From Escherichia coli (GTDB taxonomy: Bacteria; Pseudomonadota; Gammaproteobacteria; Enterobacterales; Enterobacteriaceae): a DNA stretch of 64,000 bases. The stretch lies in the NCBI RefSeq assembly GCF_050920415.1, contig NZ_CP169309.1. The stretch is one strand, 5' to 3'. Below are positions 1 through 64,000 of this stretch, piece after piece. Below the pieces are notes generated by a model. That model was not told the DNA's origin. It made no database searches and saw only the letters and a program-made list of their open reading frames with translations. A program made the translations under genes and the position numbers. Positions within the stretch are counted from its first letter, which is position 1, and every line of letters starts with the position of its first letter.

Positions 1-150
1 GTCCACGGCATGGAAATCCTGGACCCAATAGCGATGGAAAACGCCATAAATGCGATTCCGGGCGTGGTGACTGTTGGCTTATTTGCTAACCGTGGCGCGG
101 ACGTTGCGCTGATTGGCACACCTGACGGTGTCAAAACCATTGTGAAATGA
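1..150 (+). CDS. rpiA: ribose-5-phosphate isomerase A, C-terminal 49 codons (partial, starts before window)
   Basis: Frame 1 translates to ...[29 protein letters not shown] then TGA at 148-150; recognised as RpiA C-terminus; position upstream of serA as in E. coli. Confidence 0.85.
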
Positions 151-405
151 TCTGACGGGGGAATCTCCCCCGTTAAAAAAATTCTCTTCGTTAAATTTGG
201 TGACATGTGTCACGTTTTTACCTGGCTATTGTCGATTGCTCTAAATAAATCCTCTAATCCAGCATATTCATCCAAGAAAAACCTTTGCGTGATATTTCCT
301 CAACATCGCGACGCAAACGTTCATATTGCCGCAATATTATTTTTTGATATGTTGAAAGGCGGATGCAAATCCGCACACAACATTTCAAAAGACAGGATTG
401 GGTAA

Positions 406-1638
406 ATGGCAAAGGTATCGCTGGAGAAAGACAAGATTAAGTTTCTGCTGGTAGAAGGCGTGCACCAAAAGGCGCTTGAAAGCCTTCGTGCAGCGGGTTA
501 CACCAACATCGAATTTCACAAAGGCGCGCTGGATGATGAACAATTAAAAGAATCCATCCGCGATGCCCACTTCATCGGCCTGCGATCCCGTACCCATCTG
601 ACTGAAGACGTGATCAACGCCGCAGAAAAACTGGTCGCTATTGGCTGTTTCTGTATCGGAACAAACCAGGTTGATCTGGATGCAGCTGCAAAACGCGGGA
701 TCCCGGTATTTAACGCACCGTTCTCTAATACGCGCTCTGTTGCGGAGCTGGTAATTGGCGAACTTCTGCTGCTATTGCGCGGCGTACCGGAAGCCAACGC
801 TAAAGCGCACCGTGGTGTCTGGAACAAGCTGGCAGCTGGCTCTTTTGAAGCGCGCGGCAAAAAGCTGGGTATCATCGGCTATGGTCATATTGGTACACAG
901 TTGGGCATTCTGGCTGAATCGCTGGGAATGTATGTTTACTTTTATGATATTGAAAACAAACTACCGCTGGGCAACGCCACTCAGGTACAGCATCTTTCTG
1001 ATCTGCTGAATATGAGCGATGTGGTGAGTTTGCATGTGCCAGAGAATCCGTCCACCAAAAATATGATGGGCGCGAAAGAGATTTCGCTAATGAAGCCCGG
1101 CTCGTTGCTGATTAATGCCTCGCGCGGAACGGTGGTGGATATTCCGGCGCTGTGTGACGCGCTGGCGAGCAAACACCTGGCAGGTGCGGCAATCGATGTC
1201 TTTCCGACGGAACCGGCGACCAACAGCGATCCGTTTACTTCGCCGCTTTGCGAGTTCGACAACGTCCTTCTGACGCCACATATTGGCGGTTCGACTCAGG
1301 AAGCACAGGAGAATATCGGCCTGGAAGTTGCGGGTAAATTGATCAAGTATTCTGACAATGGCTCAACGCTCTCTGCGGTGAACTTCCCGGAAGTCTCGCT
1401 GCCACTGCACGGTGGGCGTCGTCTGATGCACATCCACGAAAACCGTCCGGGCGTGCTGACTGCGCTGAACAAAATCTTTGCCGAGCAGGGCGTTAACATC
1501 GCCGCGCAATATCTGCAAACTTCCGCCCAGATGGGTTATGTGGTTATCGATATTGAAGCTGATGAAGACGTTGCCGAAAAAGCGCTGCAGGCAATGAAAG
1601 TTATTCCGGGCACCATTCGCGCCCGTCTGCTGTACTAA
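406..1638 (+). CDS. serA: D-3-phosphoglycerate dehydrogenase
   Basis: 410 aa ORF from track; recognised SerA sequence with NAD-binding GxGxxG (GIIGYGHIG) and C-terminal ACT domain. Confidence 0.97.
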   Translation: MAKVSLEKDKIKFLLVEGVHQKALESLRAAGYTNIEFHKGALDDEQLKESIRDAHFIGLRSRTHLTEDVINAAEKLVAIGCFCIGTNQVDLDAAAKRGIPVFNAPFSNTRSVAELVIGELLLLLRGVPEANAKAHRGVWNKLAAGSFEARGKKLGIIGYGHIGTQLGILAESLGMYVYFYDIENKLPLGNATQVQHLSDLLNMSDVVSLHVPENPSTKNMMGAKEISLMKPGSLLINASRGTVVDIPALCDALASKHLAGAAIDVFPTEPATNSDPFTSPLCEFDNVLLTPHIGGSTQEAQENIGLEVAGKLIKYSDNGSTLSAVNFPEVSLPLHGGRRLMHIHENRPGVLTALNKIFAEQGVNIAAQYLQTSAQMGYVVIDIEADEDVAEKALQAMKVIPGTIRARLLY

Positions 1639-1659
1639 TTCCCCTTCTCTGAAAATTAA

Positions 1660-1689
1660 CGGGCAGGTCACTGACTTGCCCGTTTTTTT
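1660..1689 (+). terminator. Rho-independent terminator after serA
   Basis: GC stem cgggcaggtcactgacttgcccg followed by T7 run, 20 nt after serA stop. Confidence 0.6.
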
Positions 1690-1824
1690 ATCCCTTTTCC
1701 CGCGCATGTCACTGCCATTTGTAGTGCGCTGCAATTGCCTTTGCGAGTCTGCTCGAAGAAATAAATTAAAGCCAGATCAATGCGTTGTGCTTATTTAAAG
1801 AGAGTTTACGATGGCAGGGCAGCA

Positions 1825-1965
1825 TGGGGCTGTAACGGTAAAGCCCTCACCGAAGCGAGGGCTTGAAGGAGAAGGGTTATGATGCGACTCGTCATCATAC
1901 TGATTGTACTGTTACTCATAAGTTTCCCAGCTTATTAACAGTCAGTCACAGGGGAGGAGCAATCC
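1825..1965 (-). ncRNA. sibC: SibC antisense sRNA (antitoxin of ibsC); ends approximate
   Basis: Established knowledge that Sib RNAs are about 140 nt and fully antisense to the ibs ORF; boundaries not determinable from sequence alone; hairpin aagccctcgcttcggtgagggctt on minus strand near 1840-1863. Confidence 0.45.
1879..1938 (+). CDS. ibsC: Ibs-family type I toxin, 19 aa hydrophobic peptide
   Basis: ATG ATG CGA ... TAT TAA encodes MMRLVIILIVLLLISFPAY; SD-like gaaggagaaggg upstream; matches Ibs toxin family and the known serA-ygfA intergenic location of ibsC/sibC; not in ORF track (too short). Confidence 0.75.
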   Translation: MMRLVIILIVLLLISFPAY

Positions 1966-2038
1966 TCCCTTACCCTTACTCACTAAATTAGGTCAAAGAA
2001 TCAACGATGTCAATCAGGGCGATGCAGGTGTGTCGCCC

Positions 2039-2587
2039 TCACCACTCCCAGACTTTCGACGGCGTAACTACTGCAGGAAGTGGAATATCCCACTCTTCAA
2101 CGGGGAGTTTTTCTACCAACTGACAATCATGCGCATAACCCACCGGTTGCATTTGATAGCGCTGCCAGTTTTGTAAGGTCCGATCATAAAAACCACCGCC
2201 CATTCCCAGGCGCTGACCGTACTCATCAAAGGCGACCAGCGGTGTGATCAACACGTCTAATCGGGAAAGGGGTAGCACGTCACGCACATCCAGTTTTGGC
2301 TCATGGATCTTCAACCTGTTCATCACCAGTTCGCTTTGCGGATGGTAATTCAGGAACAGCAAATTACCGGCACTAAAGGGATGCAAAACTGGAAGATATA
2401 CGCGCTTACCGGCGCGCCAGAGTTGTTCTATGAGTGGCTGGGTGTCGAGTTCGCCATCAAAAGAGAGGAATACAGCGACCGTATGCGCCATCACCACCGG
2501 GGGATACGTCATCATCCGGGTAGCAGCTTGTTGACCCATTTCTTGCTGTTGTTTCGGCGTTAACGCACGACGACGTTGCCGAATCAT
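2039..2587 (-). CDS. ygfA: 5-formyltetrahydrofolate cyclo-ligase
   Basis: Track ORF 2039..2641; start trimmed to MIRQRRRALTP (18 codons in) to match the 182 aa E. coli Fau/YgfA protein; lies downstream of ssrS in the same transcript direction. Confidence 0.88.
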   Translation of the reverse strand: MIRQRRRALTPKQQQEMGQQAATRMMTYPPVVMAHTVAVFLSFDGELDTQPLIEQLWRAGKRVYLPVLHPFSAGNLLFLNYHPQSELVMNRLKIHEPKLDVRDVLPLSRLDVLITPLVAFDEYGQRLGMGGGFYDRTLQNWQRYQMQPVGYAHDCQLVEKLPVEEWDIPLPAVVTPSKVWEW

Positions 2588-2659
2588 TTTGCGGATTTCT
2601 TGTCGAGATAATGTCAGTGGGATTTCTGGTAGTTGCGTCATGGCTGGTGCCAGATAAGA

Positions 2660-2845
2660 AGGGAATCTCCGAGATGCCGCCGCAGGCTGTAACCCTTGAA
2701 CCCTTGGTTCAAGGTGAATGTGTCGTCACAGTTTTAAGGCTTCTCGGACGGACCGAGCATGCTCACCAACCGCGGAGCGCCACATTCTTGTGGTATGAAA
2801 TATCGGCTCAGGGGACTGGCCCGCTTGCGAACATCTCAGAGAAAT
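2660..2845 (-). ncRNA. ssrS: 6S RNA (RNA polymerase sigma-70 holoenzyme regulator)
   Basis: Minus-strand sequence reads AUUUCUCUGAGAUGUUCGCAAGCGGGCCAGUCCCCUGAGCC...CAUCUCGGAGAUUCCCU, recognised as E. coli 6S RNA; between zapA and ygfA as in K-12; ends within about 2 nt. Confidence 0.95.
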
Positions 2846-2886
2846 TTTGTCTTCACGGTTACTCTACCACAGTAAACCGAAAAGTG

Positions 2887-3282
<396 letters not shown>

Positions 3283-3383
3283 CTATAGCTACCCTGATGA
3301 GAAGAGACAAGCCCTTTTCTGGTCCACCAGGGCCCAAAGTGGTAGCATATCATGAATATTCCTCCCTTTGACGACGAATGCTT

Positions 3384-3962
3384 ATGTCTATACAGAACGA
3401 AATGCCTGGTTACAACGAAATGAACCAGTATCTGAACCAACAAGGGACGGGTCTGACCCCTGCTGAGATGCATGGTTTAATCAGTGGGATGATATGTGGT
3501 GGTAACGATGACAGCTCATGGCTGCCACTGCTTCACGACCTGACGAACGAAGGCATGGCTTTCGGTCATGAGCTGGCACAGGCATTGCGCAAAATGCACT
3601 CTGCTACCAGCGATGCCCTGCAGGATGACGGCTTCCTTTTTCAGCTTTATCTGCCTGATGGCGATGATGTCAGCGTTTTCGATCGGGCTGATGCGCTGGC
3701 AGGTTGGGTTAATCACTTCCTGCTTGGTCTTGGCGTTACGCAACCGAAGCTGGACAAGGTGACCGGCGAAACCGGTGAAGCCATCGACGATCTGCGTAAC
3801 ATCGCGCAGCTGGGCTACGACGAAGACGAAGATCAGGAAGAGCTGGAAATGTCGCTTGAAGAGATCATCGAGTACGTCCGTGTTGCCGCGCTGTTATGCC
3901 ACGACACCTTTACTCATCCGCAACCGACCGCGCCAGAAGTACAAAAACCGACTCTACACTAA
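3384..3962 (+). CDS. ygfB: UPF0149 family protein YgfB
   Basis: Track ORF 3378..3962; second ATG at 3384 gives [17 protein letters not shown]... matching the 192 aa YgfB. Confidence 0.9.
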
Positions 3963-3987
3963 AAACAAAAAACGTAAGGAGAGTGTT

Positions 3988-5313
3988 ATGAGTGAGATAT
4001 CCCGGCAAGAGTTTCAGCGTCGCCGTCAGGCCCTGGTGGAGCAAATGCAACCCGGCAGCGCCGCGCTGATTTTTGCTGCACCAGAAGTAACACGTAGCGC
4101 CGACAGCGAATACCCCTATCGTCAGAACAGTGACTTCTGGTACTTCACCGGCTTTAACGAACCGGAAGCGGTGCTGGTGCTGATTAAAAGCGACGACACT
4201 CATAACCACAGCGTTTTGTTTAACCGCGTTCGCGACCTGACGGCAGAGATCTGGTTTGGTCGTCGCCTAGGCCAGGATGCCGCGCCAGAGAAACTGGGCG
4301 TTGACCGCGCACTGGCATTCAGCGAAATCAATCAGCAACTTTATCAACTACTTAATGGTCTGGATGTGGTGTACCACGCCCAGGGCGAATATGCATATGC
4401 TGATGAAATCGTGAACAGCGCGCTGGAAAAACTGCGTAAAGGTTCGCGACAAAATCTCACCGCACCGGCAACGATGATCGACTGGCGTCCCATTGTTCAT
4501 GAAATGCGCCTGTTCAAATCACCAGAAGAGATTGCCGTACTTCGCCGCGCGGGGGAAATCACCGCCCTGGCGCATACCCGGGCGATGGAAAAATGCCGTC
4601 CGGGAATGTTCGAGTACCACCTGGAAGGCGAAATTCACCACGAATTTAACCGCCACGGTGCGCGCTATCCTTCCTATAACACCATTGTCGGCAGCGGTGA
4701 AAACGGCTGCATTCTGCACTACACCGAAAACGAGTGTGAACTGCGTGACGGTGACCTGGTGTTGATTGACGCGGGTTGTGAATACAAAGGTTACGCTGGC
4801 GATATTACCCGCACCTTCCCGGTTAACGGTAAATTCACTCAGGCTCAGCGTGAAATCTACGACATTGTGCTGGAGTCTCTTGAAACCAGCCTGCGCCTGT
4901 ATCGTCCGGGAACGTCCATTCAGGAAGTCACCGGTGAAGTGGTGCGCATCATGGTTAGCGGCCTGGTAAAAATCGGCATCCTGAAAGGTGATGTTGAAGA
5001 ACTGATCGCCCAAAACGCCCATCGTCCTTTCTTTATGCATGGCCTTAGCCACTGGTTAGGTCTGGATGTCCATGATGTTGGCATTTATGGTCAGGATCGC
5101 TCGCGCATTCTGGAACCGGGCATGGTACTGACCGTAGAGCCGGGGCTGTACATTGCGCCGGATGCGGATGTACCAGAACAATATCGCGGTATCGGCATTC
5201 GTATCGAAGACGACATTGTGATTACCGAAACCGGCAATGAAAACCTCACCGCCAGCGTAGTGAAAAAGCCGGGAGAAATTGAAGCGTTGATGGCTGCTGC
5301 GAGAAAGCAATGA
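3988..5313 (+). CDS. pepP: Xaa-Pro aminopeptidase (aminopeptidase P II)
   Basis: Track ORF 3775..5313 is an N-terminally extended frame; real start at ATG 3988 (MSEISRQEFQRRRQAL...) preceded by aaggagag SD; 441 aa; metal-binding M24 motifs (HGLSHWLGLDVHD). Confidence 0.95.
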   Translation: MSEISRQEFQRRRQALVEQMQPGSAALIFAAPEVTRSADSEYPYRQNSDFWYFTGFNEPEAVLVLIKSDDTHNHSVLFNRVRDLTAEIWFGRRLGQDAAPEKLGVDRALAFSEINQQLYQLLNGLDVVYHAQGEYAYADEIVNSALEKLRKGSRQNLTAPATMIDWRPIVHEMRLFKSPEEIAVLRRAGEITALAHTRAMEKCRPGMFEYHLEGEIHHEFNRHGARYPSYNTIVGSGENGCILHYTENECELRDGDLVLIDAGCEYKGYAGDITRTFPVNGKFTQAQREIYDIVLESLETSLRLYRPGTSIQEVTGEVVRIMVSGLVKIGILKGDVEELIAQNAHRPFFMHGLSHWLGLDVHDVGIYGQDRSRILEPGMVLTVEPGLYIAPDADVPEQYRGIGIRIEDDIVITETGNENLTASVVKKPGEIEALMAAARKQ

Positions 5314-6488
5314 GCGTAATCATCGTCGGTGGCGGCATGGCGGGCGCGACGCTGGCGCTGGCTATTTCCCGGTTAAGTCACGGGGCGCTGCCGGTACATT
5401 TGATTGAAGCGACCGCGCCAGAGTCTCATGCTCATCCGGGCTTTGATGGACGAGCGATAGCGCTGGCGGCGGGCACCTGTCAGCAACTGGCGCGCATCGG
5501 CGTCTGGCAATCTCTGGCAGATTGCGCAACCAACATCACTACCGTTCATGTCAGCGATCGTGGTCATGCCGGATTCGTCACCCTCGCCGCAGAAGATTAC
5601 CAACTGGCGGCGTTGGGGCAGGTTGTCGAATTGCATAATGTCGGGCAACGGCTGTTTGCGCTATTGCGCAAAGCGCCTGGCGTAACGCTGCATTGTCCGG
5701 ATCGCGTGGCTAACGTTGCCCGTACTCAGAGTCACGTTGAAGTGACGCTGGAGAGTGGCGAGACGCTGACGGGCTGCGTGCTGGTAGCCGCTGATGGCAC
5801 CCATTCCGCGTTAGCCACCGCGTGCGGTGTTGACTGGCAGCAGGAGCCTTACGAACAACTGGCCGTGATTGCGAACGTTGCGACTTCCGTTGCGCACGAA
5901 GGCCGGGCGTTTGAGCGTTTCACACAATATGGCCCGTTGGCGATGTTGCCGATGTCTGACGGACGCTGTTCGCTGGTCTGGTGTCATCCACTGGAACGGC
6001 GCGAAGAGGTGCTGTCGTGGAGCGACGAGACGTTTTGCCGTGAACTCCAGTCGGCCTTTGGTTGGCGACTTGGGAAAATTACCCACGCTGGTAAACGCAG
6101 TGCTTACCCGCTGGCGTTAACCCGCGCCGCCAGACCTGTTACCCATCGTACCGTGCTGGTGGGCAATGCGGCGCAAACTCTGCACCCGATTGCCGGGCAA
6201 GGGTTCAACCTCGGTATGCGGGATGTGATGAGCCTTGCGGAAACCCTGACTCAGGCGCAAGAGCGCGGAGAAGACATAGGTGATTACGGCGTCTTGTGCC
6301 GTTATCAGCAGCGTCGACAGAGCGATCGAGAAGCAACCATCGGCGTCACTGACAGCCTTGTACATCTTTTTGCCAACCGTTGGACGCCGCTGGTTGTCGG
6401 GCGCAACATCGGGCTGATGGCAATGGAATTATTCACTCCGGCACGCGATGTGCTGGCGCAGCGCACCCTCGGTTGGGTGGCGCGTTAA
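5310..6488 (+). CDS. ubiH: 2-octaprenyl-6-methoxyphenol hydroxylase (FAD-dependent)
   Basis: 392 aa; N-terminal FAD fold GGGMAGATLA; start overlaps pepP stop (ATGA). Confidence 0.95.
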   Translation: MSVIIVGGGMAGATLALAISRLSHGALPVHLIEATAPESHAHPGFDGRAIALAAGTCQQLARIGVWQSLADCATNITTVHVSDRGHAGFVTLAAEDYQLAALGQVVELHNVGQRLFALLRKAPGVTLHCPDRVANVARTQSHVEVTLESGETLTGCVLVAADGTHSALATACGVDWQQEPYEQLAVIANVATSVAHEGRAFERFTQYGPLAMLPMSDGRCSLVWCHPLERREEVLSWSDETFCRELQSAFGWRLGKITHAGKRSAYPLALTRAARPVTHRTVLVGNAAQTLHPIAGQGFNLGMRDVMSLAETLTQAQERGEDIGDYGVLCRYQQRRQSDREATIGVTDSLVHLFANRWTPLVVGRNIGLMAMELFTPARDVLAQRTLGWVAR

Positions 6489-6510
6489 AGGCGGCTTTAA
6501 GGAATAAACA

Positions 6511-7713
6511 ATGCAAAGTGTTGATGTAGCCATTGTTGGCGGCGGCATGGTGGGGCTGGCGGTTGCCTGCGGCTTGCAGGGCAGCGGCTTACGCGTTGCC
6601 GTACTGGAGCAGCGCGTACCGGAACCCCTGGCGGCGGATGCACCACCACAACTGCGCGTTTCGGCTATCAATGCCGCCAGCGAAAAATTACTCACCCGTC
6701 TTGGCGTCTGGCAGGAGATTCTCTCCCGCAGAGCCAGTTGCTATCACGGCATGGATGTGTGGGACAAAGACAGTTTTGGTCACATTTCGTTTGACGATCA
6801 AAGCATGGGCTATAGCCATCTTGGGCATATCGTTGAAAATTCAGTCATTCACTACGCGCTGTGGAACAAAGCACAGCAGTCCTCAGATATCAGCCTGTTA
6901 GCCCCTGCAGAATTACAGCAGGTCGCCTGGGGAGAGAACGAAACCTTCCTGACGCTGAAAGACGGCAGCATGTTAACGGCGCGTCTGGTGATTGGCGCAG
7001 ACGGCGCTAATTCCTGGTTGCGCAACAAAGCCGATATTCCGCTGACTTTCTGGGATTATCAGCATCACGCGCTGGTGGCGACCATTCGCACGGAAGAACC
7101 GCATGATGCGGTGGCGCGACAGGTTTTCCATGGCGAAGGCATTCTGGCCTTTTTGCCGCTTAGCGATCCGCATCTTTGCTCAATTGTCTGGTCACTGTCG
7201 CCAGAGGAAGCACAGCGGATGCAGCAGGCAGGCGAAGACGAATTTAACCGCGAGTTAAATATCGCTTTTGATAATCGCCTGGGCTTATGCAGGGTTGAGA
7301 GTGAACGTCTGGTGTTCCCGCTGACTGGGCGTTATGCGCGCCAGTTTGCCGCGCACCGTCTGGCGCTGGTGGGCGACGCCGCGCATACCATTCACCCGTT
7401 GGCGGGGCAGGGGGTGAATCTCGGCTTTATGGATGCTGCAGAGCTGATTGCTGAACTGAAACGGTTGCATCGTCAGGGTAAAGACATCGGGCAGTACATT
7501 TACCTGCGTCGCTATGAGCGTAGCCGCAAGCACAGTGCGGCGCTGATGCTGGCAGGTATGCAGGGATTCCGCGATCTGTTTTCCGGGGCTCATCCGGCGA
7601 AAAAACTGCTGCGTGATATTGGCCTGAAACTGGCCGACACGCTTCCTGGCGTTAAACCACAACTTATCCGTCAGGCAATGGGATTAAACGATTTGCCTGA
7701 ATGGCTGCGCTAA
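6511..7713 (+). CDS. ubiI: 2-octaprenylphenol hydroxylase (FAD-dependent), UbiI/VisC
   Basis: 400 aa; paralogous to ubiH with GGGMVGLAVA FAD motif; follows ubiH as in E. coli. Confidence 0.95.
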   Translation: MQSVDVAIVGGGMVGLAVACGLQGSGLRVAVLEQRVPEPLAADAPPQLRVSAINAASEKLLTRLGVWQEILSRRASCYHGMDVWDKDSFGHISFDDQSMGYSHLGHIVENSVIHYALWNKAQQSSDISLLAPAELQQVAWGENETFLTLKDGSMLTARLVIGADGANSWLRNKADIPLTFWDYQHHALVATIRTEEPHDAVARQVFHGEGILAFLPLSDPHLCSIVWSLSPEEAQRMQQAGEDEFNRELNIAFDNRLGLCRVESERLVFPLTGRYARQFAAHRLALVGDAAHTIHPLAGQGVNLGFMDAAELIAELKRLHRQGKDIGQYIYLRRYERSRKHSAALMLAGMQGFRDLFSGAHPAKKLLRDIGLKLADTLPGVKPQLIRQAMGLNDLPEWLR

Positions 7714-7756
7714 AAATTTCTCTTCTGCTGTTTATTTGATACCCATCACACTTTCA

Positions 7757-7786
7757 TCTCCCGGTTTTTTCGCCGGGAGATTTTCC
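7757..7786 (+). terminator. Rho-independent terminator after ubiI
   Basis: Hairpin tctcccgg-ttttttcg-ccgggaga followed by ttttcc. Confidence 0.6.
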
Positions 7787-7799
7787 TCATTTGAAATAA

Positions 7800-8160
7800 A
7801 CTAATTTCACCTCCGTTTTCGCATTATATTTTCTAATGTCACGAATTTTTGATTTGGTGTTTTTTGACATTTTTTCAGTTCTTAATGTTGCCTTATTCAA
7901 ATTAACTTTCTCATCTAATTATCTTTGTATAGAGATTGGTTCTTTTTTTGGTTTTTTATTCTGTTGCGATTTTGGCGTTTTTTAACCATAAGCTAATGTG
8001 ATGATCAATTTTACCTTATGGTTAACAGGCTGTTTCGGTGGTAAGTTCAGGGAAAAGAGAACGATTGCGTTGGGGACCGGGAGTGGCTCCGATGCTGGGT
8101 TTCGTGGTGATAATTTCACCATGAAAAAGTTGTCAGCCCCGCTTATTCAATGAGGACAAG
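7800..8160 (+). promoter_or_regulatory. gcvTHP upstream control region (extended AT-rich regulatory DNA)
   Basis: About 360 bp of AT-rich non-coding DNA directly upstream of gcvT; from established knowledge the gcv promoter is controlled by GcvA, Lrp, PurR and CRP binding far upstream; individual sites not mapped here. Confidence 0.5.
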
Positions 8161-9255
8161 ATGGCACAACAGACTCCTTTGTACGAACAACACACGCTTT
8201 GCGGCGCTCGCATGGTGGATTTCCACGGCTGGATGATGCCGCTGCATTACGGTTCGCAAATCGACGAACATCATGCGGTACGTACCGATGCCGGAATGTT
8301 TGATGTGTCACATATGACCATCGTCGATCTTCGCGGTAGTCGCACCCGGGAGTTTCTGCGTTATCTGCTGGCGAACGATGTGGCGAAGCTCACCAAAAGC
8401 GGCAAAGCCCTCTACTCGGGGATGTTGAATGCCTCTGGCGGTGTGATAGATGACCTCATCGTCTACTACTTTACTGAAGATTTCTTCCGCCTCGTTGTTA
8501 ACTCCGCCACCCGCGAAAAAGACCTCTCCTGGATTACCCAACACGCTGAACCTTTCGGCATTGAAATTACCGTTCGTGATGACCTCTCCATGATTGCCGT
8601 ACAAGGGCCGAATGCGCAGGCAAAAGCTGCCACACTGTTTAATGATGCTCAGCGTCAGGCGGTGGAAGGGATGAAACCCTTCTTTGGCGTGCAGGCGGGC
8701 GATCTGTTTATTGCCACCACCGGTTATACCGGTGAAGGGGGCTACGAAATTGCGCTGCCCAATGAAAAAGCGGCGGATTTCTGGCGAGCGCTGGTGGAAG
8801 CGGGCGTTAAGCCCTGCGGTCTGGGCGCGCGTGACACGCTGCGTCTGGAAGCGGGTATGAATCTTTATGGTCAGGAGATGGACGAAACCATTTCTCCTTT
8901 AGCAGCCAACATGGGCTGGACCATCGCCTGGGAACCGACTGATCGTGACTTTATCGGTCGTGAAGCTCTGGAAGCGCAGCGTGAACATGGCACAGAAAAA
9001 CTGGTTGGTCTGGTGATGACCGAAAAAGGCGTGCTGCGTAATGAACTGCCGGTACGTTTTACCGATGCGCAGGGCAATCAGCATGAAGGCATTATCACCA
9101 GCGGTACTTTCTCCCCGACGTTGGGTTACAGCATTGCGCTGGCACGCGTGCCGGAAGGTATTGGCGAAACGGCGATTGTGCAAATTCGCAACCGTGAAAT
9201 GCCGGTAAAAGTGACGAAACCTGTTTTTGTGCGTAACGGCAAAGCCGTCGCGTGA
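8161..9255 (+). CDS. gcvT: glycine cleavage system T protein (aminomethyltransferase)
   Basis: 364 aa ORF recognised as GcvT. Confidence 0.97.
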
Positions 9256-9278
9256 TTTACTTTTTTGGAGATTAATTG

Positions 9279-9668
9279 ATGAGCAACGTACCAGCAGAAC
9301 TGAAATACAGCAAAGAACACGAATGGCTGCGTAAAGAAGCCGACGGCACTTACACTGTTGGCATCACTGAGCACGCTCAGGAGCTGTTAGGCGATATGGT
9401 GTTTGTTGACCTGCCGGAAGTGGGCGCTACGGTAAGCGCGGGCGATGACTGCGCGGTTGCCGAATCGGTAAAAGCGGCGTCAGACATTTATGCGCCAGTA
9501 AGCGGTGAAATCGTGGCGGTAAACGACGCACTGAGCGATTCTCCGGAACTGGTGAACAGCGAACCGTATGCAGGCGGCTGGATCTTTAAAATAAAAGCCA
9601 GCGATGAAAGCGAACTGGAATCACTGCTGGATGCGACCGCATACGAAGCATTGTTAGAAGACGAGTAA
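9279..9668 (+). CDS. gcvH: glycine cleavage system H protein (lipoyl carrier)
   Basis: Track ORF starts at TTG 9276; ATG at 9279 gives the 129 aa protein [17 protein letters not shown]...; lipoyl-lysine motif region ESVKAASD. Confidence 0.97.
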
Positions 9669-9786
9669 CGGCTTTATTCCTCTTCTGCGGAAGAGGATTA
9701 GGGTGAGGAACATTTACGCCTCACCCTCACTCTCTTCGCAAGGAGAGAGGTTCACAATTCACTGCACGTTTCAGGAACCATCGCTC

Positions 9787-12660
9787 ATGACACAGACGTT
9801 AAGCCAGCTTGAAAACAGCGGCGCTTTTATTGAACGCCATATCGGACCGGACGCCGCGCAACAGCAAGAAATGCTGAATGCCGTTGGCGCACAATCGTTA
9901 AACGCGCTGACCGGCCAGATTGTGCCGAAAGATATTCAGCTTGCGACCCCGCCGCAGGTTGGCGCACCGGCGACCGAATACGCCGCGCTGGCGGAACTCA
10001 AGGCTATTGCCAGTCGCAATAAACGCTTCACGTCTTACATCGGCATGGGTTACACCGCCGTGCAGCTACCGCCGGTTATCCTGCGTAACATGCTGGAAAA
10101 TCCGGGCTGGTATACCGCGTATACTCCGTATCAACCTGAAGTCTCCCAGGGCCGCCTTGAAGCACTGCTTAACTTCCAGCAGGTAACGCTGGATTTGACC
10201 GGGCTGGATATGGCCTCTGCTTCTTTGTTGGATGAAGCCACCGCTGCCGCCGAAGCAATGGCGATGGCAAAACGCGTCAGTAAACTGAAAAATGCCAACC
10301 GCTTCTTCGTTGCTTCTGACGTGCATCCGCAAACCTTAGATGTAGTACGTACACGCGCAGAAACCTTTGGTTTTGAAGTGATTGTCGACGATGCGCAAAA
10401 AGTTCTCGATCACCAGGACGTCTTCGGCGTGCTGTTACAGCAGGTTGGCACTACCGGTGAAATTCACGACTACACTGCGCTTATCAGCGAACTGAAATCA
10501 CGCAAAATTGTAGTCAGCGTCGCCGCCGATATTATGGCGCTGGTGCTGTTAACTGCACCGGGTAAACAGGGCGCGGATATTGTCTTTGGTTCGGCGCAAC
10601 GCTTTGGCGTACCGATGGGCTACGGTGGCCCACATGCGGCATTCTTTGCGGCGAAAGATGAATACAAACGCTCAATGCCGGGCCGTATTATTGGTGTATC
10701 GAAAGATGCAGCTGGCAATACCGCGCTGCGCATGGCGATGCAGACTCGCGAGCAACATATTCGCCGTGAGAAAGCGAACTCCAACATTTGTACTTCGCAG
10801 GTACTGCTGGCAAACATCGCCAGCCTGTATGCCGTTTATCACGGCCCGGTTGGCCTGAAACGTATCGCTAATCGCATTCACCGTCTGACCGATATCCTGG
10901 CAGCGGGCCTGCAACAAAAAGGTCTGAAGCTGCGCCATGCGCACTATTTCGATACTTTGTGTGTGGAAGTGGCCGACAAAGCGGGCGTGCTGGCGCGTGC
11001 CGAAGCGGCTGAAATCAACCTGCGTAGCGATATTCTGAATGCGGTTGGGATCACCCTTGATGAAACCACCACGCGCGAAAACGTGATGCAGCTTTTCAGC
11101 GTACTGCTGGGCGATAATCACGGACTGGACATCGACACGCTGGACAAAGACGTGGCTCACGACAGCCGTTCTATTCAGCCTGCAATGCTGCGCGATGACG
11201 AAATTCTCACCCATCCGGTGTTTAATCGCTACCACAGCGAAACCGAAATGATGCGCTATATGCACTCGCTGGAGCGTAAAGATCTGGCGCTGAATCAGGC
11301 GATGATCCCGCTGGGTTCCTGCACCATGAAACTGAACGCCGCCGCCGAGATGATCCCAATCACCTGGCCGGAATTTGCCGAACTGCACCCGTTCTGCCCG
11401 CCGGAACAGGCCGAAGGTTATCAGCAGATGATCGCCCAACTGGCTGACTGGCTGGTGAAACTGACCGGTTACGACGCCGTCTGTATGCAGCCGAACTCTG
11501 GCGCTCAGGGCGAATACGCGGGGCTGCTGGCGATTCGTCATTATCATGAAAGCCGCAACGAAGGGCATCGCGATATCTGCCTGATCCCGGCTTCTGCGCA
11601 CGGCACTAACCCGGCTTCCGCGCATATGGCAGGAATGCAGGTGGTGGTTGTGGCGTGTGATAAAAACGGCAACATCGATCTGACTGACCTGCGCGCGAAA
11701 GCGGAGCAGGCGGGCGATAATCTCTCCTGCATTATGGTGACCTATCCTTCCACCCACGGCGTGTACGAAGAAACGATCCGTGAAGTGTGTGAAATCGTGC
11801 ATCAGTTCGGCGGTCAGGTTTACCTTGATGGCGCGAACATGAACGCCCAGGTTGGTATCACTTCGCCGGGTTTTATTGGTGCGGACGTTTCGCACCTTAA
11901 CCTGCATAAAACTTTCTGCATTCCGCACGGCGGTGGTGGTCCGGGTATGGGACCGATCGGCGTGAAAGCGCATTTGGCACCGTTTGTTCCGGGTCATAGT
12001 GTGGTGCAAATCGAAGGCATGTTAACCCGTCAGGGCGCGGTTTCTGCGGCACCGTTCGGTAGCGCTTCTATTCTGCCAATTAGCTGGATGTACATCCGCA
12101 TGATGGGCGCAGAAGGGCTGAAAAAAGCAAGCCAGGTGGCAATCCTCAACGCCAACTATATTGCCAGCCGCCTGCAGGATGCCTTCCCGGTGCTGTATAC
12201 CGGTCGCGACGGCCGCGTGGCGCACGAATGTATTCTCGATATTCGCCCGCTGAAAGAAGAAACCGGCATCAGCGAGCTGGATATTGCCAAGCGCCTGATC
12301 GACTATGGTTTCCACGCGCCGACTATGTCGTTCCCGGTGGCGGGGACGCTGATGGTTGAACCGACTGAATCTGAAAGCAAAGTGGAACTGGATCGTTTTA
12401 TCGATGCGATGCTGTCTATCCGCGCAGAAATCGACCAGGTGAAAGCCGGTGTTTGGCCGCTGGAAGATAACCCGCTGGTGAACGCGCCGCACATTCAGAG
12501 CGAACTGGTCGCCGAGTGGGCGCATCCGTACAGCCGTGAAGTTGCAGTATTCCCGGCAGGCGTGGCAGACAAATACTGGCCGACAGTGAAACGTCTGGAT
12601 GATGTTTACGGGGACCGTAACCTGTTCTGCTCCTGCGTACCGATTAGCGAATACCAGTAA
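9787..12660 (+). CDS. gcvP: glycine dehydrogenase (decarboxylating), P protein
   Basis: Track ORF 9703..12660 trimmed to ATG 9787 ([21 protein letters not shown]...) giving 957 aa. Confidence 0.97.
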
Positions 12661-12682
12661 TTTACTGATTCGACTATCTTCT

Positions 12683-12710
12683 AAAGGCGCTTCGGCGCCT
12701 TTATTTTTTT
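12683..12710 (+). terminator. Rho-independent terminator after gcvP
   Basis: Hairpin aaaggcgc-ttcg-gcgccttt followed by T-run; ygfF start follows 11 nt later. Confidence 0.7.
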
Positions 12711-12720
12711 AGGAAAACAA

Positions 12721-13464
12721 ATGACTATAGCACTTGTGACCGGTGGCAGTCGCGGCATCGGGCGGGCAACTGCATTACTGTTGGCGCAAGAAGGGTATAC
12801 GGTGGCGGTTAATTATCAGCAAAACCTCCACGCGGCGCAGGAAGTGGTGAAGTTAATCACGCAAGCCGGTGGCAAGGCATTCGTGCTTCAGGCGGATATC
12901 AGCGACGAAAATCAGGTCATCGCAATGTTTACAGCAATCGATCAGCACGATGAACCGCTAGCCGCGCTGGTCAATAACGCCGGGATCTTGTTTACCCAGT
13001 GCACCGTAGAAAACCTTACCGCAGAGCGAATCAACCGGGTACTTTCCACCAATGTGACGGGATATTTTCTCTGTTGCCGCGAGGCGGTAAAACGCATGGC
13101 GCTTAAAAATGGCGGTAATGGCGGTGCTATCGTCAACGTCTCTTCAGTGGCCTCACGGCTGGGATCTCCGGGGGAATACGTTGATTATGCGGCCTCGAAA
13201 GGGGCGATTGATACGTTAACCACAGGGCTGTCGCTGGAAGTCGCCGCGCAGGGGATCCGCGTTAACGGCGTGCGGCCAGGGTTTATTTATACCGAAATGC
13301 ACGCCAGCGGTGGCGAACCTGGACGCGTTGATCGCGTTAAGTCGAACATCCCCATGCAGCGTGGCGGACAGGCGGAAGAGGTCGCGCAGGCCATCGTCTG
13401 GCTGTTAAGTGATAAAGCCTCTTATGTCACGGGAAGTTTTATCGATTTGGCGGGTGGAAAATAA
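12721..13464 (+). CDS. ygfF: short-chain dehydrogenase/reductase family oxidoreductase
   Basis: 247 aa; SDR cofactor motif TGGSRGIG and catalytic YxxxK (YAASK). Confidence 0.9.
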   Translation: MTIALVTGGSRGIGRATALLLAQEGYTVAVNYQQNLHAAQEVVKLITQAGGKAFVLQADISDENQVIAMFTAIDQHDEPLAALVNNAGILFTQCTVENLTAERINRVLSTNVTGYFLCCREAVKRMALKNGGNGGAIVNVSSVASRLGSPGEYVDYAASKGAIDTLTTGLSLEVAAQGIRVNGVRPGFIYTEMHASGGEPGRVDRVKSNIPMQRGGQAEEVAQAIVWLLSDKASYVTGSFIDLAGGK

Positions 13465-13482
13465 AACAGGAAAGTTATCTGA

Positions 13483-13508
13483 CCGGATGCAACGAGTATT
13501 GCATCCGG
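13483..13508. terminator. bidirectional hairpin between convergent ygfF and bglA
   Basis: Perfect palindrome ccggatgcaacgagtattgcatccgg in the 56 bp gap between the two stop codons. Confidence 0.5.
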
Positions 13509-13520
13509 TACTTCATCGAC

Positions 13521-14981
<1,461 letters not shown>

Positions 14982-14998
14982 TTACAGGAAATAGTACC

Positions 14999-15310
14999 AT
15001 GCAGCCAAACGACATCACTTTTTTTCAACGTTTCCAGGATGACATTCTGGCTGGGCGTAAAACCATCACCATCCGCGACGAGTCTGAATCGCACTTCAAA
15101 ACGGGGGATGTGCTTCGTGTCGGGCGCTTTGAAGATGACGGTTATTTTTGCACGATTGAAGTCACTGCAACATCAACCGTAACGCTGGATACGTTGACGG
15201 AAAAACATGCACAACAGGAAAATATGACCCTGCCTGAACTGAAAAAGGTCATTGCCGACATCTATCCTGGGCAGACACAGTTTTATGTAATTGAATTTAA
15301 ATACCTTTAA
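14999..15310 (+). CDS. yqfB: ASCH-domain protein YqfB
   Basis: 103 aa [31 protein letters not shown]... recognised as YqfB. Confidence 0.9.
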
Positions 15311-15470
15311 ATTGAACTCACGCCTGTTAGTTGAAATTTCGCATTTAATTTCATGATTTTTCGGAGATTAGTCTCAAATCAGAATTTATTTTAGCTAACA
15401 GGTGTTCACTGGAACTATTCTCAGTTACGCTGGAGGAGTATACATGTGCGTGTACGTTTCTCCGGAGTAA

Positions 15471-16133
<663 letters not shown>

Positions 16134-16139
16134 TTGGTG

Positions 16140-16326
<187 letters not shown>

Positions 16327-16328
16327 AT

Positions 16329-17309
16329 TTACTCTTCGAGCGAATAGGGCAGCGGCTCGATATGCAATGTATTCGCATCGTCACGCACGCGGAAGATGCT
16401 GTCCGGTTCCATATCGTTATTCATGACGACCTGTACCACGACCTGACCATCTTCCAGTTTTACCGCAGCCAGCACCGTACCGGTACGACGCCAGTTCTCG
16501 CCCATTTTCAGCTCTAAATCTTCACCCGCTTCCGGCAGTCGGCTGGCGCTACCTGCCAGCAGCCAGAGGGCACGTTTGTTGGCACCGCGGAATTTAGCCC
16601 GTGCCACCATCTCTTGTCCGGTATAGCAGCCTTTTTTAAAGCTGATGCCGCCCAACGCCTGGAGGTTGGTCGCCTGTGGGATAAACTGCCCGCTGTTGGC
16701 GGCATCAATCACCGGAAAACCCGCTTCAATGTTTAATGCCAGCCACTGTTGGCTATTGTTCAGTTCCGCTTCACCGCGCAGTTTATCGGTCAGCGTATTG
16801 GCGGTAGCTTCATCGGTTACGATCAGGAAACGTTCTGCCGGGTGTTCAAACCATAGCAAAGTGGTCGCGCCTTCTTTAACTACCTGTTTTTCTTTCGTAG
16901 GCAGTTCACTAAAGAGATTTGCCAGCGCGGCGCGTGCCTGAAAACCGGCAACACCAAGCAGCACACGTTCATCGTCTGGCGCGATGGTCACTTTAGAGAA
17001 CACCGCATATTTTTTCAGTTCAGTCAGTTGCGACTCGCGCACGCTGCGCCGTTCAATCCACGCAAAGCCGTCGCCGTCGCGGAACAGACGTAAATTGCTC
17101 CACATTTTACCTTTGGCGTCGCAATGGGCGGCGAGCAGGTGCTGATCTTCTGTCATCTGGCTGACATCTGCTGTCACCTGACCCTGCATATATTTTTCGC
17201 TGTCCGTGCCAGTAATGGTGGCAAGCGCCCAGTCATCAAGCGTCATCAGCGTCAGCGGTAAACGGGCAGAAGCCGTAGGCTGACGGGGAGGAAAAGGTGT
17301 AAAAGCCAT
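16329..17309 (-). CDS. ygfZ: folate-binding tRNA-modifying protein YgfZ
   Basis: Track ORF 16329..17375 trimmed to [14 protein letters not shown]... for the 326 aa protein. Confidence 0.9.
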
Positions 17310-17548
17310 AATGGAGTCCTGTTTTACAAACGGCGTATTTATGACTAATGGTAAAAGAGCTATGAGGCAATGCAAGTGCTTTCACTACGCGATCTGTGCC
17401 TTCTGATATGCTTTGCGAGGCGACTTCCAAAAAAATGAAGCCCTTGAAATATTGTGGGTTAATTTCGCGATCGCGATTGTGTTTACTGATATTCCCGCAA
17501 AAGAAGTCGAAAAACACGTTACAATAGCCTGGTACTGGATTTTCGTGA

Positions 17549-18215
<667 letters not shown>

Positions 18216-18254
18216 AGATGACGGCAAAGCCTGTGTGCTAAGCCGTCAGTGACA

Positions 18255-18776
18255 TCAGGCGTAATGCTCTGCCATTTCGTTGAGGATTTGCTCGCACCAG
18301 TTCTGAATACGCTCGTCGCTAAGGTCATACTGGTTAGTTTCGTCCAGCGCCAGACCCACGAACAGTTGCCCGTCAGCAATCACCGGTTTCGGGCTGGTAA
18401 ACTCATATCCTTCCGTTGGCCAGTAGCCGACGAACTTCACGCCTTTGGTCGAGAGTTTGTCATGCAGCATGCCGAGCGCATCGAGGAACCACTCGCCATA
18501 CCCCAGTTGATCGCCAAGCCCATACAGCGCAACAATTTTACCTTCGAGGTTCAGGTCGTCGAGCTGATCCCAGACGGCTTCCCAGTCTTCCTGGATTTCG
18601 CCAAAATCCCAGGTCGGGATGCCCAGAATGAGCACATCGTACTGCTCCATTAATTTCGGGGAATCGTCCTTGAGGTTATGTAAGGTCACCAGTTCTGGGC
18701 CGATAATATCGCGGATTTTTTCTGCCGCCATTTCGGTGTAACAGGTGCTGGAACCGTAAAAAAGACCCATATTCAT
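18255..18776 (-). CDS. fldB: flavodoxin 2
   Basis: 173 aa [26 protein letters not shown]... recognised as FldB. Confidence 0.95.
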
Positions 18777-18887
18777 AACGTAAGCTTCTCGATTCTGCTG
18801 TGGCTTTTGCGGCTAGTGTATCAGAATCGCTTTAGTCACGGCACAATAAGGCATAATGGATCAAATGAGTGACCATAAGGGGCGCAA

Positions 18888-19784
18888 GTGAAACAGGATC
18901 TGGCACGCATCGAGCAGTTTCTTGATGCTCTGTGGCTGGAAAAAAATCTGGCTGAAAATACGTTGAACGCATACCGTCGCGATCTGTCAATGATGGTGGA
19001 GTGGTTGCATCACCGCGGGTTGACGCTGGCGACGGCGCAAAGTGACGATTTGCAGGCATTACTGGCAGAACGGCTGGAGGGTGGGTATAAAGCCACCAGC
19101 TCAGCGCGTTTGCTGAGCGCAGTGCGCCGATTGTTCCAGTATCTTTATCGCGAAAAGTTTCGTGAAGACGATCCCAGCGCGCATCTCGCTTCGCCGAAAT
19201 TGCCCCAGCGTTTGCCAAAAGATTTAAGCGAAGCGCAGGTCGAACGATTATTACAGGCACCATTAATTGATCAGCCACTGGAGCTGCGCGATAAAGCCAT
19301 GCTTGAAGTGTTGTATGCTACCGGGCTGCGAGTCTCTGAACTGGTCGGGCTGACAATGAGTGATATCAGCCTGCGTCAGGGCGTAGTGCGGGTCATTGGT
19401 AAAGGCAACAAAGAACGCCTTGTGCCGTTAGGTGAAGAGGCGGTTTACTGGCTGGAAACTTATCTGGAACACGGGCGACCGTGGTTGCTAAACGGTGTGT
19501 CAATTGACGTGTTGTTTCCCAGTCAGCGCGCGCAGCAGATGACGAGACAAACCTTCTGGCACCGCATTAAACATTATGCTGTGCTGGCGGGTATCGACAG
19601 CGAAAAGCTGTCACCGCATGTGTTGCGTCACGCTTTTGCCACTCATTTATTAAATCATGGTGCGGATTTACGCGTGGTGCAGATGCTACTGGGCCACAGC
19701 GATCTCTCCACCACGCAAATTTATACGCATGTCGCTACCGAGCGTCTGCGGCAACTTCATCAACAGCATCACCCGCGGGCGTGA
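18888..19784 (+). CDS. xerD: site-specific tyrosine recombinase XerD
   Basis: 298 aa; catalytic RHRY region (HVLRHAFATHLL...LGHSDLSTTQIYTH). Confidence 0.97.
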   Translation: MKQDLARIEQFLDALWLEKNLAENTLNAYRRDLSMMVEWLHHRGLTLATAQSDDLQALLAERLEGGYKATSSARLLSAVRRLFQYLYREKFREDDPSAHLASPKLPQRLPKDLSEAQVERLLQAPLIDQPLELRDKAMLEVLYATGLRVSELVGLTMSDISLRQGVVRVIGKGNKERLVPLGEEAVYWLETYLEHGRPWLLNGVSIDVLFPSQRAQQMTRQTFWHRIKHYAVLAGIDSEKLSPHVLRHAFATHLLNHGADLRVVQMLLGHSDLSTTQIYTHVATERLRQLHQQHHPRA

Positions 19785-19808
19785 TGTCTGAAAAGAACGG
19801 GAAGATTT

Positions 19809-20519
19809 ATGAAGAAAGGTTTTATGTTATTTACGTTGTTGGCGGCGTTTTCTGGTTTTGCTCAGGCTGATGACGCGGCAATTCAACAAACGTTAGCCAA
19901 AATGGGCATCAAAAGCAGTGATATTCAGCCTGCGCCCGTGGCTGGTATGAAGACAGTTCTGACTAACAGCGGTGTGTTGTACATCACTGATGATGGTAAA
20001 CATATCATTCAGGGACCAATGTATGACGTTAGCGGAACGACTCCGGTCAATGTCACTAATAAGATGTTGTTAAAGCAGCTGAACGCGCTTGAAAACGAGA
20101 TGATCGTTTATAAAGCGCCGCAGGAAAAACACGTCATTACCGTGTTTACTGATATTACCTGTGGTTACTGCCACAAACTGCATGAGCAAATGGCAGACTA
20201 CAACGCGCTGGGGATCACCGTGCGTTATCTTGCTTTCCCTCGCCAGGGGCTGGAGAGCCAGGCTGAGCAACAAATGAAAGCCATCTGGTGTGCGAAAGAT
20301 AAAAAGAAAGCGTTTGATGATGTGATGGCGGGTAAAGCTGCCACTCCGGCAAGTTGCGATATCGATATTGCCGATCATTACGCACTTGGCGTCCAGCTTG
20401 GCGTTAGTGGCACTCCGGCAATTGTGCTGAGCAATGGCACACTTGTTCCGGGTTACCAGCCGCCGAAAGAGATGAAAGAATTCCTCGACGAACACCAAAA
20501 AATGACCAGCGGTAAATAA
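19809..20519 (+). CDS. dsbC: periplasmic disulfide isomerase DsbC
   Basis: 236 aa with signal peptide and CGYC active site. Confidence 0.97.
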   Translation: MKKGFMLFTLLAAFSGFAQADDAAIQQTLAKMGIKSSDIQPAPVAGMKTVLTNSGVLYITDDGKHIIQGPMYDVSGTTPVNVTNKMLLKQLNALENEMIVYKAPQEKHVITVFTDITCGYCHKLHEQMADYNALGITVRYLAFPRQGLESQAEQQMKAIWCAKDKKKAFDDVMAGKAATPASCDIDIADHYALGVQLGVSGTPAIVLSNGTLVPGYQPPKEMKEFLDEHQKMTSGK

Positions 20520-20524
20520 TTCGC

Positions 20525-22258
20525 GTGAAACAACAGATACAACTTCGTCGCCGTGAAGTCGATGAAACGGCAGACTTGCCCGCTGAATTGCCTCCCTTGC
20601 TGCGCCGTTTATATGCCAGCCGGGGAGTACGCAGTGCGCAAGAACTGGAACGTAGTGTAAAAGGTATGCTGCCCTGGCAGCAACTGAGCGGCGTCGAAAA
20701 GGCCGTTGAGATCCTTTACAACGCTTTTCGCGAAGGAACGCGGATTATGGTGGTCGGTGACTTCGACGCCGACGGTGCCACCAGCACGGCTCTAAGCGTG
20801 CTGGCGATGCGCTCGCTTGGTTGCAGCAATATCGACTACCTGGTACCAAACCGTTTCGAAGACGGTTACGGCTTAAGCCCGGAAGTGGTCGATCAGGCCC
20901 ATGCCCGTGGCGCGCAGTTAATTGTCACGGTGGATAACGGCATTTCCTCCCATGCGGGGGTTGAACATGCTCGATCGTTGGGCATTCCGGTTATTGTTAC
21001 CGATCACCATTTGCCGGGCGAAACATTACCCGCGGCGGAAGCGATCATTAACCCTAACTTGCGCGACTGCAATTTCCCGTCGAAATCACTGGCAGGCGTG
21101 GGGGTGGCGTTTTATCTGATGCTGGCGCTGCGCACCTTTTTGCGCGATCAGGGCTGGTTTGATGAGCGCGGCATCGCAATTCCTAACCTGGCAGAACTGC
21201 TGGATCTGGTCGCGTTGGGGACAGTGGCGGACGTCGTGCCGCTGGATGCTAATAATCGCATTCTGACCTGGCAGGGGATGAGTCGCATCCGTGCCGGAAA
21301 GTGCCGTCCAGGGATTAAAGCGTTGCTGGAAGTGGCCAACCGCGATGCGCAAAAACTCGCCGCCAGCGATTTAGGTTTTGCGCTGGGGCCACGTCTCAAT
21401 GCAGCCGGGAGACTGGATGATATGTCCGTTGGTGTGGCGCTGTTGCTGTGCGACAACATCGGCGAAGCGCGAGTACTGGCAAATGAACTCGATGCGCTAA
21501 ACCAGACGCGAAAAGAGATCGAACAGGGAATGCAGGTTGAAGCCCTGACCCTGTGCGAGAAACTGGAGCGCAGCCGCGACACGCTACCCGGCGGGCTGGC
21601 AATGTATCACCCGGAATGGCATCAGGGCGTTGTCGGTATTCTGGCTTCGCGTATTAAAGAGCGTTTTCACCGTCCGGTTATCGCTTTTGCGCCTGCGGGT
21701 GACGGTACGCTGAAAGGTTCCGGTCGCTCCATTCAGGGGCTGCATATGCGTGATGCGCTGGAGCGGCTAGACACACTCTACCCCGGCATGATGCTGAAGT
21801 TTGGCGGTCATGCGATGGCGGCAGGCCTGTCGCTGGAAGAGGATAAATTCGAACTCTTTCAGCAACGGTTTGGCGAACTGGTTACTGAGTGGCTGGACCC
21901 TTCGCTATTGCAAGGCGAAGTGGTGTCAGACGGTCCGCTAAGCCCAGCCGAAATGACCATGGAAGTGGCGCAGCTGCTGCGCGATGCTGGCCCGTGGGGG
22001 CAGATGTTCCCGGAGCCGCTGTTTGACGGTCATTTCCGTCTGCTGCAACAGCGACTGGTGGGTGAACGTCATTTGAAAGTCATGGTCGAACCGGTCGGCG
22101 GCGGTCCGCTGCTGGACGGTATTGCTTTTAATGTCGATACCGCCCTCTGGCCGGATAACGGCGTGCGCGAAGTGCAACTGGCTTACAAGCTGGATATCAA
22201 CGAGTTTCGTGGCAACCGAAGCCTGCAAATTATCATCGACAATATCTGGCCAATTTAG
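20525..22258 (+). CDS. recJ: single-stranded-DNA-specific 5'-3' exonuclease RecJ
   Basis: 577 aa, GTG start 5 nt after dsbC stop; DHH motifs (VVGDFDADG, DHH). Confidence 0.97.
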   Translation: MKQQIQLRRREVDETADLPAELPPLLRRLYASRGVRSAQELERSVKGMLPWQQLSGVEKAVEILYNAFREGTRIMVVGDFDADGATSTALSVLAMRSLGCSNIDYLVPNRFEDGYGLSPEVVDQAHARGAQLIVTVDNGISSHAGVEHARSLGIPVIVTDHHLPGETLPAAEAIINPNLRDCNFPSKSLAGVGVAFYLMLALRTFLRDQGWFDERGIAIPNLAELLDLVALGTVADVVPLDANNRILTWQGMSRIRAGKCRPGIKALLEVANRDAQKLAASDLGFALGPRLNAAGRLDDMSVGVALLLCDNIGEARVLANELDALNQTRKEIEQGMQVEALTLCEKLERSRDTLPGGLAMYHPEWHQGVVGILASRIKERFHRPVIAFAPAGDGTLKGSGRSIQGLHMRDALERLDTLYPGMMLKFGGHAMAAGLSLEEDKFELFQQRFGELVTEWLDPSLLQGEVVSDGPLSPAEMTMEVAQLLRDAGPWGQMFPEPLFDGHFRLLQQRLVGERHLKVMVEPVGGGPLLDGIAFNVDTALWPDNGVREVQLAYKLDINEFRGNRSLQIIIDNIWPI

Positions 22259-22348
22259 CGTCATATTATCTATAAAAAAGAGCGTGGATTCGGTACAATC
22301 CCGCTCTTATCACCGCATTTTGACTAGCTCAATAAAAGAAATCAGACC

Positions 22349-23447
22349 ATGTTTGAAATTAATCCGGTAAATAATCGCATTCAGGACCTCACGGAACGCT
22401 CCGACGTTCTTAGGGGGTATCTTTGACTACGACGCCAAGAAAGAGCGTCTGGAAGAAGTAAACGCCGAGCTGGAACAGCCGGATGTCTGGAACGAACCCG
22501 AACGCGCACAGGCGCTGGGTAAAGAGCGTTCCTCCCTCGAAGCCGTTGTCGACACCCTCGACCAAATGAAACAGGGGCTGGAAGATGTTTCTGGTCTGCT
22601 GGAGCTGGCTGTAGAAGCTGACGACGAAGAAACCTTTAACGAAGCCGTTGCTGAACTCGACGCCCTGGAAGAAAAACTGGCGCAGCTTGAGTTCCGTCGT
22701 ATGTTCTCTGGCGAATATGATAGCGCCGACTGCTACCTCGATATTCAGGCAGGTTCTGGCGGTACGGAAGCACAGGACTGGGCGAGCATGCTTGAGCGTA
22801 TGTATCTGCGCTGGGCTGAATCGCGTGGTTTCAAAACTGAAATCATCGAAGAGTCGGAAGGTGAAGTGGCGGGTATTAAATCCGTGACTATCAAAATCTC
22901 CGGCGATTACGCTTACGGCTGGCTGCGTACAGAAACCGGCGTTCACCGCCTGGTGCGCAAGAGCCCGTTTGACTCCGGCGGTCGTCGCCACACGTCGTTC
23001 AGCTCCGCGTTTGTTTACCCGGAAGTCGATGATGATATCGATATCGAAATCAATCCGGCGGATCTGCGCATCGACGTTTATCGCGCATCCGGCGCGGGTG
23101 GTCAGCACGTTAACCGTACCGAATCTGCGGTGCGTATTACTCACATCCCAACCGGGATTGTGACCCAATGCCAGAACGACCGTTCCCAGCACAAGAACAA
23201 AGACCAGGCCATGAAGCAGATGAAAGCGAAGCTTTATGAACTGGAGATGCAGAAGAAAAATGCCGAGAAACAGGCGATGGAAGATAACAAATCTGATATC
23301 GGCTGGGGCAGCCAGATTCGTTCTTATGTCCTTGATGACTCCCGCATTAAAGATCTGCGCACCGGGGTAGAAACCCGCAACACGCAGGCAGTGCTGGACG
23401 GCAGCCTGGATCAATTTATCGAAGCAAGTTTGAAAGCAGGGTTATGA
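22349..23447 (+). CDS. prfB: peptide chain release factor 2, made by programmed +1 frameshift: join(22349..22423,22425..23447)
   Basis: Frame 0 runs [25 protein letters not shown] then in-frame TGA at 22424-26 within CTT AGG GGG TAT CTT TGA C; +1 frame continues [12 protein letters not shown]... to 23447 and contains the GGQ motif (SGAGGQHVN); 365 aa product. Confidence 0.95.
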
Positions 23448-23456
23448 GGAACCAAC

Positions 23457-24974
23457 ATGTCTGAACAACACGCACAGGGCGCTGACGCGGTAGTCGATCT
23501 TAATAATGAGCTGAAAACGCGTCGTGAGAAGCTGACGAACCTGCGTGAGCAGGGGATTGCCTTCCCGAACGATTTTCGTCGCGATCATACCTCTGACCAA
23601 TTGCACGCAGAATTCGACGGCAAAGAAAACGAAGAACTGGAAGCGCTGAACATCGAAGTTGCCGTTGCTGGCCGCATGATGACCCGTCGTATTATGGGTA
23701 AAGCCTCCTTCGTTACTCTGCAGGATGTCGGTGGTCGCATTCAGCTGTATGTGGCTCGTGACGATCTGCCGGAAGGTGTTTATAACGATCAATTCAAAAA
23801 ATGGGATCTCGGCGATATCCTCGGCGCGAAAGGTAAACTGTTCAAAACCAAAACTGGCGAACTGTCGATCCATTGCACCGAGCTGCGTCTGCTGACCAAA
23901 GCACTGCGTCCGCTGCCGGACAAATTCCACGGTTTGCAGGATCAGGAAGCGCGCTATCGTCAGCGTTATCTGGATCTCATTTCTAACGATGAATCCCGCA
24001 ACACCTTTAAAGTGCGTTCGCAGATCCTCTCTGGCATTCGCCAGTTCATGGTGAATCGTGGCTTTATGGAAGTTGAAACGCCGATGATGCAGGTGATCCC
24101 AGGCGGCGCGGCGGCGCGTCCGTTTATCACCCATCACAATGCGCTGGATCTCGACATGTACCTGCGTATCGCGCCGGAACTGTACCTCAAGCGCCTGGTG
24201 GTTGGTGGCTTCGAGCGTGTATTCGAAATCAACCGTAACTTCCGTAACGAAGGTATCTCCGTACGTCATAACCCAGAGTTCACCATGATGGAACTCTATA
24301 TGGCTTACGCGGATTACAAAGATCTGATCGAGCTGACCGAATCGCTGTTCCGTACTCTGGCACAGGATATTCTCGGTAAGACCGAAGTGACCTACGGCGA
24401 CGTGACGCTGGACTTCGGTAAACCGTTCGAAAAACTGACCATGCGTGAAGCGATCAAGAAATATCGCCCGGAAACCGACATGGCGGATCTGGACAACTTC
24501 GACTCTGCGAAAGCGATTGCTGAATCTATCGGCATCCATGTTGAGAAGAGCTGGGGTCTGGGCCGTATCGTTACCGAGATCTTCGAAGAAGTGGCAGAAG
24601 CACATCTGATTCAGCCGACCTTCATTACTGAATATCCGGCAGAAGTTTCTCCGCTGGCGCGTCGTAATGACGTTAACCCGGAAATCACTGACCGCTTTGA
24701 GTTCTTCATTGGTGGTCGTGAAATCGGTAACGGTTTTAGCGAGCTGAATGACGCGGAAGATCAGGCGCAGCGCTTCCTGGATCAGGTTGCCGCGAAAGAC
24801 GCAGGCGACGACGAAGCGATGTTCTACGACGAAGATTACGTCACCGCACTGGAACACGGCTTACCGCCGACAGCAGGTCTGGGAATTGGTATCGACCGTA
24901 TGGTAATGCTGTTCACCAACAGCCATACCATCCGTGACGTTATTCTGTTCCCGGCGATGCGTCCGGTGAAATAA
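23457..24974 (+). CDS. lysS: lysine--tRNA ligase (constitutive)
   Basis: 505 aa class II aaRS recognised as LysS; 9 nt after prfB stop. Confidence 0.97.
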
Positions 24975-24994
24975 GCATTACGTTATGCTCACAA

Positions 24995-25018
24995 CCCCGG
25001 CAAATGTCGGGGTTTTTT
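24995..25018 (+). terminator. Rho-independent terminator after lysS
   Basis: Hairpin ccccgg-caaatgt-cgggg plus T6; the convergent idi stop codon lies inside the T-tract. Confidence 0.7.
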
Positions 25019-25565
25019 AATTGTGCTGCGCGAAAGCAGACAACAATTTTCTTGCTTCACTATTGGCTGCCTGCATCACCATCCACGGGCTGAACGCCCA
25101 CGGCGTGGCATCAATACCGTGTAATACATCTGCTAAATCACACCATTGATAATCCATCACTTCATCATCATTGATCTGTAACGCACTGGTCGTGCGTGCG
25201 GCAAATACCGGACACACTTCATTTTCCACAATGCCACTCGGATCGGTGGCGCGGTAGCGAAAGTCAGGATAGATAGATTCAGGAGGCGTAATTTCCACGC
25301 CAAGCTCATAACGGCAACGGCGGATCACTGCGTCTTCGTTGCTTTCTCCCTGTTGTGGGTGCCCACAAACCGAGTTAGTCCACACGCCAGGCCATGCTTT
25401 TTTGCTCAGTGCGCGGCGGGTAACTAATAATTGCCCCTTGGCATTAAACAGCCAACTGGAGAACGCGAGATGTAAGAGGGTGTCTGCCGTGTGTGCGGCA
25501 TACTTTTCCAGCGTACCCGTGGGAACTCCCTGTGCATTCAATAAAATGACGTGTTCCGTTTGCAT
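25017..25565 (-). CDS. idi: isopentenyl-diphosphate delta-isomerase (type 1, Nudix)
   Basis: 182 aa [32 protein letters not shown]... recognised as Idi. Confidence 0.95.
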
Positions 25566-25813
25566 AATTTCTCACATGTAATTCTAATCACTCATCATTA
25601 TAGATAATTGAAGAGTGAAATGATTAACCAAGTGAGCGTTTATCGACAACCGCCCGTTTTGAGCGGATGTCGACAGGTAAAACCATTTAAAAAAGCAGCA
25701 TCATATATTTGAAGCGACTTTCAATGGCCATTGCAACACAGTCAGAAATGACAGGAATAGAGAGAGTAAAAAGCAACAACAGACTGAATATAGCGCGCAT
25801 TAAAAGATTCATA

Positions 25814-27262
25814 TTATTCTCCATGCTCATTTTTCTTCAGCTTGCGCATCAGAAGCCACATACGTACTGTCCTGACTTTTAAATCTTTATCAGAGACGGA
25901 TTCCTTCACCAGATCAGCATGATGCTGATAGCCATTAAAGAAGACGTTCAGCACAACGGCGCTAAGGGTTGCGAGCATAATGCCGCTATGCAGCAACGGT
26001 TGCAGTACGGCCGGTAACTTAGAAAAGAAATCGTGAGAGAGCGTCGGAGTCATGCCAACGCCGAGACTGATCGCCACAATATAGAGGTTGTAACGGTTAG
26101 TGGTGTAGTTACAGCGCGACAGAATTCGAATCCCCGTCGCCAGTACCATGCCGAACATCACCAGCCCTGCGCCGCCAAGCACAAATTGCGGAATCGAGGC
26201 TACCAGCACCGCCATTTTGGGCACCATGCCAAACATGATTAATATGATCCCCGAAGAAATACACACCCAGCGACTATGAACGCGCGTCACGCTAACCAGG
26301 CCAACGTTTTGAGAAAATGACGTGTGGGGGAAGCTGTTAAACGTTCCGCCTATCATTGTCCCTACACCATCGACACGCAGCCCGCGAATAATATCGTGCG
26401 AAGAGAGTTTACGACCGACTATTTCACCCAGTGCCAGGAACATCCCCATCGACTCGATAAACACGATGATTAACACAGCGGTCATGGTTAGAATAGAAAC
26501 GGGGTCAAATACCGGCATACCAAACGACATTGGGGTGACAATCGCAAACCACGAAGCATCATGTAGCCCGGACAAATTGACTTCATTCATCATCCACGAA
26601 AGTAAAAAGCCAAATACAATCCCCAGTAATACGGCGACGTTGGACATAAATCCTTTCGCATAGCGAGTAATGAGCAAGATAAAAATTAAGACGGCAAAGG
26701 AGATACCTAAATAAACGGGATTACCATATTGCGGATTCCCTTTACCTCCAGCGGCCCAGTCAATACCGACCTGAATAATGCTAAGCCCGATAGAAGTAAT
26801 AACCACACCGGTAACCAGTGGCGGGAATAAAGGCATTAAGCGACCGATAAGTGGTGCTAATAATGTGGTGATAAATCCCGCGGCGATAGTGGCACCAAAT
26901 ATCCCCAGCAGGCCGATATCCGGGTTCATGCCAATGGCTATCATTGGTGTTACAGCAGCAAAGGTTACCGACATAATCACCGGCAGACGGATCCCCATAA
27001 AGCGGCCGATACCGATACATTGTAATAATGTGACGATCCCGCAGCAAAAGAGATCCGAGCTAATGAGCATCGCAATAGCTTCTTTTGAGAGGCCCAGTCG
27101 GTCACCAATCATAAGAGGAACAGCGACTGCACCTGCGTACATTACAAGGACGTGTTGCAGACCGAGTATGATCAGCTTTCCTGGTGATAATATGCGGTCA
27201 ACCTCATCAGTTGGGCGGTCTTGCCCTGAAGATGAGGGAAGTTGGGAATCTATGGCGCTCAT
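25814..27262 (-). CDS. uacT: uric acid/xanthine-family NCS2 transporter
   Basis: Track ORF 25814..27391 trimmed to MSAIDSQLPSSSGQ... (482 aa); multi-TM NCS2/NAT family. Confidence 0.9.
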   Translation of the reverse strand: MSAIDSQLPSSSGQDRPTDEVDRILSPGKLIILGLQHVLVMYAGAVAVPLMIGDRLGLSKEAIAMLISSDLFCCGIVTLLQCIGIGRFMGIRLPVIMSVTFAAVTPMIAIGMNPDIGLLGIFGATIAAGFITTLLAPLIGRLMPLFPPLVTGVVITSIGLSIIQVGIDWAAGGKGNPQYGNPVYLGISFAVLIFILLITRYAKGFMSNVAVLLGIVFGFLLSWMMNEVNLSGLHDASWFAIVTPMSFGMPVFDPVSILTMTAVLIIVFIESMGMFLALGEIVGRKLSSHDIIRGLRVDGVGTMIGGTFNSFPHTSFSQNVGLVSVTRVHSRWVCISSGIILIMFGMVPKMAVLVASIPQFVLGGAGLVMFGMVLATGIRILSRCNYTTNRYNLYIVAISLGVGMTPTLSHDFFSKLPAVLQPLLHSGIMLATLSAVVLNVFFNGYQHHADLVKESVSDKDLKVRTVRMWLLMRKLKKNEHGE

Positions 27263-27696
27263 CAGTGTTTCTCCTTTCGCCCGCCAGAGTAAAAAGCAAC
27301 CGTTTACGTTATTGAAACTGTCTAAACATATGCTCGTGGAGTGCCAGTTTTTGCGAGGAAGGGGAGTTAGAGACAGGAATTGCGGAGGCAATCACATAAT
27401 CGTGGTTAAACCACGAAAATGAGAAGAGAACCTGACAATGGAATTATCTGTAATTTTCTCATATTGATATTTCATTAATCATTCTGGCATGTCGCACTCT
27501 CGCATTTAATCGTTTTTATCTGGATAGCGCTCTTTTGGTCGGCAATGTTGAAATAATGAAAGCGGCACAGATTGAGGGGTAATAATTTGAACTTAGTCAC
27601 AAACTTATAATTAAAAAGTCATTCTACCTAATATATGCCCGTTTATTGCATCGCGAACTTTGAGAAGACATAACTCATTAAATGAAAGGGATGCAA

Positions 27697-29616
27697 ATGA
27701 ATAAGTTTATCGCTGCTGAAGCTGCGGAATGTATAGGCTGTCATGCTTGTGAAATTGCCTGTGCGGTGGCACACAATCAAGAAAACTGGCCGCTGAGTCA
27801 CAGTGACTTTCGACCGCGTATCCACGTTGTAGGGAAAGGCCAGGCTGCGAATCCGGTGGCCTGTCATCACTGCAACAATGCTCCTTGCGTTACGGCTTGT
27901 CCGGTTAATGCTCTGACTTTCCAGCCCGATAGCGTACAACTGGACGAGCAAAAATGTATTGGTTGTAAAAGATGCGCAATCGCTTGCCCCTTTGGCGTCG
28001 TTGAGATGGTCGATACGATTGCGCAGAAATGCGACCTTTGTAACCAGCGCAGTTCCGGCACGCAAGCCTGTATTGACGTATGCCCAACACAGGCGTTACG
28101 GCTGATGGACGATAAAGGGTTGCAGCAGATAAAGGTGGCCCGCCAGCGCAAAACGGCAGCAGGAAAAGCGTCATCAGACGCTCAGCCATCTCGCAGTGCA
28201 GCGTTGCTCCCCGTTAACTCGCGTAAAGGCGCAGATAAAATTTCAGCGAGTGAACGGAAAACCCACTTTGGCGAAATTTATTGCGGGCTGGATCCACAAC
28301 AAGCGACTTATGAGAGTGACCGCTGTGTTTATTGCGCCGAAAAAGCTAACTGCAACTGGCATTGCCCGCTGCATAACGCTATTCCGGATTACATCCGTCT
28401 GGTGCAGGAAGGAAAGATTATTGAAGCGGCAGAACTTTGCCACCAGACCAGTTCCTTACCAGAAATCTGCGGCAGGGTATGTCCACAGGACCGTCTTTGT
28501 GAAGGCGCATGTACTTTGAAAGATCACTCTGGCGCAGTCTCTATCGGTAATCTGGAGCGCTACATCACCGATACTGCGTTGGCGATGGGCTGGCGTCCCG
28601 ATGTCAGCATGGTGGTTCCCCGTATCGAAAAAGTGGCGGTGATTGGCGCTGGGCCTGCAGGATTAGGGTGTGCTGATATCTTGGCGCGCGCGGGAGTTCA
28701 GGTTGATGTCTTTGATCGCCATCCAGAAATTGGCGGTATGCTGACTTTTGGCATTCCTCCTTTCAAACTCGATAAAACAGTCTTAAGCCAGCGGCGAGAG
28801 ATATTCACCGCAATGGGAATCGACTTTCATCTCAACTGTGAGATTGGCCGCGATATTACCTTTAGCGATTTAACTTCTGAATATGATGCCGTTTTCATCG
28901 GCGTGGGGACTTACGGGATGATGCGAGCAGATTTGCCGCATGAAGATGCGCCCGGTGTCATTCAGGCTCTACCGTTCCTGACTGCCCATACCCGCCAGCT
29001 CATGGGGTTGCCGGAGTCTGAAGAGTATCCGCTGACGGATGTGGAAGGTAAGCGAGTCGTGGTATTGGGCGGTGGCGATACGACCATGGATTGTTTGCGG
29101 ACTTCCATCCGCCTCAATGCCGCCAGCGTGACCTGCGCGTATCGTCGTGATGAAGTCAGTATGCCGGGCTCGCGCAAAGAGGTGGTCAATGCGCGCGAGG
29201 AAGGTGTCGAGTTTCAGTTCAATGTTCAGCCGCAATATATCGCTTGTGACGAAGATGGGCGTTTAACTGCGGTGGGCCTGATTCGTACAGCCATGGGTGA
29301 GCCGGGGCCGGATGGTCGCCGTCGTCCTCGTCCGGTAGCGGGTTCAGAGTTTGAGCTGCCCGCCGATGTTCTGATTATGGCCTTTGGTTTCCAGGCGCAT
29401 GCCATGCCGTGGTTGCAAGGCAGCGGAATTAAGCTCGATAAATGGGGCCTGATTCAAACCGGGGACGTCGGGTATTTACCCACCCAGACGCATCTGAAAA
29501 AAGTCTTTGCTGGTGGGGATGCAGTTCATGGCGCGGATCTGGTTGTCACTGCAATGGCCGCAGGAAGGCAGGCGGCGCGCGATATGTTAACTCTGTTTGA
29601 TACGAAGGCATCGTGA
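27697..29616 (+). CDS. ygfT: fused 4Fe-4S ferredoxin / GltD-like FAD-NAD(P) oxidoreductase
   Basis: Track ORF 27682..29616; start chosen at [11 protein letters not shown] (639 aa); N-terminal Cys-rich CxxCxxCxxxCP clusters and C-terminal dinucleotide fold [11 protein letters not shown]. Confidence 0.9.
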
Positions 29617-30104
29617 TGAAATCGTTAATTATCGTTAATCCGGCTGACTGTATTGGCTGCCGTACTTGTGAAGTGGCCTGTGTGGTCGCTCACCCTTCAG
29701 AACAGGCGTTGAATGCCGATGTCTTTTTGCCTCGGCTGAAGGTACAGCGACTGGACAGCATCAGTGCGCCGGTGATGTGCCATCAGTGTGAAAACGCCCC
29801 TTGTGTTGGCGCTTGCCCCGTGGGAGCGCTGACGATGGGCGAGCAGGTGGTGCAGGCCAATTCTGCCCGTTGTATTGGCTGTCAGAGTTGCGTCAGTGCG
29901 TGCCCGTTTGGGATGATAACCATTCAGTCGTTGCCGGGGGATACCCGGCAACAAATTGTGAAATGCGATCTCTGTGAACAGCGGGAAGAGGGGCCTGCCT
30001 GCGTTGAATCTTGCCCGACACAGGCGCTGCAGTTGCTTACTGAAAGAGAACTCAGGCGAGTCCGCCAGCAGCGTATTGTTGCCAGCGGTGAGAATCCTCT
30101 CTGA
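29616..30104 (+). CDS. ygfS: 4Fe-4S ferredoxin-type protein
   Basis: 162 aa with several CxxCxxCxxxCP motifs; start overlaps ygfT stop. Confidence 0.9.
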
Positions 30105-30108
30105 AAGA

Positions 30109-30136
30109 ATTCTCCGCGCTGAAAGGCGCGGAGAAT
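30109..30136. terminator. bidirectional hairpin between convergent ygfS and ghxQ
   Basis: Palindrome attctccgcgc-tgaaag-gcgcggagaat fills the 35 bp gap. Confidence 0.5.
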
Positions 30137-30139
30137 CTA

Positions 30140-31507
30140 TTAGATAGCCCATCCACCCGCGTAAAATGCGACCAGTGCGGCAGTAATGATTACCGTACCA
30201 ATATTCAGCTTTTGCCATTCGCGTGCAAAGACGCGGCCTACGACCAGTGTCACAAAGCCCAGCATAATACCGGTAACGATATTACAAGTCAGAACGATAA
30301 ACACGGCACACACCAGGCCAGCCATTGCGTCAATAAAATCGTTGAAATCCAGCTTCGAGACGTTACTTAACATCAGCAAACCTACGTACATCAGAGCGGG
30401 TGCAGTGGCGTAACCAGGGATCAAAAATGACAGTGGTGATAAAAACAGAATCAACAGGAATAACGCCCCCACTACGGTTGCGGTCAACCCTGTTTTACCC
30501 CCGGCGGCGGTTCCTGCCGCTGATTCGATATAAACCGCTGCGGGCGCAGCACCCACCAGGCCGGAGAATATTGAACTTACTGAGTCACTGGTCAGGGCTT
30601 TACCGCCGTTGATGATCTGGTTGTCTTTATCTAACAAATTCGCCTGACCGGCGACGGCACGGATGGTACCGGTGGCGTCGAACACTGCGGTCATCACCAA
30701 TGCCAGTACACTCGGAAGTACAGTTGGCTGGAGTGCCCCCATAATATCGAGGCTGAAAATCAGAGACTTACCATCTTCGCCAGTCAGACTGGGCATCGCC
30801 ACCAGACCGTGGTACTTCACCGCTGGATCAAAGATTAAGCCGATGATCGAAATTGCAATAATCACCAACAAGATCCCGCCAGGTACGCGGCACTTTTCCA
30901 GACCGAAGATGACCGCCAGACCCAGTAAGCTCATCATCACCGGGAAGGAGGTAAACGCACCGAGCGCCACCGGCAAGCCTTCAATCGGGTTTTTGATAAC
31001 CATTCCCACACCGTTAGCAGCAATCAGCAGCAGAAACAGGCCGATACCGATACCTGTGCCGTGAGCGATACCCATCGGTAAATTACGTAATATCCAGGTT
31101 CGCACACCGGTTACAGAAATGGCGGTGAAGATGACGCCCATCAGAAAGACCGCACCCAGTGCGACAGGAACGCTAATTTGTTGCCCGAGTACCAGACTGA
31201 ATGCGGTAAATGCCGTTAAGGAAATAGCGCAACCAATCGCCATTGGCAAGTTGGCCCACAAGCCCATCAGCAACGAGCCGAAGCCCGCGACCAGACAGGT
31301 GGCAACAAACACAGCTGCGGGAGGAAAACCTGCTTTGCCCAGCATTCCCGGAACGACGATAACGGAATAAACCATGGCCAGAAAGGTCGTTAAGCCAGCC
31401 AGTACTTCCTGACGAACGGTACTGCCACGAGCGGTAATTTTAAAATAATTATCCAGCGCGCCTTGTGGCTTTGGTGCGTCCGGTGTTTGTAGGATGTCTC
31501 CAGACAT
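30140..31507 (-). CDS. ghxQ: guanine/hypoxanthine permease (NCS2/AzgA-like)
   Basis: 455 aa multi-TM ORF recognised as GhxQ (YgfQ). Confidence 0.92.
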
Positions 31508-31542
31508 AATGATGTCCTCACGAGGATGTTAAAGTTTTATTA

Positions 31543-32862
31543 TTAGTTGCGTTCGTACACCAGACGACCATCAACGTAGGTGCGGTAGATCGAACGGTCA
31601 TCGCCCAACGTCATCATCACGAACAATTTGTCGACTAAAGAAACAGAGTTGTCATAGCGCAGCTGCTGTAGCGGGGTGGCGGTGGGTTCCATCACCACGA
31701 AATCAGCCTCTTTGCCAGGTAAAAAGTTGCCAATCAAATCGTCAAGGCCCAGAGATTTCGCCCCGCCGAGCGTGGCAAGGTAAAACGCTTCATATGCCGA
31801 GAGGCGATAGCCTTGTAATTGCAACACTTTGTAGGCTTCGTTCAGCGTTTGCAGCATGTTGAAAGTTGTTCCTGCGCCAATGTCAGTCCCCATGCCCACT
31901 TTGACTTTCTTCTGCCATGCTTTTTTCAAGTTGAATAAGCCACTGCCGAGGTAAAGGTTGGAGGTAGGACAGAAAGCAATGCTGGATTTGGTTTCGCTGA
32001 GACGATCCCACTCTTTCTCTTCGAGATGGACGCAGTGAGCAAAGACACAATTTTTACCTGTCAGACCGTACTGATGGTAAACATCCAGATAACCATCATG
32101 GTCAGGATAAAGCGATTTGACCCAGGCAATTTCATCTTTATTTTCACAAAGATGGGTATGTACCCATGTGTCGGGATACTCTTCTTTCAGGCGTTGCGCC
32201 ATCGCCATCTGTTCAGGAGATGAGGTTGGGGCGAAGCGTGGCGTAATCGCATACAACAGACGACCATTTTTGTGCCAGCGTTCGATCAGTTCTTTGCTTT
32301 GGTGATAGCTGCTTTCGGCAGTGTCGAGCAGATAATCCGGTGCGTTGCGGTCCATCATCACCTTACCGGCAATCATACGCATATTGATATGACTGGCGGC
32401 TTCAAACAGCGCATCAACGGATTGCGGATGAACGGTACCAAACACCAACGCTGTGGTGGTTCCGTTACGTAAAAGCTGCTTGATGAAGAACGCCGACATT
32501 TCGCGGGCGTACTCTAAATCCTCATAACGACGTTCAGTAGGGAAGGTGTGTTTATTCAACCACTCCAACAATTGTTCACCATAAGCCCCAACCATTTCAC
32601 TTTGCGGATAATGGATATGTGTATCGACAAAGCCCGGTACTATCAGTTTGCCGCGATAGTCGCGCACGCGAATGGTGTCAGGAATTTGATGCTTTCCGTC
32701 TTCCCATTCGCCAAACCATTCCACTTTTCCCTGTTTAATGAGTAATAAACCATCCTCAATAAACCGCAGCGCAGAGGAAATCTCTTCCGGGTTATCGACC
32801 GTACGGGTGACATCAATAAAACTGCCTCGTACCGCTTTTAACGTGTGTTCTCCTGACATCAT
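31543..32862 (-). CDS. guaD: guanine deaminase
   Basis: Track ORF 31543..32982 trimmed to MMSGEHTLKAVRG... (439 aa); amidohydrolase metal motif HxH (DTHIHYPQ). Confidence 0.95.
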   Translation of the reverse strand: MMSGEHTLKAVRGSFIDVTRTVDNPEEISSALRFIEDGLLLIKQGKVEWFGEWEDGKHQIPDTIRVRDYRGKLIVPGFVDTHIHYPQSEMVGAYGEQLLEWLNKHTFPTERRYEDLEYAREMSAFFIKQLLRNGTTTALVFGTVHPQSVDALFEAASHINMRMIAGKVMMDRNAPDYLLDTAESSYHQSKELIERWHKNGRLLYAITPRFAPTSSPEQMAMAQRLKEEYPDTWVHTHLCENKDEIAWVKSLYPDHDGYLDVYHQYGLTGKNCVFAHCVHLEEKEWDRLSETKSSIAFCPTSNLYLGSGLFNLKKAWQKKVKVGMGTDIGAGTTFNMLQTLNEAYKVLQLQGYRLSAYEAFYLATLGGAKSLGLDDLIGNFLPGKEADFVVMEPTATPLQQLRYDNSVSLVDKLFVMMTLGDDRSIYRTYVDGRLVYERN

Positions 32863-32876
32863 TGACTCCTTGACTG

Positions 32877-34277
32877 TTAATCCATCTCTTCCGCTGAGGT
32901 AATACCAGGCAGAACGTTTTCCTGTCGATAGCCACCAGGGAGGATAATATTTAATAAAATCGCAGTTAACCCACCAGCACAAATAGGGTTTTCAACTAAT
33001 ACATAAATAGAGGCTGGCAATATTTTAAAAATTTCCGGATCGTAGGAGACGCCAAGCCCTAAACCTAAAGAAGTGGCGACAATAAGTGTTTCACGGCGCT
33101 TTAATCCGTTGGTGATGATGATGCGAATCCCAGCGATGGCAATCATGGAAAACATCAACGTCATTGCGCCTCCCAGAACAGCCGAGGGAATGGTCGTGAA
33201 GAAGCCGCCAATCATCGGAAACAAGCCGAGAATAACCAACATGACCGCGATGGTTCGCCCGACATAACGTGAAGCGACACCGGTCATCTGAATAACCCCA
33301 TTATTTTGCGCAAACGTGGTTAACGGTAATGAACCGACAGCGGAAGCGATAACCGAAACCAGGCCATCTGCCAGTACGCCGCCTTTCAGACGCGACTGAT
33401 ACTCTTCTCCCTGGATGGGGCGGCGGGAAACCATTGCCGTGGCGGTGATATCACCGACAGCTTCCAGCACGCTAAGCAAATAAATCGTGCCGACCACCAG
33501 GAACTGATGGAAGCTGAAACTAAACCCGTATTTGAACGGATGCGGGATGGTGATTAACGGCAAATTGCGCATACTGCTGAAATCCACCATGCCCAAGCAT
33601 AACGATACGATATAACCGACACATAGCCCAATGGCAATCCCTCCCATGCGTAGTAACGGACTGCGGCAGCAGTTAAAGCCGATCACCACAATCAAAACCA
33701 ATAAACCAACGCCGAGATGTTCGTAATTGCCGAACGTACCGCTGCTTTTGGCAGCAAATCCTCCACCAAAATCGATAATGCCGACTTTAATCAGGCTTAA
33801 GCCGATCATCAGCACCACAATGCCGCTAACGGTAGGTGTAATAACCCGACGTAAATAGGGCAGGATAAAAGAAGAGCCGACAACCAGAAATGCGCCAACG
33901 AAGGAGACGCCGAGAAGCGACGACATGATTAACTCTTCGTGAAAACCATCGCTTTTCATGCTGCTGCCCAGCGCAATCATGACTGTAACAAATGAAAAAT
34001 TGACTGACTGAATTGAGAGTAGGCCAGAACCGACGATGCCATAGCGGTTTACCTGTAACCAGGTACCAATACCAGAGGCGATCATCGCCATAGAAACAAG
34101 ATAGGCGGTTGTTTCAGCGGAAAGCTGTAAGGCCGCACCCACGATTAACGCAGGGGTTACCATCGGAACGAAAATTGCCAACAGATGGGTAATGGCACCA
34201 ACGAGAGCCTGATGAAAGGGAGGGCGATCCTCCAGTTCAAATATAAGGTCAGAACCTGCATGGTTTATATCAGACAT
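32877..34277 (-). CDS. xanQ: xanthine permease (NCS2)
   Basis: Track ORF 32877..34334 trimmed to MSDINHAGSDLIFELEDRPPFHQ... (466 aa). Confidence 0.95.
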   Translation of the reverse strand: MSDINHAGSDLIFELEDRPPFHQALVGAITHLLAIFVPMVTPALIVGAALQLSAETTAYLVSMAMIASGIGTWLQVNRYGIVGSGLLSIQSVNFSFVTVMIALGSSMKSDGFHEELIMSSLLGVSFVGAFLVVGSSFILPYLRRVITPTVSGIVVLMIGLSLIKVGIIDFGGGFAAKSSGTFGNYEHLGVGLLVLIVVIGFNCCRSPLLRMGGIAIGLCVGYIVSLCLGMVDFSSMRNLPLITIPHPFKYGFSFSFHQFLVVGTIYLLSVLEAVGDITATAMVSRRPIQGEEYQSRLKGGVLADGLVSVIASAVGSLPLTTFAQNNGVIQMTGVASRYVGRTIAVMLVILGLFPMIGGFFTTIPSAVLGGAMTLMFSMIAIAGIRIIITNGLKRRETLIVATSLGLGLGVSYDPEIFKILPASIYVLVENPICAGGLTAILLNIILPGGYRQENVLPGITSAEEMD

Positions 34278-34416
34278 CCCTTCACTCCTTTTAAAGTAAA
34301 TTTGATCATCTGAATCAGTAAAATAAATTCCCACGAATTTGGGGCGCAGGACGCCTTGAGAACGGCTTATCTCATTTTCGCAGTCACTATTTAGTCATCG
34401 TTCAAACAGAGAAACA

Positions 34417-34432
34417 GGCCGCCGAAGCGGCC
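34417..34432 (-). terminator. hairpin terminating the ygfK-ssnA-ygfM-xdhD transcript
   Basis: ggccgc-ttcg-gcggcc stem 10 nt downstream of xdhD stop, followed on the minus strand by tgtttctctgttt. Confidence 0.5.
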
Positions 34433-34441
34433 ATTTATTAT

Positions 34442-37312
34442 TTATATTTTTTCCAGCGCGGTGAGTATTTTCTCCGGTGTGAAATGCCATTCGCGTAACC
34501 AGATGCCGCAGGCATCGTGAATTGCGGTAGCAATCGCCGGAGCTGCGCCATTTACACCGATTTCTGAGATTGATTTCGCCCCGAATGGGCCGACTTTATC
34601 GTCGCTCGGCACCAGCACAGCGCGGAAATCACGCGGAATGTCACCAATTTTCGGTGCGCCGTAACTGCGTAAATCACGCGTTAACGGGTGGCCTTCGGCG
34701 TCATAAATGATTTCTTCGCTCATACTGTGCCCGATAGCACGCAGGGTGGCACCGTAGATTTGTCCCAACGCTAACTCTGGATTGACCGGTGTACCGCAGT
34801 CCAGCAAGGCATAGAATTTATCCAGGCGGATTTCACCCGTACGTGTGTTGACGGCAACTTCAGCAAAGTTTGCGCCATACGGGAAGGCGAAATCAGGCGT
34901 GATATAACTGGCAGTTCCCACCAGTGAACCAAAACCGGTGCCGGTTTCGCCTTTATGGGCAATATCACCGAAACTAACTTCGCCTTTCTTGCCGCGAACG
35001 ACACCCGGCGTTGCCAGTTGAACATCCTCCAGGGGTTCCCCCAGCATTTGTGCGCCGTGGAACAGGATTTTCTCTCGGAGGTTTTCTGCCGCCATACGCG
35101 CCGCGTTGCCGGAGAAACATGTACCGGACGAGGCATATGCGCCTTTATCAAACAGCGCATGATCGGTATCACCGGAGATAACATGCACGTCCTGCGGTGG
35201 GCAGTGCAGCACTTCTGCTGCCAGTTTCGTCACAACCGTATCCAGACCAGTACCAATATCCGCACCGCCAGAATGAACGATAAAGGTACCGTCTGATTCC
35301 AGTTTGATCATGCAGTTAGCCTGATCGATATCCGGGATCCCTGATTTCTGCATGATAATGGCGACGCCACGACCGATGTGCCAGTCACCGTTTTGTGGTT
35401 TTGGTGAAGACCATTGGATCATCTCGCGACCCTGACGCAGGATCTCTTCCAGTGCGCAGCTGGCGGCGGAAGGAACGGAGGTCGGCGCTTTACCTTCACC
35501 GATTGCACCGAGAATTTTCAGCTCTTGCCCTTCGTGTACCCGGTTACGTTCGATAATTTCCAGTTGGTCGATCTGTAACTGTTCAGCCAGTTCCGCTAAT
35601 GCCATGGTGATAGCGAAGTTACCTTTCGGTGCGCCATAACCCTGATAAGCACCATTTGGGCAAATGTTGCTGTAGTAGGTGGTGACCTGGAAATCGACGT
35701 TATCGCACGGATATAACGGCAGCGACAGCGCCGGTCCGTTACACGGTACGGTGAGTGAGTGGTTGCCGTAAGGGCCTGTGTTGGCGCGGAAATCCATCTT
35801 CACAGCCGTCAGGCGACCATCTTTCTTTGCCCCCAGTTTGACGGTGACTTTCGCGACGTGACGAGAGGTGTTAGCAATAAACTCTTCTTCACGAGTGTAG
35901 CGGAACAGTACCGGACGCCCGGTCACGCAGGTTGCCCAGGCGCACACTTCTTCCAGCAGGATGTCCTGTTTAGACCCAAAACCGCCGCCAACTCGCTCTT
36001 TAATGACATGAACTTTATGTTGTTTCATGCCCACGAGGCGCGCGACCTGGCGGCGTAAGTGCCATGGTACCTGGGTGGAGGCGTGGATAACCAGACGATC
36101 GCCGTCCATACGGGTAAAGCAGATATGAGTTTCAGTCGGGCACTGCTGCGCCTGCGTTGAGTTATAGGTTCGCTCAATGATCACATCGGCATCGGCAAAG
36201 CCTTTGTCCATATCGCCAATATGACCATGAATACTGGCGGCGATATTTTTACGGGGGCGAGAACCGATCGGGAAGTTGATGATCATATGCTCGCCGCGCT
36301 GGGCTGCATGGCTGTTATCGTCTTCCAGAGTATCTGGCGCACCAGCAACATACACCACCGGTTCATCGTGCACGACAGGCGCATCTTCCGCCATTGCCTC
36401 GTCAATCGACATTACAGGTTTAAGCACTTCATATTCAACGTCGATGAGCTTCAGTGCTTCGAGCGCAATTTCTTCACTTTCTGCGACGACCGCAGCAACG
36501 CGATCGCCGACGTGACGCATTTTCTTGCCGAACATACGGCGGTCAAGCGGTGACGGTTCCGGTGCGCTCTGACCACCCGGGGTGTAGTAGATATCCGGGC
36601 AATTCAGATGAGTAATAACGTGAACGACGCCTGGTAAGGCTTCAGCTTTGCTGACATCCAGGTGAGTAATCAGTGCGTGAGCGTGAGGGCTACGTAACAT
36701 TTTAATGACGCAGGCGTCAGCCGTTACGCGGTCTTCAACATAGCAGGGTTTCGCCTGCACCATTTTTGCGGCATCAGTTTTAGGATAATGCTTACCAATG
36801 ACTTCAAGGTCATCGCGGAAAGTCGGAGCGATATCAATGGTGGCCTGCGGGTTATTTTTACGTGCAACCGCCAGTTCAATGACCTGATAGTATTGTTGCC
36901 AGCCTGCATCGCGACTGAACAAACCAGAAAGCGCGTCGTCGATCTCTTCGCGGGTCGGTGCGGCGATACGCTCGAGCAGATCAGTGATAATCAGAGCAGC
37001 AGCTGGATCGTTATAACCAGACTGCACCACGCCAACATCAACCATTGCCTGTTGAACCAGACTTAACTCGTTCCATTTTCCCAGAGACTCTGCGGTACGA
37101 ATATTAGCCTTCTCTATCTGTGCGGCAATAAGTAAGGACGCGTTGACGATATTACCGTTAAAGATAATTGCGTCAGAACCGGCAAAACCGAATCCATCAT
37201 CGCTGTTGCGTACAGAGTGCATTCCCATGTTAAACAACAGCTTTTGCACGTTTTCACCAGGATTAACGGTTAGCTCCTGGGGCGTGCCATTTAATGTAAA
37301 GTGGATGATCAT
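34442..37312 (-). CDS. xdhD: molybdopterin-binding oxidoreductase subunit with N-terminal 2Fe-2S domain (xanthine dehydrogenase-like)
   Basis: 956 aa ORF recognised as XdhD (YgfN). Confidence 0.92.
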   Translation of the reverse strand: MIIHFTLNGTPQELTVNPGENVQKLLFNMGMHSVRNSDDGFGFAGSDAIIFNGNIVNASLLIAAQIEKANIRTAESLGKWNELSLVQQAMVDVGVVQSGYNDPAAALIITDLLERIAAPTREEIDDALSGLFSRDAGWQQYYQVIELAVARKNNPQATIDIAPTFRDDLEVIGKHYPKTDAAKMVQAKPCYVEDRVTADACVIKMLRSPHAHALITHLDVSKAEALPGVVHVITHLNCPDIYYTPGGQSAPEPSPLDRRMFGKKMRHVGDRVAAVVAESEEIALEALKLIDVEYEVLKPVMSIDEAMAEDAPVVHDEPVVYVAGAPDTLEDDNSHAAQRGEHMIINFPIGSRPRKNIAASIHGHIGDMDKGFADADVIIERTYNSTQAQQCPTETHICFTRMDGDRLVIHASTQVPWHLRRQVARLVGMKQHKVHVIKERVGGGFGSKQDILLEEVCAWATCVTGRPVLFRYTREEEFIANTSRHVAKVTVKLGAKKDGRLTAVKMDFRANTGPYGNHSLTVPCNGPALSLPLYPCDNVDFQVTTYYSNICPNGAYQGYGAPKGNFAITMALAELAEQLQIDQLEIIERNRVHEGQELKILGAIGEGKAPTSVPSAASCALEEILRQGREMIQWSSPKPQNGDWHIGRGVAIIMQKSGIPDIDQANCMIKLESDGTFIVHSGGADIGTGLDTVVTKLAAEVLHCPPQDVHVISGDTDHALFDKGAYASSGTCFSGNAARMAAENLREKILFHGAQMLGEPLEDVQLATPGVVRGKKGEVSFGDIAHKGETGTGFGSLVGTASYITPDFAFPYGANFAEVAVNTRTGEIRLDKFYALLDCGTPVNPELALGQIYGATLRAIGHSMSEEIIYDAEGHPLTRDLRSYGAPKIGDIPRDFRAVLVPSDDKVGPFGAKSISEIGVNGAAPAIATAIHDACGIWLREWHFTPEKILTALEKI

Positions 37313-38088
37313 ACGGCTTCCTCCCCAGCCTGTTGGCAGTCGGCATAAAGGTCGGCTACCAGAACTCCCGTGATATAGCGTTTATAGGCCACGCTGCCCC
37401 GCAAATCTTCCTGCGGGAAAATGGCGTTGGCGACAGCCTGTTCAAGGGCATCGCCTTCCAGGTTTTGTTTTTCAACATCGTGCAGACGCAGTGCTTTACT
37501 GGCCACGCCATCCAACGCAATTCGCATACCGTCGTGATCGGTTAACGCAACGGCTGCCGTTACTACCGTTAACCCAGCCTGAGAACGGCTAATTTTGCGA
37601 GTCGTACAGGTGCGATACGGATCTTTAATGATGATTTCGGTTAGCAGGCGATCGCATGGGCAGGCCAGGTACTCCTCAATTGACAGAGTTTCACCGTTGC
37701 CAAAAACCAGTTCGGCATCCAGTGCCAGCAGGACGGGAAGCAGCACCGACTCTTCCTGCCGGGCGGCGATTTCACCACCAATGGTCGACTGATTACGAAT
37801 ATGGCGAGAGTAGACAAAGCCGAGGGCCTCACGCAGTGCTGCAGGAATAAACCGTGCATCACGCAGTGTTTGCAAGCGAGACATTGCGCCAATCCGCAAT
37901 GCACCGTTATCCCAGTCAACCCAGTCCAGTTCCAGATCCTGTAAGGATATGGCAATCTTTTTATCGGTACGGGTTGGTGTGGCGTTGAGTTTACTGCCTC
38001 CGGCGAACCAGACGGCTTCATCCTGGTAGCGGCGCTTCAGTTCCAGCGCCTGTTCGACAGAGTCGGGCCTGAAAAATTGTTCAATCAT
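37309..38088 (-). CDS. ygfM: FAD-binding subunit of molybdenum hydroxylase (CO dehydrogenase flavoprotein-like)
   Basis: 259 aa; overlaps xdhD start by 4 nt. Confidence 0.9.
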   Translation of the reverse strand: MIEQFFRPDSVEQALELKRRYQDEAVWFAGGSKLNATPTRTDKKIAISLQDLELDWVDWDNGALRIGAMSRLQTLRDARFIPAALREALGFVYSRHIRNQSTIGGEIAARQEESVLLPVLLALDAELVFGNGETLSIEEYLACPCDRLLTEIIIKDPYRTCTTRKISRSQAGLTVVTAAVALTDHDGMRIALDGVASKALRLHDVEKQNLEGDALEQAVANAIFPQEDLRGSVAYKRYITGVLVADLYADCQQAGEEAV

Positions 38089-38138
38089 CTTCTTTCCTTA
38101 TTTAACCCTCTTCCCTGCGGGAAGAGGGTATTTGTCAT

Positions 38139-39467
38139 TTATGCCAGCGCATCCATCCGACGCCACATACTGGCAGCGGCTTTTTGGGCTTGCGCATAAA
38201 TGGAATCGCAATCGAAGTTAAACTGACGGTCTTCATAGACCATCATGCCATTGACCATCACGCTATGAACGCTGCCTGAGCCCATACCGAAAGCGATATG
38301 CCCGGCGATATTGTCTGCCAGCAGCGGCGTCGGCGAGTTGTAATCGCAAATGGTTAAATCGGCTTTGTAACCGGCTTCCAGAAGGCCAAATTTCGCGCCA
38401 AAATTGCGGCTCATCAGTTCGTTGCCGTTAGCCAGTGCTTTGGCAAAACTGTCAGGCCACAGCGGACCACCCGCATCGCGATGTTTAAAGAAGGCAAATT
38501 TCATCTCTTCAAACATATCTGAACCAATACCGTCCGTACCCAACGCCAGATTGCGGATGTCGCAAAGATGATGGTTGTAGCCGACATGGTTGTTCATGTT
38601 TGAACGGGCGTTATGCACCAGGAATGCATCACGCTGATTGAGCAACGCGATGTCGTCTTTAGACAGATAAAGCCCATGAGCGACCAGCGTTTTGCTGTCG
38701 ATGAGATCGAATTGCGCTAATCGTGCCAGCAGATCTTTGCCGTACCAGTGATGACTATGGGAAACATCGTAAAGGTCTTCCGCAGCGTGAATATGTAAAC
38801 CACGGCCTGTGGCTTTCACGGCCTCACGCAGCATTTCCAGACCGGCATCCGGCACAGTAAACGGCGCGTGAGCACCAATATGAGCTTCTACCAGATACGG
38901 TTCAGTTGCCGCTTTCTTCGCATCATCAATCTGACGGGCGAAGCGGATATTTTCCTCTACTCCTTCCTGTAGTTCTTTAATGCCGTTGTTACGGTCAGTG
39001 GTTTCAAAACAGGTCATCGCACGCAGGCCAACTTTTAAAAATGCGTTGCGCAATGTGGAGAGCGACCCGCTGATATACGCCGGAGAGGCATGGTGATCGA
39101 TAACAGATGTACAGCCGCTCTTAATCGCTTCCAGTGAACAAATCAGTCCGCTGTAATAGAGCGACTCTTCATCAAGGGCGCGATCGAGCCGCCACCAGAG
39201 ATTTTTCAGCGTTGAAATGAAATCCGGGCAGGGGGCGATGTTTGCCATAATTCCGCGGGACAGCCCCGAGTAAAAATGGTTGTGCGAGCAGACAATTCCC
39301 GGCATCACAATCCGACCATGCATCTCTTTGTAGTTGGCATCGGGGTAGCGTTGCGTCAGAGCATCGCCTATAGCGACAATCACATCATTTTCGATGGCGA
39401 TATCAACGCCTTCCTGCACTTTCGCCGGGTGTAACTGCACTGCAGTGACATTCTTCAGAATCAACAT
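38139..39467 (-). CDS. ssnA: amidohydrolase-family putative aminohydrolase SsnA
   Basis: 442 aa; metal-binding HxH near N-terminus (CSHNHFYSG). Confidence 0.9.
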   Translation of the reverse strand: MLILKNVTAVQLHPAKVQEGVDIAIENDVIVAIGDALTQRYPDANYKEMHGRIVMPGIVCSHNHFYSGLSRGIMANIAPCPDFISTLKNLWWRLDRALDEESLYYSGLICSLEAIKSGCTSVIDHHASPAYISGSLSTLRNAFLKVGLRAMTCFETTDRNNGIKELQEGVEENIRFARQIDDAKKAATEPYLVEAHIGAHAPFTVPDAGLEMLREAVKATGRGLHIHAAEDLYDVSHSHHWYGKDLLARLAQFDLIDSKTLVAHGLYLSKDDIALLNQRDAFLVHNARSNMNNHVGYNHHLCDIRNLALGTDGIGSDMFEEMKFAFFKHRDAGGPLWPDSFAKALANGNELMSRNFGAKFGLLEAGYKADLTICDYNSPTPLLADNIAGHIAFGMGSGSVHSVMVNGMMVYEDRQFNFDCDSIYAQAQKAAASMWRRMDALA

Positions 39468-39469
39468 GA

Positions 39470-42400
39470 TTACACCTCCACGCGGCCCAGCAGATAATGA
39501 TGATGCTGGTGGACATGGCTAATGATGCGGCACATATCGTTCAGCTCCGGTGGTACGTTGTTGAACTGACCTTCGCTGTCGATGTTTAACACCCAGCTTT
39601 GGTTATTCAGACGTACTCGTACCCGGCAATCTTCCACAAGGAAGCCTGGGTTGCTGCTGTTATCAAAGTCTTGCGACAGGCTGAAGACGGTGATTTTGTC
39701 TTTGTACGGTTTACCGTTCCACGGACAGAACTGAGCGCAGTTGCCGCATTCGTTACAGTAAGCGTCGAGGTGCAGCGTCTGGAAACGGTTCTGGAAGCCA
39801 GGGACCGCAATGGATACGTTGGCGCGGTTCGGGCAGACATCCACACACTTGCTGCAAACGTAGTTACATTCAAGGCAGCGTGCGGCTTCCTGGGCGACAA
39901 ACGCGTCACGATCGTCGCTATCCACCAGGGTGATAGAGATATCGCCTTTGCGTTGATAGATTTCCGCCGGATTAACGTTGTTCCAGTATTTATCGTTCTG
40001 GTGGGAACGGATATTTTCCCGACTAAGGATGGCATCGGTCGCCCGACGCGCGGTTCCGACAGCAGCGACAATGGAGGATGGTCCGCGCTGTACGTCGCCG
40101 ATCATAAAGACGTCAGTCAGACGAGTTTCGCCATTATGGTCGACGTCTGGCCAGCCGTTTTTGTCCAGCGGCACGCCCATCGCATTCAGGGCTTCAGTAT
40201 CCTGCTGTTCACCAATGGCGGTGATCAGGCTGTCTACATGCAGTGTAACTGTTTCGTTGGTTTCAACCGGACGGCGACGACCTTTCTCATCAGGTTCGCC
40301 AAGCGACATAACGCGCAAGGTTAAGGTGCCATCAGCATCGAAACGTTCCGGATTATTCAGGAAACGGAACTCCACGCCGTCGTGCAACGCTTCTTCATAC
40401 TCTTCGCGCCATGCTGGCATCTCTTGCAGTGAACGACGGTAAACGACTGTTGCTTTTTCTACGCCTGGAACGCGTAACGCCGCACGAGCGCAGTCCATTG
40501 CGGTGTTACCCGCCCCGACAACGACCACATGTTTGCCCAGCTTGAGCGCTGTGCCCTTGTTGTATTCACGCAGGAAGGGGAGTGATTTCCAGACATTTTG
40601 GTTGTCGCCCGCCAGTTTCACACCGCTATTTTTATCAGTGCCGGTGGCAATCAGAACATAGTGGAAGCCCTGATTTTTTAACTGTTCAACGGTCAGATCG
40701 GGTGAGCAGCCATACTCAAATTTCACGCCGTGAGCGGCAACAAAATCGATATCGTGCTGAATTAACTCTGCAGGAATACGGAACTGAGGAATGATATTTT
40801 TCACCACGCCGCCCGCATTGGCTTCGCGTTCAAACAGCGTAACCGGATGGCCCGCTCTGGCAAGGAAGTAACCTGCTGCCAGACCCGCCGGACCTGCACC
40901 AATCACGGCAACCGGATGGCGTGAACCAGAACCGGCTGGTTTGTGCCAGCGTTGCTTATATTCATCCCAACCTTTTTCCAGCGCGACTTTTTTCAGTTCG
41001 CGGATATTCAGCGCACTGTCGTAATCCAGGCGGGTACAGTTGTATTGGCACTGGTGATCGCAAATATGACCGGTAATGGCGGGCAGGGCGTTGCGTTGGT
41101 AGATGAGTTCCAGTGCGTCGGCATAGCGGTGTTCGCCAAGCAGACGGATGTATTCCGGAATATCTTGCTTGATAGCGCAGGCAGTAACACAGGGGGCAAC
41201 GTAGCAGTCGGTCAGCGGCAGGTCTTCTGCCACTTCAATACGCTCTTCTGGCTTCCAGTGTTTCTGGGTGTATTCCATGGTTAACGCGTCTGCTGCCAGT
41301 CTGTTCAGTCGTTCGACGTCAACGTGGTTAAGCTTCCAGGCGTCGGAGCCTTCCAGCTCGCGCATGCAGGCACTTAAGCGCAGATAGCCGCCAGGTTTCA
41401 GCAGGTCGGTTGCCATAGTAATAGGGCGAATACCAGTATCAAAAATATCGCGGATAGTCAGCTGACTGGCGCCACCGGAATAAGAAATGGGCAGTTTGCC
41501 GTCAAAGGCGCGAGAGAGAACTGCTGCAACATTGATGGAGAGCGGAAACAGCGCACGGCCTGACATATACATCTCTTCACCGGGCAGTGCACCTTTGTTA
41601 TTAATGGTGCCGAGGGTATTGGTCAGTTTGACGCCAAAGCCGAGTGATTTTTCTTTTGCCAGTGCCATCAGGCGTTCCAGCATTTCCAGTGCTTGCGTCA
41701 GCTTGAGGTCGTGATCAAATGACTCTTCTTTTAAGCCTATGTAACCGAAACCGCAGACATCGAGGATCTCACGAACACGCGCGTACCCCAGTAAGGTCGG
41801 GTTGAGTTTCACAAAGGTATTGAGCCCTTTTTCTTCCAGCATGTAGCGGCAAATGGCTTCGATTTCATGCGGAGGACAGCCGTGCATCGTGGAGAGGGTG
41901 ACGCCTTGTACCATGCTGGTGGGGATGCGTGCCGGTAAGGCCTGCAAGCATTCGCGTTTTTCCTGTAAGCCGTGGCGGGCTAAAAATGCGTCATCCTGGA
42001 GTAATTTATTCAGCGTATCGCGATATTGAGCGAATTTCGGATGGTCAGATGCGTCCATCATATTGTCGATGAACTGTTGCATCGGCGGTTGCTTAATACC
42101 TTCGAGGTTGTAACCGACGCTCATATTAAAGATGAACGATTTACCGGAATCAGAAGGCTGGAACATCGCTTCGAGAAGGTGCAGGGCAAACCAGGCTTTG
42201 AGGTATTCATCCCAGGCTTTAAGCAGGGTAAATTCGGTGGACCATTCGGTGTTAAAGCACTCGTCTTCGGCATCAATACAGGGCTTTTCCAGCTCCAGGC
42301 GGTCAAGAATTTGGACGGTTTTTAGTTCGATGAAGCGTCCGCCAGTCAGCCAGGATGTGACAATATTTTGCGCGAGCTGCGTGTGCGGACCAGCGGCAGG

Positions 42401-42568
42401 GCCGACGGGAGTGGCACAGGTTTCACCGAAGACGCTAACGGTTTTACCTTTTACGGGTGAGTAAAACTGTTGCTCGGGAATACCAAAGATTGAGCGTTGT
42501 TGTTGGTATTCATCAAATATGCGCGTCAAAAGTTCCTCAAACGGAATGGGACGCATAATATCCCCCAT
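39470..42568 (-). CDS. ygfK: large Fe-S / FAD-NAD(P)-binding oxidoreductase (GltD-like), putative selenate/Se-dependent hydroxylase subunit
   Basis: 1032 aa; dinucleotide fold [14 protein letters not shown] and Cys clusters near C-terminus. Confidence 0.9.
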   Translation of the reverse strand: MGDIMRPIPFEELLTRIFDEYQQQRSIFGIPEQQFYSPVKGKTVSVFGETCATPVGPAAGPHTQLAQNIVTSWLTGGRFIELKTVQILDRLELEKPCIDAEDECFNTEWSTEFTLLKAWDEYLKAWFALHLLEAMFQPSDSGKSFIFNMSVGYNLEGIKQPPMQQFIDNMMDASDHPKFAQYRDTLNKLLQDDAFLARHGLQEKRECLQALPARIPTSMVQGVTLSTMHGCPPHEIEAICRYMLEEKGLNTFVKLNPTLLGYARVREILDVCGFGYIGLKEESFDHDLKLTQALEMLERLMALAKEKSLGFGVKLTNTLGTINNKGALPGEEMYMSGRALFPLSINVAAVLSRAFDGKLPISYSGGASQLTIRDIFDTGIRPITMATDLLKPGGYLRLSACMRELEGSDAWKLNHVDVERLNRLAADALTMEYTQKHWKPEERIEVAEDLPLTDCYVAPCVTACAIKQDIPEYIRLLGEHRYADALELIYQRNALPAITGHICDHQCQYNCTRLDYDSALNIRELKKVALEKGWDEYKQRWHKPAGSGSRHPVAVIGAGPAGLAAGYFLARAGHPVTLFEREANAGGVVKNIIPQFRIPAELIQHDIDFVAAHGVKFEYGCSPDLTVEQLKNQGFHYVLIATGTDKNSGVKLAGDNQNVWKSLPFLREYNKGTALKLGKHVVVVGAGNTAMDCARAALRVPGVEKATVVYRRSLQEMPAWREEYEEALHDGVEFRFLNNPERFDADGTLTLRVMSLGEPDEKGRRRPVETNETVTLHVDSLITAIGEQQDTEALNAMGVPLDKNGWPDVDHNGETRLTDVFMIGDVQRGPSSIVAAVGTARRATDAILSRENIRSHQNDKYWNNVNPAEIYQRKGDISITLVDSDDRDAFVAQEAARCLECNYVCSKCVDVCPNRANVSIAVPGFQNRFQTLHLDAYCNECGNCAQFCPWNGKPYKDKITVFSLSQDFDNSSNPGFLVEDCRVRVRLNNQSWVLNIDSEGQFNNVPPELNDMCRIISHVHQHHHYLLGRVEV

Positions 42569-42640
42569 AACCCTCTCCTTAGCTTATACAGATATCATTG
42601 AGTGACCGGTGTTGAGAAATCCGGTGGTTTAGGGGGATAG

Positions 42641-42666
42641 AGCAACAATCGCACCACTCTTGCCAG
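42641..42666 (-). promoter_or_regulatory. candidate sigma-54 (-24/-12) promoter for ygfK operon
   Basis: Minus strand reads CTGGCAAGAGTGGTGCGATTGTTGCT: two overlapping TGGnnn-N5-TTGC-like spacings (TGGCAAGAGTGGTGCG and TGGTGCGATTGTTGCT), 70-95 nt upstream of ygfK ATG; ygeV sigma-54 activator encoded nearby. Confidence 0.35.
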
Positions 42667-42889
42667 GTTTGGCGGGAAATATAAAAAAATGTGAGGCGGC
42701 TCGAAACTTAAGGGCTTTTTGTGAATGAACTCACAGGTGCCAAATGAGAATTAAAATCACTCCTGGAAATTATTATTACCAGCCCATTTATCACTTTTTC
42801 TCTTTTCTCAAAATCAGTGATTCCTTATCATAATGATAAAGCAGGCTGGATGGTTTAAATATTTGAACGCAAACGTTTAACTACGTTTT

Positions 42890-43468
42890 CTAAATTTCAG
42901 TATACCTTTTTTGCGCTGTAATAAAGTCGTCCGGAGTATCAATATCTAAAATTATTTCTGCATTCTCTATTTCGACGGAATAATGTTCTCCCATAAGGAG
43001 TGCCTGACGCATATTGGTGACATTGGGTCGCTGGGTTGCCTGCATCAGGCATGGCTTTGACACTAAAATCGGATGGCCGGGGATACCTTTATGGAGTGGC
43101 AGTATTGCGCCATCATTACGTAACAACCAGATTTTTCTAAAAATATCGATGGTGAGGGTTGGCATGTCACCGTGGGTGAGAAAACAATGTTCGGTTTGCA
43201 CCGCGGGTACTGCGGCCTTTACTGATGTCAGTAAACCCTGCGCATAATTTGGGTTGTGGATAATAGTGATATTACTCTGGTTCGCATAACGTTCGTGCAG
43301 TTCATTACCACGATAGCCGGTGACTAAAATAATTCGGCTACAAAACTGCAACGCATTTTTGATACTTGCATCAAGAATTGTTCCCTGTTGCCAGGGTAAC
43401 ATCATTTTCCATTGCCCCATTCTTGATGATAATCCGGCAGCGGTAATTATACAGTCGATGGCTGACAT
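42890..43468 (-). CDS. mocA: molybdenum cofactor cytidylyltransferase
   Basis: 192 aa ORF MSAIDCIITAAGLSSRMG... recognised as MocA (YgfJ). Confidence 0.92.
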   Translation of the reverse strand: MSAIDCIITAAGLSSRMGQWKMMLPWQQGTILDASIKNALQFCSRIILVTGYRGNELHERYANQSNITIIHNPNYAQGLLTSVKAAVPAVQTEHCFLTHGDMPTLTIDIFRKIWLLRNDGAILPLHKGIPGHPILVSKPCLMQATQRPNVTNMRQALLMGEHYSVEIENAEIILDIDTPDDFITAQKRYTEI

Positions 43469-43570
43469 AGTGGTTCCATTATTAATAGGGGCTAATAATG
43501 CCTGTTAATTGCGTTACTTCCTGATGGATTAAGTTGGGGATAATTTATCCCAGAGAGGTCATAAAGACTC

Positions 43571-44341
43571 GTGAAAAGTATAGTTGACCCATCGGCATTA
43601 TTCATTGATTTAGGCGCGCAGAAACGTCCCACTGTGATTTCTGTTGTTGGGGCTGGGGGGAAAACCAGCTTGCTTTTTTGGCTGGTAGAACTGCTCCAGG
43701 CTAGCGGCAGGCGTGTGTTAATCACTACGACGACACATATGTTTATGCCAACGTCTCACTGGCCCGTGGTTTTCTGTCGTGATCCCGCCATGCTTCCTCA
43801 TGCGTCTCTTACATCCCCCATTTCATTTTGTTTTCACAGCTGGAAAGCGAACCAGGGAAAAGTGCAGGGATTTATGCCAGAAGCGATTGATGCACTGGTG
43901 CAACGACCAGAGTGTGACGTAATTCTCATTGAGGCTGATGGCTCGCGTGGAATGCCGTTAAAAGCGCCTGATGAGCACGAACCTTGCATACCCAAAAGCA
44001 GTTGCTGCGTGATTGCTGTGATGGGAGGACATATTTTGGGTGCGAAAGTGAGCACAGAAAATGTCCATCGCTGGTCGCAGTTTGCTGATATTACCGGGTT
44101 AACACCTGATGCAACCTTGCAACTGAGCGATCTCGTTGCGCTGGTTCGCCACCCTCAGGGCGCATTTAAAAACGTACCGCAAGGTTGTCGGCGAGTCTGG
44201 TTCATTAACCGTTTTTCTCAATGTGAGAATGCGATTGCGCAAAGCGAGCTCCTTCAACCGCTGCAACAACACGACGTAGAGGCAATCTGGCTGGGCGATA
44301 TACAAGAACATCCTGCAATCGCGCGCAGATTTGTGAATTAG
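43571..44341 (+). CDS. yqeC: putative selenium-dependent hydroxylase accessory protein YqeC (P-loop)
   Basis: 256 aa, GTG start; Walker A-like GAGGKTS. Confidence 0.88.
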   Translation: MKSIVDPSALFIDLGAQKRPTVISVVGAGGKTSLLFWLVELLQASGRRVLITTTTHMFMPTSHWPVVFCRDPAMLPHASLTSPISFCFHSWKANQGKVQGFMPEAIDALVQRPECDVILIEADGSRGMPLKAPDEHEPCIPKSSCCVIAVMGGHILGAKVSTENVHRWSQFADITGLTPDATLQLSDLVALVRHPQGAFKNVPQGCRRVWFINRFSQCENAIAQSELLQPLQQHDVEAIWLGDIQEHPAIARRFVN

Positions 44342-44388
44342 CGGCCCGGGTATTCCGGGTTACTGAAAGGATATCCATTGAGGTTGGT

Positions 44389-46014
44389 ATGAATATTTTC
44401 ACAGAGGCTGCAAAACTTGAAGAGCAAAATTGTCCGTTTGCGATGGCGCAAATTGTTGATAGCCGAGGCTCGACTCCCCGCCATTCTGCACAAATGTTAG
44501 TGCGCGCCGATGGTTCTATCGTCGGTACAATTGGTGGTGGAATGGTTGAGCGGAAGGTGATTGAAGAGTCGCTTCAGGCATTGCAGGAACGTAAGCCGCG
44601 ATTATTCCATGGACGTATGGCTCGTAACGGTGTGGATGCTGTCGGGTCAGATTGTGGAGGTGCAATGTCCGTGTTTATCAGCGTCCATGGTATGCGTCCT
44701 CGTCTGGTGTTGATTGGCGCGGGGCATGTCAACCGGGCGATAGCCCAGAGTGCGGCGCTATTAGGATTTGATATTGCCGTTGCCGATATTTATCGCGAAA
44801 GCCTTAATCCTGAATTATTCCCACCATCAACCACGCTTCTCCATGCTGAGTCGTTTGGTGCGGCAGTCGAAGCACTGGATATTCGCCCTGATAATTTTGT
44901 CCTGATTGCCACGAATAATCAGGATCGTGAAGCCCTCGACAAACTCATTGAACAGCCCATTGCATGGCTGGGGTTGCTGGCAAGTCGCCGCAAGGTTCAG
45001 CTTTTCCTACGTCAATTGCGTGAGAAAGGCGTGGCTGAAGAACATATTGCCCGTTTACATGCGCCCGTTGGTTACAACATAGGTGCGGAAACGCCGCAGG
45101 AGATCGCCATCAGCGTGCTGGCAGAAATATTACAGGTGAAAAATAACGCGCCGGGTGGGCTGATGATGAAACCTTCTCATCCTTCTGGACACCAGCTGGT
45201 GGTGATTCGCGGTGCGGGGGATATCGCCAGTGGTGTGGCGCTACGTCTGTATCATGCGGGTTTTAAAGTGATCATGCTGGAAGTGGAAAAACCGACAGTG
45301 ATTCGTTGTACCGTGGCGTTTGCCCAGGCCGTGTTCGATGGCGAAATGACGGTCGAAGGCGTCACTGCCCGCCTGGCAACCAGCTCTGCGGAAGCGATGA
45401 AACTTACCGAACGCGGATTCATCCCTGTCATGGTAGATCCCGCCTGTTCATTGCTTGATGAACTGAAACCGCTTTGCGTGGTGGACGCTATTCTGGCGAA
45501 ACAGAATTTGGGTACGCGGGCAGATATGGCACCAGTAACAATCGCGCTTGGGCCGGGCTTTACTGCTGGGAAGGATTGCCATGCGGTAATTGAAACAAAT
45601 CGCGGGCACTGGCTCGGTCAGGTGATTTACTCTGGTTGTGCGCAGGAGAATACCGGTGTTCCCGGCAATATTATGGGGCATACCACCCGACGGGTGATCC
45701 GTGCTCCTGCTGCAGGCATTATGCGATCCAACGTGAAATTAGGCGATCTGGTGAAAGAGGGCGATGTGATTGCCTGGATTGGTGAGCATGAAATTAAAGC
45801 ACCGTTGACGGGGATGGTGCGTGGCTTGTTGAACGACGGACTGGCGGTGGTCGGTGGTTTTAAAATTGGTGATATCGATCCACGTGGTGAAACGGCTGAT
45901 TTCACCAGCGTTTCTGATAAAGCCCGGGCAATTGGCGGCGGCGTACTTGAGGCGTTAATGATGTTGATGCATCAGGGCGTTAAAGCGACAAAAGAAGTGC
46001 TGGAAGTGGCTTAA
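44389..46014 (+). CDS. yqeB: XdhC/CoxI-family molybdenum hydroxylase maturation protein YqeB
   Basis: 541 aa ORF recognised as YqeB. Confidence 0.9.
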   Translation: MNIFTEAAKLEEQNCPFAMAQIVDSRGSTPRHSAQMLVRADGSIVGTIGGGMVERKVIEESLQALQERKPRLFHGRMARNGVDAVGSDCGGAMSVFISVHGMRPRLVLIGAGHVNRAIAQSAALLGFDIAVADIYRESLNPELFPPSTTLLHAESFGAAVEALDIRPDNFVLIATNNQDREALDKLIEQPIAWLGLLASRRKVQLFLRQLREKGVAEEHIARLHAPVGYNIGAETPQEIAISVLAEILQVKNNAPGGLMMKPSHPSGHQLVVIRGAGDIASGVALRLYHAGFKVIMLEVEKPTVIRCTVAFAQAVFDGEMTVEGVTARLATSSAEAMKLTERGFIPVMVDPACSLLDELKPLCVVDAILAKQNLGTRADMAPVTIALGPGFTAGKDCHAVIETNRGHWLGQVIYSGCAQENTGVPGNIMGHTTRRVIRAPAAGIMRSNVKLGDLVKEGDVIAWIGEHEIKAPLTGMVRGLLNDGLAVVGGFKIGDIDPRGETADFTSVSDKARAIGGGVLEALMMLMHQGVKATKEVLEVA

Positions 46015-46054
46015 ATGAAAATGGCCGGATGGTATTACCCACCCGGCCTTTAAA

Positions 46055-46987
46055 TTACTGACAAATCACCGTTCCGGTTTTGCCTTCAATCCCTTCTTTC
46101 GCTTTGCTCAATACGGTAATCAGTGCTTCGCGTCCAGCGCGAGAGCGAGCAAACGAGGCGGCTGCTTCCACTTTAGGCAGCATAGAACCTTTCGCAAAAT
46201 GACCTTCTTCGATAAAGCGTTCAGCATCACTTAATGACAGGCGATCGAGCCACTGTTCGTTCTCTTTACCGAAGTTAATGGCCACTTTTTCTACCGCAGT
46301 CAGAATGATCAGCATATCGGCATCAATCATTTCTGCTAAACGGGCGCTGGCCCAGTCTTTATCAATAACCGCGCTGGCACCACGCAGATGGTTACCTTCA
46401 CGAATAACAGGAATACCACCACCGCCAACGGTGATCACTACCTGGCCTGCATCTACCAGAGCTTTAACCGTTTCTTTTTCAATGATATCAACCGGTTTTG
46501 GCGAGGCAACAACACGGCGATAGCCGCGACCAGCATCTTCTTTCAGAGTGTAACCCTGTTTTGTCAGTTGCTCGGCTTCCTGCTCGGTAAAGAACGAACC
46601 GATTGGTTTGGTCGGGTTGAGGAAGGCCGGATCGTTAGCATCTACTTCGACCTGGGTAACCAGCGTTGCTACAGGTTTATTAATGCCACGAGAAAGCAGT
46701 TCTTCTCTTAAGGCGTTTTGTAGATCGTAACCAATATAACCCTGGCTTAAGGCAACACAGACAGACATCGGCAGCATTGGCGAGTGCGCTTCAGTTTTTG
46801 CCGCGGCTTCAAAGGCCTGGTTAATCATGCCCACCTGCGGCCCGTTACCATGAGTGACGATGACCTCATGTCCCTGGGCAATTAAATCAACAATTGCCTG
46901 AGACGTAATTTTTACCGCTTTCATTTGTCCGGCTAGATCGTCGCCCAGCGCATTCCCGCCCAGGGCGAGAACAATTTTCTTACTCAT
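46055..46987 (-). CDS. yqeA: carbamate kinase-like protein
   Basis: 310 aa; amino-acid kinase fold N-terminus KIVLALGGNAL. Confidence 0.9.
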   Translation of the reverse strand: MSKKIVLALGGNALGDDLAGQMKAVKITSQAIVDLIAQGHEVIVTHGNGPQVGMINQAFEAAAKTEAHSPMLPMSVCVALSQGYIGYDLQNALREELLSRGINKPVATLVTQVEVDANDPAFLNPTKPIGSFFTEQEAEQLTKQGYTLKEDAGRGYRRVVASPKPVDIIEKETVKALVDAGQVVITVGGGGIPVIREGNHLRGASAVIDKDWASARLAEMIDADMLIILTAVEKVAINFGKENEQWLDRLSLSDAERFIEEGHFAKGSMLPKVEAAASFARSRAGREALITVLSKAKEGIEGKTGTVICQ

Positions 46988-47034
46988 TTTTCCTCACTCA
47001 TCATTCTTGATTGTGTATAGATCCCTGGCAGTGG

Positions 47035-48420
47035 TTAGAGCACGGGAGGGACAAACGGTTTGCGTCGCAGGAAACGACCTCGCCCGGCTTTACCTGTAAA
47101 GGTGCCGTCACAGAAAATCGTTTCACCACGGGATAATGTTCTGACAATTGCGCCCTGACAGGTAAAACCCTCCCAGGGCGAGTAGTCGGCGTTGTCGTGG
47201 AGATGGCGGTGTTGAATTTGTTGACTCTGACGTGGGTCGATAATTACCACATCACCATCTGAGCCGGGCGCTAATAATCCTTTTTGTGGCCACAGGCCAA
47301 ATAGCCTGGCGGGCATCGCACTGGTCAATTCAACAAAACGCTCCGGTGTGATACGTCCCGTCATCACGCCACTGGAGAACAGCAACTGCATGCGGTTTTC
47401 CACACCGGGCAAGCCATTTGGGCAGCGGCTGAAATCGCCTTTAGAAATTTGCTGGCGCTGGGCCATCGAGAAGGTGCAGTGATCGGTCGCCACCACGTCA
47501 ATCGCACCATCACTAATGCCACACCACAGTTTGTCCTGCTCACGCACGTTACGCAGTGGTGGGCTAAGAATGAACTTCATGCCGTCTTCTGTATCGTAAC
47601 TGCGTTCGTCCAGCAGGAGATATTGCGGGCAGGTTTCAACCCAGACTGACTGGTGATTCGCGCGGGCAAGACGCAGATAATCCAGACCTAAGCCGTTAGA
47701 GAGGTGGACGATATAGAGCGGGGCGTTACCGGCAATTTGTGCCAGGTTAATCATGCGGGCGATGGCTTCCGCTTCGCATTCCAGAGGGCGGCTCAAGGCG
47801 TGATAGCGCGGCGCGGTTAACCCTGCGGCGATAAACTCCGCCCGCTTGCTGGCGATAGCTGCATCATTTTCCGGGTGCACGGTGGTCAGCGCGCCGGACT
47901 CATGCAAGCGGCGTAACGCCTGCAAAACCTCGTCATCGTTGAGTTTGTATTGATAGGTTAAATAGAGTTTAAAACTGCTCAGTCCTTCTTCGACCATCAT
48001 CGGAATTTCGTCGAGGATGGCGTGATTAATGTGCTGGATCACACCGTGAAAGCTGTAGTCGATGACCGCCTTATGGGCGGCATAGCCACGATAAACTTCC
48101 AGTTGATGGCGTAACCGGCAGCCATTCGGGCCAAATCCCATATGGTCAATAATGGTTGTTGTACCGCCACACGCAGCTGCGCGGGTACCGGTAAAAAAAT
48201 CATCACAACTGCGCGCGATGCCGACATCAATATTGAAATGCGTATGGACATCCACGCCGCCAGGGAAAACGTAACAGCCAGTGGCATCAATTTCTTCATA
48301 CGGGAGCTGCGGCGAAATATTGCTGCCCAATTGGCGAACAATCCCGCTCTCAATCAGCAAATCTTGTTTGGCTTGTCCATCTGCGTTAACGACAGTGCCG
48401 TTTTTGATCAATACGCGCAT
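47035..48420 (-). CDS. hyuA: D-phenylhydantoinase / dihydropyrimidinase-like amidohydrolase
   Basis: Track ORF 47035..48432 trimmed to MRVLIKNGTVVNADG... (461 aa); metal motif DVHTH. Confidence 0.9.
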   Translation of the reverse strand: MRVLIKNGTVVNADGQAKQDLLIESGIVRQLGSNISPQLPYEEIDATGCYVFPGGVDVHTHFNIDVGIARSCDDFFTGTRAAACGGTTTIIDHMGFGPNGCRLRHQLEVYRGYAAHKAVIDYSFHGVIQHINHAILDEIPMMVEEGLSSFKLYLTYQYKLNDDEVLQALRRLHESGALTTVHPENDAAIASKRAEFIAAGLTAPRYHALSRPLECEAEAIARMINLAQIAGNAPLYIVHLSNGLGLDYLRLARANHQSVWVETCPQYLLLDERSYDTEDGMKFILSPPLRNVREQDKLWCGISDGAIDVVATDHCTFSMAQRQQISKGDFSRCPNGLPGVENRMQLLFSSGVMTGRITPERFVELTSAMPARLFGLWPQKGLLAPGSDGDVVIIDPRQSQQIQHRHLHDNADYSPWEGFTCQGAIVRTLSRGETIFCDGTFTGKAGRGRFLRRKPFVPPVL

Positions 48421-48472
48421 AGCAAACTCCAAAAACCCTCCGGCGAACCGGAGGGGAATAAGTGAAGAGTAA

Positions 48473-49684
48473 TTATTCGGTTGCCAGCCAGCTTAACGGG
48501 ATTGCAGCGTACATCGCGGCACAGGTCACCAGGTGAGATTTCCAGGTTTTTTCGTTAGGTGCATGCGCTTCAGGTTCTTTACCCGGGCCAAAGCCGATCA
48601 CCGGAATGCCGTGACGACCCATGATAGATACGCCGTTAGTTGAGAAGGTCCACTTATCAACAACCGGCGCTTTGCCAAACAGCCCTTCGTAGGCGTTCAC
48701 CAGGGCTTTAACAGTGAAGTGATCTTCTTCCACTTTCCAGGTCGGGAAGTAGCATTCGGTTGGGTAAACCAGGCCAGTCCAGGAAGGACGGTCGTAGTTG
48801 TACATAGAAACAACCGCGTTAGCTTTCTGTACCGCAGGCAGGGCGCGGATTTCGTCCAGCGCGCCTTCCCAGGTTTCGCCCCAGGTCAGACGACGGTCAA
48901 TTGAAACTGCGCAGCTGTCTGCTACAGCGCAACGGCTTGGAGATGTGAAGAAGATTTCAGAAACGGTGAGGGTGCCTTTGCCGAGGAATTCGTCATAGCC
49001 CAGGCGCTGGGAGAGTTCCTGCAATTCGCCAAGAATCGGACCCATTTTGAAAATGGCGTTATCACCGCGTTCTGGCGCAGAGCCGTGGCAGCTAACGCCC
49101 TGAACATCAATGCGAATTTCCATACGACCGCGTTGACCACGATATACCTGGCAGTCGGTTGGTTCGGTACTGACCACAAATTCCGGGCGAATGCCAGATT
49201 GTTCAATAATGTACTGCCAGCACAGACCGTCGCAGTCTTCTTCCTGCACAGTGCCGGTGACCAGCAGGGTGTATTCATCTTCCAGACCGAGGTCTTTAAT
49301 GATTTTACCGGCATAAACCATAGAGGCCATGCCGCCTTCCTGGTCGGAAGTACCGCGGCCACCGATCAGTTCATCAGTTTCCATGCCTTCGTACGGATCG
49401 AAGTCCCAGTTTTTGATGTTGCCAATGCCGACGGTATCAATATGAGCGTCCATTGCCACCAGACGCGGGCCGTGGCCGATATAACCGAGAACGTTGCCCA
49501 TCGGGTCGATTTCAACTTTATCGAAGCCGACTTTTTCCATCTCTTCTTTAATACGATGTACTACGCGTTTTTCATCGCAGCTTTCACTGGGAATAGCAAC
49601 CATATCGCGCAGAAAGCGAGTCATGTCTGCCTGGTAATCTTTTGCTTTTTCAAGAATCAGTTTGAATGGAATATTCTTAGCCAT
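48473..49684 (-). CDS. ygeY: M20-family peptidase / deacylase YgeY
   Basis: 403 aa ORF recognised as YgeY. Confidence 0.9.
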
Positions 49685-49741
49685 TATTTTTCTCCAGATT
49701 TTTTACTCCCCGTTTTGCGGGGAGCAGTTCCAATAGGGTGA

Positions 49742-50938
49742 TTAAGGTGCTACAGAGTGTTTGCCTTCCCAGACAACTTCGCGGTAGTGCTTCACGTCGG
49801 TGTCGCCTTCAGTGCTGATAACCAGCACCACTGCATCTTTGTTCAGCGCCAGTTTTTCCATCAGGCTTTGACGTTGCGGGTGATAATGAACCGCCGCGAG
49901 AACGCCTAAACCGACAGCGCCGGATTCACCGGAGATGATGCGCGGGTCGTTGCCGTACGGATTACCCAGCACGCGCATACCTAATGCGGCAACGCTGTCC
50001 TGGCAGGAGATGAATTGGGTGGCGCAGTTACGTAGGATTTCCCAGCCCAGTGGGTTAGGTTCGCCGCAAGCCAGGCCCGCCATGATAGTGGCCATATCGC
50101 CGCCAACGTTGACGATGTCGCCTTTGACACCAGAACGATAGATACAGTCAGCTTTGTCAGGTTCAACAATAATGCTGTGCAGATTTTGCGGGCTGTAGAC
50201 GTCGACCAGATAACCCAGTACGCCGCCGGCCATCGCGCCGACACCGGCTTGCAGCAGAACGTGAGTTGGGGTTACGCCCATTTCACGCATTTGCTCGACG
50301 GCTTCATCTGCCAGAGTGGCATAGCCCTGCATAATCCAGGTTGGGATTTTGGTGTAGCCTTCCCAGGCGGTATCTTGCACCACTTCCCAGCCGTGTTGCT
50401 GCGCGTGTTGCATGGTCAGGCGAACGGTATCGTCATAGTTCATATCAGTGACGATGCACTCGGCTCCGAGGTTCAGAATGGCGTCAACGCGTTCCTGAGC
50501 GGAACCTTTCGGCATGTAAATTACCGCGTTCTGACCGAGTTGCTGTGCTGCCCAGGCAACACCGCGCCCGTGGTTGCCGTCGGTCGTTGTAGCAAATGTC
50601 ATTTTTTCGCCGATGGCATTTTTCAGATGCTCGAATGACAGTGTTTCGATATCAAGATGATATTTTTCGCACAACAACTGAGCGATGGCATATGCGCCGC
50701 CGAGCATTTTGAATGCGTTCAGACCGAATCGTTTTGATTCGTCCTTAACGAGAATTTTTTTCACCCCAAAAAGGTTTGCGAGATCGTCCAGCGCGCAAAG
50801 TGGTGTTGGGCGATAGCCAGCAATTTTCTGGTGGAACTGGCGCGCCAGTTTTGCCTGGCTTTGCGAAAAGAGCGGTGATGTTTCGCCGTTGAAAAATTTG
50901 TTATCGGCGATATCAATCTTCAATGAGAAAACGGACAT
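49742..50938 (-). CDS. dpaL: 2,3-diaminopropionate ammonia-lyase (PLP-dependent)
   Basis: 398 aa ORF recognised as YgeX/DpaL. Confidence 0.92.
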   Translation of the reverse strand: MSVFSLKIDIADNKFFNGETSPLFSQSQAKLARQFHQKIAGYRPTPLCALDDLANLFGVKKILVKDESKRFGLNAFKMLGGAYAIAQLLCEKYHLDIETLSFEHLKNAIGEKMTFATTTDGNHGRGVAWAAQQLGQNAVIYMPKGSAQERVDAILNLGAECIVTDMNYDDTVRLTMQHAQQHGWEVVQDTAWEGYTKIPTWIMQGYATLADEAVEQMREMGVTPTHVLLQAGVGAMAGGVLGYLVDVYSPQNLHSIIVEPDKADCIYRSGVKGDIVNVGGDMATIMAGLACGEPNPLGWEILRNCATQFISCQDSVAALGMRVLGNPYGNDPRIISGESGAVGLGVLAAVHYHPQRQSLMEKLALNKDAVVLVISTEGDTDVKHYREVVWEGKHSVAP

Positions 50939-50996
50939 ATCCTATCCTTTTGGCCTCTGGAAATAGAGAGCCGACCTGTCGATCGGCCCGAGGGGG

Positions 50997-52187
50997 TTAT
51001 TTCACGCGTTCTTGCGCTTCTTTCAGCAGTTGTTCGAGCAGTGCGCCTGGTTTGGAATATTTACGGGAAAGGATCATTGCTGCGATGATGTATGGCTTCC
51101 AGCTGGCTTCTTTGTAGGTCGCGATACGGTATTTTTCGAATACGCCTTCAGTGACTTCACCTTCTTTGCAGGATACGCCACTGATATCTGCTGGCAGGCA
51201 GTGCATGTACAGGGCTTCGCCATCACGGGTCAGTTCCATCATCTCTTCAGTGCAATGCCAGTCTTTGTGTTGCGCGTTCTGTGCCAGACACTGTTTTTCC
51301 AGTGCTTTTAAGCCTTCGTGATCGTTCGCACGCAGCAGTTCAGTACGCTCTTCCATCACTTTGTAAGGTGCCCATGACTTCGGATAAACGATGTCTGCGT
51401 CTTTGAAGGCTTCTTCCATGCTGGTGACCTGACGGAAGCTACCGCCAGAGGCTTTAGCATTATTTTTAGCTACTTCAACTACATCTGGGATCAAATCGTA
51501 GCCTTCCGGATGGGCCAGGGTGACATCCATACCGAAGCGGGTCATCAGGCCGATAATGCCTTGCGGTACAGAGAGCGGTTTGCCGTAGCTTGGGGAGTAT
51601 GCCCAGGTCATGGCGATTTTTTTACCTTTCAGGTTTTCGAGCGAACCAAAGTGTTCACGCAACCATGCCAGGTCAGCCATTGACTGAGTCGGATGGTCGA
51701 TATCGCATTGCAGGTTCACTAAAGCCGGACGCTGTGGAAGCACGCCCTGCTTGTAGCCGTCATCAAGCGCAGCGCCAACTTCACGCATATAGGCGTTACC
51801 TGCGCCCAGATACATATCGTCACGAATACCAATAGCGTCGGCGCAGAAGGAGATCATATTGGCGGTTTCACGTACGGTTTCGCCGTGAGCGATTTGTGAT
51901 TTGCCTTCGTCGAGATCTTGCTGTGCAAGGCCGAGCAGGTTAAGCGCGGAAGCATAAGAGAAGCGGGTACGGGTGGAGTTGTCGCGGAATACGGAAATAC
52001 CTAATCCACTATTAAAGACTTTGGTTGAGATGTTTTCAGCACGCAGTGCTTTTAATGCTGCGGCAACGTCCAGTACTTGTTTCAGTTCATCAGGCGTCTG
52101 TTCCCACGTTAACAAAAAATCTTTCTCGTGAAGGTGAGAGGTCAGCGAATTGATATCCTTAATCAGCTCATTAACAGTTTTCATCAT
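50997..52187 (-). CDS. ygeW: putative carbamoyltransferase (ATCase/OTCase-like) YgeW
   Basis: 396 aa; carbamoyl-phosphate binding STRTR motif. Confidence 0.9.
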   Translation of the reverse strand: MMKTVNELIKDINSLTSHLHEKDFLLTWEQTPDELKQVLDVAAALKALRAENISTKVFNSGLGISVFRDNSTRTRFSYASALNLLGLAQQDLDEGKSQIAHGETVRETANMISFCADAIGIRDDMYLGAGNAYMREVGAALDDGYKQGVLPQRPALVNLQCDIDHPTQSMADLAWLREHFGSLENLKGKKIAMTWAYSPSYGKPLSVPQGIIGLMTRFGMDVTLAHPEGYDLIPDVVEVAKNNAKASGGSFRQVTSMEEAFKDADIVYPKSWAPYKVMEERTELLRANDHEGLKALEKQCLAQNAQHKDWHCTEEMMELTRDGEALYMHCLPADISGVSCKEGEVTEGVFEKYRIATYKEASWKPYIIAAMILSRKYSKPGALLEQLLKEAQERVK

Positions 52188-52662
52188 AAAGTCCCGGTAG
52201 TGGAATGACAGGCAAAGTGGTTTATTTCACTGTGACTTGCCAAAGTGATTGGTGTTTTCACAGCTATACCAGGGACTAACAATAAGTGTGCCAGAATTAT
52301 CCACGCGGCTATAAAAGACTAATTTGACGGGTAATGTGTGGTGTAGATCACAAATTGATGCCAGCTTCCGGTTGTGTGTAAAATACGAAAACGTTTGGCT
52401 TTTTTTATTGCGTTGTTTATTTGCTGCTAAGTATCAGAAATAAGATAAAGGGGCAGGCTATCCCTCGTCAGTTTGATAAACTCACCGCTGTAATTCTCAT
52501 ATTGATATAGAAATGTGATATCTCTTCCATAATTTCATTAGAAAGTGATAAAAACCTTATGTTTTTATCAAAGCCAATTTCGCCTGAGTTAATATCATGA
52601 TGATCTGTGAACCATCAACGTCTTCAATGATCGACTTTTAAGTAAGTCTGGAAGGTAAAGCT

Positions 52663-54441
52663 ATGGAGCTTGCTACTACGCAGTCAGTATTGATGCAAAT
52701 TCAACCGACAATTCAGCGTTTTGCCAGAATGCTTGCCAGCGTTTTGCAGCTTGAGGTTGAGATCGTTGATGAAAACTTGTGTCGCGTCGCCGGAACGGGT
52801 GCGTATGGGAAGTTTCTTGGCCGCCAGTTGAGCGGCAACTCACGCCTGCTCCGCCACGTCCTGGAAACGAAAACTGAAAAAGTTGTGACACAGTCTCGCT
52901 TCGATCCCCTTTGCGAAGGTTGCGATAATAAAGATAATTGTCGCGAAAAAGCATTTCTGGGTACGCCTGTCATTTTACAGGATCGTTGTGTTGGGGTGAT
53001 AAGTTTGATTGCAGTTACCCACGAGCAACAAGAACATATCAGTGATAATTTACGCGAGTTTTCTGATTACGTTCGCCATATATCCACCATTTTTGTTTCG
53101 AAACTTTTGGAGGATCAGGGGCCAGGAGATAACATCAGTAAAATATTCGCGACCATGATCGATAATATGGATCAGGGCGTTTTAGTTGTTGATGACGAAA
53201 ATCGGGTTCAGTTTGTTAATCAGACTGCCTTAAAAACACTCGGTGTTGTGCAAAATAATATTATTGGGAAACCTATCCGTTTCAGACCATTAACATTTGA
53301 GAGTAATTTTACCCATGGACATATGCAGCATATTGTTTCGTGGGACGATAAAAGTGAATTAATCATTGGTCAATTGCATAACATTCAGGGCAGACAATTA
53401 TTTTTAATGGCGTTTCACCAATCGCATACCAGTTTTTCTGTAGCAAATGCACCTGATGAACCGCATATTGAACAATTGGTTGGCGAGTGCCGTGTTATGC
53501 GGCAATTAAAACGACTCATTAGCCGTATTGCGCCCAGCCCATCCAGCGTTATGGTGGTTGGTGAAAGCGGCACGGGTAAAGAAGTCGTCGCGCGTGCAAT
53601 CCATAAGTTGAGTGGAAGACGAAATAAACCCTTTATTGCTATCAACTGTGCCGCGATTCCTGAACAACTTCTGGAGAGCGAACTATTCGGTTATGTTAAA
53701 GGCGCATTTACTGGCGCTTCAGCCAACGGTAAAACAGGGTTGATTCAGGCGGCGAATACGGGCACGCTGTTTCTCGATGAAATTGGTGATATGCCATTAA
53801 TGTTGCAGGCTAAATTACTGCGCGCTATTGAGGCGCGTGAAATACTGCCGATTGGTGCCAGTAGCCCAATTCAGGTCGACATCCGCATCATTTCTGCAAC
53901 TAACCAGAATTTGGCCCAGTTCATTGCCGAAGGTAAATTCCGCGAAGATCTCTTCTACCGACTTAATGTTATCCCGATCACTCTTCCACCGCTGCGTGAA
54001 CGTCAGGAAGATATTGAACTGCTGGTACATTACTTTTTACATCTGCATACCCGTCGTCTGGGATCGGTTTATCCGGGTATTGCTCCCGATGTCGTCGAGA
54101 TATTGCGTAAGCATCGTTGGCCCGGAAACCTGCGCGAGTTAAGCAATTTAATGGAATATCTGGTTAACGTTGTTCCTTCAGGTGAAGTTATCGACAGCAC
54201 GCTATTGCCGCCAAATTTGCTGAATAATGGCACAACGGAGCAAAGTGATGTAACAGAGGTCAGCGAGGCGCACTTGGCACTCGATGATGCGGGCGGCACG
54301 GCGCTGGAGGAGATGGAAAAGCAAATGATCCGCGAGGCGCTTTCACGTCATAACAGCAAGAAGCAAGTTGCTGATGAACTGGGTATCGGCATTGCTACGC
54401 TCTATCGCAAGATAAAGAAATATGAGTTGTTAAACGCATAA
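52663..54441 (+). CDS. ygeV: sigma-54-dependent transcriptional activator (bacterial enhancer-binding protein)
   Basis: 592 aa; AAA+ core with Walker A GESGTGKE and GAFTGA sigma-54 contact motif; C-terminal HTH. Confidence 0.93.
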   Translation: MELATTQSVLMQIQPTIQRFARMLASVLQLEVEIVDENLCRVAGTGAYGKFLGRQLSGNSRLLRHVLETKTEKVVTQSRFDPLCEGCDNKDNCREKAFLGTPVILQDRCVGVISLIAVTHEQQEHISDNLREFSDYVRHISTIFVSKLLEDQGPGDNISKIFATMIDNMDQGVLVVDDENRVQFVNQTALKTLGVVQNNIIGKPIRFRPLTFESNFTHGHMQHIVSWDDKSELIIGQLHNIQGRQLFLMAFHQSHTSFSVANAPDEPHIEQLVGECRVMRQLKRLISRIAPSPSSVMVVGESGTGKEVVARAIHKLSGRRNKPFIAINCAAIPEQLLESELFGYVKGAFTGASANGKTGLIQAANTGTLFLDEIGDMPLMLQAKLLRAIEAREILPIGASSPIQVDIRIISATNQNLAQFIAEGKFREDLFYRLNVIPITLPPLRERQEDIELLVHYFLHLHTRRLGSVYPGIAPDVVEILRKHRWPGNLRELSNLMEYLVNVVPSGEVIDSTLLPPNLLNNGTTEQSDVTEVSEAHLALDDAGGTALEEMEKQMIREALSRHNSKKQVADELGIGIATLYRKIKKYELLNA

Positions 54442-54480
54442 CCTCAGTAAATCCGGCCTGAGTTCAGGCCGGATATCCTT

Positions 54481-54960
54481 TTACTTCGTTTTCTCGCAAT
54501 CCAGAACTGTATTTACAATCATCTGATACCCCGTGCAGCGACAAAGATTTCCCGCCAGGCCGCGACGAATCTCCGTAATAGTTAATGGCTTCTCGCGTGG
54601 TTTCGCCAGCATTGCCGTGGTAGCCATAATCAGGCCAGGCGTACAAAACCCGCACTGCACCGCGCCGGATTTCGCATAAGCTTGCTGGACATGAGAAAGT
54701 TTTCCGCCTTTCGCTTCACCTTCCAGCGTGCGGATTTCTTTGCCTTCAGCCCAGGCGGCAAGGTATAAGCAACTGTCTATCGCAGTACCGTCGACCAGCA
54801 CCGTACAGGCACCACATTCACCCACGCAGCAACCTTGCTTGACGCTTAGCAGTCCTTGTTCGCGGAGTAATTCCGAGAGCGGCGTGCCTGGCGCGGCGTG
54901 AAGCTGAAAAGGTATCCCGTTAATGGTGCATTCGATGGTAATTGTTTCGCTGTGATTCAT
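54481..54960 (-). CDS. xdhC: xanthine dehydrogenase Fe-S subunit (2Fe-2S)
   Basis: 159 aa; CxxGxCGxC ferredoxin-type and second Cys cluster. Confidence 0.93.

Positions 54961-64000: not shown

What the first reader, a model, noticed from the sequence alone, without database searches (positions are those of the whole stretch)
1825..1965. Type I toxin-antitoxin locus ibsC/sibC hidden in the serA-ygfA intergenic region
A 19-codon hydrophobic ORF (MMRLVIILIVLLLISFPAY) with a good SD lies in what the ORF track shows as empty intergenic DNA. It matches the Ibs toxin family, whose antisense Sib sRNA is encoded on the opposite strand. The peptide has Pro where I recall Ser in K-12 IbsC, a minor variant.
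Basis: partly seen in the sequence, partly recalled or inferred. Interest (0 to 1): 0.45.

Follow-up and report, generated by a model that had tools for sequence, protein, structure and literature searches.

The report
Known ibsC/sibC toxin-antitoxin locus
This is the well-known E. coli ibsC/sibC type I toxin-antitoxin pair, a 19-residue membrane toxin gene fully overlapped by an antisense RNA antitoxin, sitting in its usual place between serA and fau; it is real and intact but ordinary, and its 'Pro instead of Ser' is the commonest E. coli allele.

Summary
A 19-codon ORF (window 1879-1938, +; MMRLVIILIVLLLISFPAY) with an AAGGAG Shine-Dalgarno lies between serA and fau (ygfA). The minus strand gives a full-length Rfam SIB_RNA hit of 140.5 bits against a gathering score of 56 (E = 5e-30). 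Window 1977->1837 aligns without gaps to the curated 141-nt sibC of MG1655, with 5 differences. The window is 100% identical over 25 kb to E. coli MFDS1022581, where RefSeq already annotates this CDS as ibsC. The locus is present in 5,424 of 5,426 complete E. coli genomes.

- Ser17->Pro is a whole-codon swap (AGC->CCA). It falls on SibC nucleotides 49-51, in the apical loop of target-recognition domain 1, which Han et al. 2010 showed helps set target specificity. It is therefore more than a trivial change.
- Pro17 is not a rare variant. The CCA allele is in 2,789 genomes (51%) and the K-12 AGC allele in 2,165 (40%). A related Escherichia species also has CCA.

In its own genome this SibC stays distinct from the five paralogous ibs genes. 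This is already known biology, so interest is low.

The parts
1785..1812 (+). Inferred ibsC promoter: -35 TTGTGC (1785-1790), 16-nt spacer, -10 TACGAT (1807-1812)
   Evidence: Placed from the mapped ibsC +1 (see next part). Both hexamers are invariant in the window, K-12 and both O157 copies (alignment A1). I could not see Han 2010 Fig. 4B, so the hexamer assignment is my inference. The generic promoter scan did not flag it.
1819..1977 (+). ibsC toxin mRNA (about 159 nt)
   Evidence: Transferred from K-12. Han 2010 report a 159-nt mRNA with an 18-nt 5' overhang beyond the SibC 3' end, and G50/G51/G53 pairing with SibC C110/C109/C107. Those pairings fit window coordinates only if +1 = 1819. The fold has MFE -65.4 kcal/mol, z = -5.6, with the SD unpaired.
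1865..1871 (+). Shine-Dalgarno GAAGGAG of ibsC; it is the target of SibC TRD2
   Evidence: Sequence read. It is the complement of SibC C107UCCUUC113 described in Han 2010 and is identical to K-12.
1879..1938 (+). ibsC ORF: 19 codons plus stop, MMRLVIILIVLLLISFPAY
   Evidence: Translation. It is 18/19 identical to MG1655 IbsC. The identical sequence is annotated ibsC, WP_071525914.1, in NZ_CP169399.1.
1927..1929 (.). Codon 17 (CCA, Pro) on the + strand, equal to SibC nt 49-51 (UGG) on the - strand; this is the polymorphic specificity trinucleotide
   Evidence: Allele census: CCA 2,789, AGC 2,168, GGA 1,844 and TTG-CCA 346 copies.
1837..1977 (-). SibC antitoxin sRNA (141 nt; +1 = 1977, 3' end = 1837)
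   Evidence: Ungapped alignment to the curated MG1655 sibC b4446, 136/141 identical. Rfam RF00113 gives 140.5 bits. MFE -54.7 kcal/mol, z = -4.8. Covariation in 8 of 33 pairs across 13 Sib copies.
1910..1932 (-). TRD1 of SibC (+46..+68), the P5 hairpin with apical loop CUGGGAAA
   Evidence: Domain limits from Han 2010. Loop position from the folds.
1863..1879 (-). TRD2 of SibC (+99..+115), covering the ibsC SD and start codon
   Evidence: Domain limits from Han 2010. Identical to K-12.
1841..1864 (-). SibC 3' terminator hairpin (AAGCCCUCGC-UUCG-GUGAGGGCUU)
   Evidence: Fold. Compensatory changes in this stem across paralogues. The generic terminator scan missed it because the T-run is short.
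1985..2013 (-). SibC promoter: -35 TTGACA (2013-2008), 17-nt spacer, -10 TAATTT (1990-1985)
   Evidence: Read. Invariant against K-12. It is included in the Rfam model as positions 1-36. In K-12, E-sigmaS binds the sibC promoter region (PMC4447067).
1950..1971 (+). 3' hairpin of the ibsC mRNA (AGGGGAGGA-GCAA-UCCUCCCUU), the complement of SibC stem P2
   Evidence: Fold.

Best explanation
This is the chromosomal ibsC/sibC type I toxin-antitoxin module of E. coli, at its normal position between serA and fau.

The + strand makes a roughly 159-nt mRNA (1819-1977). Its 19-codon ORF encodes IbsC, a single-helix hydrophobic inner-membrane peptide. When over-made, IbsC depolarises the membrane and lowers ATP.

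The - strand makes the 141-nt SibC RNA (1977->1837). SibC is perfectly complementary to the whole ORF, the SD and the start codon. It first contacts the mRNA through two exposed elements:
- the TRD1 hairpin loop, against codons 16-18;
- the single-stranded TRD2, against the SD and start codon.

Pairing then spreads, translation is blocked, and the duplex is cut by RNase III. Toxin is therefore made only if SibC falls relative to the ibsC mRNA.

Shown here: the sequence anatomy, family membership of the RNA, orthology, the conserved fold, and that all parts are intact.

Inferred from K-12 and Salmonella experiments: transcription, toxicity, repression, and the target.

This copy carries the CCA/UGG allele at codon 17 (SibC nt 49-51). 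That changes toxin residue 17 to Pro and changes the TRD1 loop at the same time. Cognate pairing is preserved automatically because both molecules come from the same DNA.
For: Family and orthology:
- Rfam SIB_RNA full-length hit, 140.5 bits against GA 56; it is the only one in the window.
- Ungapped 136/141 identity to the curated MG1655 sibC, and 18/19 identity to IbsC.
- Same neighbours as K-12: rpiA-serA on one side, fau-ssrS-zapA on the other.
- PGAP names the CDS ibsC.
- SD, start codons, promoter hexamers and TRD2 are identical to K-12.

Structure:
- SibC and the ibsC mRNA fold into the same architecture as the K-12 alleles, with z = -4.8 and -5.6. The SD is unpaired and nt 49-51 sit in the apical loop.
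- 8 of 33 consensus pairs covary across 13 Sib copies.

Mechanism from the literature:
- TRD1/TRD2, transcript ends and RNase III probing: Han 2010, PMC2943612.
- Translational block and RNase III: PMC4147584.
- Depolarisation by IbsC: PMC8309996.
- Salmonella IbsA binds Fo subunits a and b and needs a basic residue 3 and Leu11 (preprint 10.1101/2025.05.26.656083). This peptide has Arg3 and Leu11.

Pro17 is compatible with toxicity: K-12 IbsE (SFPTY) is annotated 'toxic peptide' and IbsB is SFPAY.

Conservation: the locus is in 5,424 of 5,426 genomes.
Against: - There are no expression data for this strain, so transcription of either strand is inferred.
- The toxicity of the Pro17 IbsC allele itself has not been tested in anything I could read. 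Mok 2010 and Fozo 2008 are not held.
- No protein HMM match could be obtained. NCBIfam returned nothing for the 20-aa extended peptide, and the Pfam tool needs at least 30 aa. I treat this as uninformative.
- The generic promoter/terminator scan flagged none of the TA signals.
- In the Pro allele the predicted ibsC mRNA loop opposite TRD1 shrinks from UUCAGC to UCCC and loses the YUNR motif that Han et al. thought might aid first contact. This could slow TRD1 recognition.
Confidence: 0.93

Rival explanations
1. The locus is a silent or decayed relic. SibC may still be made, but the toxin is no longer expressed or no longer toxic, for example because Pro17 or the altered promoter spacer disables it.
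For: - The ibsC promoter spacer differs from K-12 (AAAGAGAG against AATGGGGA), and the upstream 1700-1765 segment is unrelated to K-12.
- The C-terminal residues of IbsC matter for toxicity according to the summary of Mok 2010 in PMC8309996.
- The Pro allele loses the predicted mRNA-loop YUNR motif.
Against: - Both promoter hexamers, the SD, both ATGs, the ORF length, Arg3 and Leu11 are intact.
- The same promoter spacer and the same peptide occur in thousands of genomes and in the E. coli species representative.
- Pro17 occurs naturally in IbsB and in IbsE, which is annotated as toxic.
- The Pro allele is also present in another Escherichia species, which argues for long-term maintenance.
Confidence: 0.05
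2. The functional unit is only the sRNA. SibC acts on other targets in trans, and the short ORF opposite is incidental.
For: - SibC is abundant and sigmaS-bound in K-12.
- A 19-codon ORF on its own is not statistically remarkable.
Against: - All 13 copies compared keep an intact 18-19-codon ORF. Each has MM(K/R) at the start, a hydrophobic core and an (A/T)Y end, despite many nucleotide changes.
- The SD sits at a fixed distance from the start codon.
- Toxicity of Ibs peptides and cognate repression by Sib are shown experimentally in K-12 and Salmonella.
Confidence: 0.02

Closest known systems
ibsC/sibC of E. coli K-12 MG1655 (b4665/b4446)
   Same: - Same chromosomal position, serA-fau.
- SibC has the same length (141 nt) and aligns without gaps, 136/141 identical.
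- The peptide is 18/19 identical.
- Same SD, TRD2, promoter hexamers and predicted folds.
   Different: - SibC +49-51 is UGG instead of GCU, which gives IbsC Pro17 instead of Ser17.
- +30 is U instead of A. +88 is G instead of A, which is a silent change in Leu4.
- The ibsC promoter spacer and the 1700-1765 upstream spacer differ.
- Because TRD2 is identical, and Han 2010 found one intact TRD is enough, the K-12 and window alleles should still cross-repress. This is an inference.
fau-proximal second Ibs/Sib copy of two-copy E. coli strains (e.g. O157:H7 OK1, WP_100635201.1; E. coli species representative SCPM-O-B-8794)
   Same: - Same CCA codon 17.
- The ibsC promoter segment 1774-1818 is 97.8% identical to that copy, against about 88% for K-12.
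- The second copy in the species representative encodes exactly the window peptide.
   Different: - The window has a single copy. About 1,560 genomes have two.
- The O157 copy has Leu16 (TTG), CTG at codon 13 and a different P2 loop.
- The window locus is therefore a mosaic of 'K-12-like' and 'copy-2-like' segments.
Paralogous Ibs/Sib pairs (IbsA, B, D, E of K-12; five further copies in the source genome)
   Same: Same family: Rfam SIB_RNA at 138-149 bits, an 18-19-aa hydrophobic peptide, and complete antisense overlap.
   Different: - Different loci (hldE-yqiK and mdtA-yegL).
- Different TRD1 and TRD2 sequences.
- The longest perfect complementarity of the window SibC to the non-cognate ibs genes of its own genome is at most 10 nt around TRD1 and at most 13 nt around TRD2, against 47 and 37 nt for the cognate within the stretches searched.
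Other cis-antisense type I TA systems (hok/sok, ldr/rdl, AapA/IsoA)
   Same: A small membrane toxin repressed by an antisense RNA through loop-initiated pairing, followed by RNase III cleavage.
   Different: In Ibs/Sib the antisense RNA spans the entire ORF (PMC8594479), so every change in the recognition loop also recodes the toxin.

Membership tests
Sib RNA (Rfam RF00113) | Covariance-model score at or above the curated gathering score, over the full model | tested here: met
   140.5 bits against 56, model positions 1-147 of 147, E = 5e-30, minus strand 2013..1863.
Sib RNA (Rfam RF00113) | About 140-nt transcript co-linear with an experimentally defined Sib RNA | tested here: met
   Window 1977->1837 aligns without gaps to the curated 141-nt MG1655 sibC, 136/141 identical.
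Sib RNA (Rfam RF00113) | Conserved secondary structure: closing stem P1, P2 hairpin, P5/TRD1 hairpin, P6 hairpin and terminator | tested here: met
   The MFE fold has the same architecture as K-12. In the 13-copy alignment, 8 of 33 pairs keep pairing through double changes.
Sib RNA (Rfam RF00113) | The RNA is actually transcribed | not testable with these tools
   No transcriptome data are available for this strain. The promoter is identical to K-12, where SibC is seen on northern blots.
Ibs toxin family | 18-19-residue peptide with an MM(K/R/H) start, a hydrophobic core and a polar/aromatic (A/T)Y end | tested here: met
   MMRLVIILIVLLLISFPAY. It is 18/19 identical to IbsC and aligns with IbsA-E and with 8 further copies.
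Ibs toxin family | Match to a curated protein profile (Pfam Ibs_toxin or NCBIfam) | tested here: inconclusive
   NCBIfam returned no family for the peptide extended by one upstream codon to 20 aa. The Pfam tool needs at least 30 aa and the listing of cluster members at least 20 aa. PGAP nevertheless names the identical CDS IbsC.
Ibs toxin family | Residues needed for activity in the one alanine scan I could read: a basic residue at position 3 and Leu at position 11 | tested here: met
   Arg3 and Leu11 are present. The criterion comes from Salmonella IbsA (preprint) and is extrapolated to IbsC.
Ibs toxin family | Growth arrest or membrane depolarisation on overexpression | not testable with these tools
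   This needs an experiment. It has been shown for K-12 IbsC (reviewed in PMC8309996).
Type I toxin-antitoxin system | The antisense RNA is complementary to the toxin's translation-initiation region and/or ORF | tested here: met
   SibC (1977->1837) covers the SD (1865-1871), the start (1879) and the whole ORF to 1938, with 141 nt of perfect complementarity.
Type I toxin-antitoxin system | The antitoxin RNA represses toxin synthesis in vivo | not testable with these tools
   Shown for K-12 SibC/ibsC by co-transformation assays (Han 2010).
ibsC/sibC orthologue (as opposed to another paralogue) | Located between serA and fau/ygfA | tested here: met
   serA is at 406-1638 (+) and fau at 2039-2641 (-). 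The layout is the same in K-12.
ibsC/sibC orthologue (as opposed to another paralogue) | Recognition domains identical to the K-12 SibC reference | tested here: not met
   TRD2 is identical. TRD1 differs at +49-51, UGG against GCU. This is allelic variation within the orthologous locus: four alleles account for essentially all E. coli copies. It does not argue against orthology.

The most novel reading that the evidence does not exclude
Codon 17 of ibsC, which is also SibC loop nt 49-51, may act as a population-level 'address label' kept diverse by selection on RNA-RNA recognition. Toxin residue 17 (Ser, Pro, Gly, and Ala, His or Gln in paralogues) would then be largely a passenger of that selection.

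Support:
- All three nucleotides differ between the main alleles AGC, CCA and GGA.
- Together with a fourth allele that has CCA plus Leu16, these account for essentially all of the roughly 7,000 copies.
- No genome has two CCA copies, and only about 4 extra same-allele places were seen among roughly 1,560 two-copy genomes.
- Every Sib copy within a genome has a different loop.

Against:
- Tandem copies share a nearly identical TRD2 (1 nt different), and one TRD is enough for repression, so the copies are probably not orthogonal.
- The pattern could come from a single old duplication plus shared ancestry, because the genomes are not independent samples.
- Han 2010 already noted that the TRDs lie in variable regions.
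Probability: 0.25. Interest if true: 0.35.

Novelty: already known. Interest (0 to 1): 0.1.

Why it matters
For the scan, this is a correct call on a very small gene that mechanical ORF lists miss, and the antitoxin RNA half is still missing from the public annotation of this genome. Biologically it adds nothing new in kind. Ibs/Sib has been described since 2008, and this locus is present in virtually every E. coli.

The modest take-home is a correction of a K-12-centred view. The reference Ser17/GCU allele is the minority form. The polymorphic codon is also a tested specificity element of the antitoxin's recognition loop. Experiments on SibC-ibsC recognition and IbsC toxicity done with the K-12 allele may therefore not transfer exactly to most E. 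coli strains.

Tried and rejected
1. Translating 1880-1939 gave the wrong frame. The correct frame starts at 1879.

2. The generic promoter/terminator scan found only the serA terminator and none of the TA signals. Its thresholds (at least 4 of 6 matches per hexamer, at least 5 T in the tail) are too strict for TAATTT, TACGAT and the short U-tails. I treat it as uninformative.

3. Protein-profile and cluster look-ups failed on length:
- The listing of cluster members refuses sequences under 20 aa.
- NCBIfam returned nothing for the 20-aa extension.
- The Pfam tool needs at least 30 aa.

4. Fozo 2008, Mok 2010 and the Fozo MMBR review are not held. Their content is cited only through papers that summarise them.

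5. I first read the identity bands as meaning the allele was rare: only 1 genome at 99% or more over 401 nt, and 20 at 99% or more over 141 nt. That was wrong for codon 17. The exact-word census shows CCA is the commonest allele. What is rare is the full haplotype, because the locus is a mosaic.

6. I tested whether the UGG loop creates cross-talk with the five paralogues in the same genome. It does not: perfect complementarity is at most 10 nt at TRD1 and at most 13 nt at TRD2.

7. I looked for the origin of the divergent 1700-1765 spacer in the O157 inter-copy spacer. Only 16-nt and 11-nt matches turned up, so it remains unexplained.

8. In the cross-species pattern scan, most of the 36 hits were chance matches in unrelated AT-rich genomes. 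Only the Escherichia and Citrobacter loci were used, and one of those (Citrobacter MAG L022) is not an ibs ORF.

Full report
**What is in the sequence**

Between serA (406-1638, +) and fau/ygfA (2039-2641, -) there is a 400-nt intergenic region. It holds a 19-codon ORF at 1879-1938 (+) that translates to MMRLVIILIVLLLISFPAY. AAGGAG lies at 1866-1871, 7 nt upstream of the first of two ATGs. The ORF is missing from the mechanical ORF list only because that list has a 20-aa floor.

**The opposite strand**

A search of 1-6000 against all Rfam families gives a full-length SIB_RNA (RF00113) hit at 2013..1863 on the minus strand. It scores 140.5 bits against a gathering score of 56, with E = 5e-30. 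It is the only SIB hit in the 64-kb window.

**Source and existing annotation**

The first 25 kb of the window are 100% identical to E. coli strain MFDS1022581, NZ_CP169399.1, positions 865,961-890,960. In that RefSeq record the same 60 nt are annotated 'ibsC, type I toxin-antitoxin system toxin IbsC' (WP_071525914.1). The neighbours are rpiA-serA on one side and fau-ssrS-zapA-ygfB-pepP on the other, exactly as in K-12. No sibC RNA is annotated in that record, although the curated MG1655 record has one. The locus is found in 5,424 of 5,426 complete E. coli genomes.

**Anatomy on window coordinates**

The curated MG1655 sibC is 141 nt. Window 1977->1837 aligns to it without a gap. There are five differences: +30 A>U, +49-51 GCU>UGG, and +88 A>G.

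Han et al. 2010 (PMC2943612) give several landmarks:
- C107UCCUUC113 as the core of TRD2. In my numbering this is the complement of GAAGGAG at 1865-1871, which confirms the numbering.
- A 159-nt ibsC mRNA with an 18-nt 5' overhang beyond the SibC 3' end.
- G50/G51/G53 of the mRNA pairing with SibC C110/C109/C107.

These fit only if ibsC +1 is window 1819 and the 3' end is about 1977.

Upstream of the two starts lie these promoter elements:
- ibsC: TTGTGC, 16 nt, TACGAT (1785-1812).
- sibC: TTGACA, 17 nt, TAATTT (2013-1985).

All four hexamers are invariant between the window, K-12 and both O157 copies. The hexamer assignment for ibsC is my inference, because figures are not held.

**Structure**

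The window SibC and K-12 SibC fold into the same architecture: a closing stem, a P2 hairpin, the long TRD1 hairpin with an 8-nt apical loop, a P6 hairpin, a single-stranded TRD2 and a terminator hairpin. MFE is -54.7 and -55.3 kcal/mol, with z = -4.8 and -5.5.

Across 13 Sib copies, 8 of 33 consensus pairs keep pairing through changes on both sides, in the P2, P5 and terminator stems. The 13 copies are six from the source genome, five from K-12 and two from O157.

The ibsC mRNA also folds alike in both alleles, with the SD unpaired.

**The Ser/Pro difference**

The difference is a whole-codon replacement, AGC (K-12) to CCA. Because SibC is antisense to the entire ORF, codon 17 is also SibC nt 49-51.

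Han et al. changed exactly G49CU51 to UGC (TRD1). Separately, they changed C107-C113 (TRD2) to the SibD sequences. Either change let SibC repress ibsD. Only changing both abolished repression of ibsC. In the folds, nt 49-51 sit in the apical loop: CGCUGAAA in K-12 and CUGGGAAA here.

The variant therefore touches a tested recognition element. Cognate pairing is kept automatically because both RNAs come from the same DNA. TRD2 is unchanged, so I infer that the K-12 and window alleles would still cross-repress.

There is one predicted side effect. The mRNA loop opposite TRD1 shrinks from UUCAGC, which contains the YUNR motif UUCA, to UCCC, which has none. The SibC loop keeps a YUNR motif (CUGA becomes CUGG). 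This is a prediction only.

**How common is the allele?**

Identity bands misled me at first. Only 2 genomes are identical over the 141 nt, and 20 are within one mismatch.

I then ran a census with 30-nt queries centred on codon 17. Megablast's 28-nt word forces an exact match there. The counts are:

| Allele | Peptide end | Count |
|---|---|---|
| TTC-CCA | SFPAY | 2,789 genomes (51%) |
| TTC-AGC (K-12) | SFSAY | 2,165 genomes (40%) |
| TTC-GGA | SFGAY | 1,843 genomes |
| TTG-CCA | SLPAY | 346 genomes |

The four alleles together account for essentially all copies at this locus: about 7,150 places, against 6,984 found with the 141-nt query. About 1,560 genomes carry two tandem copies. No genome has two CCA copies, and only about four extra same-allele places were seen.

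Pro17 is therefore the majority allele and K-12 is the minority form.

Beyond E. coli strains:
- Escherichia sp. MOD1-EC7003 has CCA at serA-fau (MMRLAIILIVLLLISFPAY) and shares the window's base at +30.
- Citrobacter sp. MGH106 has GCA (Ala) at the same locus.
- The E. coli species representative has a Gly copy plus a Pro copy, and the Pro copy's peptide is identical to the window's.

This weakly suggests that CCA is old in Escherichia.

**Mosaic structure**

- The ibsC promoter segment 1774-1818 is 97.8% identical to the fau-proximal copy of O157:H7, but only about 88% identical to K-12 and to the O157 serA-proximal copy.
- The 3' part, 1939-2013, is closest to K-12 (98.7%).
- The 1700-1765 spacer matches neither.

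This explains why the full haplotype is rare while each feature on its own is common.

**Paralogues and cross-talk**

The source genome has six Ibs/Sib loci: one at serA-fau, two at hldE-yqiK and three at mdtA-yegL. K-12 has five in total. All six have Rfam SIB hits of 138-149 bits. Their peptides differ mainly at residues 3-5 and 13-18.

| Target of the window SibC | Longest perfect pairing around TRD1 | Around TRD2 |
|---|---|---|
| Cognate ibsC (within the stretches searched) | 47 nt | 37 nt |
| Non-cognate ibs genes of the same genome | at most 10 nt | at most 13 nt |

The TRD1-core duplex energy is -38.5 kcal/mol for the cognate, against -26.3 or weaker for the others. The UGG allele therefore does not create an obvious cross-reaction.

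**Mechanism (from the literature)**

- Sib RNAs block the ribosome-binding site and ORF, and the duplex is processed by RNase III (PMC4147584; Han 2010).
- IbsC overexpression depolarises the membrane within minutes and induces psp genes (PMC8309996).
- A 2025 preprint reports that Salmonella IbsA binds the a and b subunits of Fo and blocks proton translocation. Only His3 and Leu11 are essential in an alanine scan, and the authors note that position 3 is always basic. The window peptide has Arg3 and Leu11.
- Pro at position 17 occurs naturally in IbsB (SFPAY) and in IbsE (SFPTY). IbsE is annotated 'toxic peptide'.
- In K-12, E-sigmaS binds the sibC promoter, and SibC levels depend on rpoS in a temperature-dependent way (PMC4447067).

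**Verdict**

The feature is an intact, ordinary member of a well-described family, and its toxin half is already annotated in the public record.

The useful additions are:
- exact coordinates for both transcripts;
- the recognition that the 'variant' codon is a tested specificity element of the antitoxin's recognition loop;
- the finding that it is the majority allele.

Copy-number variation of Ibs loci and their being missed by ORF callers are both already documented (Fozo 2010, PMC2887945).

Novelty: already known. Interest: low.

Noticed in passing
window 1837-1977 (-); NZ_CP169399.1 867797-867937: The public RefSeq record of the source genome annotates the ibsC CDS but not the sibC antitoxin RNA. 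It does annotate the neighbouring 6S RNA. The curated MG1655 record has sibC.
   Followed up: yes
window 1700-1765: The spacer between the serA terminator (1658-1684) and the ibsC promoter is unlike K-12 and O157: it is 12 nt longer and shares only a 16-nt match. Only about 68 of 5,426 genomes are at least 95% identical over the whole 401-nt intergenic query. Its origin is unexplained.
   Followed up: partly
window 1774-1818 compared with L003 (O157:H7 OK1) 3016-3060: The ibsC promoter segment is 97.8% identical to the fau-proximal copy of two-copy strains but only about 88% identical to K-12. The single-copy locus here looks like a recombinant or deletion derivative of a two-copy arrangement.
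   Followed up: partly
L008 (NZ_CP169399.1) 49013-49725: The source genome has three tandem IbsB-like 18-aa genes between mdtA and yegL, where K-12 has two loci. Position 15, just before the conserved Pro, is unusual in each (…SYPAY, …SLPAY, …SWPAY). Each has its own Sib RNA at 138-140 bits.
   Followed up: partly
L007 (NZ_CP169399.1) 11149-11208: The hldE-proximal Ibs copy has His at position 17 (CAC; MMKFVIILIVLLLISFHAY). The same peptide is in Escherichia sp. E1V33. This is yet another state of the same variable codon.
   Followed up: no
window 2662-2845 (-): 6S RNA (ssrS), Rfam 138.1 bits, directly downstream of fau as in K-12.
   Followed up: no
window 16150-16227 (-): Rfam naRNA4 (nucleoid-associated ncRNA 4, REP-derived) hit at 69.8 bits against a gathering score of 59.5.
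   Followed up: no
window 59393-59466 (+): tRNA-Gly (anticodon CCC).
   Followed up: no
window 2017-2038: An inverted repeat, GGGCGA…TCGCCC, sits between the fau stop codon (2039-2041) and the sibC -35 box (2008-2013). It is part of the repeated unit, because it follows both copies in O157. It may serve as the fau terminator.
   Followed up: no
L035 (Citrobacter sp. MGH106) 1431-1490: An Ibs gene (MMKSVIILIVLLLVSFAAY) lies between serA and fau in Citrobacter, so the serA-fau Ibs/Sib locus predates the genus Escherichia.
   Followed up: no

Follow-up and report, generated by a model that had tools for sequence, protein, structure and literature searches.

Why does the spacer between gcvH and gcvP, inside the glycine-cleavage operon gcvTHP of Escherichia coli, carry three consecutive hairpins? 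The sequence-only reading of the stretch of DNA analysed here (64,000 nucleotides of contig NZ_CP169309.1, hereafter the window) had described these hairpins and taken them as a hint of processing or attenuation, or of a difference in stability between gcvTH and gcvP. Where function is concerned our answer is plain: the spacer hairpins are an ordinary operon-polarity element, and their function was already catalogued in supplementary tables published in 2018. The apparent evolutionary origin of this element, from the BoxC family of repeats, is modestly interesting. The layout of the operon is as follows.

8161-9255, + strand: gcvT coding sequence, 364 aa, first gene of gcvTHP; from the open-reading-frame list, at a position that agrees with the K-12 annotation.
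9279-9668, + strand: gcvH coding sequence, 129 aa (ATG 9279, TAA 9666-9668), the stabilised upstream segment; open-reading-frame list and K-12 annotation.
9669-9786, + strand: gcvH-gcvP intercistronic spacer, 118 nt, between the gcvH stop codon and the gcvP ATG.
9750-9786, + strand: gcvP leader with the Shine-Dalgarno sequence AGGA at 9773-9776; no variants in the E. coli strains compared.
9787-12660, + strand: gcvP coding sequence, 957 aa, the less stable downstream segment; open-reading-frame list.
12682-12711, + strand: operon-terminal intrinsic terminator, 9-bp stem and T-tract; from a terminator scan, the primary Term-seq 3′ end of K-12 gcvP belonging to the same hairpin.

The spacer was located by blastn (at least 90% identity) in 5425 of the 5426 complete E. 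coli genomes searched. It is 100% identical to that of strain 2013C-4282 and 95-97.5% identical to those of most of the 5425 genomes, and since it is found at a median of one place per genome, the whole spacer is not itself a dispersed repeat at the sensitivity of blastn. Promoter and terminator scans of 7700-13000 returned no promoter-like site in that interval and no terminator-like site in the spacer, and the Rfam 15 scan of the same interval gave the spacer no match to a curated RNA family even at E up to 10, by which a riboswitch or known cis-RNA was ruled out. For comparison beyond the species, gcvH-gcvP spacers were taken from 79 of 80 loci in a scan with one genome per species, and were assigned to classes by reading the sequences and by a stricter terminator test. 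The ATG at 9787, with AGGA 11 nt 5′ of it, is the real gcvP start in all 79 loci with gcvP downstream; the start at GTG 9703 in the mechanical open-reading-frame list, which would fall inside the second hairpin, is an artefact of the open frame. As a separate observation, the gcvP leader ends in ≈30 nt (ATTCACTGCACGTTTCAGGAACCATCGCTC) that hardly vary in most Enterobacteriaceae spacers inspected, while all sequence upstream of them turns over. Such conservation exceeds the needs of the Shine-Dalgarno sequence alone, and a weak hairpin at 9758-9777 overlaps AGGA.

The three hairpins themselves are readily confirmed. The inverted repeats cctcttc/gaagagg (9679-9685/9690-9696), gggtgagg/cctcaccc (9701-9708/9719-9726) and ctctcttc/ggagagag (9730-9737/9742-9749) lie where the sequence-only reading had placed them, and RNAfold of 9669-9786 yields exactly three adjacent, side-by-side stem-loops with a minimum free energy of -44.7 kcal/mol.

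9678-9697, + strand: HP1, UCCUCUUC-UGCG-GAAGAGGA, 8 bp, -13.1 kcal/mol (RNAfold), starting 10 nt past the gcvH stop.
9700-9727, + strand: HP2, AGGGUGAGG-(10-nt loop)-CCUCACCCU, 9 bp, -15.6 kcal/mol (RNAfold).
9730-9749, + strand: HP3, CUCUCUUC-GCAA-GGAGAGAG, 8 bp including one G.U, -12.2 kcal/mol (RNAfold).

Two details of the earlier description need adjustment. The place of HP2 was right, but its stem had been slightly understated, at 6 bp rather than 8-9 bp; the third repeat, put at about 9728-9750 and called weaker, is present and is weaker only slightly (-12.2 vs. -13.1 kcal/mol for HP1). The energy of the spacer compares with -28.2 +/- 3.5 kcal/mol for dinucleotide shuffles (z = -4.72; 0/200 as good), and pair probabilities are 0.85-1.0 except at the closing pairs (HP1 0.84, HP2 0.74, HP3 0.48). 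As a whole the element forms a single large, imperfect palindrome and can therefore adopt a nested alternative fold; at -36.9 kcal/mol this fold is 4 kcal/mol worse than the three-hairpin core (-40.9 kcal/mol). No U-tract follows HP1, HP2 or HP3, whose tails are AUUAGGGU, CACUCUCU and GUUCACAA, and therefore none of them is a classical terminator.

Sequence comparison identifies HP1, HP2 and HP3 as an inverted pair of BoxC (PIT/TMECO/HPGQ) units that is degenerate and has been shortened internally.

9675-9749, no strand assigned: whole element, eroded BoxC pair; nhmmer profile and canonical pairs in orthologous spacers.
9689-9709, + strand: BoxC/HPG1 core match, GGAAGAGGATTAGGGTGAGGA vs. GGGAGAGGGTTAGGGTGAGGG, 18/21; core from Kaplan 2016.

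The BoxC core reads GGGAGAGGG-TTA/CCG-GGGTGAGGG. It is preceded by a complementary C-rich arm and often occurs in inverted pairs, with ≈22-32 copies in E. coli. The 18/21 match is the only one in 64 kb, where 100 shuffles give an expectation of 0. We extracted 18 units from twelve further K-12 BoxC loci and the ygfF-gcvP pair. Inverted pairs are found in K-12 at hrpB-mrcB, alx-sstT, ygfF-gcvP and fepB-entC, and their layout, CCCTCTCCC-loop-GGGAGAGGG, GGGTGAGGG-loop-CCCTCACCC, CCCTCTCCC-loop-GGGAGAGGG, is reproduced by HP1, HP2 and HP3: HP1 is the counterpart of the hairpin that a BoxC unit forms from its C-rich arm and GGGAGAGGG, and HP3 that of the third hairpin of the pair. An nhmmer profile built from four independent K-12 BoxC pairs had its best match in 128 kb at 9675-9749 (E = 1.2e-4 and 2.3e-4), spanning all three hairpins. 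The alignment takes in a loop remnant, AACATTTA, which has no role in pairing and for which canonical pairs have AACATTAA. A half-unit profile was marginal (E = 0.078 and 0.64); the link to BoxC is seen only through the short core motif and the paired profile. It is this profile match, together with the canonical pairs at the orthologous site described below, that identifies the E. coli copy as an eroded pair.

The erosion concerns the G-runs, which are lost in the gcv copy while pairing is kept. Where the core calls for four G3 tracts (GGGAGAGGG..GGGTGAGGG), GGAAGAGGATTAGGGTGAGGA of the window has one GGG run, and for that reason the element would fail published BoxC search criteria. It appears neither in Table 1 of Kaplan 2016 nor in the supplement of Holder 2015, which list only the ygfF-gcvP pair. 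The REP consensus palindrome (GCCGGATG... / ...CCGGCCTAC) is absent from the window spacer.

Two other places in the window touch on the same family. The window strain has 60 nt after gcvP (12661-12720), whereas K-12 has a 266-nt spacer there (positions 403-668 of locus L001); the K-12 spacer between the gcvP terminator and ygfF holds an inverted BoxC pair of ≈100 nt (HPG1 and HPG2) that is missing in the window strain. Presence or absence of this ygfF-gcvP pair is the kind of polymorphism described by Holder 2015. A solo BoxC-like hairpin, AACCCTCTTCCC-TGCG-GGAAGAGGGT, is located at 38103-38130, with the arm motif and UGCG loop of HP1. It lies within a 50-nt gap between minus-strand open reading frames at 38139-39467 (442 aa) and 37309-38088 (259 aa), and is the second-best match of both BoxC profiles (E = 0.06-0.7). 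By size and order, we take these two reading frames to be probably ssnA and ygfM.

Published 3′-end mapping, the check that the sequence-only reading had proposed, bears on what the hairpins do. The relevant end is the following.

9731, + strand: dominant in vivo RNA 3′ end, from two Term-seq data sets; 4 nt past the last HP2 pair and within the 5′ arm of HP3.

This nucleotide is the U of ...CCUCACCCUCACU, and it corresponds to K-12 3049097(-), since the window and K-12 spacers align without a gap. Adams et al. 2021 (PMC7815308, supplementary file 1) list 3049097 in two entries, with scores of 412,219 and 171,112; the former is ≈11 times higher than the score of the operon-terminal 3′ end at 3046123 (36,065). 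The same terminal nucleotide was reported independently by Dar & Sorek 2018 (PLoS Genet, PMC5927463), whose table S6 draws HP2 as the protecting structure and gives it -15.7 kcal/mol, and gcvH|gcvP is among their 34 ‘upstream stabilized’ gene pairs (tables S3/S6). Their gcvH/gcvP half-life ratio is 2.21 +/- 0.02, or 1.42 with Moffitt data, and their steady-state mRNA ratio is 5.03 +/- 1.33. In Salmonella, differential expression is kept (2.64), with a 3′ end 4 nt past a different, REP-like hairpin (PMC5927463). As a class, the protective hairpins of Dar & Sorek are without U-tracts and show no significant Rho effect; as in the case of malE-malF, these authors read them as structures that stop PNPase and RNase II once an endonuclease has cut the RNA (PMC5927463). 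A 3′ end a few nucleotides past a stable stem lacking a U-tract is the published signature of exonuclease-trimmed ends.

The same tables hold further Term-seq 3′ ends at window ≈10070 (K-12 3048758), 283 nt into gcvP; at 8226 (K-12 3050602), at the start of gcvT; and at 8105 (3050723), in the gcvT 5′ leader. No gcv entry appears in the SMRT-Cappable-seq supplement. Among the possibilities named by the sequence-only reading, differential stability is thus the best supported and is also already known, given the published 3′ end and decay data and hairpins without a U-tract; attenuation by classical termination finds no support in the sequence for want of such a tract.

We consider it probable that the hairpins are the RNA form of an eroded BoxC pair at which exonucleases stall, at HP2, leaving a stable gcvTH RNA and a fixed polarity. 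The operon is transcribed as gcvTHP, and the long gcvP segment would then be cut endonucleolytically, in gcvP or in the single-stranded, A/U-rich leader at 9750-9772, where RNase E may enter. Exonucleases acting in the 3′→5′ direction, presumably PNPase and RNase II, would trim back, pass HP3 as the weakest hairpin and halt at HP2. We infer the endonucleolytic step and the identities of the exonucleases from the malEFG paradigm. The resulting gcvTH RNA ends 4 nt past HP2, and in published data it lives ≈2 times longer and is ≈five-fold more abundant than gcvP. A protective 3′ stem-loop of this stable RNA is the best-supported role for HP2, assigned by position. HP3, which the mature gcvTH species lacks, is probably a leaky first obstacle, and HP1 is probably a back-up barrier, or may uncouple gcvP translation; because it starts 10 nt past the gcvH stop, a terminating ribosome probably melts it. 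The net effect would be a fixed polarity, with one promoter giving more message for the H (and T) protein than for the P protein.

Decay alone does not account for the numbers. A half-life ratio of 2.2 (1.42 with Moffitt data) falls short of a five-fold abundance gap, and therefore something else contributes, most plausibly some termination in the spacer. As a contribution to the gap, a stop of some polymerases at or just past the hairpins, by weak intrinsic or Rho-dependent termination, seems to us possible but rather unlikely; it could operate jointly with differential decay, and the 9731 end would then be a terminated or a trimmed product. Besides the excess of the steady-state ratio (5.0) over the half-life ratio (2.2), relatives of E. 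coli speak for it: at least 16 of the 79 orthologous spacers, in Photorhabdus, Providencia, Dickeya, Pectobacterium, Serratia and Shewanella, have a textbook hairpin and U-tract 4-15 nt past the gcvH stop. A Dickeya transcriptome paper places an internal terminator after gcvH, with an efficiency of ≈71% inferred, and states that E. coli work by SMRT-Cappable-seq and SEnd-seq agrees with this. Past HP2 the tract (CCUCACCCUCACUCUCUUC) has no G, is rich in C and is rut-like, and the 3′ end linked to BoxC downstream of lldD carries a flag for bicyclomycin sensitivity (PMC7815308). In E. coli, however, HP1, HP2 and HP3 all lack a U-tract, and the 9731 end is just 4 nt from the stem, nearer than intrinsic terminators release. 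Dar & Sorek saw no significant Rho effect at their protective sites, a class-level result (PMC5927463), and 3049097 is absent from the two supplementary files of Adams et al. that hold a bicyclomycin comparison (PMC7815308). According to work cited by Holder 2015, reporter assays found BoxC/PIT elements to lack terminator activity.

It is also conceivable, although we find it unlikely, that the spacer serves translational insulation: as a ‘ribosome termination structure’, HP1 would keep ribosomes from re-initiating at gcvP or scanning into it, and gcvP would then rely on weaker de novo initiation, and a lower ribosome cover would expose gcvP to decay. HP1 does begin 10 nt past the stop codon. 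Stable post-stop structures, enriched at intergenic distances of at least 25 nt, lower expression of the distal cistron (Chemla et al. 2020), and differential decay has been tied to differences in ribosome density by Dar & Sorek (PMC5927463). Yet a gap of 118 nt means weak coupling even without a hairpin, and the precise 3′ end past HP2 is left unexplained. Insulation is compatible with stalling of exonucleases at HP2 and is not a substitute for it.

Sequence variation bears on whether the pairing is under selection. We compared six E. coli spacers, that of the window and those of five other strains, a small and non-random sample. Seven sites vary, six of them in loops or linkers, while the seventh changes a U-A pair into U.G; loops and linkers make up 22 of 72 core positions, for which the binomial probability is ≈0.004 (our own arithmetic, on this small non-random sample). 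The exception is an A/G polymorphism at 9691, affecting the pair 9684/9691, with U.G held by K-12 and another lineage; the stems of the six strains are otherwise invariant. Relative to the canonical BoxC arms, 9678/9697 and 9684/9691 have both changed from C-G to U-A, which is compensatory, as are most E. coli substitutions in this comparison. A covariation count over a 10-genus alignment, with low-complexity arms and uncertain register, was no better than shuffled or slid controls, likely because of those arms and of register errors. Taken together, the E. coli polymorphism pattern and the compensatory changes point to a constraint on pairing. Pairing alone is no proof of selection, because a palindromic repeat keeps pairing by origin.

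One E. coli genome of 5426 departs from this picture: strain VTB96775v (NZ_CP178634.1 855475-855691) carries a 52-nt palindromic expansion of the spacer, with five hairpins in the order HP1, HP2, inverted HP3 copy, second HP2, HP3. Either template switching at the palindrome or an error of assembly could have produced the expansion.

Across genera, the junction changes completely. Among the 79 loci, spacer length ranges from 8 to 445 nt and the content turns over entirely, while in 74 spacers, from Enterobacterales and relatives, a hairpin reaches -15 kcal/mol or lower. The spacer is taken up by a canonical BoxC pair, between the same conserved flanks, in Enterobacter cloacae, E. asburiae, Pseudocitrobacter, Buttiauxella, Siccibacter and two further Enterobacteriaceae, and single-hairpin BoxC-type versions occur in Cedecea, Phytobacter and Pluralibacter. 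REP/BIME sequences take this place in Citrobacter, some Enterobacter, Lelliottia and Pseudescherichia, and ERIC-like elements do so in Citrobacter koseri, C. youngae, Kluyvera and Serratia marcescens. The 8-23-nt spacers of some Erwinia and Rosenbergiella hold no hairpin element. This turnover fits a conserved need for gcvP below gcvTH, met by any available hairpin. Alternatively, the site may be merely a permissive landing pad for palindromic repeats, from which the same pattern is expected. We favour the conserved need because distant taxa have terminators and because the effect was measured in two species.

The landing-pad argument can be carried further, to a repeat that is selfish or acts at the DNA level (triplex, G-quadruplex, recombination) and survives as a neutral relic in a permissive spacer, the RNA 3′ end being incidental. 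We judge this improbable. It would suit the membership of the element in a dispersed repeat family, the switching of spacer content among BoxC, REP and ERIC between genera, the 52-nt palindromic expansion to five hairpins in one E. coli strain, the absence from the window strain of the BoxC pair that K-12 has after gcvP, and the raised variability around BoxC elements reported by Holder 2015. But a three-tetrad quadruplex or a canonical triplex requires G-runs that are eroded here, with one GGG per half against GGG in all four tracts, and compensatory changes have nevertheless preserved the hairpin pairing. The E. coli polymorphisms avoid stems, and the element persists in 5425 of 5426 genomes. 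The effect on mRNA stoichiometry is, moreover, large and is conserved in Salmonella with a different hairpin. An RNA that responds to a ligand or an sRNA and tunes gcvP, for instance by changing like a riboswitch between the nested fold and that of three hairpins, is scarcely credible: the two folds lie within 4 kcal/mol and the Neisseria gcvT-gcvH operon is said to be under complex riboregulation, but Rfam returns no match even at E = 10, the sequence derives from a repeat family with the loops as its most variable part, and in sister genera the spacer is swapped for unrelated hairpins.

Exonuclease stalling at HP2, the reading that we prefer, raises the question of whether BoxC elements elsewhere behave alike. 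Published BoxC work treats the family as a DNA structure (triplex/quadruplex) with no assigned function. In the tables of Adams et al. (PMC7815308), 3′ ends are found 3-5 nt past BoxC hairpins at lldD, 3781065(+), and hrpB, 164636(+), and the gcvH 3′ end at 9731 is likewise 3-5 nt past a BoxC-derived hairpin. The lldD end is the one flagged as bicyclomycin-sensitive, and the hrpB end lies past the third hairpin of a canonical pair. At the pstA-pstB, alx-sstT, fabI and tauD BoxC loci the same tables list no 3′ ends, and the adk 3′ end in them is that of its own terminator. This suggests, as a lead and not a survey, that BoxC hairpins define RNA 3′ ends at several loci. We put forward tentatively, aware that it may well not hold, that BoxC acts mainly at the RNA level like REP, as stem-loops without U-tracts that fix mRNA 3′ ends and set polarity inside operons or at their end. 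The loss of G-runs with pairing retained in the gcv copy speaks for this. If this were true, four unrelated hairpin classes (intrinsic terminators, REP, ERIC and BoxC) would have been convergently recruited at gcvH-gcvP, keeping gcvP below gcvTH.

There is little new in the polarity finding itself, which offers a worked example of how one promoter may give unequal amounts of glycine-cleavage subunits. Over the catalogues checked, our additions are modest: the proposed BoxC origin, with erosion of G-runs under retained pairing, and the turnover of hairpin classes at one junction. They nonetheless attach a concrete RNA-level phenotype to a BoxC-derived element, and they illustrate functional conservation with complete sequence turnover, in which a terminator, REP, ERIC or BoxC pair is found according to genus. 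They may be useful for annotating operon-internal polarity signals and for designing tunable synthetic operons.

Finally, the element can be set against known systems. HP1 has the structural features of a ribosome termination structure, being directly post-stop in a spacer of 118 nt (>25 nt); that class was defined statistically and by a synthetic operon (Chemla et al. 2020), and HP1 is likened to it by position and structure. The REP/BIME and ERIC sequences of Citrobacter, Salmonella, Lelliottia, Kluyvera and Serratia are, like BoxC, dispersed palindromic repeats in the same spacer, with sequences unrelated to the E. coli element. The intra-operon intrinsic terminators of Dickeya, Photorhabdus, Serratia and Shewanella share the site past the gcvH stop and the outcome of less gcvP, whereas the E. 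coli hairpins are without a U-tract and their 3′ end is just 4 nt from the stem. With canonical BoxC the gcv element shares the three-hairpin layout, the 18/21 core and the loop remnant (AACATTTA vs. AACATTAA), but its G3/C3 runs are cut to G2 or interrupted and its central loop is ≈20 nt shorter; canonical BoxC has been studied as DNA, whereas the gcv RNA hairpins carry a measured effect. A further likeness is with the malE-malF REP paradigm and with the Dar & Sorek 2018 catalogue of 26 3′ hairpins in a protective role (PMC5927463), in which HP2 is itself included. They have in common a stable hairpin without a U-tract between a stable upstream and an unstable downstream cistron, a steady-state 3′ end a few nucleotides past the stem and a longer-lived upstream segment. 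In 17 of the 26 cases the hairpin lies inside the downstream ORF, whereas that of gcvH-gcvP is intergenic, and, unlike the REP type of malE-malF, HP2 is flanked by two more hairpins and appears to be derived from BoxC and not from REP.

Follow-up and report, generated by a model that had tools for sequence, protein, structure and literature searches.

The +1 frameshift in prfB of Escherichia coli K-12 and the accompanying autoregulation of RF2 go back to Craigen and Caskey 1986, as cited in PMC5373646. In the mechanism described for bacterial prfB genes, termination by RF2 competes with a +1 slip of the ribosome, which is stimulated by a Shine-Dalgarno (SD)-like element and involves re-pairing on UUU (PMC12421855). 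The same survey reports the frameshift in 64% of 12,753 genomes and describes a hyper-conserved motif, AGGGGG-N3-CTTTGAC, in which the stop is never TAG. Ribosome profiling at the native E. coli locus puts frameshifting at ~28% in K-12 and at ~21% with Ala246 RF2 in the K-12 background, so that this variant frameshifts slightly less than that of K-12 (PMC5373646). Thr246 is, according to the same source, a peculiarity of K-12 with reduced activity, Ala246 being the canonical 'B-type' form, which is fully active.

Recoding at a slippery sequence is a feature shared by prfB with the -1 frameshifts of dnaX and of IS elements. An internal SD-like stimulator is also present in the dnaX frameshift. 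These systems differ from prfB in the direction of the shift, which is -1 in the former and +1 in the latter, and in the A-site signal, which in prfB is a stop codon that the product of the gene itself recognises. Moreover, the prfB site neither needs nor has a downstream hairpin or pseudoknot, in line with the fold score given below.

The site described here lies in a 64-kb stretch of E. coli chromosome (the window, in whose coordinates all positions are given), and we read it as the programmed +1 ribosomal frameshift site of prfB, the RF2 gene, with negative feedback by RF2, a reading to which we assign a probability of about 0.98. It is an already known, textbook case, and nothing in this copy departs from the canonical form. 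Positions 22300-22480 are identical to MG1655, the background strain of the experiments, and the identical stretch spans the leader, the start, the 25-codon frame, AGGGGG, UAU, CUU UGA C and the first downstream codons. Since the whole signal is identical to that of K-12, the published K-12 results transfer directly; slippage, the efficiency with which it occurs and the feedback are those to be expected from published E. coli experiments on the identical sequence. What the present analysis shows directly is every sequence element, an RF2 that continues over the junction, the lack of any other start and a conserved motif. The product length of 365 aa, the gene order recJ-prfB-lysS and the annotation as a join are likewise the same as in K-12, and the differences consist of Ala246 in place of the unusual, less active Thr246 of K-12 and of 24 synonymous changes. 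Compared with the bacterial consensus AGGGGG-N3-CTTTGAC, the site matches every specified position and shows no difference; it is thus the canonical form, as opposed to rare prfB variants such as TTTTTGA slippery tracts (PMC12421855).

Layout of the recoding signal

Read base by base, positions 22409-22427 of the + strand give CTT AGG GGG TAT CTT TGA C. The leading CTT (22409-22411) is followed by AGGGGG (22412..22417), the internal SD-like frameshift stimulator, which is recognised both from the sequence and from the energy of its duplex with the anti-SD. The next codon, UAU (Tyr24, 22418..22420), forms a 3-nt gap between AGGGGG and the slippery codon, a spacing equal to the published consensus (PMC12421855); this codon is the one in the E site while CUU occupies the P site. 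The slippery CUU (Leu25, 22421-22423) forms with the following base the slippery sequence CUU U (22421..22424), to which the published mechanism assigns the slip (PMC12421855), and this sequence overlaps the in-frame RF2-specific stop UGA (codon 26, 22424-22426). The C that follows at 22427 makes a weak termination context (PMC12421855), and the whole of CTTTGAC at 22421-22427, with its overlapping stop and subsequent C, fits the published consensus. The earlier note had claimed an in-frame UGA after codon 25 within this 19-nt string and an AGGGGG placed 3 nt upstream of the slippery CUU, and both elements are found where it had put them, the hexamer being followed by TAT and then by CTT.

Could such an arrangement be a matter of chance? 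With one mismatch allowed, AGGGGGNNNCTTTGAC has a single occurrence in the 64-kb window, at 22409-22427, and a mean of 0.05 occurrences in shuffled sequence. A stronger argument against chance than this pattern count is that the motif falls exactly where the halves of the RF2 homologue change frame.

The strength of the stimulator was estimated by sliding ACCUCCUUA, which we take to be the 3' tail of 16S rRNA (anti-SD), along the + strand and calculating the duplex energy for each 9-mer. The 9-mers over AGGGGG reach -10.6 kcal/mol, which is the strongest anti-SD duplex in prfB, the next best being -7.1; only 0.06% of the + strand 9-mers of the window bind the anti-SD as strongly. Folding of 22400-22500 yielded a minimum free energy of -30 kcal/mol with z = -1.02, no better than shuffles, and Rfam returned no family over the site, either in 22250-22650 with permissive filters or in the whole window at gathering thresholds. 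A structure-stimulated mechanism was rejected on the basis of the fold score, which fits the known SD-driven mechanism.

The fold and the Rfam search also bear on another explanation of the frame structure, namely readthrough of the UGA, with selenocysteine or a near-cognate tRNA decoding it, in place of a frameshift that bypasses it. UGA-C is a leaky context, and UGA readthrough is known in E. coli (PMC5373646), but the site has neither a significant downstream structure that could serve as a SECIS (z = -1.02) nor an Rfam match. Frame 0 past the UGA encodes 31 residues unlike RF2 before a stop, reached after 32 codons, so that a readthrough product would be a dead end of 57 aa, and in the solved RF2 position 26 is Asp, without any additional residue. 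Readthrough is, in our judgement, a practically untenable account of this UGA, as compared with the programmed +1 frameshift.

Continuity of RF2 across the junction

In frame 0, an ORF begins with the ATG at 22349 and runs for 25 codons to the in-frame TGA; it appears in the ORF listing as 22349..22426 (25 aa). Its codons 1-25 (22349..22423, + strand, frame 0) constitute the first segment of prfB, and their translation matches residues 1-25 in structures of E. coli RF2. In the +1 frame, the open stretch extends from 22371 to 23447; within it, translation, alignment and profile score delimit the second segment (22425..23447, + strand), which comprises codons 26-365 plus the terminal UGA at 23445-23447. 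The ORF listing shows the downstream frame only as 22566..23447, counted from its first ATG, in keeping with the remark of the earlier note that the ORF track gives just a 293-aa downstream segment.

The two segments taken together, join(22349..22423,22425..23447), translate to 365 aa and a stop. In a search of all solved structures, the joined product aligned to E. coli RF2, in entries 1gqe and 1ml5 and in many ribosome complexes, with residues 1-365 on 1-365 and E ~1e-240, the junction L25-D26 (RGYL followed by DYDAK) being ungapped. The check proposed in the earlier note, to translate this join and to align it to the 365-aa RF2, therefore gave a match contiguous from end to end. On NCBIfam TIGR00020 (prfB) the joined product reaches 525.9 bits, the cut-off being 370, and RF1 models give 305.7 and 303.8 bits, under their cut-offs of 400 and 423. 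It carries the SPF stop-codon recognition tripeptide at residue 205 and the GGQ catalytic motif at residue 250. RefSeq presents the orthologous gene, 99.9% identical in DNA, as a two-piece join, which is the annotation that had been advised for this locus; the note 'programmed frameshift' stands on the two-piece prfB CDS both in the best-matching record and in MG1655, and the span of 1099 nt equals that of 22349..23447. The original interpretation as a prfB programmed +1 frameshift site is thus supported by the contiguous RF2 alignment, by the TIGR00020 score and by the RefSeq join.

The two frames might also be supposed to be translated with no frameshift at all, one giving a 25-aa peptide and the other a truncated RF2 started separately at ATG 22566 (Met73, 293 aa), and the mechanical ORF list gives exactly these two ORFs. 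Such separate initiation is contradicted by the +1 codons of 22425-22565, which encode RF2 residues 26-72 in perfect match to the solved protein. The frame-0 residues 1-25 match RF2 as well, the solved native E. coli RF2 contains residues 1-365, and the junction peptide GYLDYDAK is present in PDB sequences of E. coli RF2. A search of the +1 frame from 22371 for ATG, GTG and TTG found none ahead of 22566, so that residues 26-72 can be reached only by a shift from frame 0. The probability that the halves are initiated separately is accordingly close to nil, and the continuous RF2 produced by the programmed frameshift is the reading we retain.

Conservation within E. coli

The 1401-nt segment at 22200-23600 is matched in 5425 of the 5426 complete E. 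coli genomes, once in each (median of one place per genome), with an identity of 99.9% in the best match and of 95-99% in most. A 46-mer centred on the site is matched in 5424 of the 5426 genomes, with 100% identity in 4410 of these 5424; two of the variant records, EV36 and GF131, were examined, and both have their changes 3' of the 19-nt site. Across six diverse E. coli strains, the window at 22300-22480 is identical bar two positions 3' of the site.

This distribution, along with that in other species discussed below, decides on whether the frame break could be an inactivating mutation, making the gene a pseudogene, or a surplus T introduced in error during sequencing or assembly. A single extra base splitting an essential gene, seen alone, does resemble an error, and E. 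coli NIPH17_0036 carries a damaged prfB annotated as a pseudogene, though its deletion of ~26 nt lies elsewhere than the site. An error is, however, hard to reconcile with the presence of the same extra base in the same 19-nt context in all six aligned strains, with the occurrence of the 46-mer in nearly every genome, and with the same arrangement in 116 RF2 genes of other species among the matches listed, down to 42% protein identity. Around the break there are also an SD-like element at a precise distance, a slippery codon and a weak stop, and the pseudogene variant of this explanation is opposed by the essentiality of RF2 and its single copy per genome. Because of this conservation, we regard both error and pseudogene as effectively refuted.

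As for the damaged gene of NIPH17_0036 (NZ_AP024561.1), it shows a net deletion of ~26 nt with a rearranged stretch at gene nt about 341-403, and RefSeq describes it as a pseudogene ('PCRF domain-containing protein; internal stop; incomplete'); the frameshift site itself is intact. Since RF2 is essential, the damage is probably an assembly error; otherwise the strain would be a noteworthy one.

Relative to MG1655, prfB of the window has 25 nucleotide differences, 24 of them synonymous and all 24 beyond gene nt 255. The sole amino-acid difference from the K-12 RF2 is at residue 246 (23084-23086), with Ala here and Thr in K-12. The recJ-prfB-lysS allele as a whole is rare: identity of at least 99% over 22200-23600 is seen in only 10 of 5425 E. 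coli genomes, most being at ~97.5%, and the nearest record is that of strain MFDS1022581, at 99.9%. The rarity of the allele (21000-24900), together with the divergence of lysS, suggests that the lineage is a divergent one within E. coli or that the segment was imported.

Conservation across species

An exact-match scan for AGGGGGTATCTTTGAC over one genome per species, 298 Gb in all, gave at least 120 loci; the scan selects for the exact motif and says nothing on the number of species without it. By chance, a random 16-mer would turn up in 298 Gb on the order of 100 times, so the raw count carries no weight as evidence and was dropped, each match being tested instead for RF2 context. Among the 120 matches listed, 116 have AGGGGGTATCTTTGAC at an RF2 junction, with a frame-0 ORF running to CTT and a +1 ORF from GAC. 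Their lineages include Gamma- and Betaproteobacteria, Bacteroidota, Nitrospirae and others. The remaining four listed matches are divided between two cut off by locus ends and two outside RF2 genes, and the latter imply that the 16-mer is not diagnostic when taken out of its gene context. The two matches away from an RF2 junction are in an Aminicenantes MAG (L044) and in a Cryomorphaceae MAG (L065), and they are probably chance occurrences in 298 Gb.

Full-length joined products could be aligned for 100 of the listed matches, and all 100 alignments span the junction, at 42-99.7% protein identity to the RF2 of the window (median 69%). The codons flanking the motif vary synonymously among the listed matches, the Leu codon before AGG being CTT, CTC, CTG, TTG, TTA or CTA. 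Judged from these alignments, the motif appears to be kept at the nucleotide level beyond what the protein sequence needs.

An invariant patch at the start of prfB

The stretch of 312 nt at 22292-22603, made up of 57 nt of leader and the first 85 prfB codons, has zero differences from MG1655. Divergence from that strain per 100 nt amounts to 3.8 in the 3' part of recJ, 3.0 in prfB beyond nt 255 and 5.6 in lysS. Of 5425 E. coli genomes, 5398 have the patch at an identity of 99% or more, whereas the following 312 nt reach this level in only 11 of 5425. In E. albertii the patch is 1.0% divergent, against ~6% in the flanks, and a low-divergence patch was sought and found absent in Citrobacter and Enterobacter.

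What could keep this segment uniform? One possibility is functional constraint of the recoding signal extending well beyond the 19-nt motif, with the mRNA sequence acting through ribosome loading or spacing that would tune frameshift efficiency. Between genera, the fraction of codons changed is 0.21-0.33 in the first 85 codons and 0.29-0.34 in the rest, and codons 1-20 only show ~two-fold fewer synonymous changes when pooled between genera. Since conservation between genera is not clearly higher in the first 85 codons than in the rest, extended synonymous constraint was rejected as a general property of prfB and retained as a peculiarity of Escherichia. We consider functional constraint on the patch unlikely. 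Its simplest reading is a gene conversion, recombination or mosaic segment shared across Escherichia, which is favoured by the lack of a patch effect in Citrobacter and Enterobacter.

Gene neighbourhood

The neighbouring ORFs encode DsbC, RecJ and LysS, in the order dsbC-recJ-prfB-lysS, as in the E. coli arrangement xerD-dsbC-recJ-prfB-lysS (RefSeq). The operon partner lysS (lysine-tRNA ligase, 23457..24974, + strand; NCBIfam NF009101 at 1109 bits, and RefSeq) lies outside the recoding signal and starts 9 nt downstream of prfB on the same strand. The terminal stop of prfB is itself a UGA (TTA TGA GG, within 23445-23459) and hence RF2-specific; it is overlapped by the GAGG SD for lysS, with 9 nt to the lysS ATG. 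A promoter and terminator scan of 21900-25200 detected a terminator-like hairpin after lysS (24993-25014) and one weak promoter-like site (22209-22236), which is uninformative, as shuffles yield more promoter-like sites.

Elsewhere in the window, Rfam and ARAGORN scans located a Sib antitoxin sRNA (1863-2013, - strand), 6S RNA (ssrS, 2662-2845, - strand), naRNA4, a REP-derived nucleoid-associated RNA (16150-16227, - strand), and tRNA-Gly(CCC) (59393-59466, + strand). These four are in keeping with the part of the E. coli chromosome near ssrS, prfB and glyU, and the orientation of the window is presumably opposite to K-12 coordinates.

Mechanism and implications

How would the site operate? By analogy with the published K-12 experiments, a ribosome would initiate at ATG 22349, read 25 codons and arrive at the point where the P site is occupied by CUU (Leu25) and the A site by UGA-C. 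When RF2 is plentiful, the UGA would be recognised and a 25-residue peptide released. When RF2 is scarce, the ribosome would pause at UGA-C, and AGGGGG would pair with the anti-SD of 16S rRNA, destabilising or displacing the E-site tRNA. The peptidyl-tRNA-Leu could then slip one base forward, from CUU to UUU, after which GAC (Asp26) would be read next and the full-length 365-aa RF2 produced. The level of RF2 would in this manner set the rate of its own synthesis, constituting negative feedback.

Naive ORF calling breaks an essential gene into ORFs of 25 aa and 293 aa, and the locus is correctly annotated as join(22349..22423,22425..23447), with ribosomal slippage indicated. The site, with its Ala246 RF2, also helps to mark the window as a chromosome segment of a non-K-12 E. 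coli lineage. The locus represents the classic case in which a protein governs its own production through competition with a recoding event.

Follow-up and report, generated by a model that had tools for sequence, protein, structure and literature searches.

The ssnA–ygfM gap and its stem-loop

The window (the whole 64,000 nt stretch of Escherichia coli DNA that was analysed) contains the ygfK-ssnA-ygfM-xdhD operon, in which 2 nt separate ygfK from ssnA and the ygfM and xdhD frames share 4 nt, leaving the 50 nt between ssnA and ygfM as the only real gap of the operon. The genes flanking this gap were identified by BLAST annotation, and the locus is present in 5177 of 5426 E. coli genomes, one of which is 100% identical. 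YgfK and SsnA, which act together on yanthine, and the XdhD–YgfM urate reductase complex form separate functional units (PMC12507026). The features around the gap, in the direction of transcription, are:

38139..39467, minus strand: ssnA coding sequence, an aminohydrolase working with YgfK on yanthine (ORF position and BLAST annotation)
38139..38141, minus strand: ssnA stop codon UAA, 9 nt upstream of the hairpin start (6–9 nt among orthologues)
38105..38129, minus strand: ssnA–ygfM stem-loop, mRNA ACCCUCUUCCC-GCA-GGGAAGAGGGU, 11 bp, -19.9 kcal/mol, with covariation in orthologous gaps
38095..38099, minus strand: ygfM Shine-Dalgarno (SD) core AAGGA, 5 nt past the base of the hairpin, with the AUG (38086–38088) 6 nt further on
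37309..38088, minus strand: ygfM coding sequence, FAD subunit of the XdhD–YgfM urate reductase, with a 4 nt overlap with xdhD (ORF position and BLAST annotation)

Direct reading of the plus strand at 38106–38128 gave ccctcttcc-ctgcg-ggaagaggg, exactly the palindrome described in the original prediction, and additional pairing lengthens the helix to 11 bp around a 3 nt loop (38105–38129, ACCCTCTTCCC-TGC-GGGAAGAGGGT on the plus strand). The gap folds with a predicted energy of -19.9 kcal/mol (z = -5.2), a stability matched by none of 200 shuffled sequences, and the E. coli ygfM SD core is predicted to be mostly unpaired. Scanning positions 37000–39500 against Rfam 15 (E ≤ 10) returned no family for the region, with a lone chance match to an MS2 operator elsewhere (38584–38616). 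There was no sigma-70 promoter-like site in or near the gap; the sequences ATGACA and TTAAAT were considered as promoter hexamers and rejected, being 27 nt apart in our reading. A SECIS, readthrough or frameshift signal was also rejected, since every lineage uses UAA or UAG as the stop codon and a slippery site is lacking.

Conservation and compensatory change in orthologous gaps

A search for YgfM in one genome per species yielded 20 loci, with SsnA encoded directly upstream in 14. The ygfM loci of Kluyvera and Photobacterium have no ssnA upstream and contain weak stems only. The 14 gaps represent 13 distinct strains plus a contaminant contig (L022) duplicating the K-12 gap, and the addition of three E. 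coli alleles fetched by BLAST resulted in a set of 17 sequences. The hairpin was present in 14/14 ssnA–ygfM gaps, from Escherichia, Citrobacter, Atlantibacter, Pluralibacter, Trabulsiella and Klebsiella indica, and likewise at the same place in the three additional E. coli alleles. Gap length was 51–57 nt in 13/14, with the gap of Trabulsiella odontotermitis strain 01 shortened by a deletion, and in all 17 sequences the hairpin starts 6–9 nt past the ssnA stop codon and ends 15–18 nt before the ygfM AUG, so that its position is constant within approximately 2 nt among orthologues. The stem is 9–12 bp long in all gaps except that of K. indica, where only 6 bp are left, which suggests that the element can decay.

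The sequence of the stem itself differs strongly between these lineages. About seven distinct stem sequences were found, with the 5′ arm always pyrimidine-rich and the 3′ arm purine-rich:

Escherichia: 5′ arm CCCUCUUCC, 3′ arm GGAAGAGGG
Second E. coli allele and Citrobacter MGH106: 5′ arm CCCCUCUUCU, 3′ arm AGAAGAGGGG
Citrobacter R56: 5′ arm CCCUCUCCU, 3′ arm AGGAGAGGG
Atlantibacter and Citrobacter freundii M-21: 5′ arm CGCCUCCCG, 3′ arm CGGGAGGCG
Pluralibacter: 5′ arm UUUCUCCCCC, 3′ arm GGGGGAGAAA
Trabulsiella: 5′ arm CCUCCCCGC, 3′ arm GCGGGGAGG
Klebsiella indica: decayed, 6 bp

In a hand-anchored alignment, which was fitted to the helix and thus pairs at 99.4% by construction, 12/12 pairs had changed on both sides, with a covariation score of 0.656 versus 0.26 in shuffles and approximately 0.19 in slid controls. 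RNAalifold on an unfitted MAFFT alignment recovered the same 9 bp helix with compensatory change at 9/9 pairs, and the gap z-scores in five lineages were -5.2, -4.6, -3.6, -3.0 and -3.0. A functionless chance palindrome, of which a 9 bp perfect stem would by our own estimate arise roughly once in 64 kb of random DNA, is contradicted by the fixed position in six genera, the compensatory changes and the strongly negative z-scores, and is scarcely credible.

Compensatory change was also apparent within Escherichia. There are two main E. coli alleles of the ssnA–ygfM gap, found in about 3970 and 1199 genomes, which differ at 12/50 gap positions with almost identical flanking coding sequence. Both fold into helices of 11–12 bp (12 bp for the 1199-genome allele), because two pairs switched on both sides, one from A-U or G.U to C-G and the other from C-G to U-A. 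The innermost pair shows a stepwise transition within the genus, from C-G in K-12 via U.G in E1V33 and E. whittamii to U-A in E69.

The number of G.U pairs on the mRNA-sense strand (7 cells versus 1 C.A) provides modest evidence that the mRNA may be the molecule that folds, although in Citrobacter MGH106 this strand signal runs the opposite way. Mean folding energies of the sense and antisense strands are equal (-18.4 versus -18.5 kcal/mol) and do not discriminate between them, so that strand assignment depends on gene context and a small number of G.U pairs. The equal energies would also suit a DNA-level palindrome without a role in RNA, either an operator bound by a dimeric regulator or a quasi-palindrome whose perfection is due to template-switch repair, and palindromes with a pyrimidine and a purine arm can be protein sites, such as the CueR box CCTTCCC-GTAAG-GGGAAGG upstream of cueO. 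We consider this highly improbable, as the stems are wholly different between genera while pairing is kept, whereas a protein site would conserve sequence, and G.U pairs persist in large clades (the outer G.U of the K-12 type), where template-switch correction would erase them. Furthermore, there is no promoter-like context, and the palindrome keeps a fixed place relative to the stop and start codons. It is very probably a conserved RNA structure under selection, and of the options raised in the original prediction, that of an RNA-level intercistronic element is the most likely, as all ssnA–ygfM gaps examined show its conservation and compensatory change.

Transcription termination and translation initiation

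The ssnA–ygfM hairpin resembles a Rho-independent terminator in being GC-rich, with 9–12 bp and a short loop. An intrinsic terminator, acting either partially after ssnA or on antisense transcription, would be consistent with the GC-rich 11 bp stem, with the UUAAAU following it on the sense strand and with a loose consensus scan, which flagged the plus (antisense) strand with ATTTGTCATT as the tail. However, a U-tract is conserved on neither strand: the sense tails are UUAAAU, AAAUUA, AUUGAU, AAAAAC, AGCCGA and CCAAGA, and the T-rich antisense tail is specific to the window allele, with K-12 having CATCTGTC instead. Nor does the plus strand contain a gene or promoter-like site in need of a terminator, which makes this explanation very improbable. 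A Rho-independent terminator on the sense strand, where the tail is UUAAAUAAGG, was rejected since no lineage has a conserved U-run, and unlike a terminator, the hairpin is followed by the ygfM ribosome-binding site only 5–8 nt on.

The proximity to ygfM raises the question of a translation-initiation or coupling element, which could insulate the SD sequence, bring stop and start codons together for re-initiation, or hide an SD-like sequence in its purine arm. The constant distance between hairpin and AUG (15–18 nt) would fit such a role, as would the GGAG or GAGG that is always present in the 3′ arm opposite CCUC or CUCC in the 5′ arm, and in the minimum free energy structures of Atlantibacter, Trabulsiella and Citrobacter R56 the bases after the stop codon pair with the SD sequence. 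However, the SD-like content is a trivial outcome of G-rich purine arms, no alternative pairing of the switch type is conserved, and while the GAGG/AGGA homologous to the ygfM SD core aligns in all orthologues, its probability of being unpaired ranges from 0.22 to 0.78 across lineages, with the E. coli SD open when the hairpin is intact. A role in initiation or coupling thus seems rather unlikely, and SD sequestration or a translational switch was rejected because the predicted accessibility is inconsistent among lineages. A mini-ORF or readthrough product was likewise rejected: the 17-codon frame from the UAA to the ygfM AUG in E. coli is not maintained elsewhere, since the gap lengths (51, 53, 54, 56 and 57 nt) correspond to different frames, and the 1199-genome allele has lost the start codon.

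A decayed BoxC element between gcvH and gcvP

The window contains a second hairpin with a similar stem in the gap between gcvH and gcvP, and the original prediction had described the two as copies of one small palindrome. The features are:

9678..9697, plus strand: gcvH–gcvP hairpin 1, UCCUCUUC-UGCG-GAAGAGGA, pyrimidine and purine blocks of a decayed BoxC/TM_ECO unit
9698..9749, plus strand: remainder of the decayed BoxC inverted pair, with TTA, GGGTGAGG...CCTCACCC (central hairpin 2), TCA and CTCTCTTC-GCAA-GGAGAGAG (hairpin 3)

Positions 9679–9696 read CCTCTTC-TGCG-GAAGAGG, with 8 bp when 9678/9697 is counted, and the gap as a whole reads TCCTCTTC-TGCG-GAAGAGGA-TTA-GGGTGAGGA...CCTCACCC-TCA-CTCTCTTC-GCAA-GGAGAGAG. 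The TM_ECO (BoxC/PIT) triplex motif has been described as CCCTCNCCC-N3-6-GGGNGAGGG-N3-GGGNGAGGG, with the type A form CCCTCTCCC-N3-6-GGGAGAGGG-TTA, and is present in K-12 in 23 copies, all intergenic and five as inverted pairs, at loci which vary between strains (Holder et al. 2015, PMC4666352). The gcvH–gcvP element is collinear with the canonical TM_ECO pairs #1+2 and #10+11 (K-12 164,547 and 3,045,989), with 32 invariant columns, and its GGAAGAGGA-TTA-GGGTGAGGA follows the consensus pattern of purine block, linker and third block with 3 mismatches. Over 9678–9749 the three-block unit thus occurs as an inverted pair, with three consecutive hairpins and GGGTGAGG/CCTCACCC at the centre. The literal consensus was not matched, the element is absent from the 23 listed copies, and it scored only 12.4 and 7.7 bits against a TM_ECO profile, which we made from a hand alignment and searched with nhmmer over approximately 420 kb. 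We identify it as a BoxC/PIT/TM_ECO inverted pair with hairpin 1 as its first hairpin, and as a decayed copy because it is off the 23-copy list and has a low profile score despite its collinearity; its differences from BoxC comprise C>T and G>A changes.

The content of the gcvH–gcvP gap varies between genera, with a canonical BoxC inverted pair (35 and 22 bits) in an Enterobacter-like contig, REP pairs in Salmonella and Citrobacter, and an unrelated 15 bp hairpin in Atlantibacter, and the last 33 nt or so before the gcvP AUG are conserved in all five genera compared. Within E. coli the element is fixed (5425/5426 genomes), but only 20 of the 5425 belong to the same ≥99% identity class as the gap of the window. 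Five other alleles that were read, including that of K-12, have GGAGAGG and TCA in place of GAAGAGG and TTA, so that exact identity with the ssnA–ygfM stem is a rare, derived state.

Relationship between the two hairpins

The original prediction suggested that the two hairpins share stem sequence and loop core, and may be members of a dispersed repeat family. The 7 nt arm is indeed identical in the window, but this is allele-specific, as K-12 and four other alleles have CCTCTTC-TGCG-GGAGAGG between gcvH and gcvP. Similarly, the TGCG loop core is shared on the plus DNA strand only; the mRNA loops differ (UGCG for gcvH–gcvP, CGCAG or GCA for ssnA–ygfM) because the operons lie on opposite strands. 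CCTCTTC-N3-8-GAAGAGG had two matches only in the window, at these two sites, and none in 100 dinucleotide shuffles. As the window has 42 perfect hairpins of at least 7 bp, giving approximately 860 pairs, a shared 7-mer arm is not very improbable, and by our own rough estimate the same arm in one pair of hairpins would be about a 1-in-10 event after multiple comparison, versus a naive 10^-3.

A census of K-12 sequence comprised 400 kb (positions 1–400,000) and the 3.01–3.05 Mb region. The first of these had no match to CCTCTTC..GAAGAGG, with the 6 bp core CTCTTC..GAAGAG found once, inside prpE, and the second had the motif at the ssnA–ygfM site only. This sample puts the exact motif below approximately 35 copies per genome, the point estimate being zero when the known sites are set aside. 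In the 5426 E. coli genomes, blastn placed the ssnA–ygfM region at one site per genome in all 5177 genomes with the locus and the gcvH–gcvP region at one site per genome, up to two, and detected no second near-identical copy of either region at a similarity of about ≥20 nt; copies sharing just arms of 7–9 nt are invisible to blastn. The 400 kb of K-12 contain 8 perfect hairpins of ≥8 bp whose 5′ arm is pyrimidine, versus 1.25 in shuffles, and three of the 8 are BoxC copies.

The gcvH–gcvP hairpin thus does belong to a dispersed family, BoxC/PIT/TM_ECO, but the ssnA–ygfM hairpin is characterised by evolution in place with lineage-specific stems. It may still have started as an old BoxC/PIT/TM_ECO unit, with the third block lost or turned into the ygfM SD region, which would make the two hairpins genuinely related and would be compatible with a later function in RNA. 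Like BoxC, it is intergenic and consists of a pyrimidine arm followed by a purine arm, resembling CCCTCNCCC...GGGNGAGGG (8/9 and 8/9), with TTA next. The mRNA strand reads CCCTCTTCC-N5-GGAAGAGGG-TTA, which matches type A CCCTCTCCC-N3-6-GGGAGAGGG-TTA at 8/9, 8/9 and 3/3 positions, and part of this similarity may reflect common origin instead of coincidence. When CCCTCTTCC/GGAAGAGGG were compared with the first and second blocks CCCTCNCCC/GGGNGAGGG (8/9 and 8/9), a single compensated pair was off consensus, so that the literal consensus was not matched, and the nhmmer score (10.1 bits, E = 0.41) was the best non-canonical match to the TM_ECO profile in 420 kb; Escherichia sp. E1V33 reached 13.7 bits. 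In Citrobacter R56 the sequence is CCCTCTCCT-TCTG-AGGAGAGGG-AT-TGATGAGGA, the last block matching GGGTGAGGG at 6/9 positions, and decay of BoxC by C>T and G>A is documented at gcvH–gcvP.

However, E-values of 0.03–0.4 in 420 kb correspond to about 4–5 genome-wide, and true BoxC copies score 28–44 bits versus 10 bits here. The profile match ends at position 26 of 36, before the third block: no GGGNGAGGG follows after an N3 linker, as past TTA comes AATAAGGAA, which matches at 1/9 positions (4/9 with a 1 nt shift), and without this block the hairpin, unlike BoxC, has no triplex potential. The purine-rich tail is accounted for by the ribosome-binding site. The stems of Atlantibacter and Trabulsiella score nil, and that of Pluralibacter just 2.5 bits on the opposite strand. 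BoxC loci are multicopy and variable between strains (PMC4666352), whereas the ssnA–ygfM hairpin has a single site in each of 5177 genomes, is found wherever the locus exists, and is fixed and orthologous across six genera. By the defining third block, the hairpin as read here is not a BoxC member, and an origin from BoxC, although possible, seems unlikely. A domesticated unit, with the hairpin fixed as mRNA structure and the third purine block recruited as ygfM ribosome-binding site, is more doubtful still; if true, it would mean that BoxC repeats can be exapted as intra-operon RNA elements. A REP/BIME element, a type with hundreds of copies, was also considered, and was rejected as the consensus of the GCCGGATG...CATCCGGC type does not occur in the ssnA–ygfM gap.

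The notion of two copies of the same palindrome is thus not tenable, given the lack of a BoxC third block at ssnA–ygfM, its score of 10 bits and the absence of the motif from 400 kb of K-12. Coincidence, also raised originally, describes the exact match best: the 7 bp identity is confined to the rare gcvH–gcvP allele class of the window and appears to be coincidental, and the general likeness arises because the decayed BoxC core CCCTCTCCC/GGGAGAGGG shares the type of a pyrimidine arm and a purine arm. Identity of short stems is accordingly weak evidence for membership of a family.

A putative barrier at the boundary of two enzyme modules

Intercistronic stem-loops which stabilise mRNA include the REP sequences between malE and malF and the hairpins of the puf and pap operons. 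Structures of this kind, as in malEFG, puf and pap, are classical obstacles to 3′→5′ exonucleases or markers of processed ends, and allow neighbouring segments of a single transcript to differ in stability. Like these, the ssnA–ygfM hairpin is a GC-rich and stable stem-loop that lacks a U-tract and lies within an operon, in a gap outside translated regions, where the genes on either side may require different output; unlike REP, it is single-copy and locus-specific. A stable, conserved intra-operon stem with compensatory evolution, as found at ssnA–ygfM, is what a decay-barrier stem-loop should look like, and we consider the hairpin a previously undescribed element of a well-known type.

We propose that the stem-loop is formed on the polycistronic ygfK-ssnA-ygfM-xdhD mRNA and has been inherited vertically, and would not be a copy of a mobile repeat. 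It is located at the boundary of the enzyme modules YgfK+SsnA and YgfM–XdhD and, judging from ribosome dimensions, would lie between the footprints of the terminating and the initiating ribosome, and as this spacing is clear of both footprints, the hairpin would persist on translated mRNA. By analogy with the systems above it may act as an RNA-end-defining barrier, which halts 3′→5′ exonucleases or caps a processed or terminated end, and which would let the upstream ygfK-ssnA and downstream ygfM-xdhD segments differ in stability and output. The barrier mechanism on its own is put forward tentatively, as a plausible reading which falls somewhat short of even confidence. The combined explanation of a vertically inherited stem-loop maintained by selection, with a role as RNA-end barrier and a coincidental likeness to gcvH–gcvP, is the one we favour by a small degree.

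The gcvTHP operon provides a possible local precedent for such a barrier. It has an internal transcript end after gcvH, with the upstream genes expressed above the downstream gene (PMC7815308; for Dickeya, PMC9239193). In K-12, Term-seq identified a 3′ end at 3,049,097, 5 nt past hairpin 2, with a score of 412,219, compared to 36,065 for the gcvP terminator (PMC7815308 supplement). As at this internal end, the ssnA–ygfM hairpin lies in an intercistronic gap of an operon that encodes parts of one pathway, but gcvH–gcvP has three hairpins, an origin from a repeat and a measured 3′ end, whereas ssnA–ygfM has one hairpin, recognised through comparison of sequences. The Term-seq tables searched had no entries for ssnA or ygfM, probably because the operon was silent in those conditions.

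For annotation, the 25 nt palindrome would be best described as a conserved mRNA structure at the module boundary of the recently characterised operon for reductive urate degradation, rather than as a terminator or repeat. One effect of the hairpin may be to set the ratio of YgfK–SsnA to YgfM–XdhD expression, which would be relevant to engineered urate-degrading E. coli strains. To our knowledge, the function of BoxC repeats has been unexplained since the 1990s. If the ssnA–ygfM hairpin were a domesticated BoxC unit, the recurrence of BoxC, REP and other hairpins in operon gaps such as gcvH–gcvP could represent selection for structures that define RNA ends. That different genera fill the gcvH–gcvP gap with different palindromes, and that a strong RNA 3′ end coincides with it, is a modest but testable hint of what BoxC and REP elements do within operons.

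RNA 3' end and variation in the gcvH–gcvP gap

The gcvH–gcvP element, a decayed inverted pair of the BoxC intergenic repeat which contains three hairpins, coincides with an RNA 3' end listed as 'orphan' in published Term-seq data. This end is very strong, with a score of 412,219 versus 36,065 for the gcvP terminator (PMC7815308), and lies at K-12 3,049,097 on the minus strand (window 9720-9735), 5 nt past the central hairpin. The content of the gcvH–gcvP gap differs by genus: in the sequences compared (L037-L040), it holds REP pairs in Salmonella and Citrobacter, a canonical BoxC pair in an Enterobacter-like contig and a long unrelated hairpin in Atlantibacter. Conservation is seen in the final ~33 nt ahead of the gcvP AUG. 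This gap resembles a landing pad, or a site under selection, for strong palindromic structures. Within E. coli, strain TW10590 (L036) has a 6-nt duplication (CCTCAC) in the 3' arm of the central hairpin (hairpin 2), which exemplifies small-scale instability of the decayed BoxC pair.

A canonical BoxC/TM_ECO inverted pair (#10+#11) is located between gcvP and ygfF in K-12 (3,045,989-3,046,087; 35990-36088 of the compared K-12 segment L001), and the corresponding region of the window strain (12660-12720) contains the gcvP terminator alone, without this pair. The gcvP–ygfF BoxC pair is a presence/absence polymorphism between K-12 and the window strain, within the span of the window.

Similar palindromes in K-12

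An 11-bp hairpin, ATTTCCTTTTC-TGCG-GAAAAGGAAAT, was found at K-12 314,244-314,269 (14244-14269 of segment L031), a non-coding region that precedes the eaeH pseudogene. It has the TGCG loop in common with the gcvH–gcvP hairpin core and differs from it by one compensated pair, and the third block of BoxC is absent at this site. A further palindrome with a pyrimidine arm and a purine arm, CCTTCCC-GTAAG-GGGAAGG, is located upstream of cueO (K-12 137,011; 37011-37029 of segment L028). This sequence, the CueR operator, illustrates that palindromes of the pyrimidine-arm/purine-arm type can serve as protein sites.

Variation in the ssnA–ygfM gap

The gap upstream of ygfM has a second allele in E. coli, represented by strain 2/0 (L002) and present in 1199 genomes, with about 88% identity over 111 nt. 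The divergence is focused on the 50-nt ssnA–ygfM gap, with 12 differences, one of which turns UGA into UAA in the overlapping frame, and an almost identical gap was found in Citrobacter sp. MGH106 (L008). The second allele may be ancient or may have been imported by recombination. The gap also contains a 17-codon ORF on the minus strand (window 38086-38138), running from an AUG right after the ssnA UAA to a UGA overlapping the ygfM AUG; this ORF is not conserved, as its start reads AUA in the second allele and other frames are found in other genera.

In Trabulsiella odontotermitis strain 01 (L020, 2440-2510), a deletion brings the hairpin's 3' arm right up against codon 3 of ygfM, with loss of the Shine-Dalgarno sequence and start codon; the gene is a pseudogene here, or else the assembly is in error. 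The 7.7-kb contig NZ_JAUFQN010000014.1 (L022), labelled Flavobacterium paronense, has an E. coli K-12-like ssnA–ygfM junction and a frameshifted ssnA. Its presence in this public assembly is probably explained by contamination or by poor contig quality. In Kluyvera (L010, L011 and L013), ygfM is preceded not by ssnA but by xdhABC-like genes, with a gap of ~365 nt, and the stems upstream of its ribosome-binding site are weak, consisting only of CTCTC..GAGAG or CCCTCT..AGAGGG.

Follow-up and report, generated by a model that had tools for sequence, protein, structure and literature searches.

The spacer in front of ygfK on the Escherichia coli chromosome raises the question whether the operon beginning with this gene is transcribed from a sigma-54-dependent promoter, which of two overlapping -24/-12 motifs would then be the functional one, and which further elements control it. 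The stretch concerned, positions 42666..42641 on the minus strand (CTGGCAAGAGTGGTGCGATTGTTGCT), is located in a piece of 64,000 nucleotides (the window), which was matched at 95–100 % identity in 5171 of 5426 complete genomes. A preliminary description of this DNA had noted GG-N10-GC spacings here, 70–95 nt upstream of the ygfK start, and had proposed a sigma-54 promoter of the ygfK operon. The sequence reads as stated and comprises two such registers overlapping each other; counted from the ATG at 42568 the stretch lies 73–98 nt upstream, close to the distance given. It is embedded in the 321-nt spacer between mocA, whose stop codon is found at 42890, and ygfK.

The downstream register, called register B here (GTGGTGCGATTGTTGCT; 42657..42641, minus strand), has its -24 GG contact at 42655-42654 and its -12 GC contact at 42643-42642. 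Register A (CTGGCAAGAGTGGTGCG; 42666..42650, minus strand) overlaps it and is situated 9 nt farther upstream. Both the orientation and the position of register B, intergenic, on the minus strand and 73 nt before the ygfK ATG, fit a sigma-54 promoter. From the -24/-12 geometry, by the rule of Bonocora et al. (2015) which places the start 11 nt past the end of the motif, a transcription start is predicted at 42630 (± about 2 nt, minus strand), leaving a 5' UTR of 62 nt. The coordinates of all elements with a sign are relative to 42630.

A sigma-54 promoter of ygfK has already been published, so that as a discovery it adds nothing to the E. coli record. Zhao, Liu and Burgess (2010; PMC2831329, Table 2) listed ygfK as a new candidate of the sigma-54 regulon. 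In their microarrays the gene was up 2.1-fold 5 min after induction of sigma-54 and down 2.4-fold in an rpoN deletion, both small effects of about 2-fold, and the promoter was drawn as aaccTGGCAAGAGTGGTGCGATtgtt, which is register A (PMC2831329). Later, ChIP-seq revealed the site OS31 with the motif GTGGTGCGATTGTTGCT on the + strand and a fold above threshold of 26 (Bonocora et al. 2015; PMC4591121, Table 1), a signal above those of glnA (21) and pspA (21). Its peak centre is 3014019, the gene assigned is ygfK at a distance of 62, and the EcoCyc status is given as "P" for predicted (PMC4591121). Just 5 of the 22 candidates of Zhao et al. were confirmed in that study, ygfK among them; most of the candidates were judged to be false positives, but ygfK was confirmed as bound (PMC4591121). 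Where a site lacks transcript data, Bonocora et al. speak of a "binding site" and not of a "promoter" (PMC4591121). Occupancy of the ygfK site by sigma-54 RNA polymerase, in the form of a closed complex, has been shown by others. OS31 of E. coli K-12 and the site in the window share the identical 17-mer GTGGTGCGATTGTTGCT, a predicted start 62 nt before ygfK and the same neighbourhood; the site itself does not differ, the window being from another E. coli strain and showing the locus in reverse orientation. The control region around this known core appears to be undescribed, and what is added here is the choice of the register, the breadth of its conservation, a helically phased candidate enhancer and a three-input architecture.

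For scoring, a position weight matrix (PWM) of 17 columns was built from 130 ChIP-seq motifs of Bonocora et al. (2015), with five sites in the window excluded. Register B scores 14.18 bits with this leave-out PWM, compared to a training median of 14.4, and ranks 60th against the 130 training sites; with both strands scanned it is the third best match in the window. Scores at this level occur about 2.2 times per window of 64 kb in dinucleotide shuffles, so the PWM score alone is not decisive and becomes persuasive only together with the position: taken over the 305 spacer positions with the right orientation, its P value is about 0.002. A search with the consensus TGGCACN5TTGCW alone, allowing up to 2 mismatches, shows no enrichment in the window (42 matches vs 43.4 expected). 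The second-best match of the window, ATGGCGCAAACTTTGCT (34862..34878, minus strand; 15.4 bits), sits within the 3' end of xdhD, some 585 nt before xanQ. Chance is its probable origin, since the high-stringency ChIP list does not include it and even E. whittamii lacks a conserved copy.

The comparison between species was done with one genome per species and yielded 80 ygfK loci, including those of Escherichia, Citrobacter, Klebsiella, Serratia, Edwardsiella, Morganella, Aeromonas, Photobacterium, Vibrio and Shewanella. For 76 loci, the highest-scoring plus-strand PWM match in the 400 nt before ygfK corresponds to register B by homology, scoring at least 11.6 bits (median 15.2) at a distance of 53–161 nt from the ATG; the opposite strand of these regions mostly stays below 8 bits. 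The 76 matches comprise 32 distinct 17-mer variants, in which TGG at positions 2–4 and TGC at positions 14–16 never change and positions 6–12 vary, as one would expect of contacts at the -24 GG and the -12 GC. The sequence flanking register B cannot be aligned, although TGG and TGC are invariant, and the upstream region as a whole consists of discrete conserved blocks between unalignable sequence. Comparative and experimental evidence together, namely the 76 of 80 loci, the invariant TGG/TGC and the ChIP-seq signal, are decisive for register B being a real site.

Register A could still be the functional one, or both registers could act as tandem promoters. It has the correct GG-N10-GC spacing with a near-consensus TGGCAA, it is the register published by Zhao et al. 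(2010), and a shift of 9 nt is below the resolution given by the width of a ChIP-seq peak. On the other hand its score of 8.27 bits is background (50 matches in the window vs 50.1 in dinucleotide shuffles), and the OS31 peak centre is nearer to the centre of register B (18 nt) than to that of register A (27 nt). Furthermore, the median of register A in other species is -16 bits, with 6 bits or more only in three genomes of the Escherichia clade, to which TGGCAA is confined; this hexamer is not conserved in an alignment of 26 Enterobacterales sequences. A functional register A, alone or in tandem, is therefore highly improbable. Leave-out PWM and phylogenetic footprint both lead to the choice of register B, which is the true one of the two registers in print; TGGCAA-N5-GTGC is a coincidental overlap and no second promoter. 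Of the two alignments offered in the preliminary description, which had also suggested a scan with an RpoN PWM, TGGTGC...TTGCT is borne out by score and conservation, whereas TGGCAA...GTGCG has to be dropped as background restricted to the Escherichia clade.

Upstream of register B the spacer contains a CRP site with a perfect 10/10 core, TGTGA-GTTCAT-TCACA (42720..42735, no strand assigned; centre -97.5). It is the only CRP core without a mismatch in the window, where up to one mismatch gives 6 matches vs 1.85 expected, and in most Enterobacterales it is fixed at -70 from the start of the motif. In genomic SELEX, ygfK, ygeV<>ygeW and ygfT<>ygfU were found as CRP targets (Shimada et al. 2011), and CRP-like sites at 42720, 52337 and 27586 match these three. 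Urate degradation in E. coli is known to be repressed by glucose. An IHF consensus with up to one mismatch was found nowhere in the mocA-ygfK spacer, and for this reason the CRP site together with a T-tract at about -50 is the likely bending element.

The perfect CRP site could in principle also serve a sigma-70 promoter, and this touches the question whether sigma-54 binding at ygfK is productive. Many sigma-54 ChIP sites are without a known transcript, and a scan of the spacer found no terminator between mocA and ygfK, so that read-through from upstream could contribute. That sigma-54 is bound unproductively, and that ygfK owes its transcription to a sigma-70 promoter or to read-through from mocA, is nevertheless very unlikely. 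A sigma-70-like hexamer pair was not found on the ygfK strand of the spacer, and the CRP centre at -97.5 keeps a fixed position relative to the sigma-54 motif across genera. The sigma-54 motif, a phased palindrome farther upstream (see below) and the spacing between them are conserved over the gammaproteobacteria. The ygfK mRNA responds to rpoN dosage, and ygfK is co-regulated with other sigma-54 operons of the cluster, a gene set that mocA does not belong to. As a whole, the site is best explained with high confidence as the -24/-12 core (42657..42641, minus strand) of a sigma-54-dependent promoter of ygfK-ssnA-ygfM-xdhD. The initial proposal of such a promoter is thus well supported by the OS31 ChIP-seq site, the rpoN-responsive mRNA and the 76 of 80 loci.

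The most conspicuous element of the remaining control region is a perfect palindrome, TTATCA-TTA-TGATAA (42825..42839, no strand assigned), whose centre is at about -202 and which is a candidate enhancer (UAS) for YgeV. At 70 of 72 ygfK sites the form TATCA-N3-TGATA precedes the sigma-54 motif by 90–240 nt; other sigma-54-like matches in the 80 loci have the palindrome upstream in 12 of 85 cases and downstream in none. The distances between palindrome and promoter fall into classes of 146, 155, 167, 175.5, 179, 187.5 and 197 nt, for which the best phasing is obtained with a period of 10.5 bp (R=0.80, Rayleigh p=0.007); from species to species the distance thus shifts by whole turns of the helix. 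The length changes are located between the palindrome and the promoter-proximal blocks, and the latter keep a fixed spacing to the promoter.

A palindrome PWM built from non-E. coli copies only has its top match of the window at 42825 (21.8 bits). The identical 15-mer TTCTCATATTGATAT (18.3 bits) is found at 52494..52508 in the ygeV-ygeW spacer and at 27456..27470 in the uacT-ygfT spacer, about 207 nt and 170 nt upstream of the respective sigma-54 motifs, and further matches at 58333 and 58312 lie upstream of the sigma-54 site of xdhA. Altogether 8 matches of at least 10 bits are present in the window vs 1.7 in shuffles, all of them inside the purine cluster. The palindrome is thus the cis-element common to the upstream regions of ygfK, ygeV-ygeW, uacT-ygfT and xdhA. 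Intragenic copies of the type TnnTCA-N3-TGAnA with 11.6–15.4 bits also exist in yqeC (44215..44229), dpaL/ygeX (50649..50663) and ygeY (49434..49448); the one in yqeC follows the intragenic sigma-54 promoter published for this gene (43972..43988, plus strand) at a distance of about 230 nt downstream. A Fur box was considered as the identity of the palindrome and rejected, as the central N3 and the flanks vary across species, unlike in a Fur box. In the literature neither a published description of this palindrome nor a definition of the YgeV site was found.

The gene ygeV (52663..54441) is about 10 kb away from the promoter stretch in the same cluster, as had been pointed out at the outset, and its product is a sigma-54 enhancer-binding protein with a PAS domain (162-205), Sigma54_activat (272-439), AAA_lid and HTH_8 (548-587); a domain search detected no receiver domain. 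The annotation of the 41 kb around ygfK includes no other enhancer-binding protein. The published YgeV iModulon includes ygfK, ssnA, ygfM and xdhD and excludes xanQ, guaD and ghxQ. In addition, the expression of ygfT falls in a ygeV mutant according to a prior study as cited by PMC10602906. Dependence of ygfK on YgeV is accordingly plausible by indirect evidence, and co-occurrence makes the palindrome a candidate for the YgeV enhancer.

A sigma-54-dependent promoter may also be served by another activator, for example NtrC, in which case the palindrome would be the site of a different regulator. The neighbouring intragenic sigma-54 promoter of yqeC responds to nitrogen limitation, the palindrome has been linked to YgeV by co-occurrence only and could be bound by another factor, and its E. 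coli variant loosely resembles AT-rich operators. Against this stand ygeV as the sole gene for an enhancer-binding protein in the cluster, the iModulon and the ygfT effect just cited, and the palindrome marking four sigma-54 regions, with its excess of matches confined to the cluster. Homologues of YgeV within 6 kb of ygfK are present in just 3 of the 80 loci; in Lonsdalea and Symbiopectobacterium, where such a homologue is encoded upstream of ygfK, this neighbourhood likewise favours YgeV. An activator other than YgeV is therefore unlikely, but deserves more weight than the rival readings of the promoter itself. In Lonsdalea britannica and Ca. Symbiopectobacterium the homologue has 54–55 % identity and is on the opposite strand, and both loci show high-scoring sigma-54 motifs on both strands as well as the palindrome variant TTCTCAAAATGAGAA.

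Besides palindrome and CRP site, the alignment of the 26 Enterobacterales sequences shows a conserved block TTTTGAGAAAA (42803..42813, minus strand). Within it a TGAGAA half-site is placed two helical turns downstream of the palindrome, and the block may serve as an additional, weaker site for the activator. The strongly conserved block TGATTTTAATTCTCAT (42744..42759, minus strand; -129 to -114) keeps a fixed distance from the promoter. TTTCGA-N6-CTCACA (42690..42706, minus strand; centre about -67), conserved to a similar degree, resembles a degenerate CRP half-site and is found at -40 from the start of the motif from Escherichia to Aeromonas and Photobacterium.

Just past the mocA stop codon a PurR-like operator of the LacI-family type, GTTAAACGTTTGCGTT (42866..42881, minus strand), has two mismatches to ACGCAAACGTTTTCNT, and its GCGTT half is kept in several genera. 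Such boxes are present in three spacers with sigma-54 promoters, the other two being located at 52385..52400 (ygeV-ygeW) and 27294..27309 (uacT-ygfT); with up to 3 mismatches the window contains 8 matches vs 2.9 expected. We propose here an architecture with three inputs, i.e. activator, CRP and PurR-like operator, as a candidate common to the sigma-54 promoters of the cluster. On the basis of the sequence comparisons the balance tips slightly towards a combined reading, in which the palindrome conserved from Escherichia to the Vibrionaceae would be the YgeV enhancer that defines a urate regulon, CRP would replace IHF as the architectural bender and a PurR-like operator would provide the third input. 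If this is true, the urate (2,8-dioxopurine) regulon consists of xdhABC, ygeWXY-hyuA, ygfK-ssnA-ygfM-xdhD and ygfT.

On the transcribed side, the predicted 5' leader contains a conserved hairpin ACCGG-loop-CCGGT (42605..42625, minus strand; +6 to +26). RNAalifold with 21 Enterobacterales sequences predicts 5 pairs of the GCCGG/CCGGC type, two of them with compensatory changes, and the hairpin may lend stability to the mRNA at its 5' end. An Rfam scan of spacer and leader matched no family. The transcription unit ygfK, ssnA, ygfM, xdhD (34442..42568, minus strand) was delimited by annotation, gene overlaps (ygfK/ssnA and ygfM/xdhD) and a terminator-like site. Directly 3' of the xdhD stop codon a GC-rich hairpin, GGCCGCTTCGGCGGCC, is followed by a T-run (34432..34417), and judged by its sequence it is likely to terminate the operon before xanQ.

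These elements suggest the following course of initiation. The closed complex formed at register B would have to be opened by an ATP-driven enhancer-binding protein, most likely YgeV, which would bind the palindrome about 200 nt upstream and contact the polymerase by DNA looping. The necessary bend of the DNA probably comes from CRP at -97.5, which would also give the promoter its glucose sensitivity. Transcription is predicted to start near 42630 and to produce the 62-nt leader opening with the small hairpin. In the reductive uric-acid pathway 2,8-dioxopurine is dearomatised by the flavin reductase YgfK, whose gene is strongly induced by urate in MG1655, likewise ygfT. The ygfK operon encodes the core of anaerobic uric-acid degradation by gut bacteria, a pathway that is at present being built into probiotics to counter hyperuricaemia. 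The fixed register, the candidate YgeV enhancer, the CRP site and the PurR-like box provide precise targets for mutagenesis, reporter studies and re-wiring.

The closest relatives of the ygfK promoter are the sites of xdhA, ygeW and ygfT in the same cluster (OS29, OS30 and OS32), in which the -24/-12 motif is likewise intergenic and is preceded, 100–210 nt upstream, by a TnnTCA-N3-TGAnA palindrome; the ygeW and ygfT spacers in addition have a CRP-like site and a PurR-like box. They differ in the core, which is TGGTGC at ygfK and TGGCAC/TGGCGT at the other three, in the ChIP signal (26 vs 3–11) and in the perfect CRP core that only ygfK possesses. A more distant parallel is the catabolic sigma-54 promoter of prpBCDE in E. 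coli and Salmonella, whose enhancer-binding protein, PrpR, is specific for the pathway and which is subject to CRP-mediated catabolite repression. However, the prp system uses IHF and has its activator gene adjacent and divergent, whereas at ygfK no IHF consensus was found in the spacer and ygeV is 10 kb off. The clostridial "DioR" regulon (Nie et al. 2019; PMC6615313) resembles ygfK in its predicted sigma-54 promoter and its control by an enhancer-binding protein, with ygeW-ygfK-ssnA-ygeY and the cofactor genes yqeB/yqeC as targets, but it belongs to a different phylum and has a different operon structure.

Follow-up and report, generated by a model that had tools for sequence, protein, structure and literature searches.

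Introduction

The closest described system to the locus considered here is the anaerobic reductive urate pathway, also named the "2,8-dioxopurine" or isoxanthine route, whose enzyme steps have been shown with K-12 enzymes (10.1101/2025.05.19.654654; 10.1101/2025.04.24.650524). Liu et al. and Kasahara et al. (both 2022-23) described the gene cluster, and the pathway role of its five genes is now known from papers of 2022 to 2025. HyuA, YgeW or UacY, YgeY, and YgeX have been reconstituted stepwise (Li et al., 10.1101/2025.05.19.654654). Intermediates have been traced in mutants of C. sporogenes and E. coli, with labelled intermediates among the evidence, and YgeW together with YqeA yields ATP in vitro from 2,3-diureidopropionate (Liu et al., 10.1101/2025.04.24.650524). 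A mutant deleted for ygeW-dpaL-ygeY-hyuA-arcC no longer grows anaerobically on urate or adenine but still grows on allantoin (Kasahara et al., 10.1101/2022.12.12.520169), and published single mutants are blocked in the conversion of urate to acetate. The cluster enables gut bacteria to ferment urate secreted by the host, it influences the host's urate levels and risk of gout, and its engineering into probiotics is under way. Since this role and its relevance are already published, locating the cluster adds no new biology. We describe the locus in an E. coli chromosome, how it might be transcribed and regulated, and how it compares with related systems.

The Cluster and Its Setting

The window, meaning the whole 64,000-nucleotide stretch of DNA that was analyzed, is E. 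coli chromosome and matches 5276 of 5426 complete genomes. The open reading frame list places five genes on the minus strand between 46055, the end of the yqeA stop codon, and 52187, the ygeW start codon, exactly the limits given in the first-pass annotation. They are listed below in the order of transcription, with the reactions predicted for their products.

ygeW, 50997-52187, minus strand: knotted carbamoyltransferase (396 aa), predicted to perform ureido phosphorolysis of 2,3-diureidopropionate to carbamoyl phosphate
dpaL (ygeX), 49742-50938, minus strand: PLP-dependent 2,3-diaminopropionate ammonia-lyase (398 aa), predicted last step, to pyruvate and 2 NH3
ygeY, 48473-49684, minus strand: M20 (ArgE/DapE-type) hydrolase (403 aa), predicted to strip the second ureido group, giving 2,3-diaminopropionate
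hyuA (ygeZ), 47035-48420, minus strand: D-hydantoinase-type cyclic amidohydrolase, predicted first enzyme here, from ureidomethyl-hydantoin to 2,3-diureidopropionate
yqeA (arcC), 46055-46987, minus strand: carbamate kinase (310 aa), predicted to convert carbamoyl phosphate from YgeW into ATP

The hyuA open reading frame covers 47035-48432, and its annotated ATG at 48420 gives a protein of 461 aa. From ygeW to yqeA, the intergenic gaps measure 58, 57, 52, and 47 nt. In a 100%-identical strain, RefSeq names the genes ygeW, dpaL, ygeY, hyuA, and arcC, with ygeV divergent. All five proteins score well over their curated NCBIfam cut-offs. The five-gene cluster is thus genuine, and a chance pattern is excluded. 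The ygfK-ssnA-ygfM-xdhD genes, which make up the upper half of the pathway, lie in the same window at about 34442-42568. Hence ssnA, ygfK, and the gene of an XdhD-type molybdoenzyme are in linkage with hyuA, ygeW, ygeY, dpaL, and the carbamate kinase gene, as in a reductive urate cluster, and genes for the transport of urate and xanthine and for Xdh-type enzymes also lie nearby. A search of Rfam over 45900-52700 returned no match even at E<=1, and so no known riboswitch or sRNA in the leader or gaps. Downstream of yqeA, this strain lacks the REP-like insert of about 180 bp that K-12 carries.

The five-gene order is colinear in 29 of 80 YgeW loci, all 29 in Gammaproteobacteria and mostly with a divergent ygeV. 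In other phyla, YgeY usually adjoins YgeW, and SsnA or Xdh homologues are often nearby.

One Transcript or Two

The first-pass annotation called the genes a five-gene operon. As a same-strand cluster this description stands; the single transcript is its weak part, on account of a terminator-like hairpin between ygeY and hyuA. Our literature search found no transcript mapping of the five-gene unit. The signs of an operon are the common strand, gaps of 47-58 nt, a conserved gene order, and the lack of any internal promoter-like match. Four hairpins lie between and after the genes:

50968-50989, minus strand: hairpin GGGCCGAUC-GACA-GGUCGGCUC in the ygeW-dpaL gap, without a U-tract
49704-49726, minus strand: hairpin CUCCCCG...CGGGGAG followed by an A-run, in the dpaL-ygeY gap
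48424-48455, minus strand: terminator-like hairpin CCCUCCGG-UUCG-CCGGAGGG followed by UUUUUGGAGUUU, in the ygeY-hyuA gap
46023-46048, minus strand: terminator hairpin GGCCGGGUGG...CCAUCCGGCC followed by AUUUUCAUUU, 3' of yqeA

The hairpin after yqeA (-22.6 kcal/mol, z -4.4) is shared with the convergent gene yqeB. The one before hyuA, which is the same in K-12, has a centroid energy of -16.6 kcal/mol (z -2.8) and overlaps the hyuA ribosome-binding site. With its U5 tract it resembles an intrinsic terminator, and the cluster might therefore form two transcription units, ygeW-dpaL-ygeY ending at the hairpin and hyuA-yqeA starting from a promoter inside the ygeY 3' end, which would leave the biochemistry unchanged. 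Published names for the transcription unit vary between "ygeW," "ygeWXY," and the full five genes, the two shorter forms being used in papers that follow RegulonDB, and the published YgeV iModulon lists ygeW, ygeX, ygeY, and hyuA, with yqeA absent. However, hyuA shares that iModulon with ygeWXY, and the ygeY-hyuA gap is just 52 nt. The minus strand upstream of hyuA holds neither a sigma-70-like nor a sigma-54-like match; over the region as a whole, scans for sigma-70 promoters and for terminators did no better than chance. The five-gene order is also retained in the 29 loci. Finally, most genera lack the U-tract of this hairpin: at this position a hairpin is found in all 27 gaps tested, and only 11% have a U-rich tail. 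We therefore regard two separate units as unlikely, at perhaps one chance in four.

We propose read-through of all five genes, with conserved intercistronic hairpins, of which the one after ygeY is terminator-like in E. coli, setting the expression of hyuA and yqeA below that of ygeWXY. At the ygeW-dpaL position the hairpin beats shuffled sequences (z<-2) in 79% of loci. The hairpin of the dpaL-ygeY gap reaches z -3.35 in E. coli, and its conservation elsewhere is weak, with 12% of loci at z<-2. Those hairpins whose position is conserved may tune the expression of ygeWXY relative to hyuA-yqeA.

The ygeV/ygeW Spacer

The divergence from a sigma-54 activator, noted in the first-pass annotation, is confirmed: ygeV lies on the plus strand across a 475-bp spacer. 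YgeV combines a PAS domain with a sigma-54 AAA+ domain and a Fis-type HTH, and lacks a receiver domain. The regulatory features are as follows:

52278-52293, minus strand: candidate sigma-54 -24/-12 promoter TGGCACacttaTTGTT, with one mismatch to the consensus
52337-52352, no strand: CRP-like box TGTGGTGTAGATCACA, centered about 77 bp 5' of the estimated start
52495-52507, no strand: candidate YgeV/UacR enhancer palindrome TATCAATATGAGA, consensus TATCA-N3-TGATA
52663-54441, plus strand: ygeV (uacR, isrR), divergent sigma-54 enhancer-binding activator

In the candidate promoter, the -24 element TGGCAC is perfect, while the -12 element is TTGT, having GT and not GC. A consensus scan of the whole window with up to 2 mismatches gave 42 matches against 43 expected, so it is position and conservation across genera that make the sigma-54 sites credible. 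In 22 related loci of other genera, the ygeW candidate, GT included, is retained at about 92-123 nt 5' of the start codon of ygeW, and a gSELEX peak for sigma-54 RNA polymerase falls within the spacer (PMC8743547). The ygeW transcription start is estimated at about 52267, which would give a leader of 80 nt.

The palindrome sits within a strongly conserved block that holds more TATCA/TGATA half-sites, and there is a second copy at 52593-52605. TATCA-N3-TGATA occurs upstream of ygeW in 33 of 35 loci that carry ygeV, and is missing there in every locus of another phylum without ygeV. Upstream of ygfK, xdhA, and uacT, the palindrome recurs together with a sigma-54-like site; ygeW and ygfK have a clear CRP box. 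The CRP-like box corresponds to a block, TTTGTGAy-N6-yCRCA, conserved in 16 genera. A native CRP site in the spacer and repression by glucose are mentioned by Li et al. (10.1101/2025.05.19.654654). A further perfect palindrome, TATCAAGATGATA, lies inside dpaL (50650-50662). It was rejected as an internal UacR site and is taken as a coding by-product, since it encodes K-Y-H-L-D-I and its synonymous positions are unconserved across genera.

The UacR site, a role for CRP, and the start of transcription are all inferred here from sequence. In the model we propose, a sigma-54 promoter about 80 nt 5' of ygeW would be activated by YgeV/UacR, bound at TATCA-N3-TGATA sites some 230 bp upstream. The CRP box between palindrome and promoter would explain repression by glucose, and CRP bound there could serve as a DNA-bending co-activator that replaces IHF. 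A design of the YgeV/UacR regulon seems to emerge, apparently undescribed, in which a palindrome stands about 120-235 bp 5' of a sigma-54 promoter (at ygeW with the conserved, non-canonical -12 GT), with a CRP box between them, and hairpins may in addition tune expression; we put the chances of this reading at about even. Efforts to de-repress or rebalance the pathway in engineered strains should be able to draw on the mapped elements, namely the sigma-54 promoter, the CRP box, and the candidate UacR site, and on the terminator-like hairpin before hyuA-yqeA.

The Enzymes and Their Pathway

The enzyme set reported by the first-pass annotation (carbamoyltransferase-like, PLP ammonia-lyase, M20, hydantoinase-type, and carbamate kinase) was borne out, each family being over its NCBIfam cut-off. 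YgeW scores 825 bits with NF005538 (cut-off 453) and 675 bits with TIGR03316 (cut-off 500), and has the carbamoyl-phosphate motifs STRTR (71-75), HPTQ (165-168), and HCLP (329-332). It is near-identical to PDB 3q98 and differs by 1 residue from the K-12 protein. With 133 bits for OTCase TIGR00658 (cut-off 281) and 71 for ATCase TIGR00670 (cut-off 237), it is a member of the OTCase/ATCase superfamily that is neither an OTCase nor an ATCase proper. DpaL (TIGR03528, 651 bits, cut-off 532) carries its PLP lysine, K77, within GLNAFKMLG; it is near-identical to PDB 4d9g-n and 1 residue away from the K-12 protein. YgeY scores 722 bits with TIGR03526 (family cut-off 321) and has the same sequence as its K-12 counterpart; a search of solved structures gave no relative at E<1e-20. 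HyuA reaches 677 bits with TIGR02033 (D-hydantoinase/dihydropyrimidinase, cut-off 393) and matches D-hydantoinase structures at E~1e-110, and its 4 differences from K-12 are all outside the HTH metal motif (59-61). YqeA reaches 386 bits with TIGR00746 (equivalog cut-off 358), matches carbamate kinase 1b7b at E 5e-90, and is identical to the K-12 protein. With only 0-4 residues separating them from purified and assayed K-12 proteins, the encoded enzymes can be expected to carry out the same reactions.

The cluster is, very probably, the lower, C-N-cleaving, energy-conserving half of the anaerobic reductive urate pathway, expressed along the lines proposed above. In the upper half, XdhD-YgfM, YgfK, and SsnA would reduce urate to 2,8-dioxopurine, dearomatize it, and open the pyrimidine ring to give ureidomethyl-hydantoin. 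HyuA would then hydrolyze the hydantoin ring, yielding 2,3-diureidopropionate. With phosphate, YgeW would cleave one ureido group to form carbamoyl phosphate and a mono-ureido aminopropionate, and YqeA would transfer the phosphate to ADP, a substrate-level phosphorylation worth one ATP per urate. After YgeY has hydrolyzed the other ureido group, DpaL would convert the resulting 2,3-diaminopropionate into pyruvate and two NH3, feeding central metabolism and acetate formation. The order of the enzymes (HyuA, YgeW/YqeA, YgeY, DpaL) differs from that of the genes. The ring-opening of a hydantoin/ureido compound with recovery of ATP from carbamoyl phosphate, as suggested in the first-pass annotation, agrees with the published reconstitution and genetics. 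That annotation did not name the minus strand, the origin of ureidomethyl-hydantoin from urate via 2,8-dioxopurine, the adjacent upper half, or the enzyme order.

The same proteins might be read as a system for general D-amino-acid hydantoin utilization, in which aryl or alkyl hydantoins are the substrates of HyuA, a "D-phenylhydantoinase," YgeY is the N-carbamoyl-amino-acid hydrolase, and purines play no part. D-phenylhydantoinase is indeed the RefSeq label of hyuA, and industrial D-hydantoinases are the closest to HyuA. Carbamoylases occur among M20 hydrolases, which also counts for this reading. However, it leaves YgeW, YqeA, and DpaL unexplained, and it accounts neither for the neighboring urate/xanthine transporters and Xdh-type enzymes nor for the growth phenotype on urate and adenine, the labelled intermediates, and the reconstitution. 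As a physiological role it is effectively refuted, and we give it very little probability. Still less probable is the speculation of Danchin and colleagues (PMC12623156), made on the ground that the substrates were undefined, that oxidized guanine (e.g., 8-oxoguanine derivatives) is broken down with release of guanidine, as it predates or ignores the 2025 reconstitutions, in which each substrate is defined, and as the pathway has no guanidine-releasing step and none of the five enzymes has guanidine-forming chemistry.

Within the reductive urate pathway, which ureido group is taken off by YgeW is a small, well-defined question between two papers. The product is 3-amino-2-ureidopropionate according to Liu et al. 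(10.1101/2025.04.24.650524) and 2-amino-3-ureidopropionate (albizziin) according to Li et al. (10.1101/2025.05.19.654654), who saw a small product peak in vitro; the disagreement is acknowledged in a commentary. Family analogy was dropped as an arbiter, since the M20 and UacY analogies conflict. N-alpha-acyl groups are the usual targets of M20 enzymes of the ArgE/DapE type, a preference that would favor the regiochemistry of Liu et al., whereas the D-aminoacylase-like UacY, found in place of YgeW in C. difficile, would favor that of Li et al.

Comparison With Known Systems

The reductive, or 2,8-dioxopurine, urate pathway is the identical system: genes, gene order, and species are shared, and the function is without difference. 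The arginine deiminase pathway (ArcB and ArcC) likewise couples reverse transcarbamylase phosphorolysis of a ureido group to ATP formation by carbamate kinase. YqeA is an ArcC equivalog, and the analogy is also drawn by Liu et al. (10.1101/2025.04.24.650524). However, the donor there is citrulline and here 2,3-diureidopropionate, and YgeW forms a separate knotted subfamily.

In the anaerobic allantoin pathway of E. coli (the AllFGH oxamate carbamoyltransferase and AllK), purine breakdown likewise ends with carbamoyl phosphate and ATP, but via allantoin and oxalurate, with an unrelated carbamoyltransferase, and from another locus. An allB mutant still uses urate, and a ygeW-arcC mutant still uses allantoin (Kasahara et al., 10.1101/2022.12.12.520169).

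Ring opening by a cyclic amidohydrolase, followed by removal of the N-carbamoyl group, is also seen in the reductive pyrimidine (Pyd) pathway and in the industrial process that pairs a hydantoinase with a carbamoylase. HyuA belongs to the dihydropyrimidinase/D-hydantoinase family, and a parallel between PydA/PydB and YgfK/SsnA is stressed by Li et al. (10.1101/2025.05.19.654654). In contrast to these two systems, two ureido groups are lost here, one of them by phosphorolysis with a gain of ATP, and the diaminopropionate is deaminated by a dedicated lyase.

Organization of the cluster

The two ends of the interval 46055-52187 coincide exactly with the stop codon of yqeA and the start codon of ygeW. 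The five-gene cluster with a divergent ygeV proposed in the first-pass annotation is borne out by the ORF list, the RefSeq annotation and the family scores. Families were assigned by comparing bit scores with curated NCBIfam cut-offs, and all five proteins lie well above theirs.

Genes of the cluster, from the ORF list and RefSeq annotation (ygeV from RefSeq annotation), with family, bit score and cut-off
50997-52187, minus: ygeW, knotted carbamoyltransferase YgeW, 825 bits (cut-off 453)
49742-50938, minus: dpaL (ygeX), diaminopropionate ammonia-lyase, 651 bits (cut-off 532)
48473-49684, minus: ygeY, YgeY family M20 hydrolase, 722 bits (cut-off 321)
47035-48432 (ORF; annotated ATG start at 48420), minus: hyuA, D-hydantoinase/dihydropyrimidinase, 677 bits (cut-off 393)
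46055-46987, minus: arcC (yqeA), carbamate kinase, 386 bits (cut-off 358)
52663-54441, divergent from ygeW: ygeV (uacR, isrR), sigma-54 activator

YgeW carries the STRTR, HPTQ and HCLP motifs, and since its NCBIfam profile scores fall below the OTCase and ATCase cut-offs, it belongs to a distinct subfamily. Compared with K-12 MG1655, there is one residue difference in YgeW, one in DpaL and four in HyuA, while YgeY and YqeA are identical. Near-identical PDB entries exist for YgeW (3q98) and DpaL (4d9g-n), and the structure search returned no related solved structure for YgeY at E<1e-20. YgeY is also a pathway enzyme of medical interest. Its family name, "selenium metabolism-linked," stems from genes for selenium-dependent molybdenum hydroxylases being found alongside it (yqeB and yqeC adjoin the cluster), and the name does not in itself demonstrate a need for selenium. 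The window is E. coli chromosomal sequence: of 5426 complete genomes of the species, 5276 match a 10-kb query around the cluster, with 100% identity to strain MFDS1022581.

Transcription unit and intercistronic hairpins

Several features argue for a single operon: the shared strand, the short gaps (58, 57, 52, and 47 nt), the conserved gene order, promoter scans upstream of hyuA that gave neither a sigma-70-like nor a sigma-54-like match, and the published YgeV iModulon, in which hyuA appears together with ygeW, ygeX, and ygeY. Against this stand a terminator-like hairpin between ygeY and hyuA, the absence of yqeA from the iModulon list, and the inconsistent naming of the unit as “ygeW,” “ygeWXY” or all five genes, depending on the source. 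Each of the five genes has its own Shine-Dalgarno sequence. We found no transcript mapping of the five-gene cluster in the literature.

The ygeY-hyuA hairpin has an 8-bp GC-rich stem and a UUCG loop, followed by UUUUUGGAGUUU. Its centroid energy is -16.6 kcal/mol (z -2.8), its sequence is identical in K-12, and it looks like a textbook intrinsic terminator. Elsewhere among the colinear loci, both the ygeW-dpaL and the ygeY-hyuA gaps hold a strong hairpin at a constant position, with z<-2 versus shuffles in 79% and 81% of loci, respectively; the corresponding figures for the two remaining gaps are 12% and 0%. Hairpin sequences vary between genera, and only 11% of loci have a U-rich tail after the one between ygeY and hyuA. 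The most economical reading is one promoter, with intercistronic hairpins that would either affect RNA stability or partially terminate transcription. In E. coli, they would then lower hyuA-yqeA expression relative to ygeWXY.

Beyond the last gene, the yqeA-yqeB gap (46015-46054) is 40 bp long and holds a single hairpin. In K-12 MG1655 (14395-14614 of that locus), about 180 bp of extra sequence, REP-like in appearance, lie between the two genes, and a duplicate of the terminator hairpin flanks this insert.

Proposed promoter architecture and the YgeV regulator

Aligning the ygeV-ygeW spacer across 16 genera reveals four conserved blocks, and related elements lie in three other spacers of the window.

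Candidate regulatory elements in four spacers
52495-52507, ygeW block (a): palindrome TATCAATATGAGA, within a cluster of TATCA/TGATA half-sites
52337-52352, ygeW block (b): CRP-like box TTTGTGAy-N6-yCRCA
52278-52293, ygeW block (c): sigma-54 element yTGGCAy-N5-TTGTT
directly 5' of the ygeW start codon, block (d): conserved leader segment
42826-42838, ygfK: perfect palindrome TATCATAATGATA
42720-42735, ygfK: perfect CRP box TGTGAATGAACTCACA
42641-42656, ygfK: sigma-54 element TGGTGCGATTGTTGCT
58334-58346, xdhA (spacer 58144-58558): palindrome-like site
58200-58214, xdhA: sigma-54 element TGGCGTAAATCTTGC, conserved form TGGCGTAAnTyTTGC
27457-27469, uacT (spacer 27263-27696): palindrome, a 13-mer TATCAATATGAGA identical to the ygeW copy
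27331-27346, uacT: sigma-54-like site

In 22 loci the ygeW sigma-54 element is located some 92-123 nt upstream of the start codon, and it carries the dinucleotide GT instead of GC at -12, a feature that is also conserved. A gSELEX peak for sigma-54 RNA polymerase has been reported in this spacer (PMC8743547), and a native CRP site there is mentioned along with glucose repression (Li et al., 10.1101/2025.05.19.654654). The ygfK promoter (spacer 42569-42889) has the same layout as that of ygeW, and other genera conserve the elements of both ygfK and xdhA.

Scanning for TATCA-N3-TGATA with up to one mismatch gives seven palindromes in the window versus 1.5 expected, five of them in the ygeV/ygeW, ygfK, xdhA, and uacT/ygfT spacers. 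In related loci, 56 of 114 palindromes fall within the 3.3% of sequence that lies upstream of ygeW, ygfK or xdhA. The palindrome is found upstream of ygeW in 33 of 35 ygeV-carrying loci, and there is none at this position in any locus of the phyla lacking ygeV. The palindrome-bearing genes also coincide with the published YgeV iModulon. This enrichment, the co-occurrence with ygeV and the iModulon overlap make the palindrome a good candidate site for YgeV/UacR binding; a limited literature search found no published motif for this regulator.

In a Pfam search, YgeV shows a weak GAF-like match, a PAS region (162-205), a sigma-54 AAA+ domain and a Fis-type HTH (HTH_8), with no receiver domain. 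Lacking a receiver and possessing a PAS region, it looks like a ligand-sensing enhancer-binding protein. The IsrR paper terms it an “orphan response regulator.”

Distribution of YgeW loci

A YgeW scan of one genome per species gave 80 loci at 68-96% identity, whose gene content was established by tblastn with the E. coli proteins. The complete colinear five-gene order is present in 29 of the 80, all of them Gammaproteobacteria (Enterobacterales and Aeromonas), mostly with a divergent ygeV. In Photobacterium the gene order is the same and the kinase is more divergent. YgeY usually adjoins YgeW in Bacteroidota, Riflebacteria, and Spirochaetota, where SsnA or Xdh homologues are often near. This survey agrees with the published distribution.

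YgeW is unusually conserved in Bacteroidota, Riflebacteria, Lentisphaerae, and Spirochaetales MAGs, at 68-75% identity to the E. coli protein, while in the same loci YgeY is at about 50%, and HyuA and SsnA at about 30-40%. This disparity points to either very strong constraint on ygeW or its recent horizontal spread. Three betaproteobacterial loci (L026, L027, and L036) carry YgeW-YgeY-HyuA-YqeA without an adjacent DpaL, and in a Comamonadaceae MAG (L075) YgeW is present twice, with 85% and 83% identity to its E. coli counterpart.

Other features of the window

Rfam matches above the gathering threshold are a Sib antitoxin RNA (1863-2013), 6S RNA (ssrS, 2662-2845), naRNA4 (16150-16227), and a tRNA-Gly (59393-59463). 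In the flank right of the purine cluster (about 59700-64000; 34700-39001 and beyond in the annotated twin strain, L001), the twin-strain annotation places a GH15 glycoside hydrolase, a GhoT/OrtT-family toxin, and an IS3 transposase. An ETT2-type type III secretion cluster also begins there; it is degraded, with several genes frameshifted or partial.

Comparison with the published urate pathway

An operon-deletion mutant does not grow anaerobically on urate or adenine but keeps growth on allantoin (Kasahara et al., 10.1101/2022.12.12.520169). The chemistry was reconstituted in 2025 by two groups, one using enzymes from E. coli and C. difficile (Li et al., 10.1101/2025.05.19.654654), the other combining isotope tracing in mutants of C. 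sporogenes and of E. coli with purified K-12 enzymes (Liu et al., 10.1101/2025.04.24.650524). In these reconstitutions, urate is reduced by XdhD-YgfM to 2,8-dioxopurine, which YgfK and SsnA dearomatise and open to ureidomethyl-hydantoin. HyuA then opens the hydantoin ring, yielding 2,3-diureidopropionate, from which YgeW and phosphate release carbamoyl phosphate, converted to ATP via YqeA. YgeY takes off the second ureido group, and YgeX (DpaL) yields pyruvate and ammonia. ATP is formed only when both YgeW and YqeA are present (Liu et al., 10.1101/2025.04.24.650524).

The two groups disagree on the YgeW product, as a commentary explicitly acknowledges: 3-amino-2-ureidopropionate, with the 3-ureido group removed (Liu et al., 10.1101/2025.04.24.650524), or 2-amino-3-ureidopropionate (albizziin), with the 2-ureido group removed (Li et al., 10.1101/2025.05.19.654654). 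The choice also changes which group is hydrolysed by YgeY, and family analogies on the regiochemistry point in both directions.

The hydantoin or ureido ring opening with ATP recovery from carbamoyl phosphate, read initially from the sequence, is correct according to these reconstitutions and the near-identical K-12 proteins. That account gave neither the name of the substrate nor the link to the upper-half genes of the same window, and the enzymes' working order differs from the gene order, which it could not know. Its interpretation is supported, except for the claim of a single operon, which is unproven. The modest new material here, a regulatory footprint shared across genera together with the hairpins between cistrons, is offered as testable predictions rather than findings; the function of the cluster itself is already known, having been solved in the literature.
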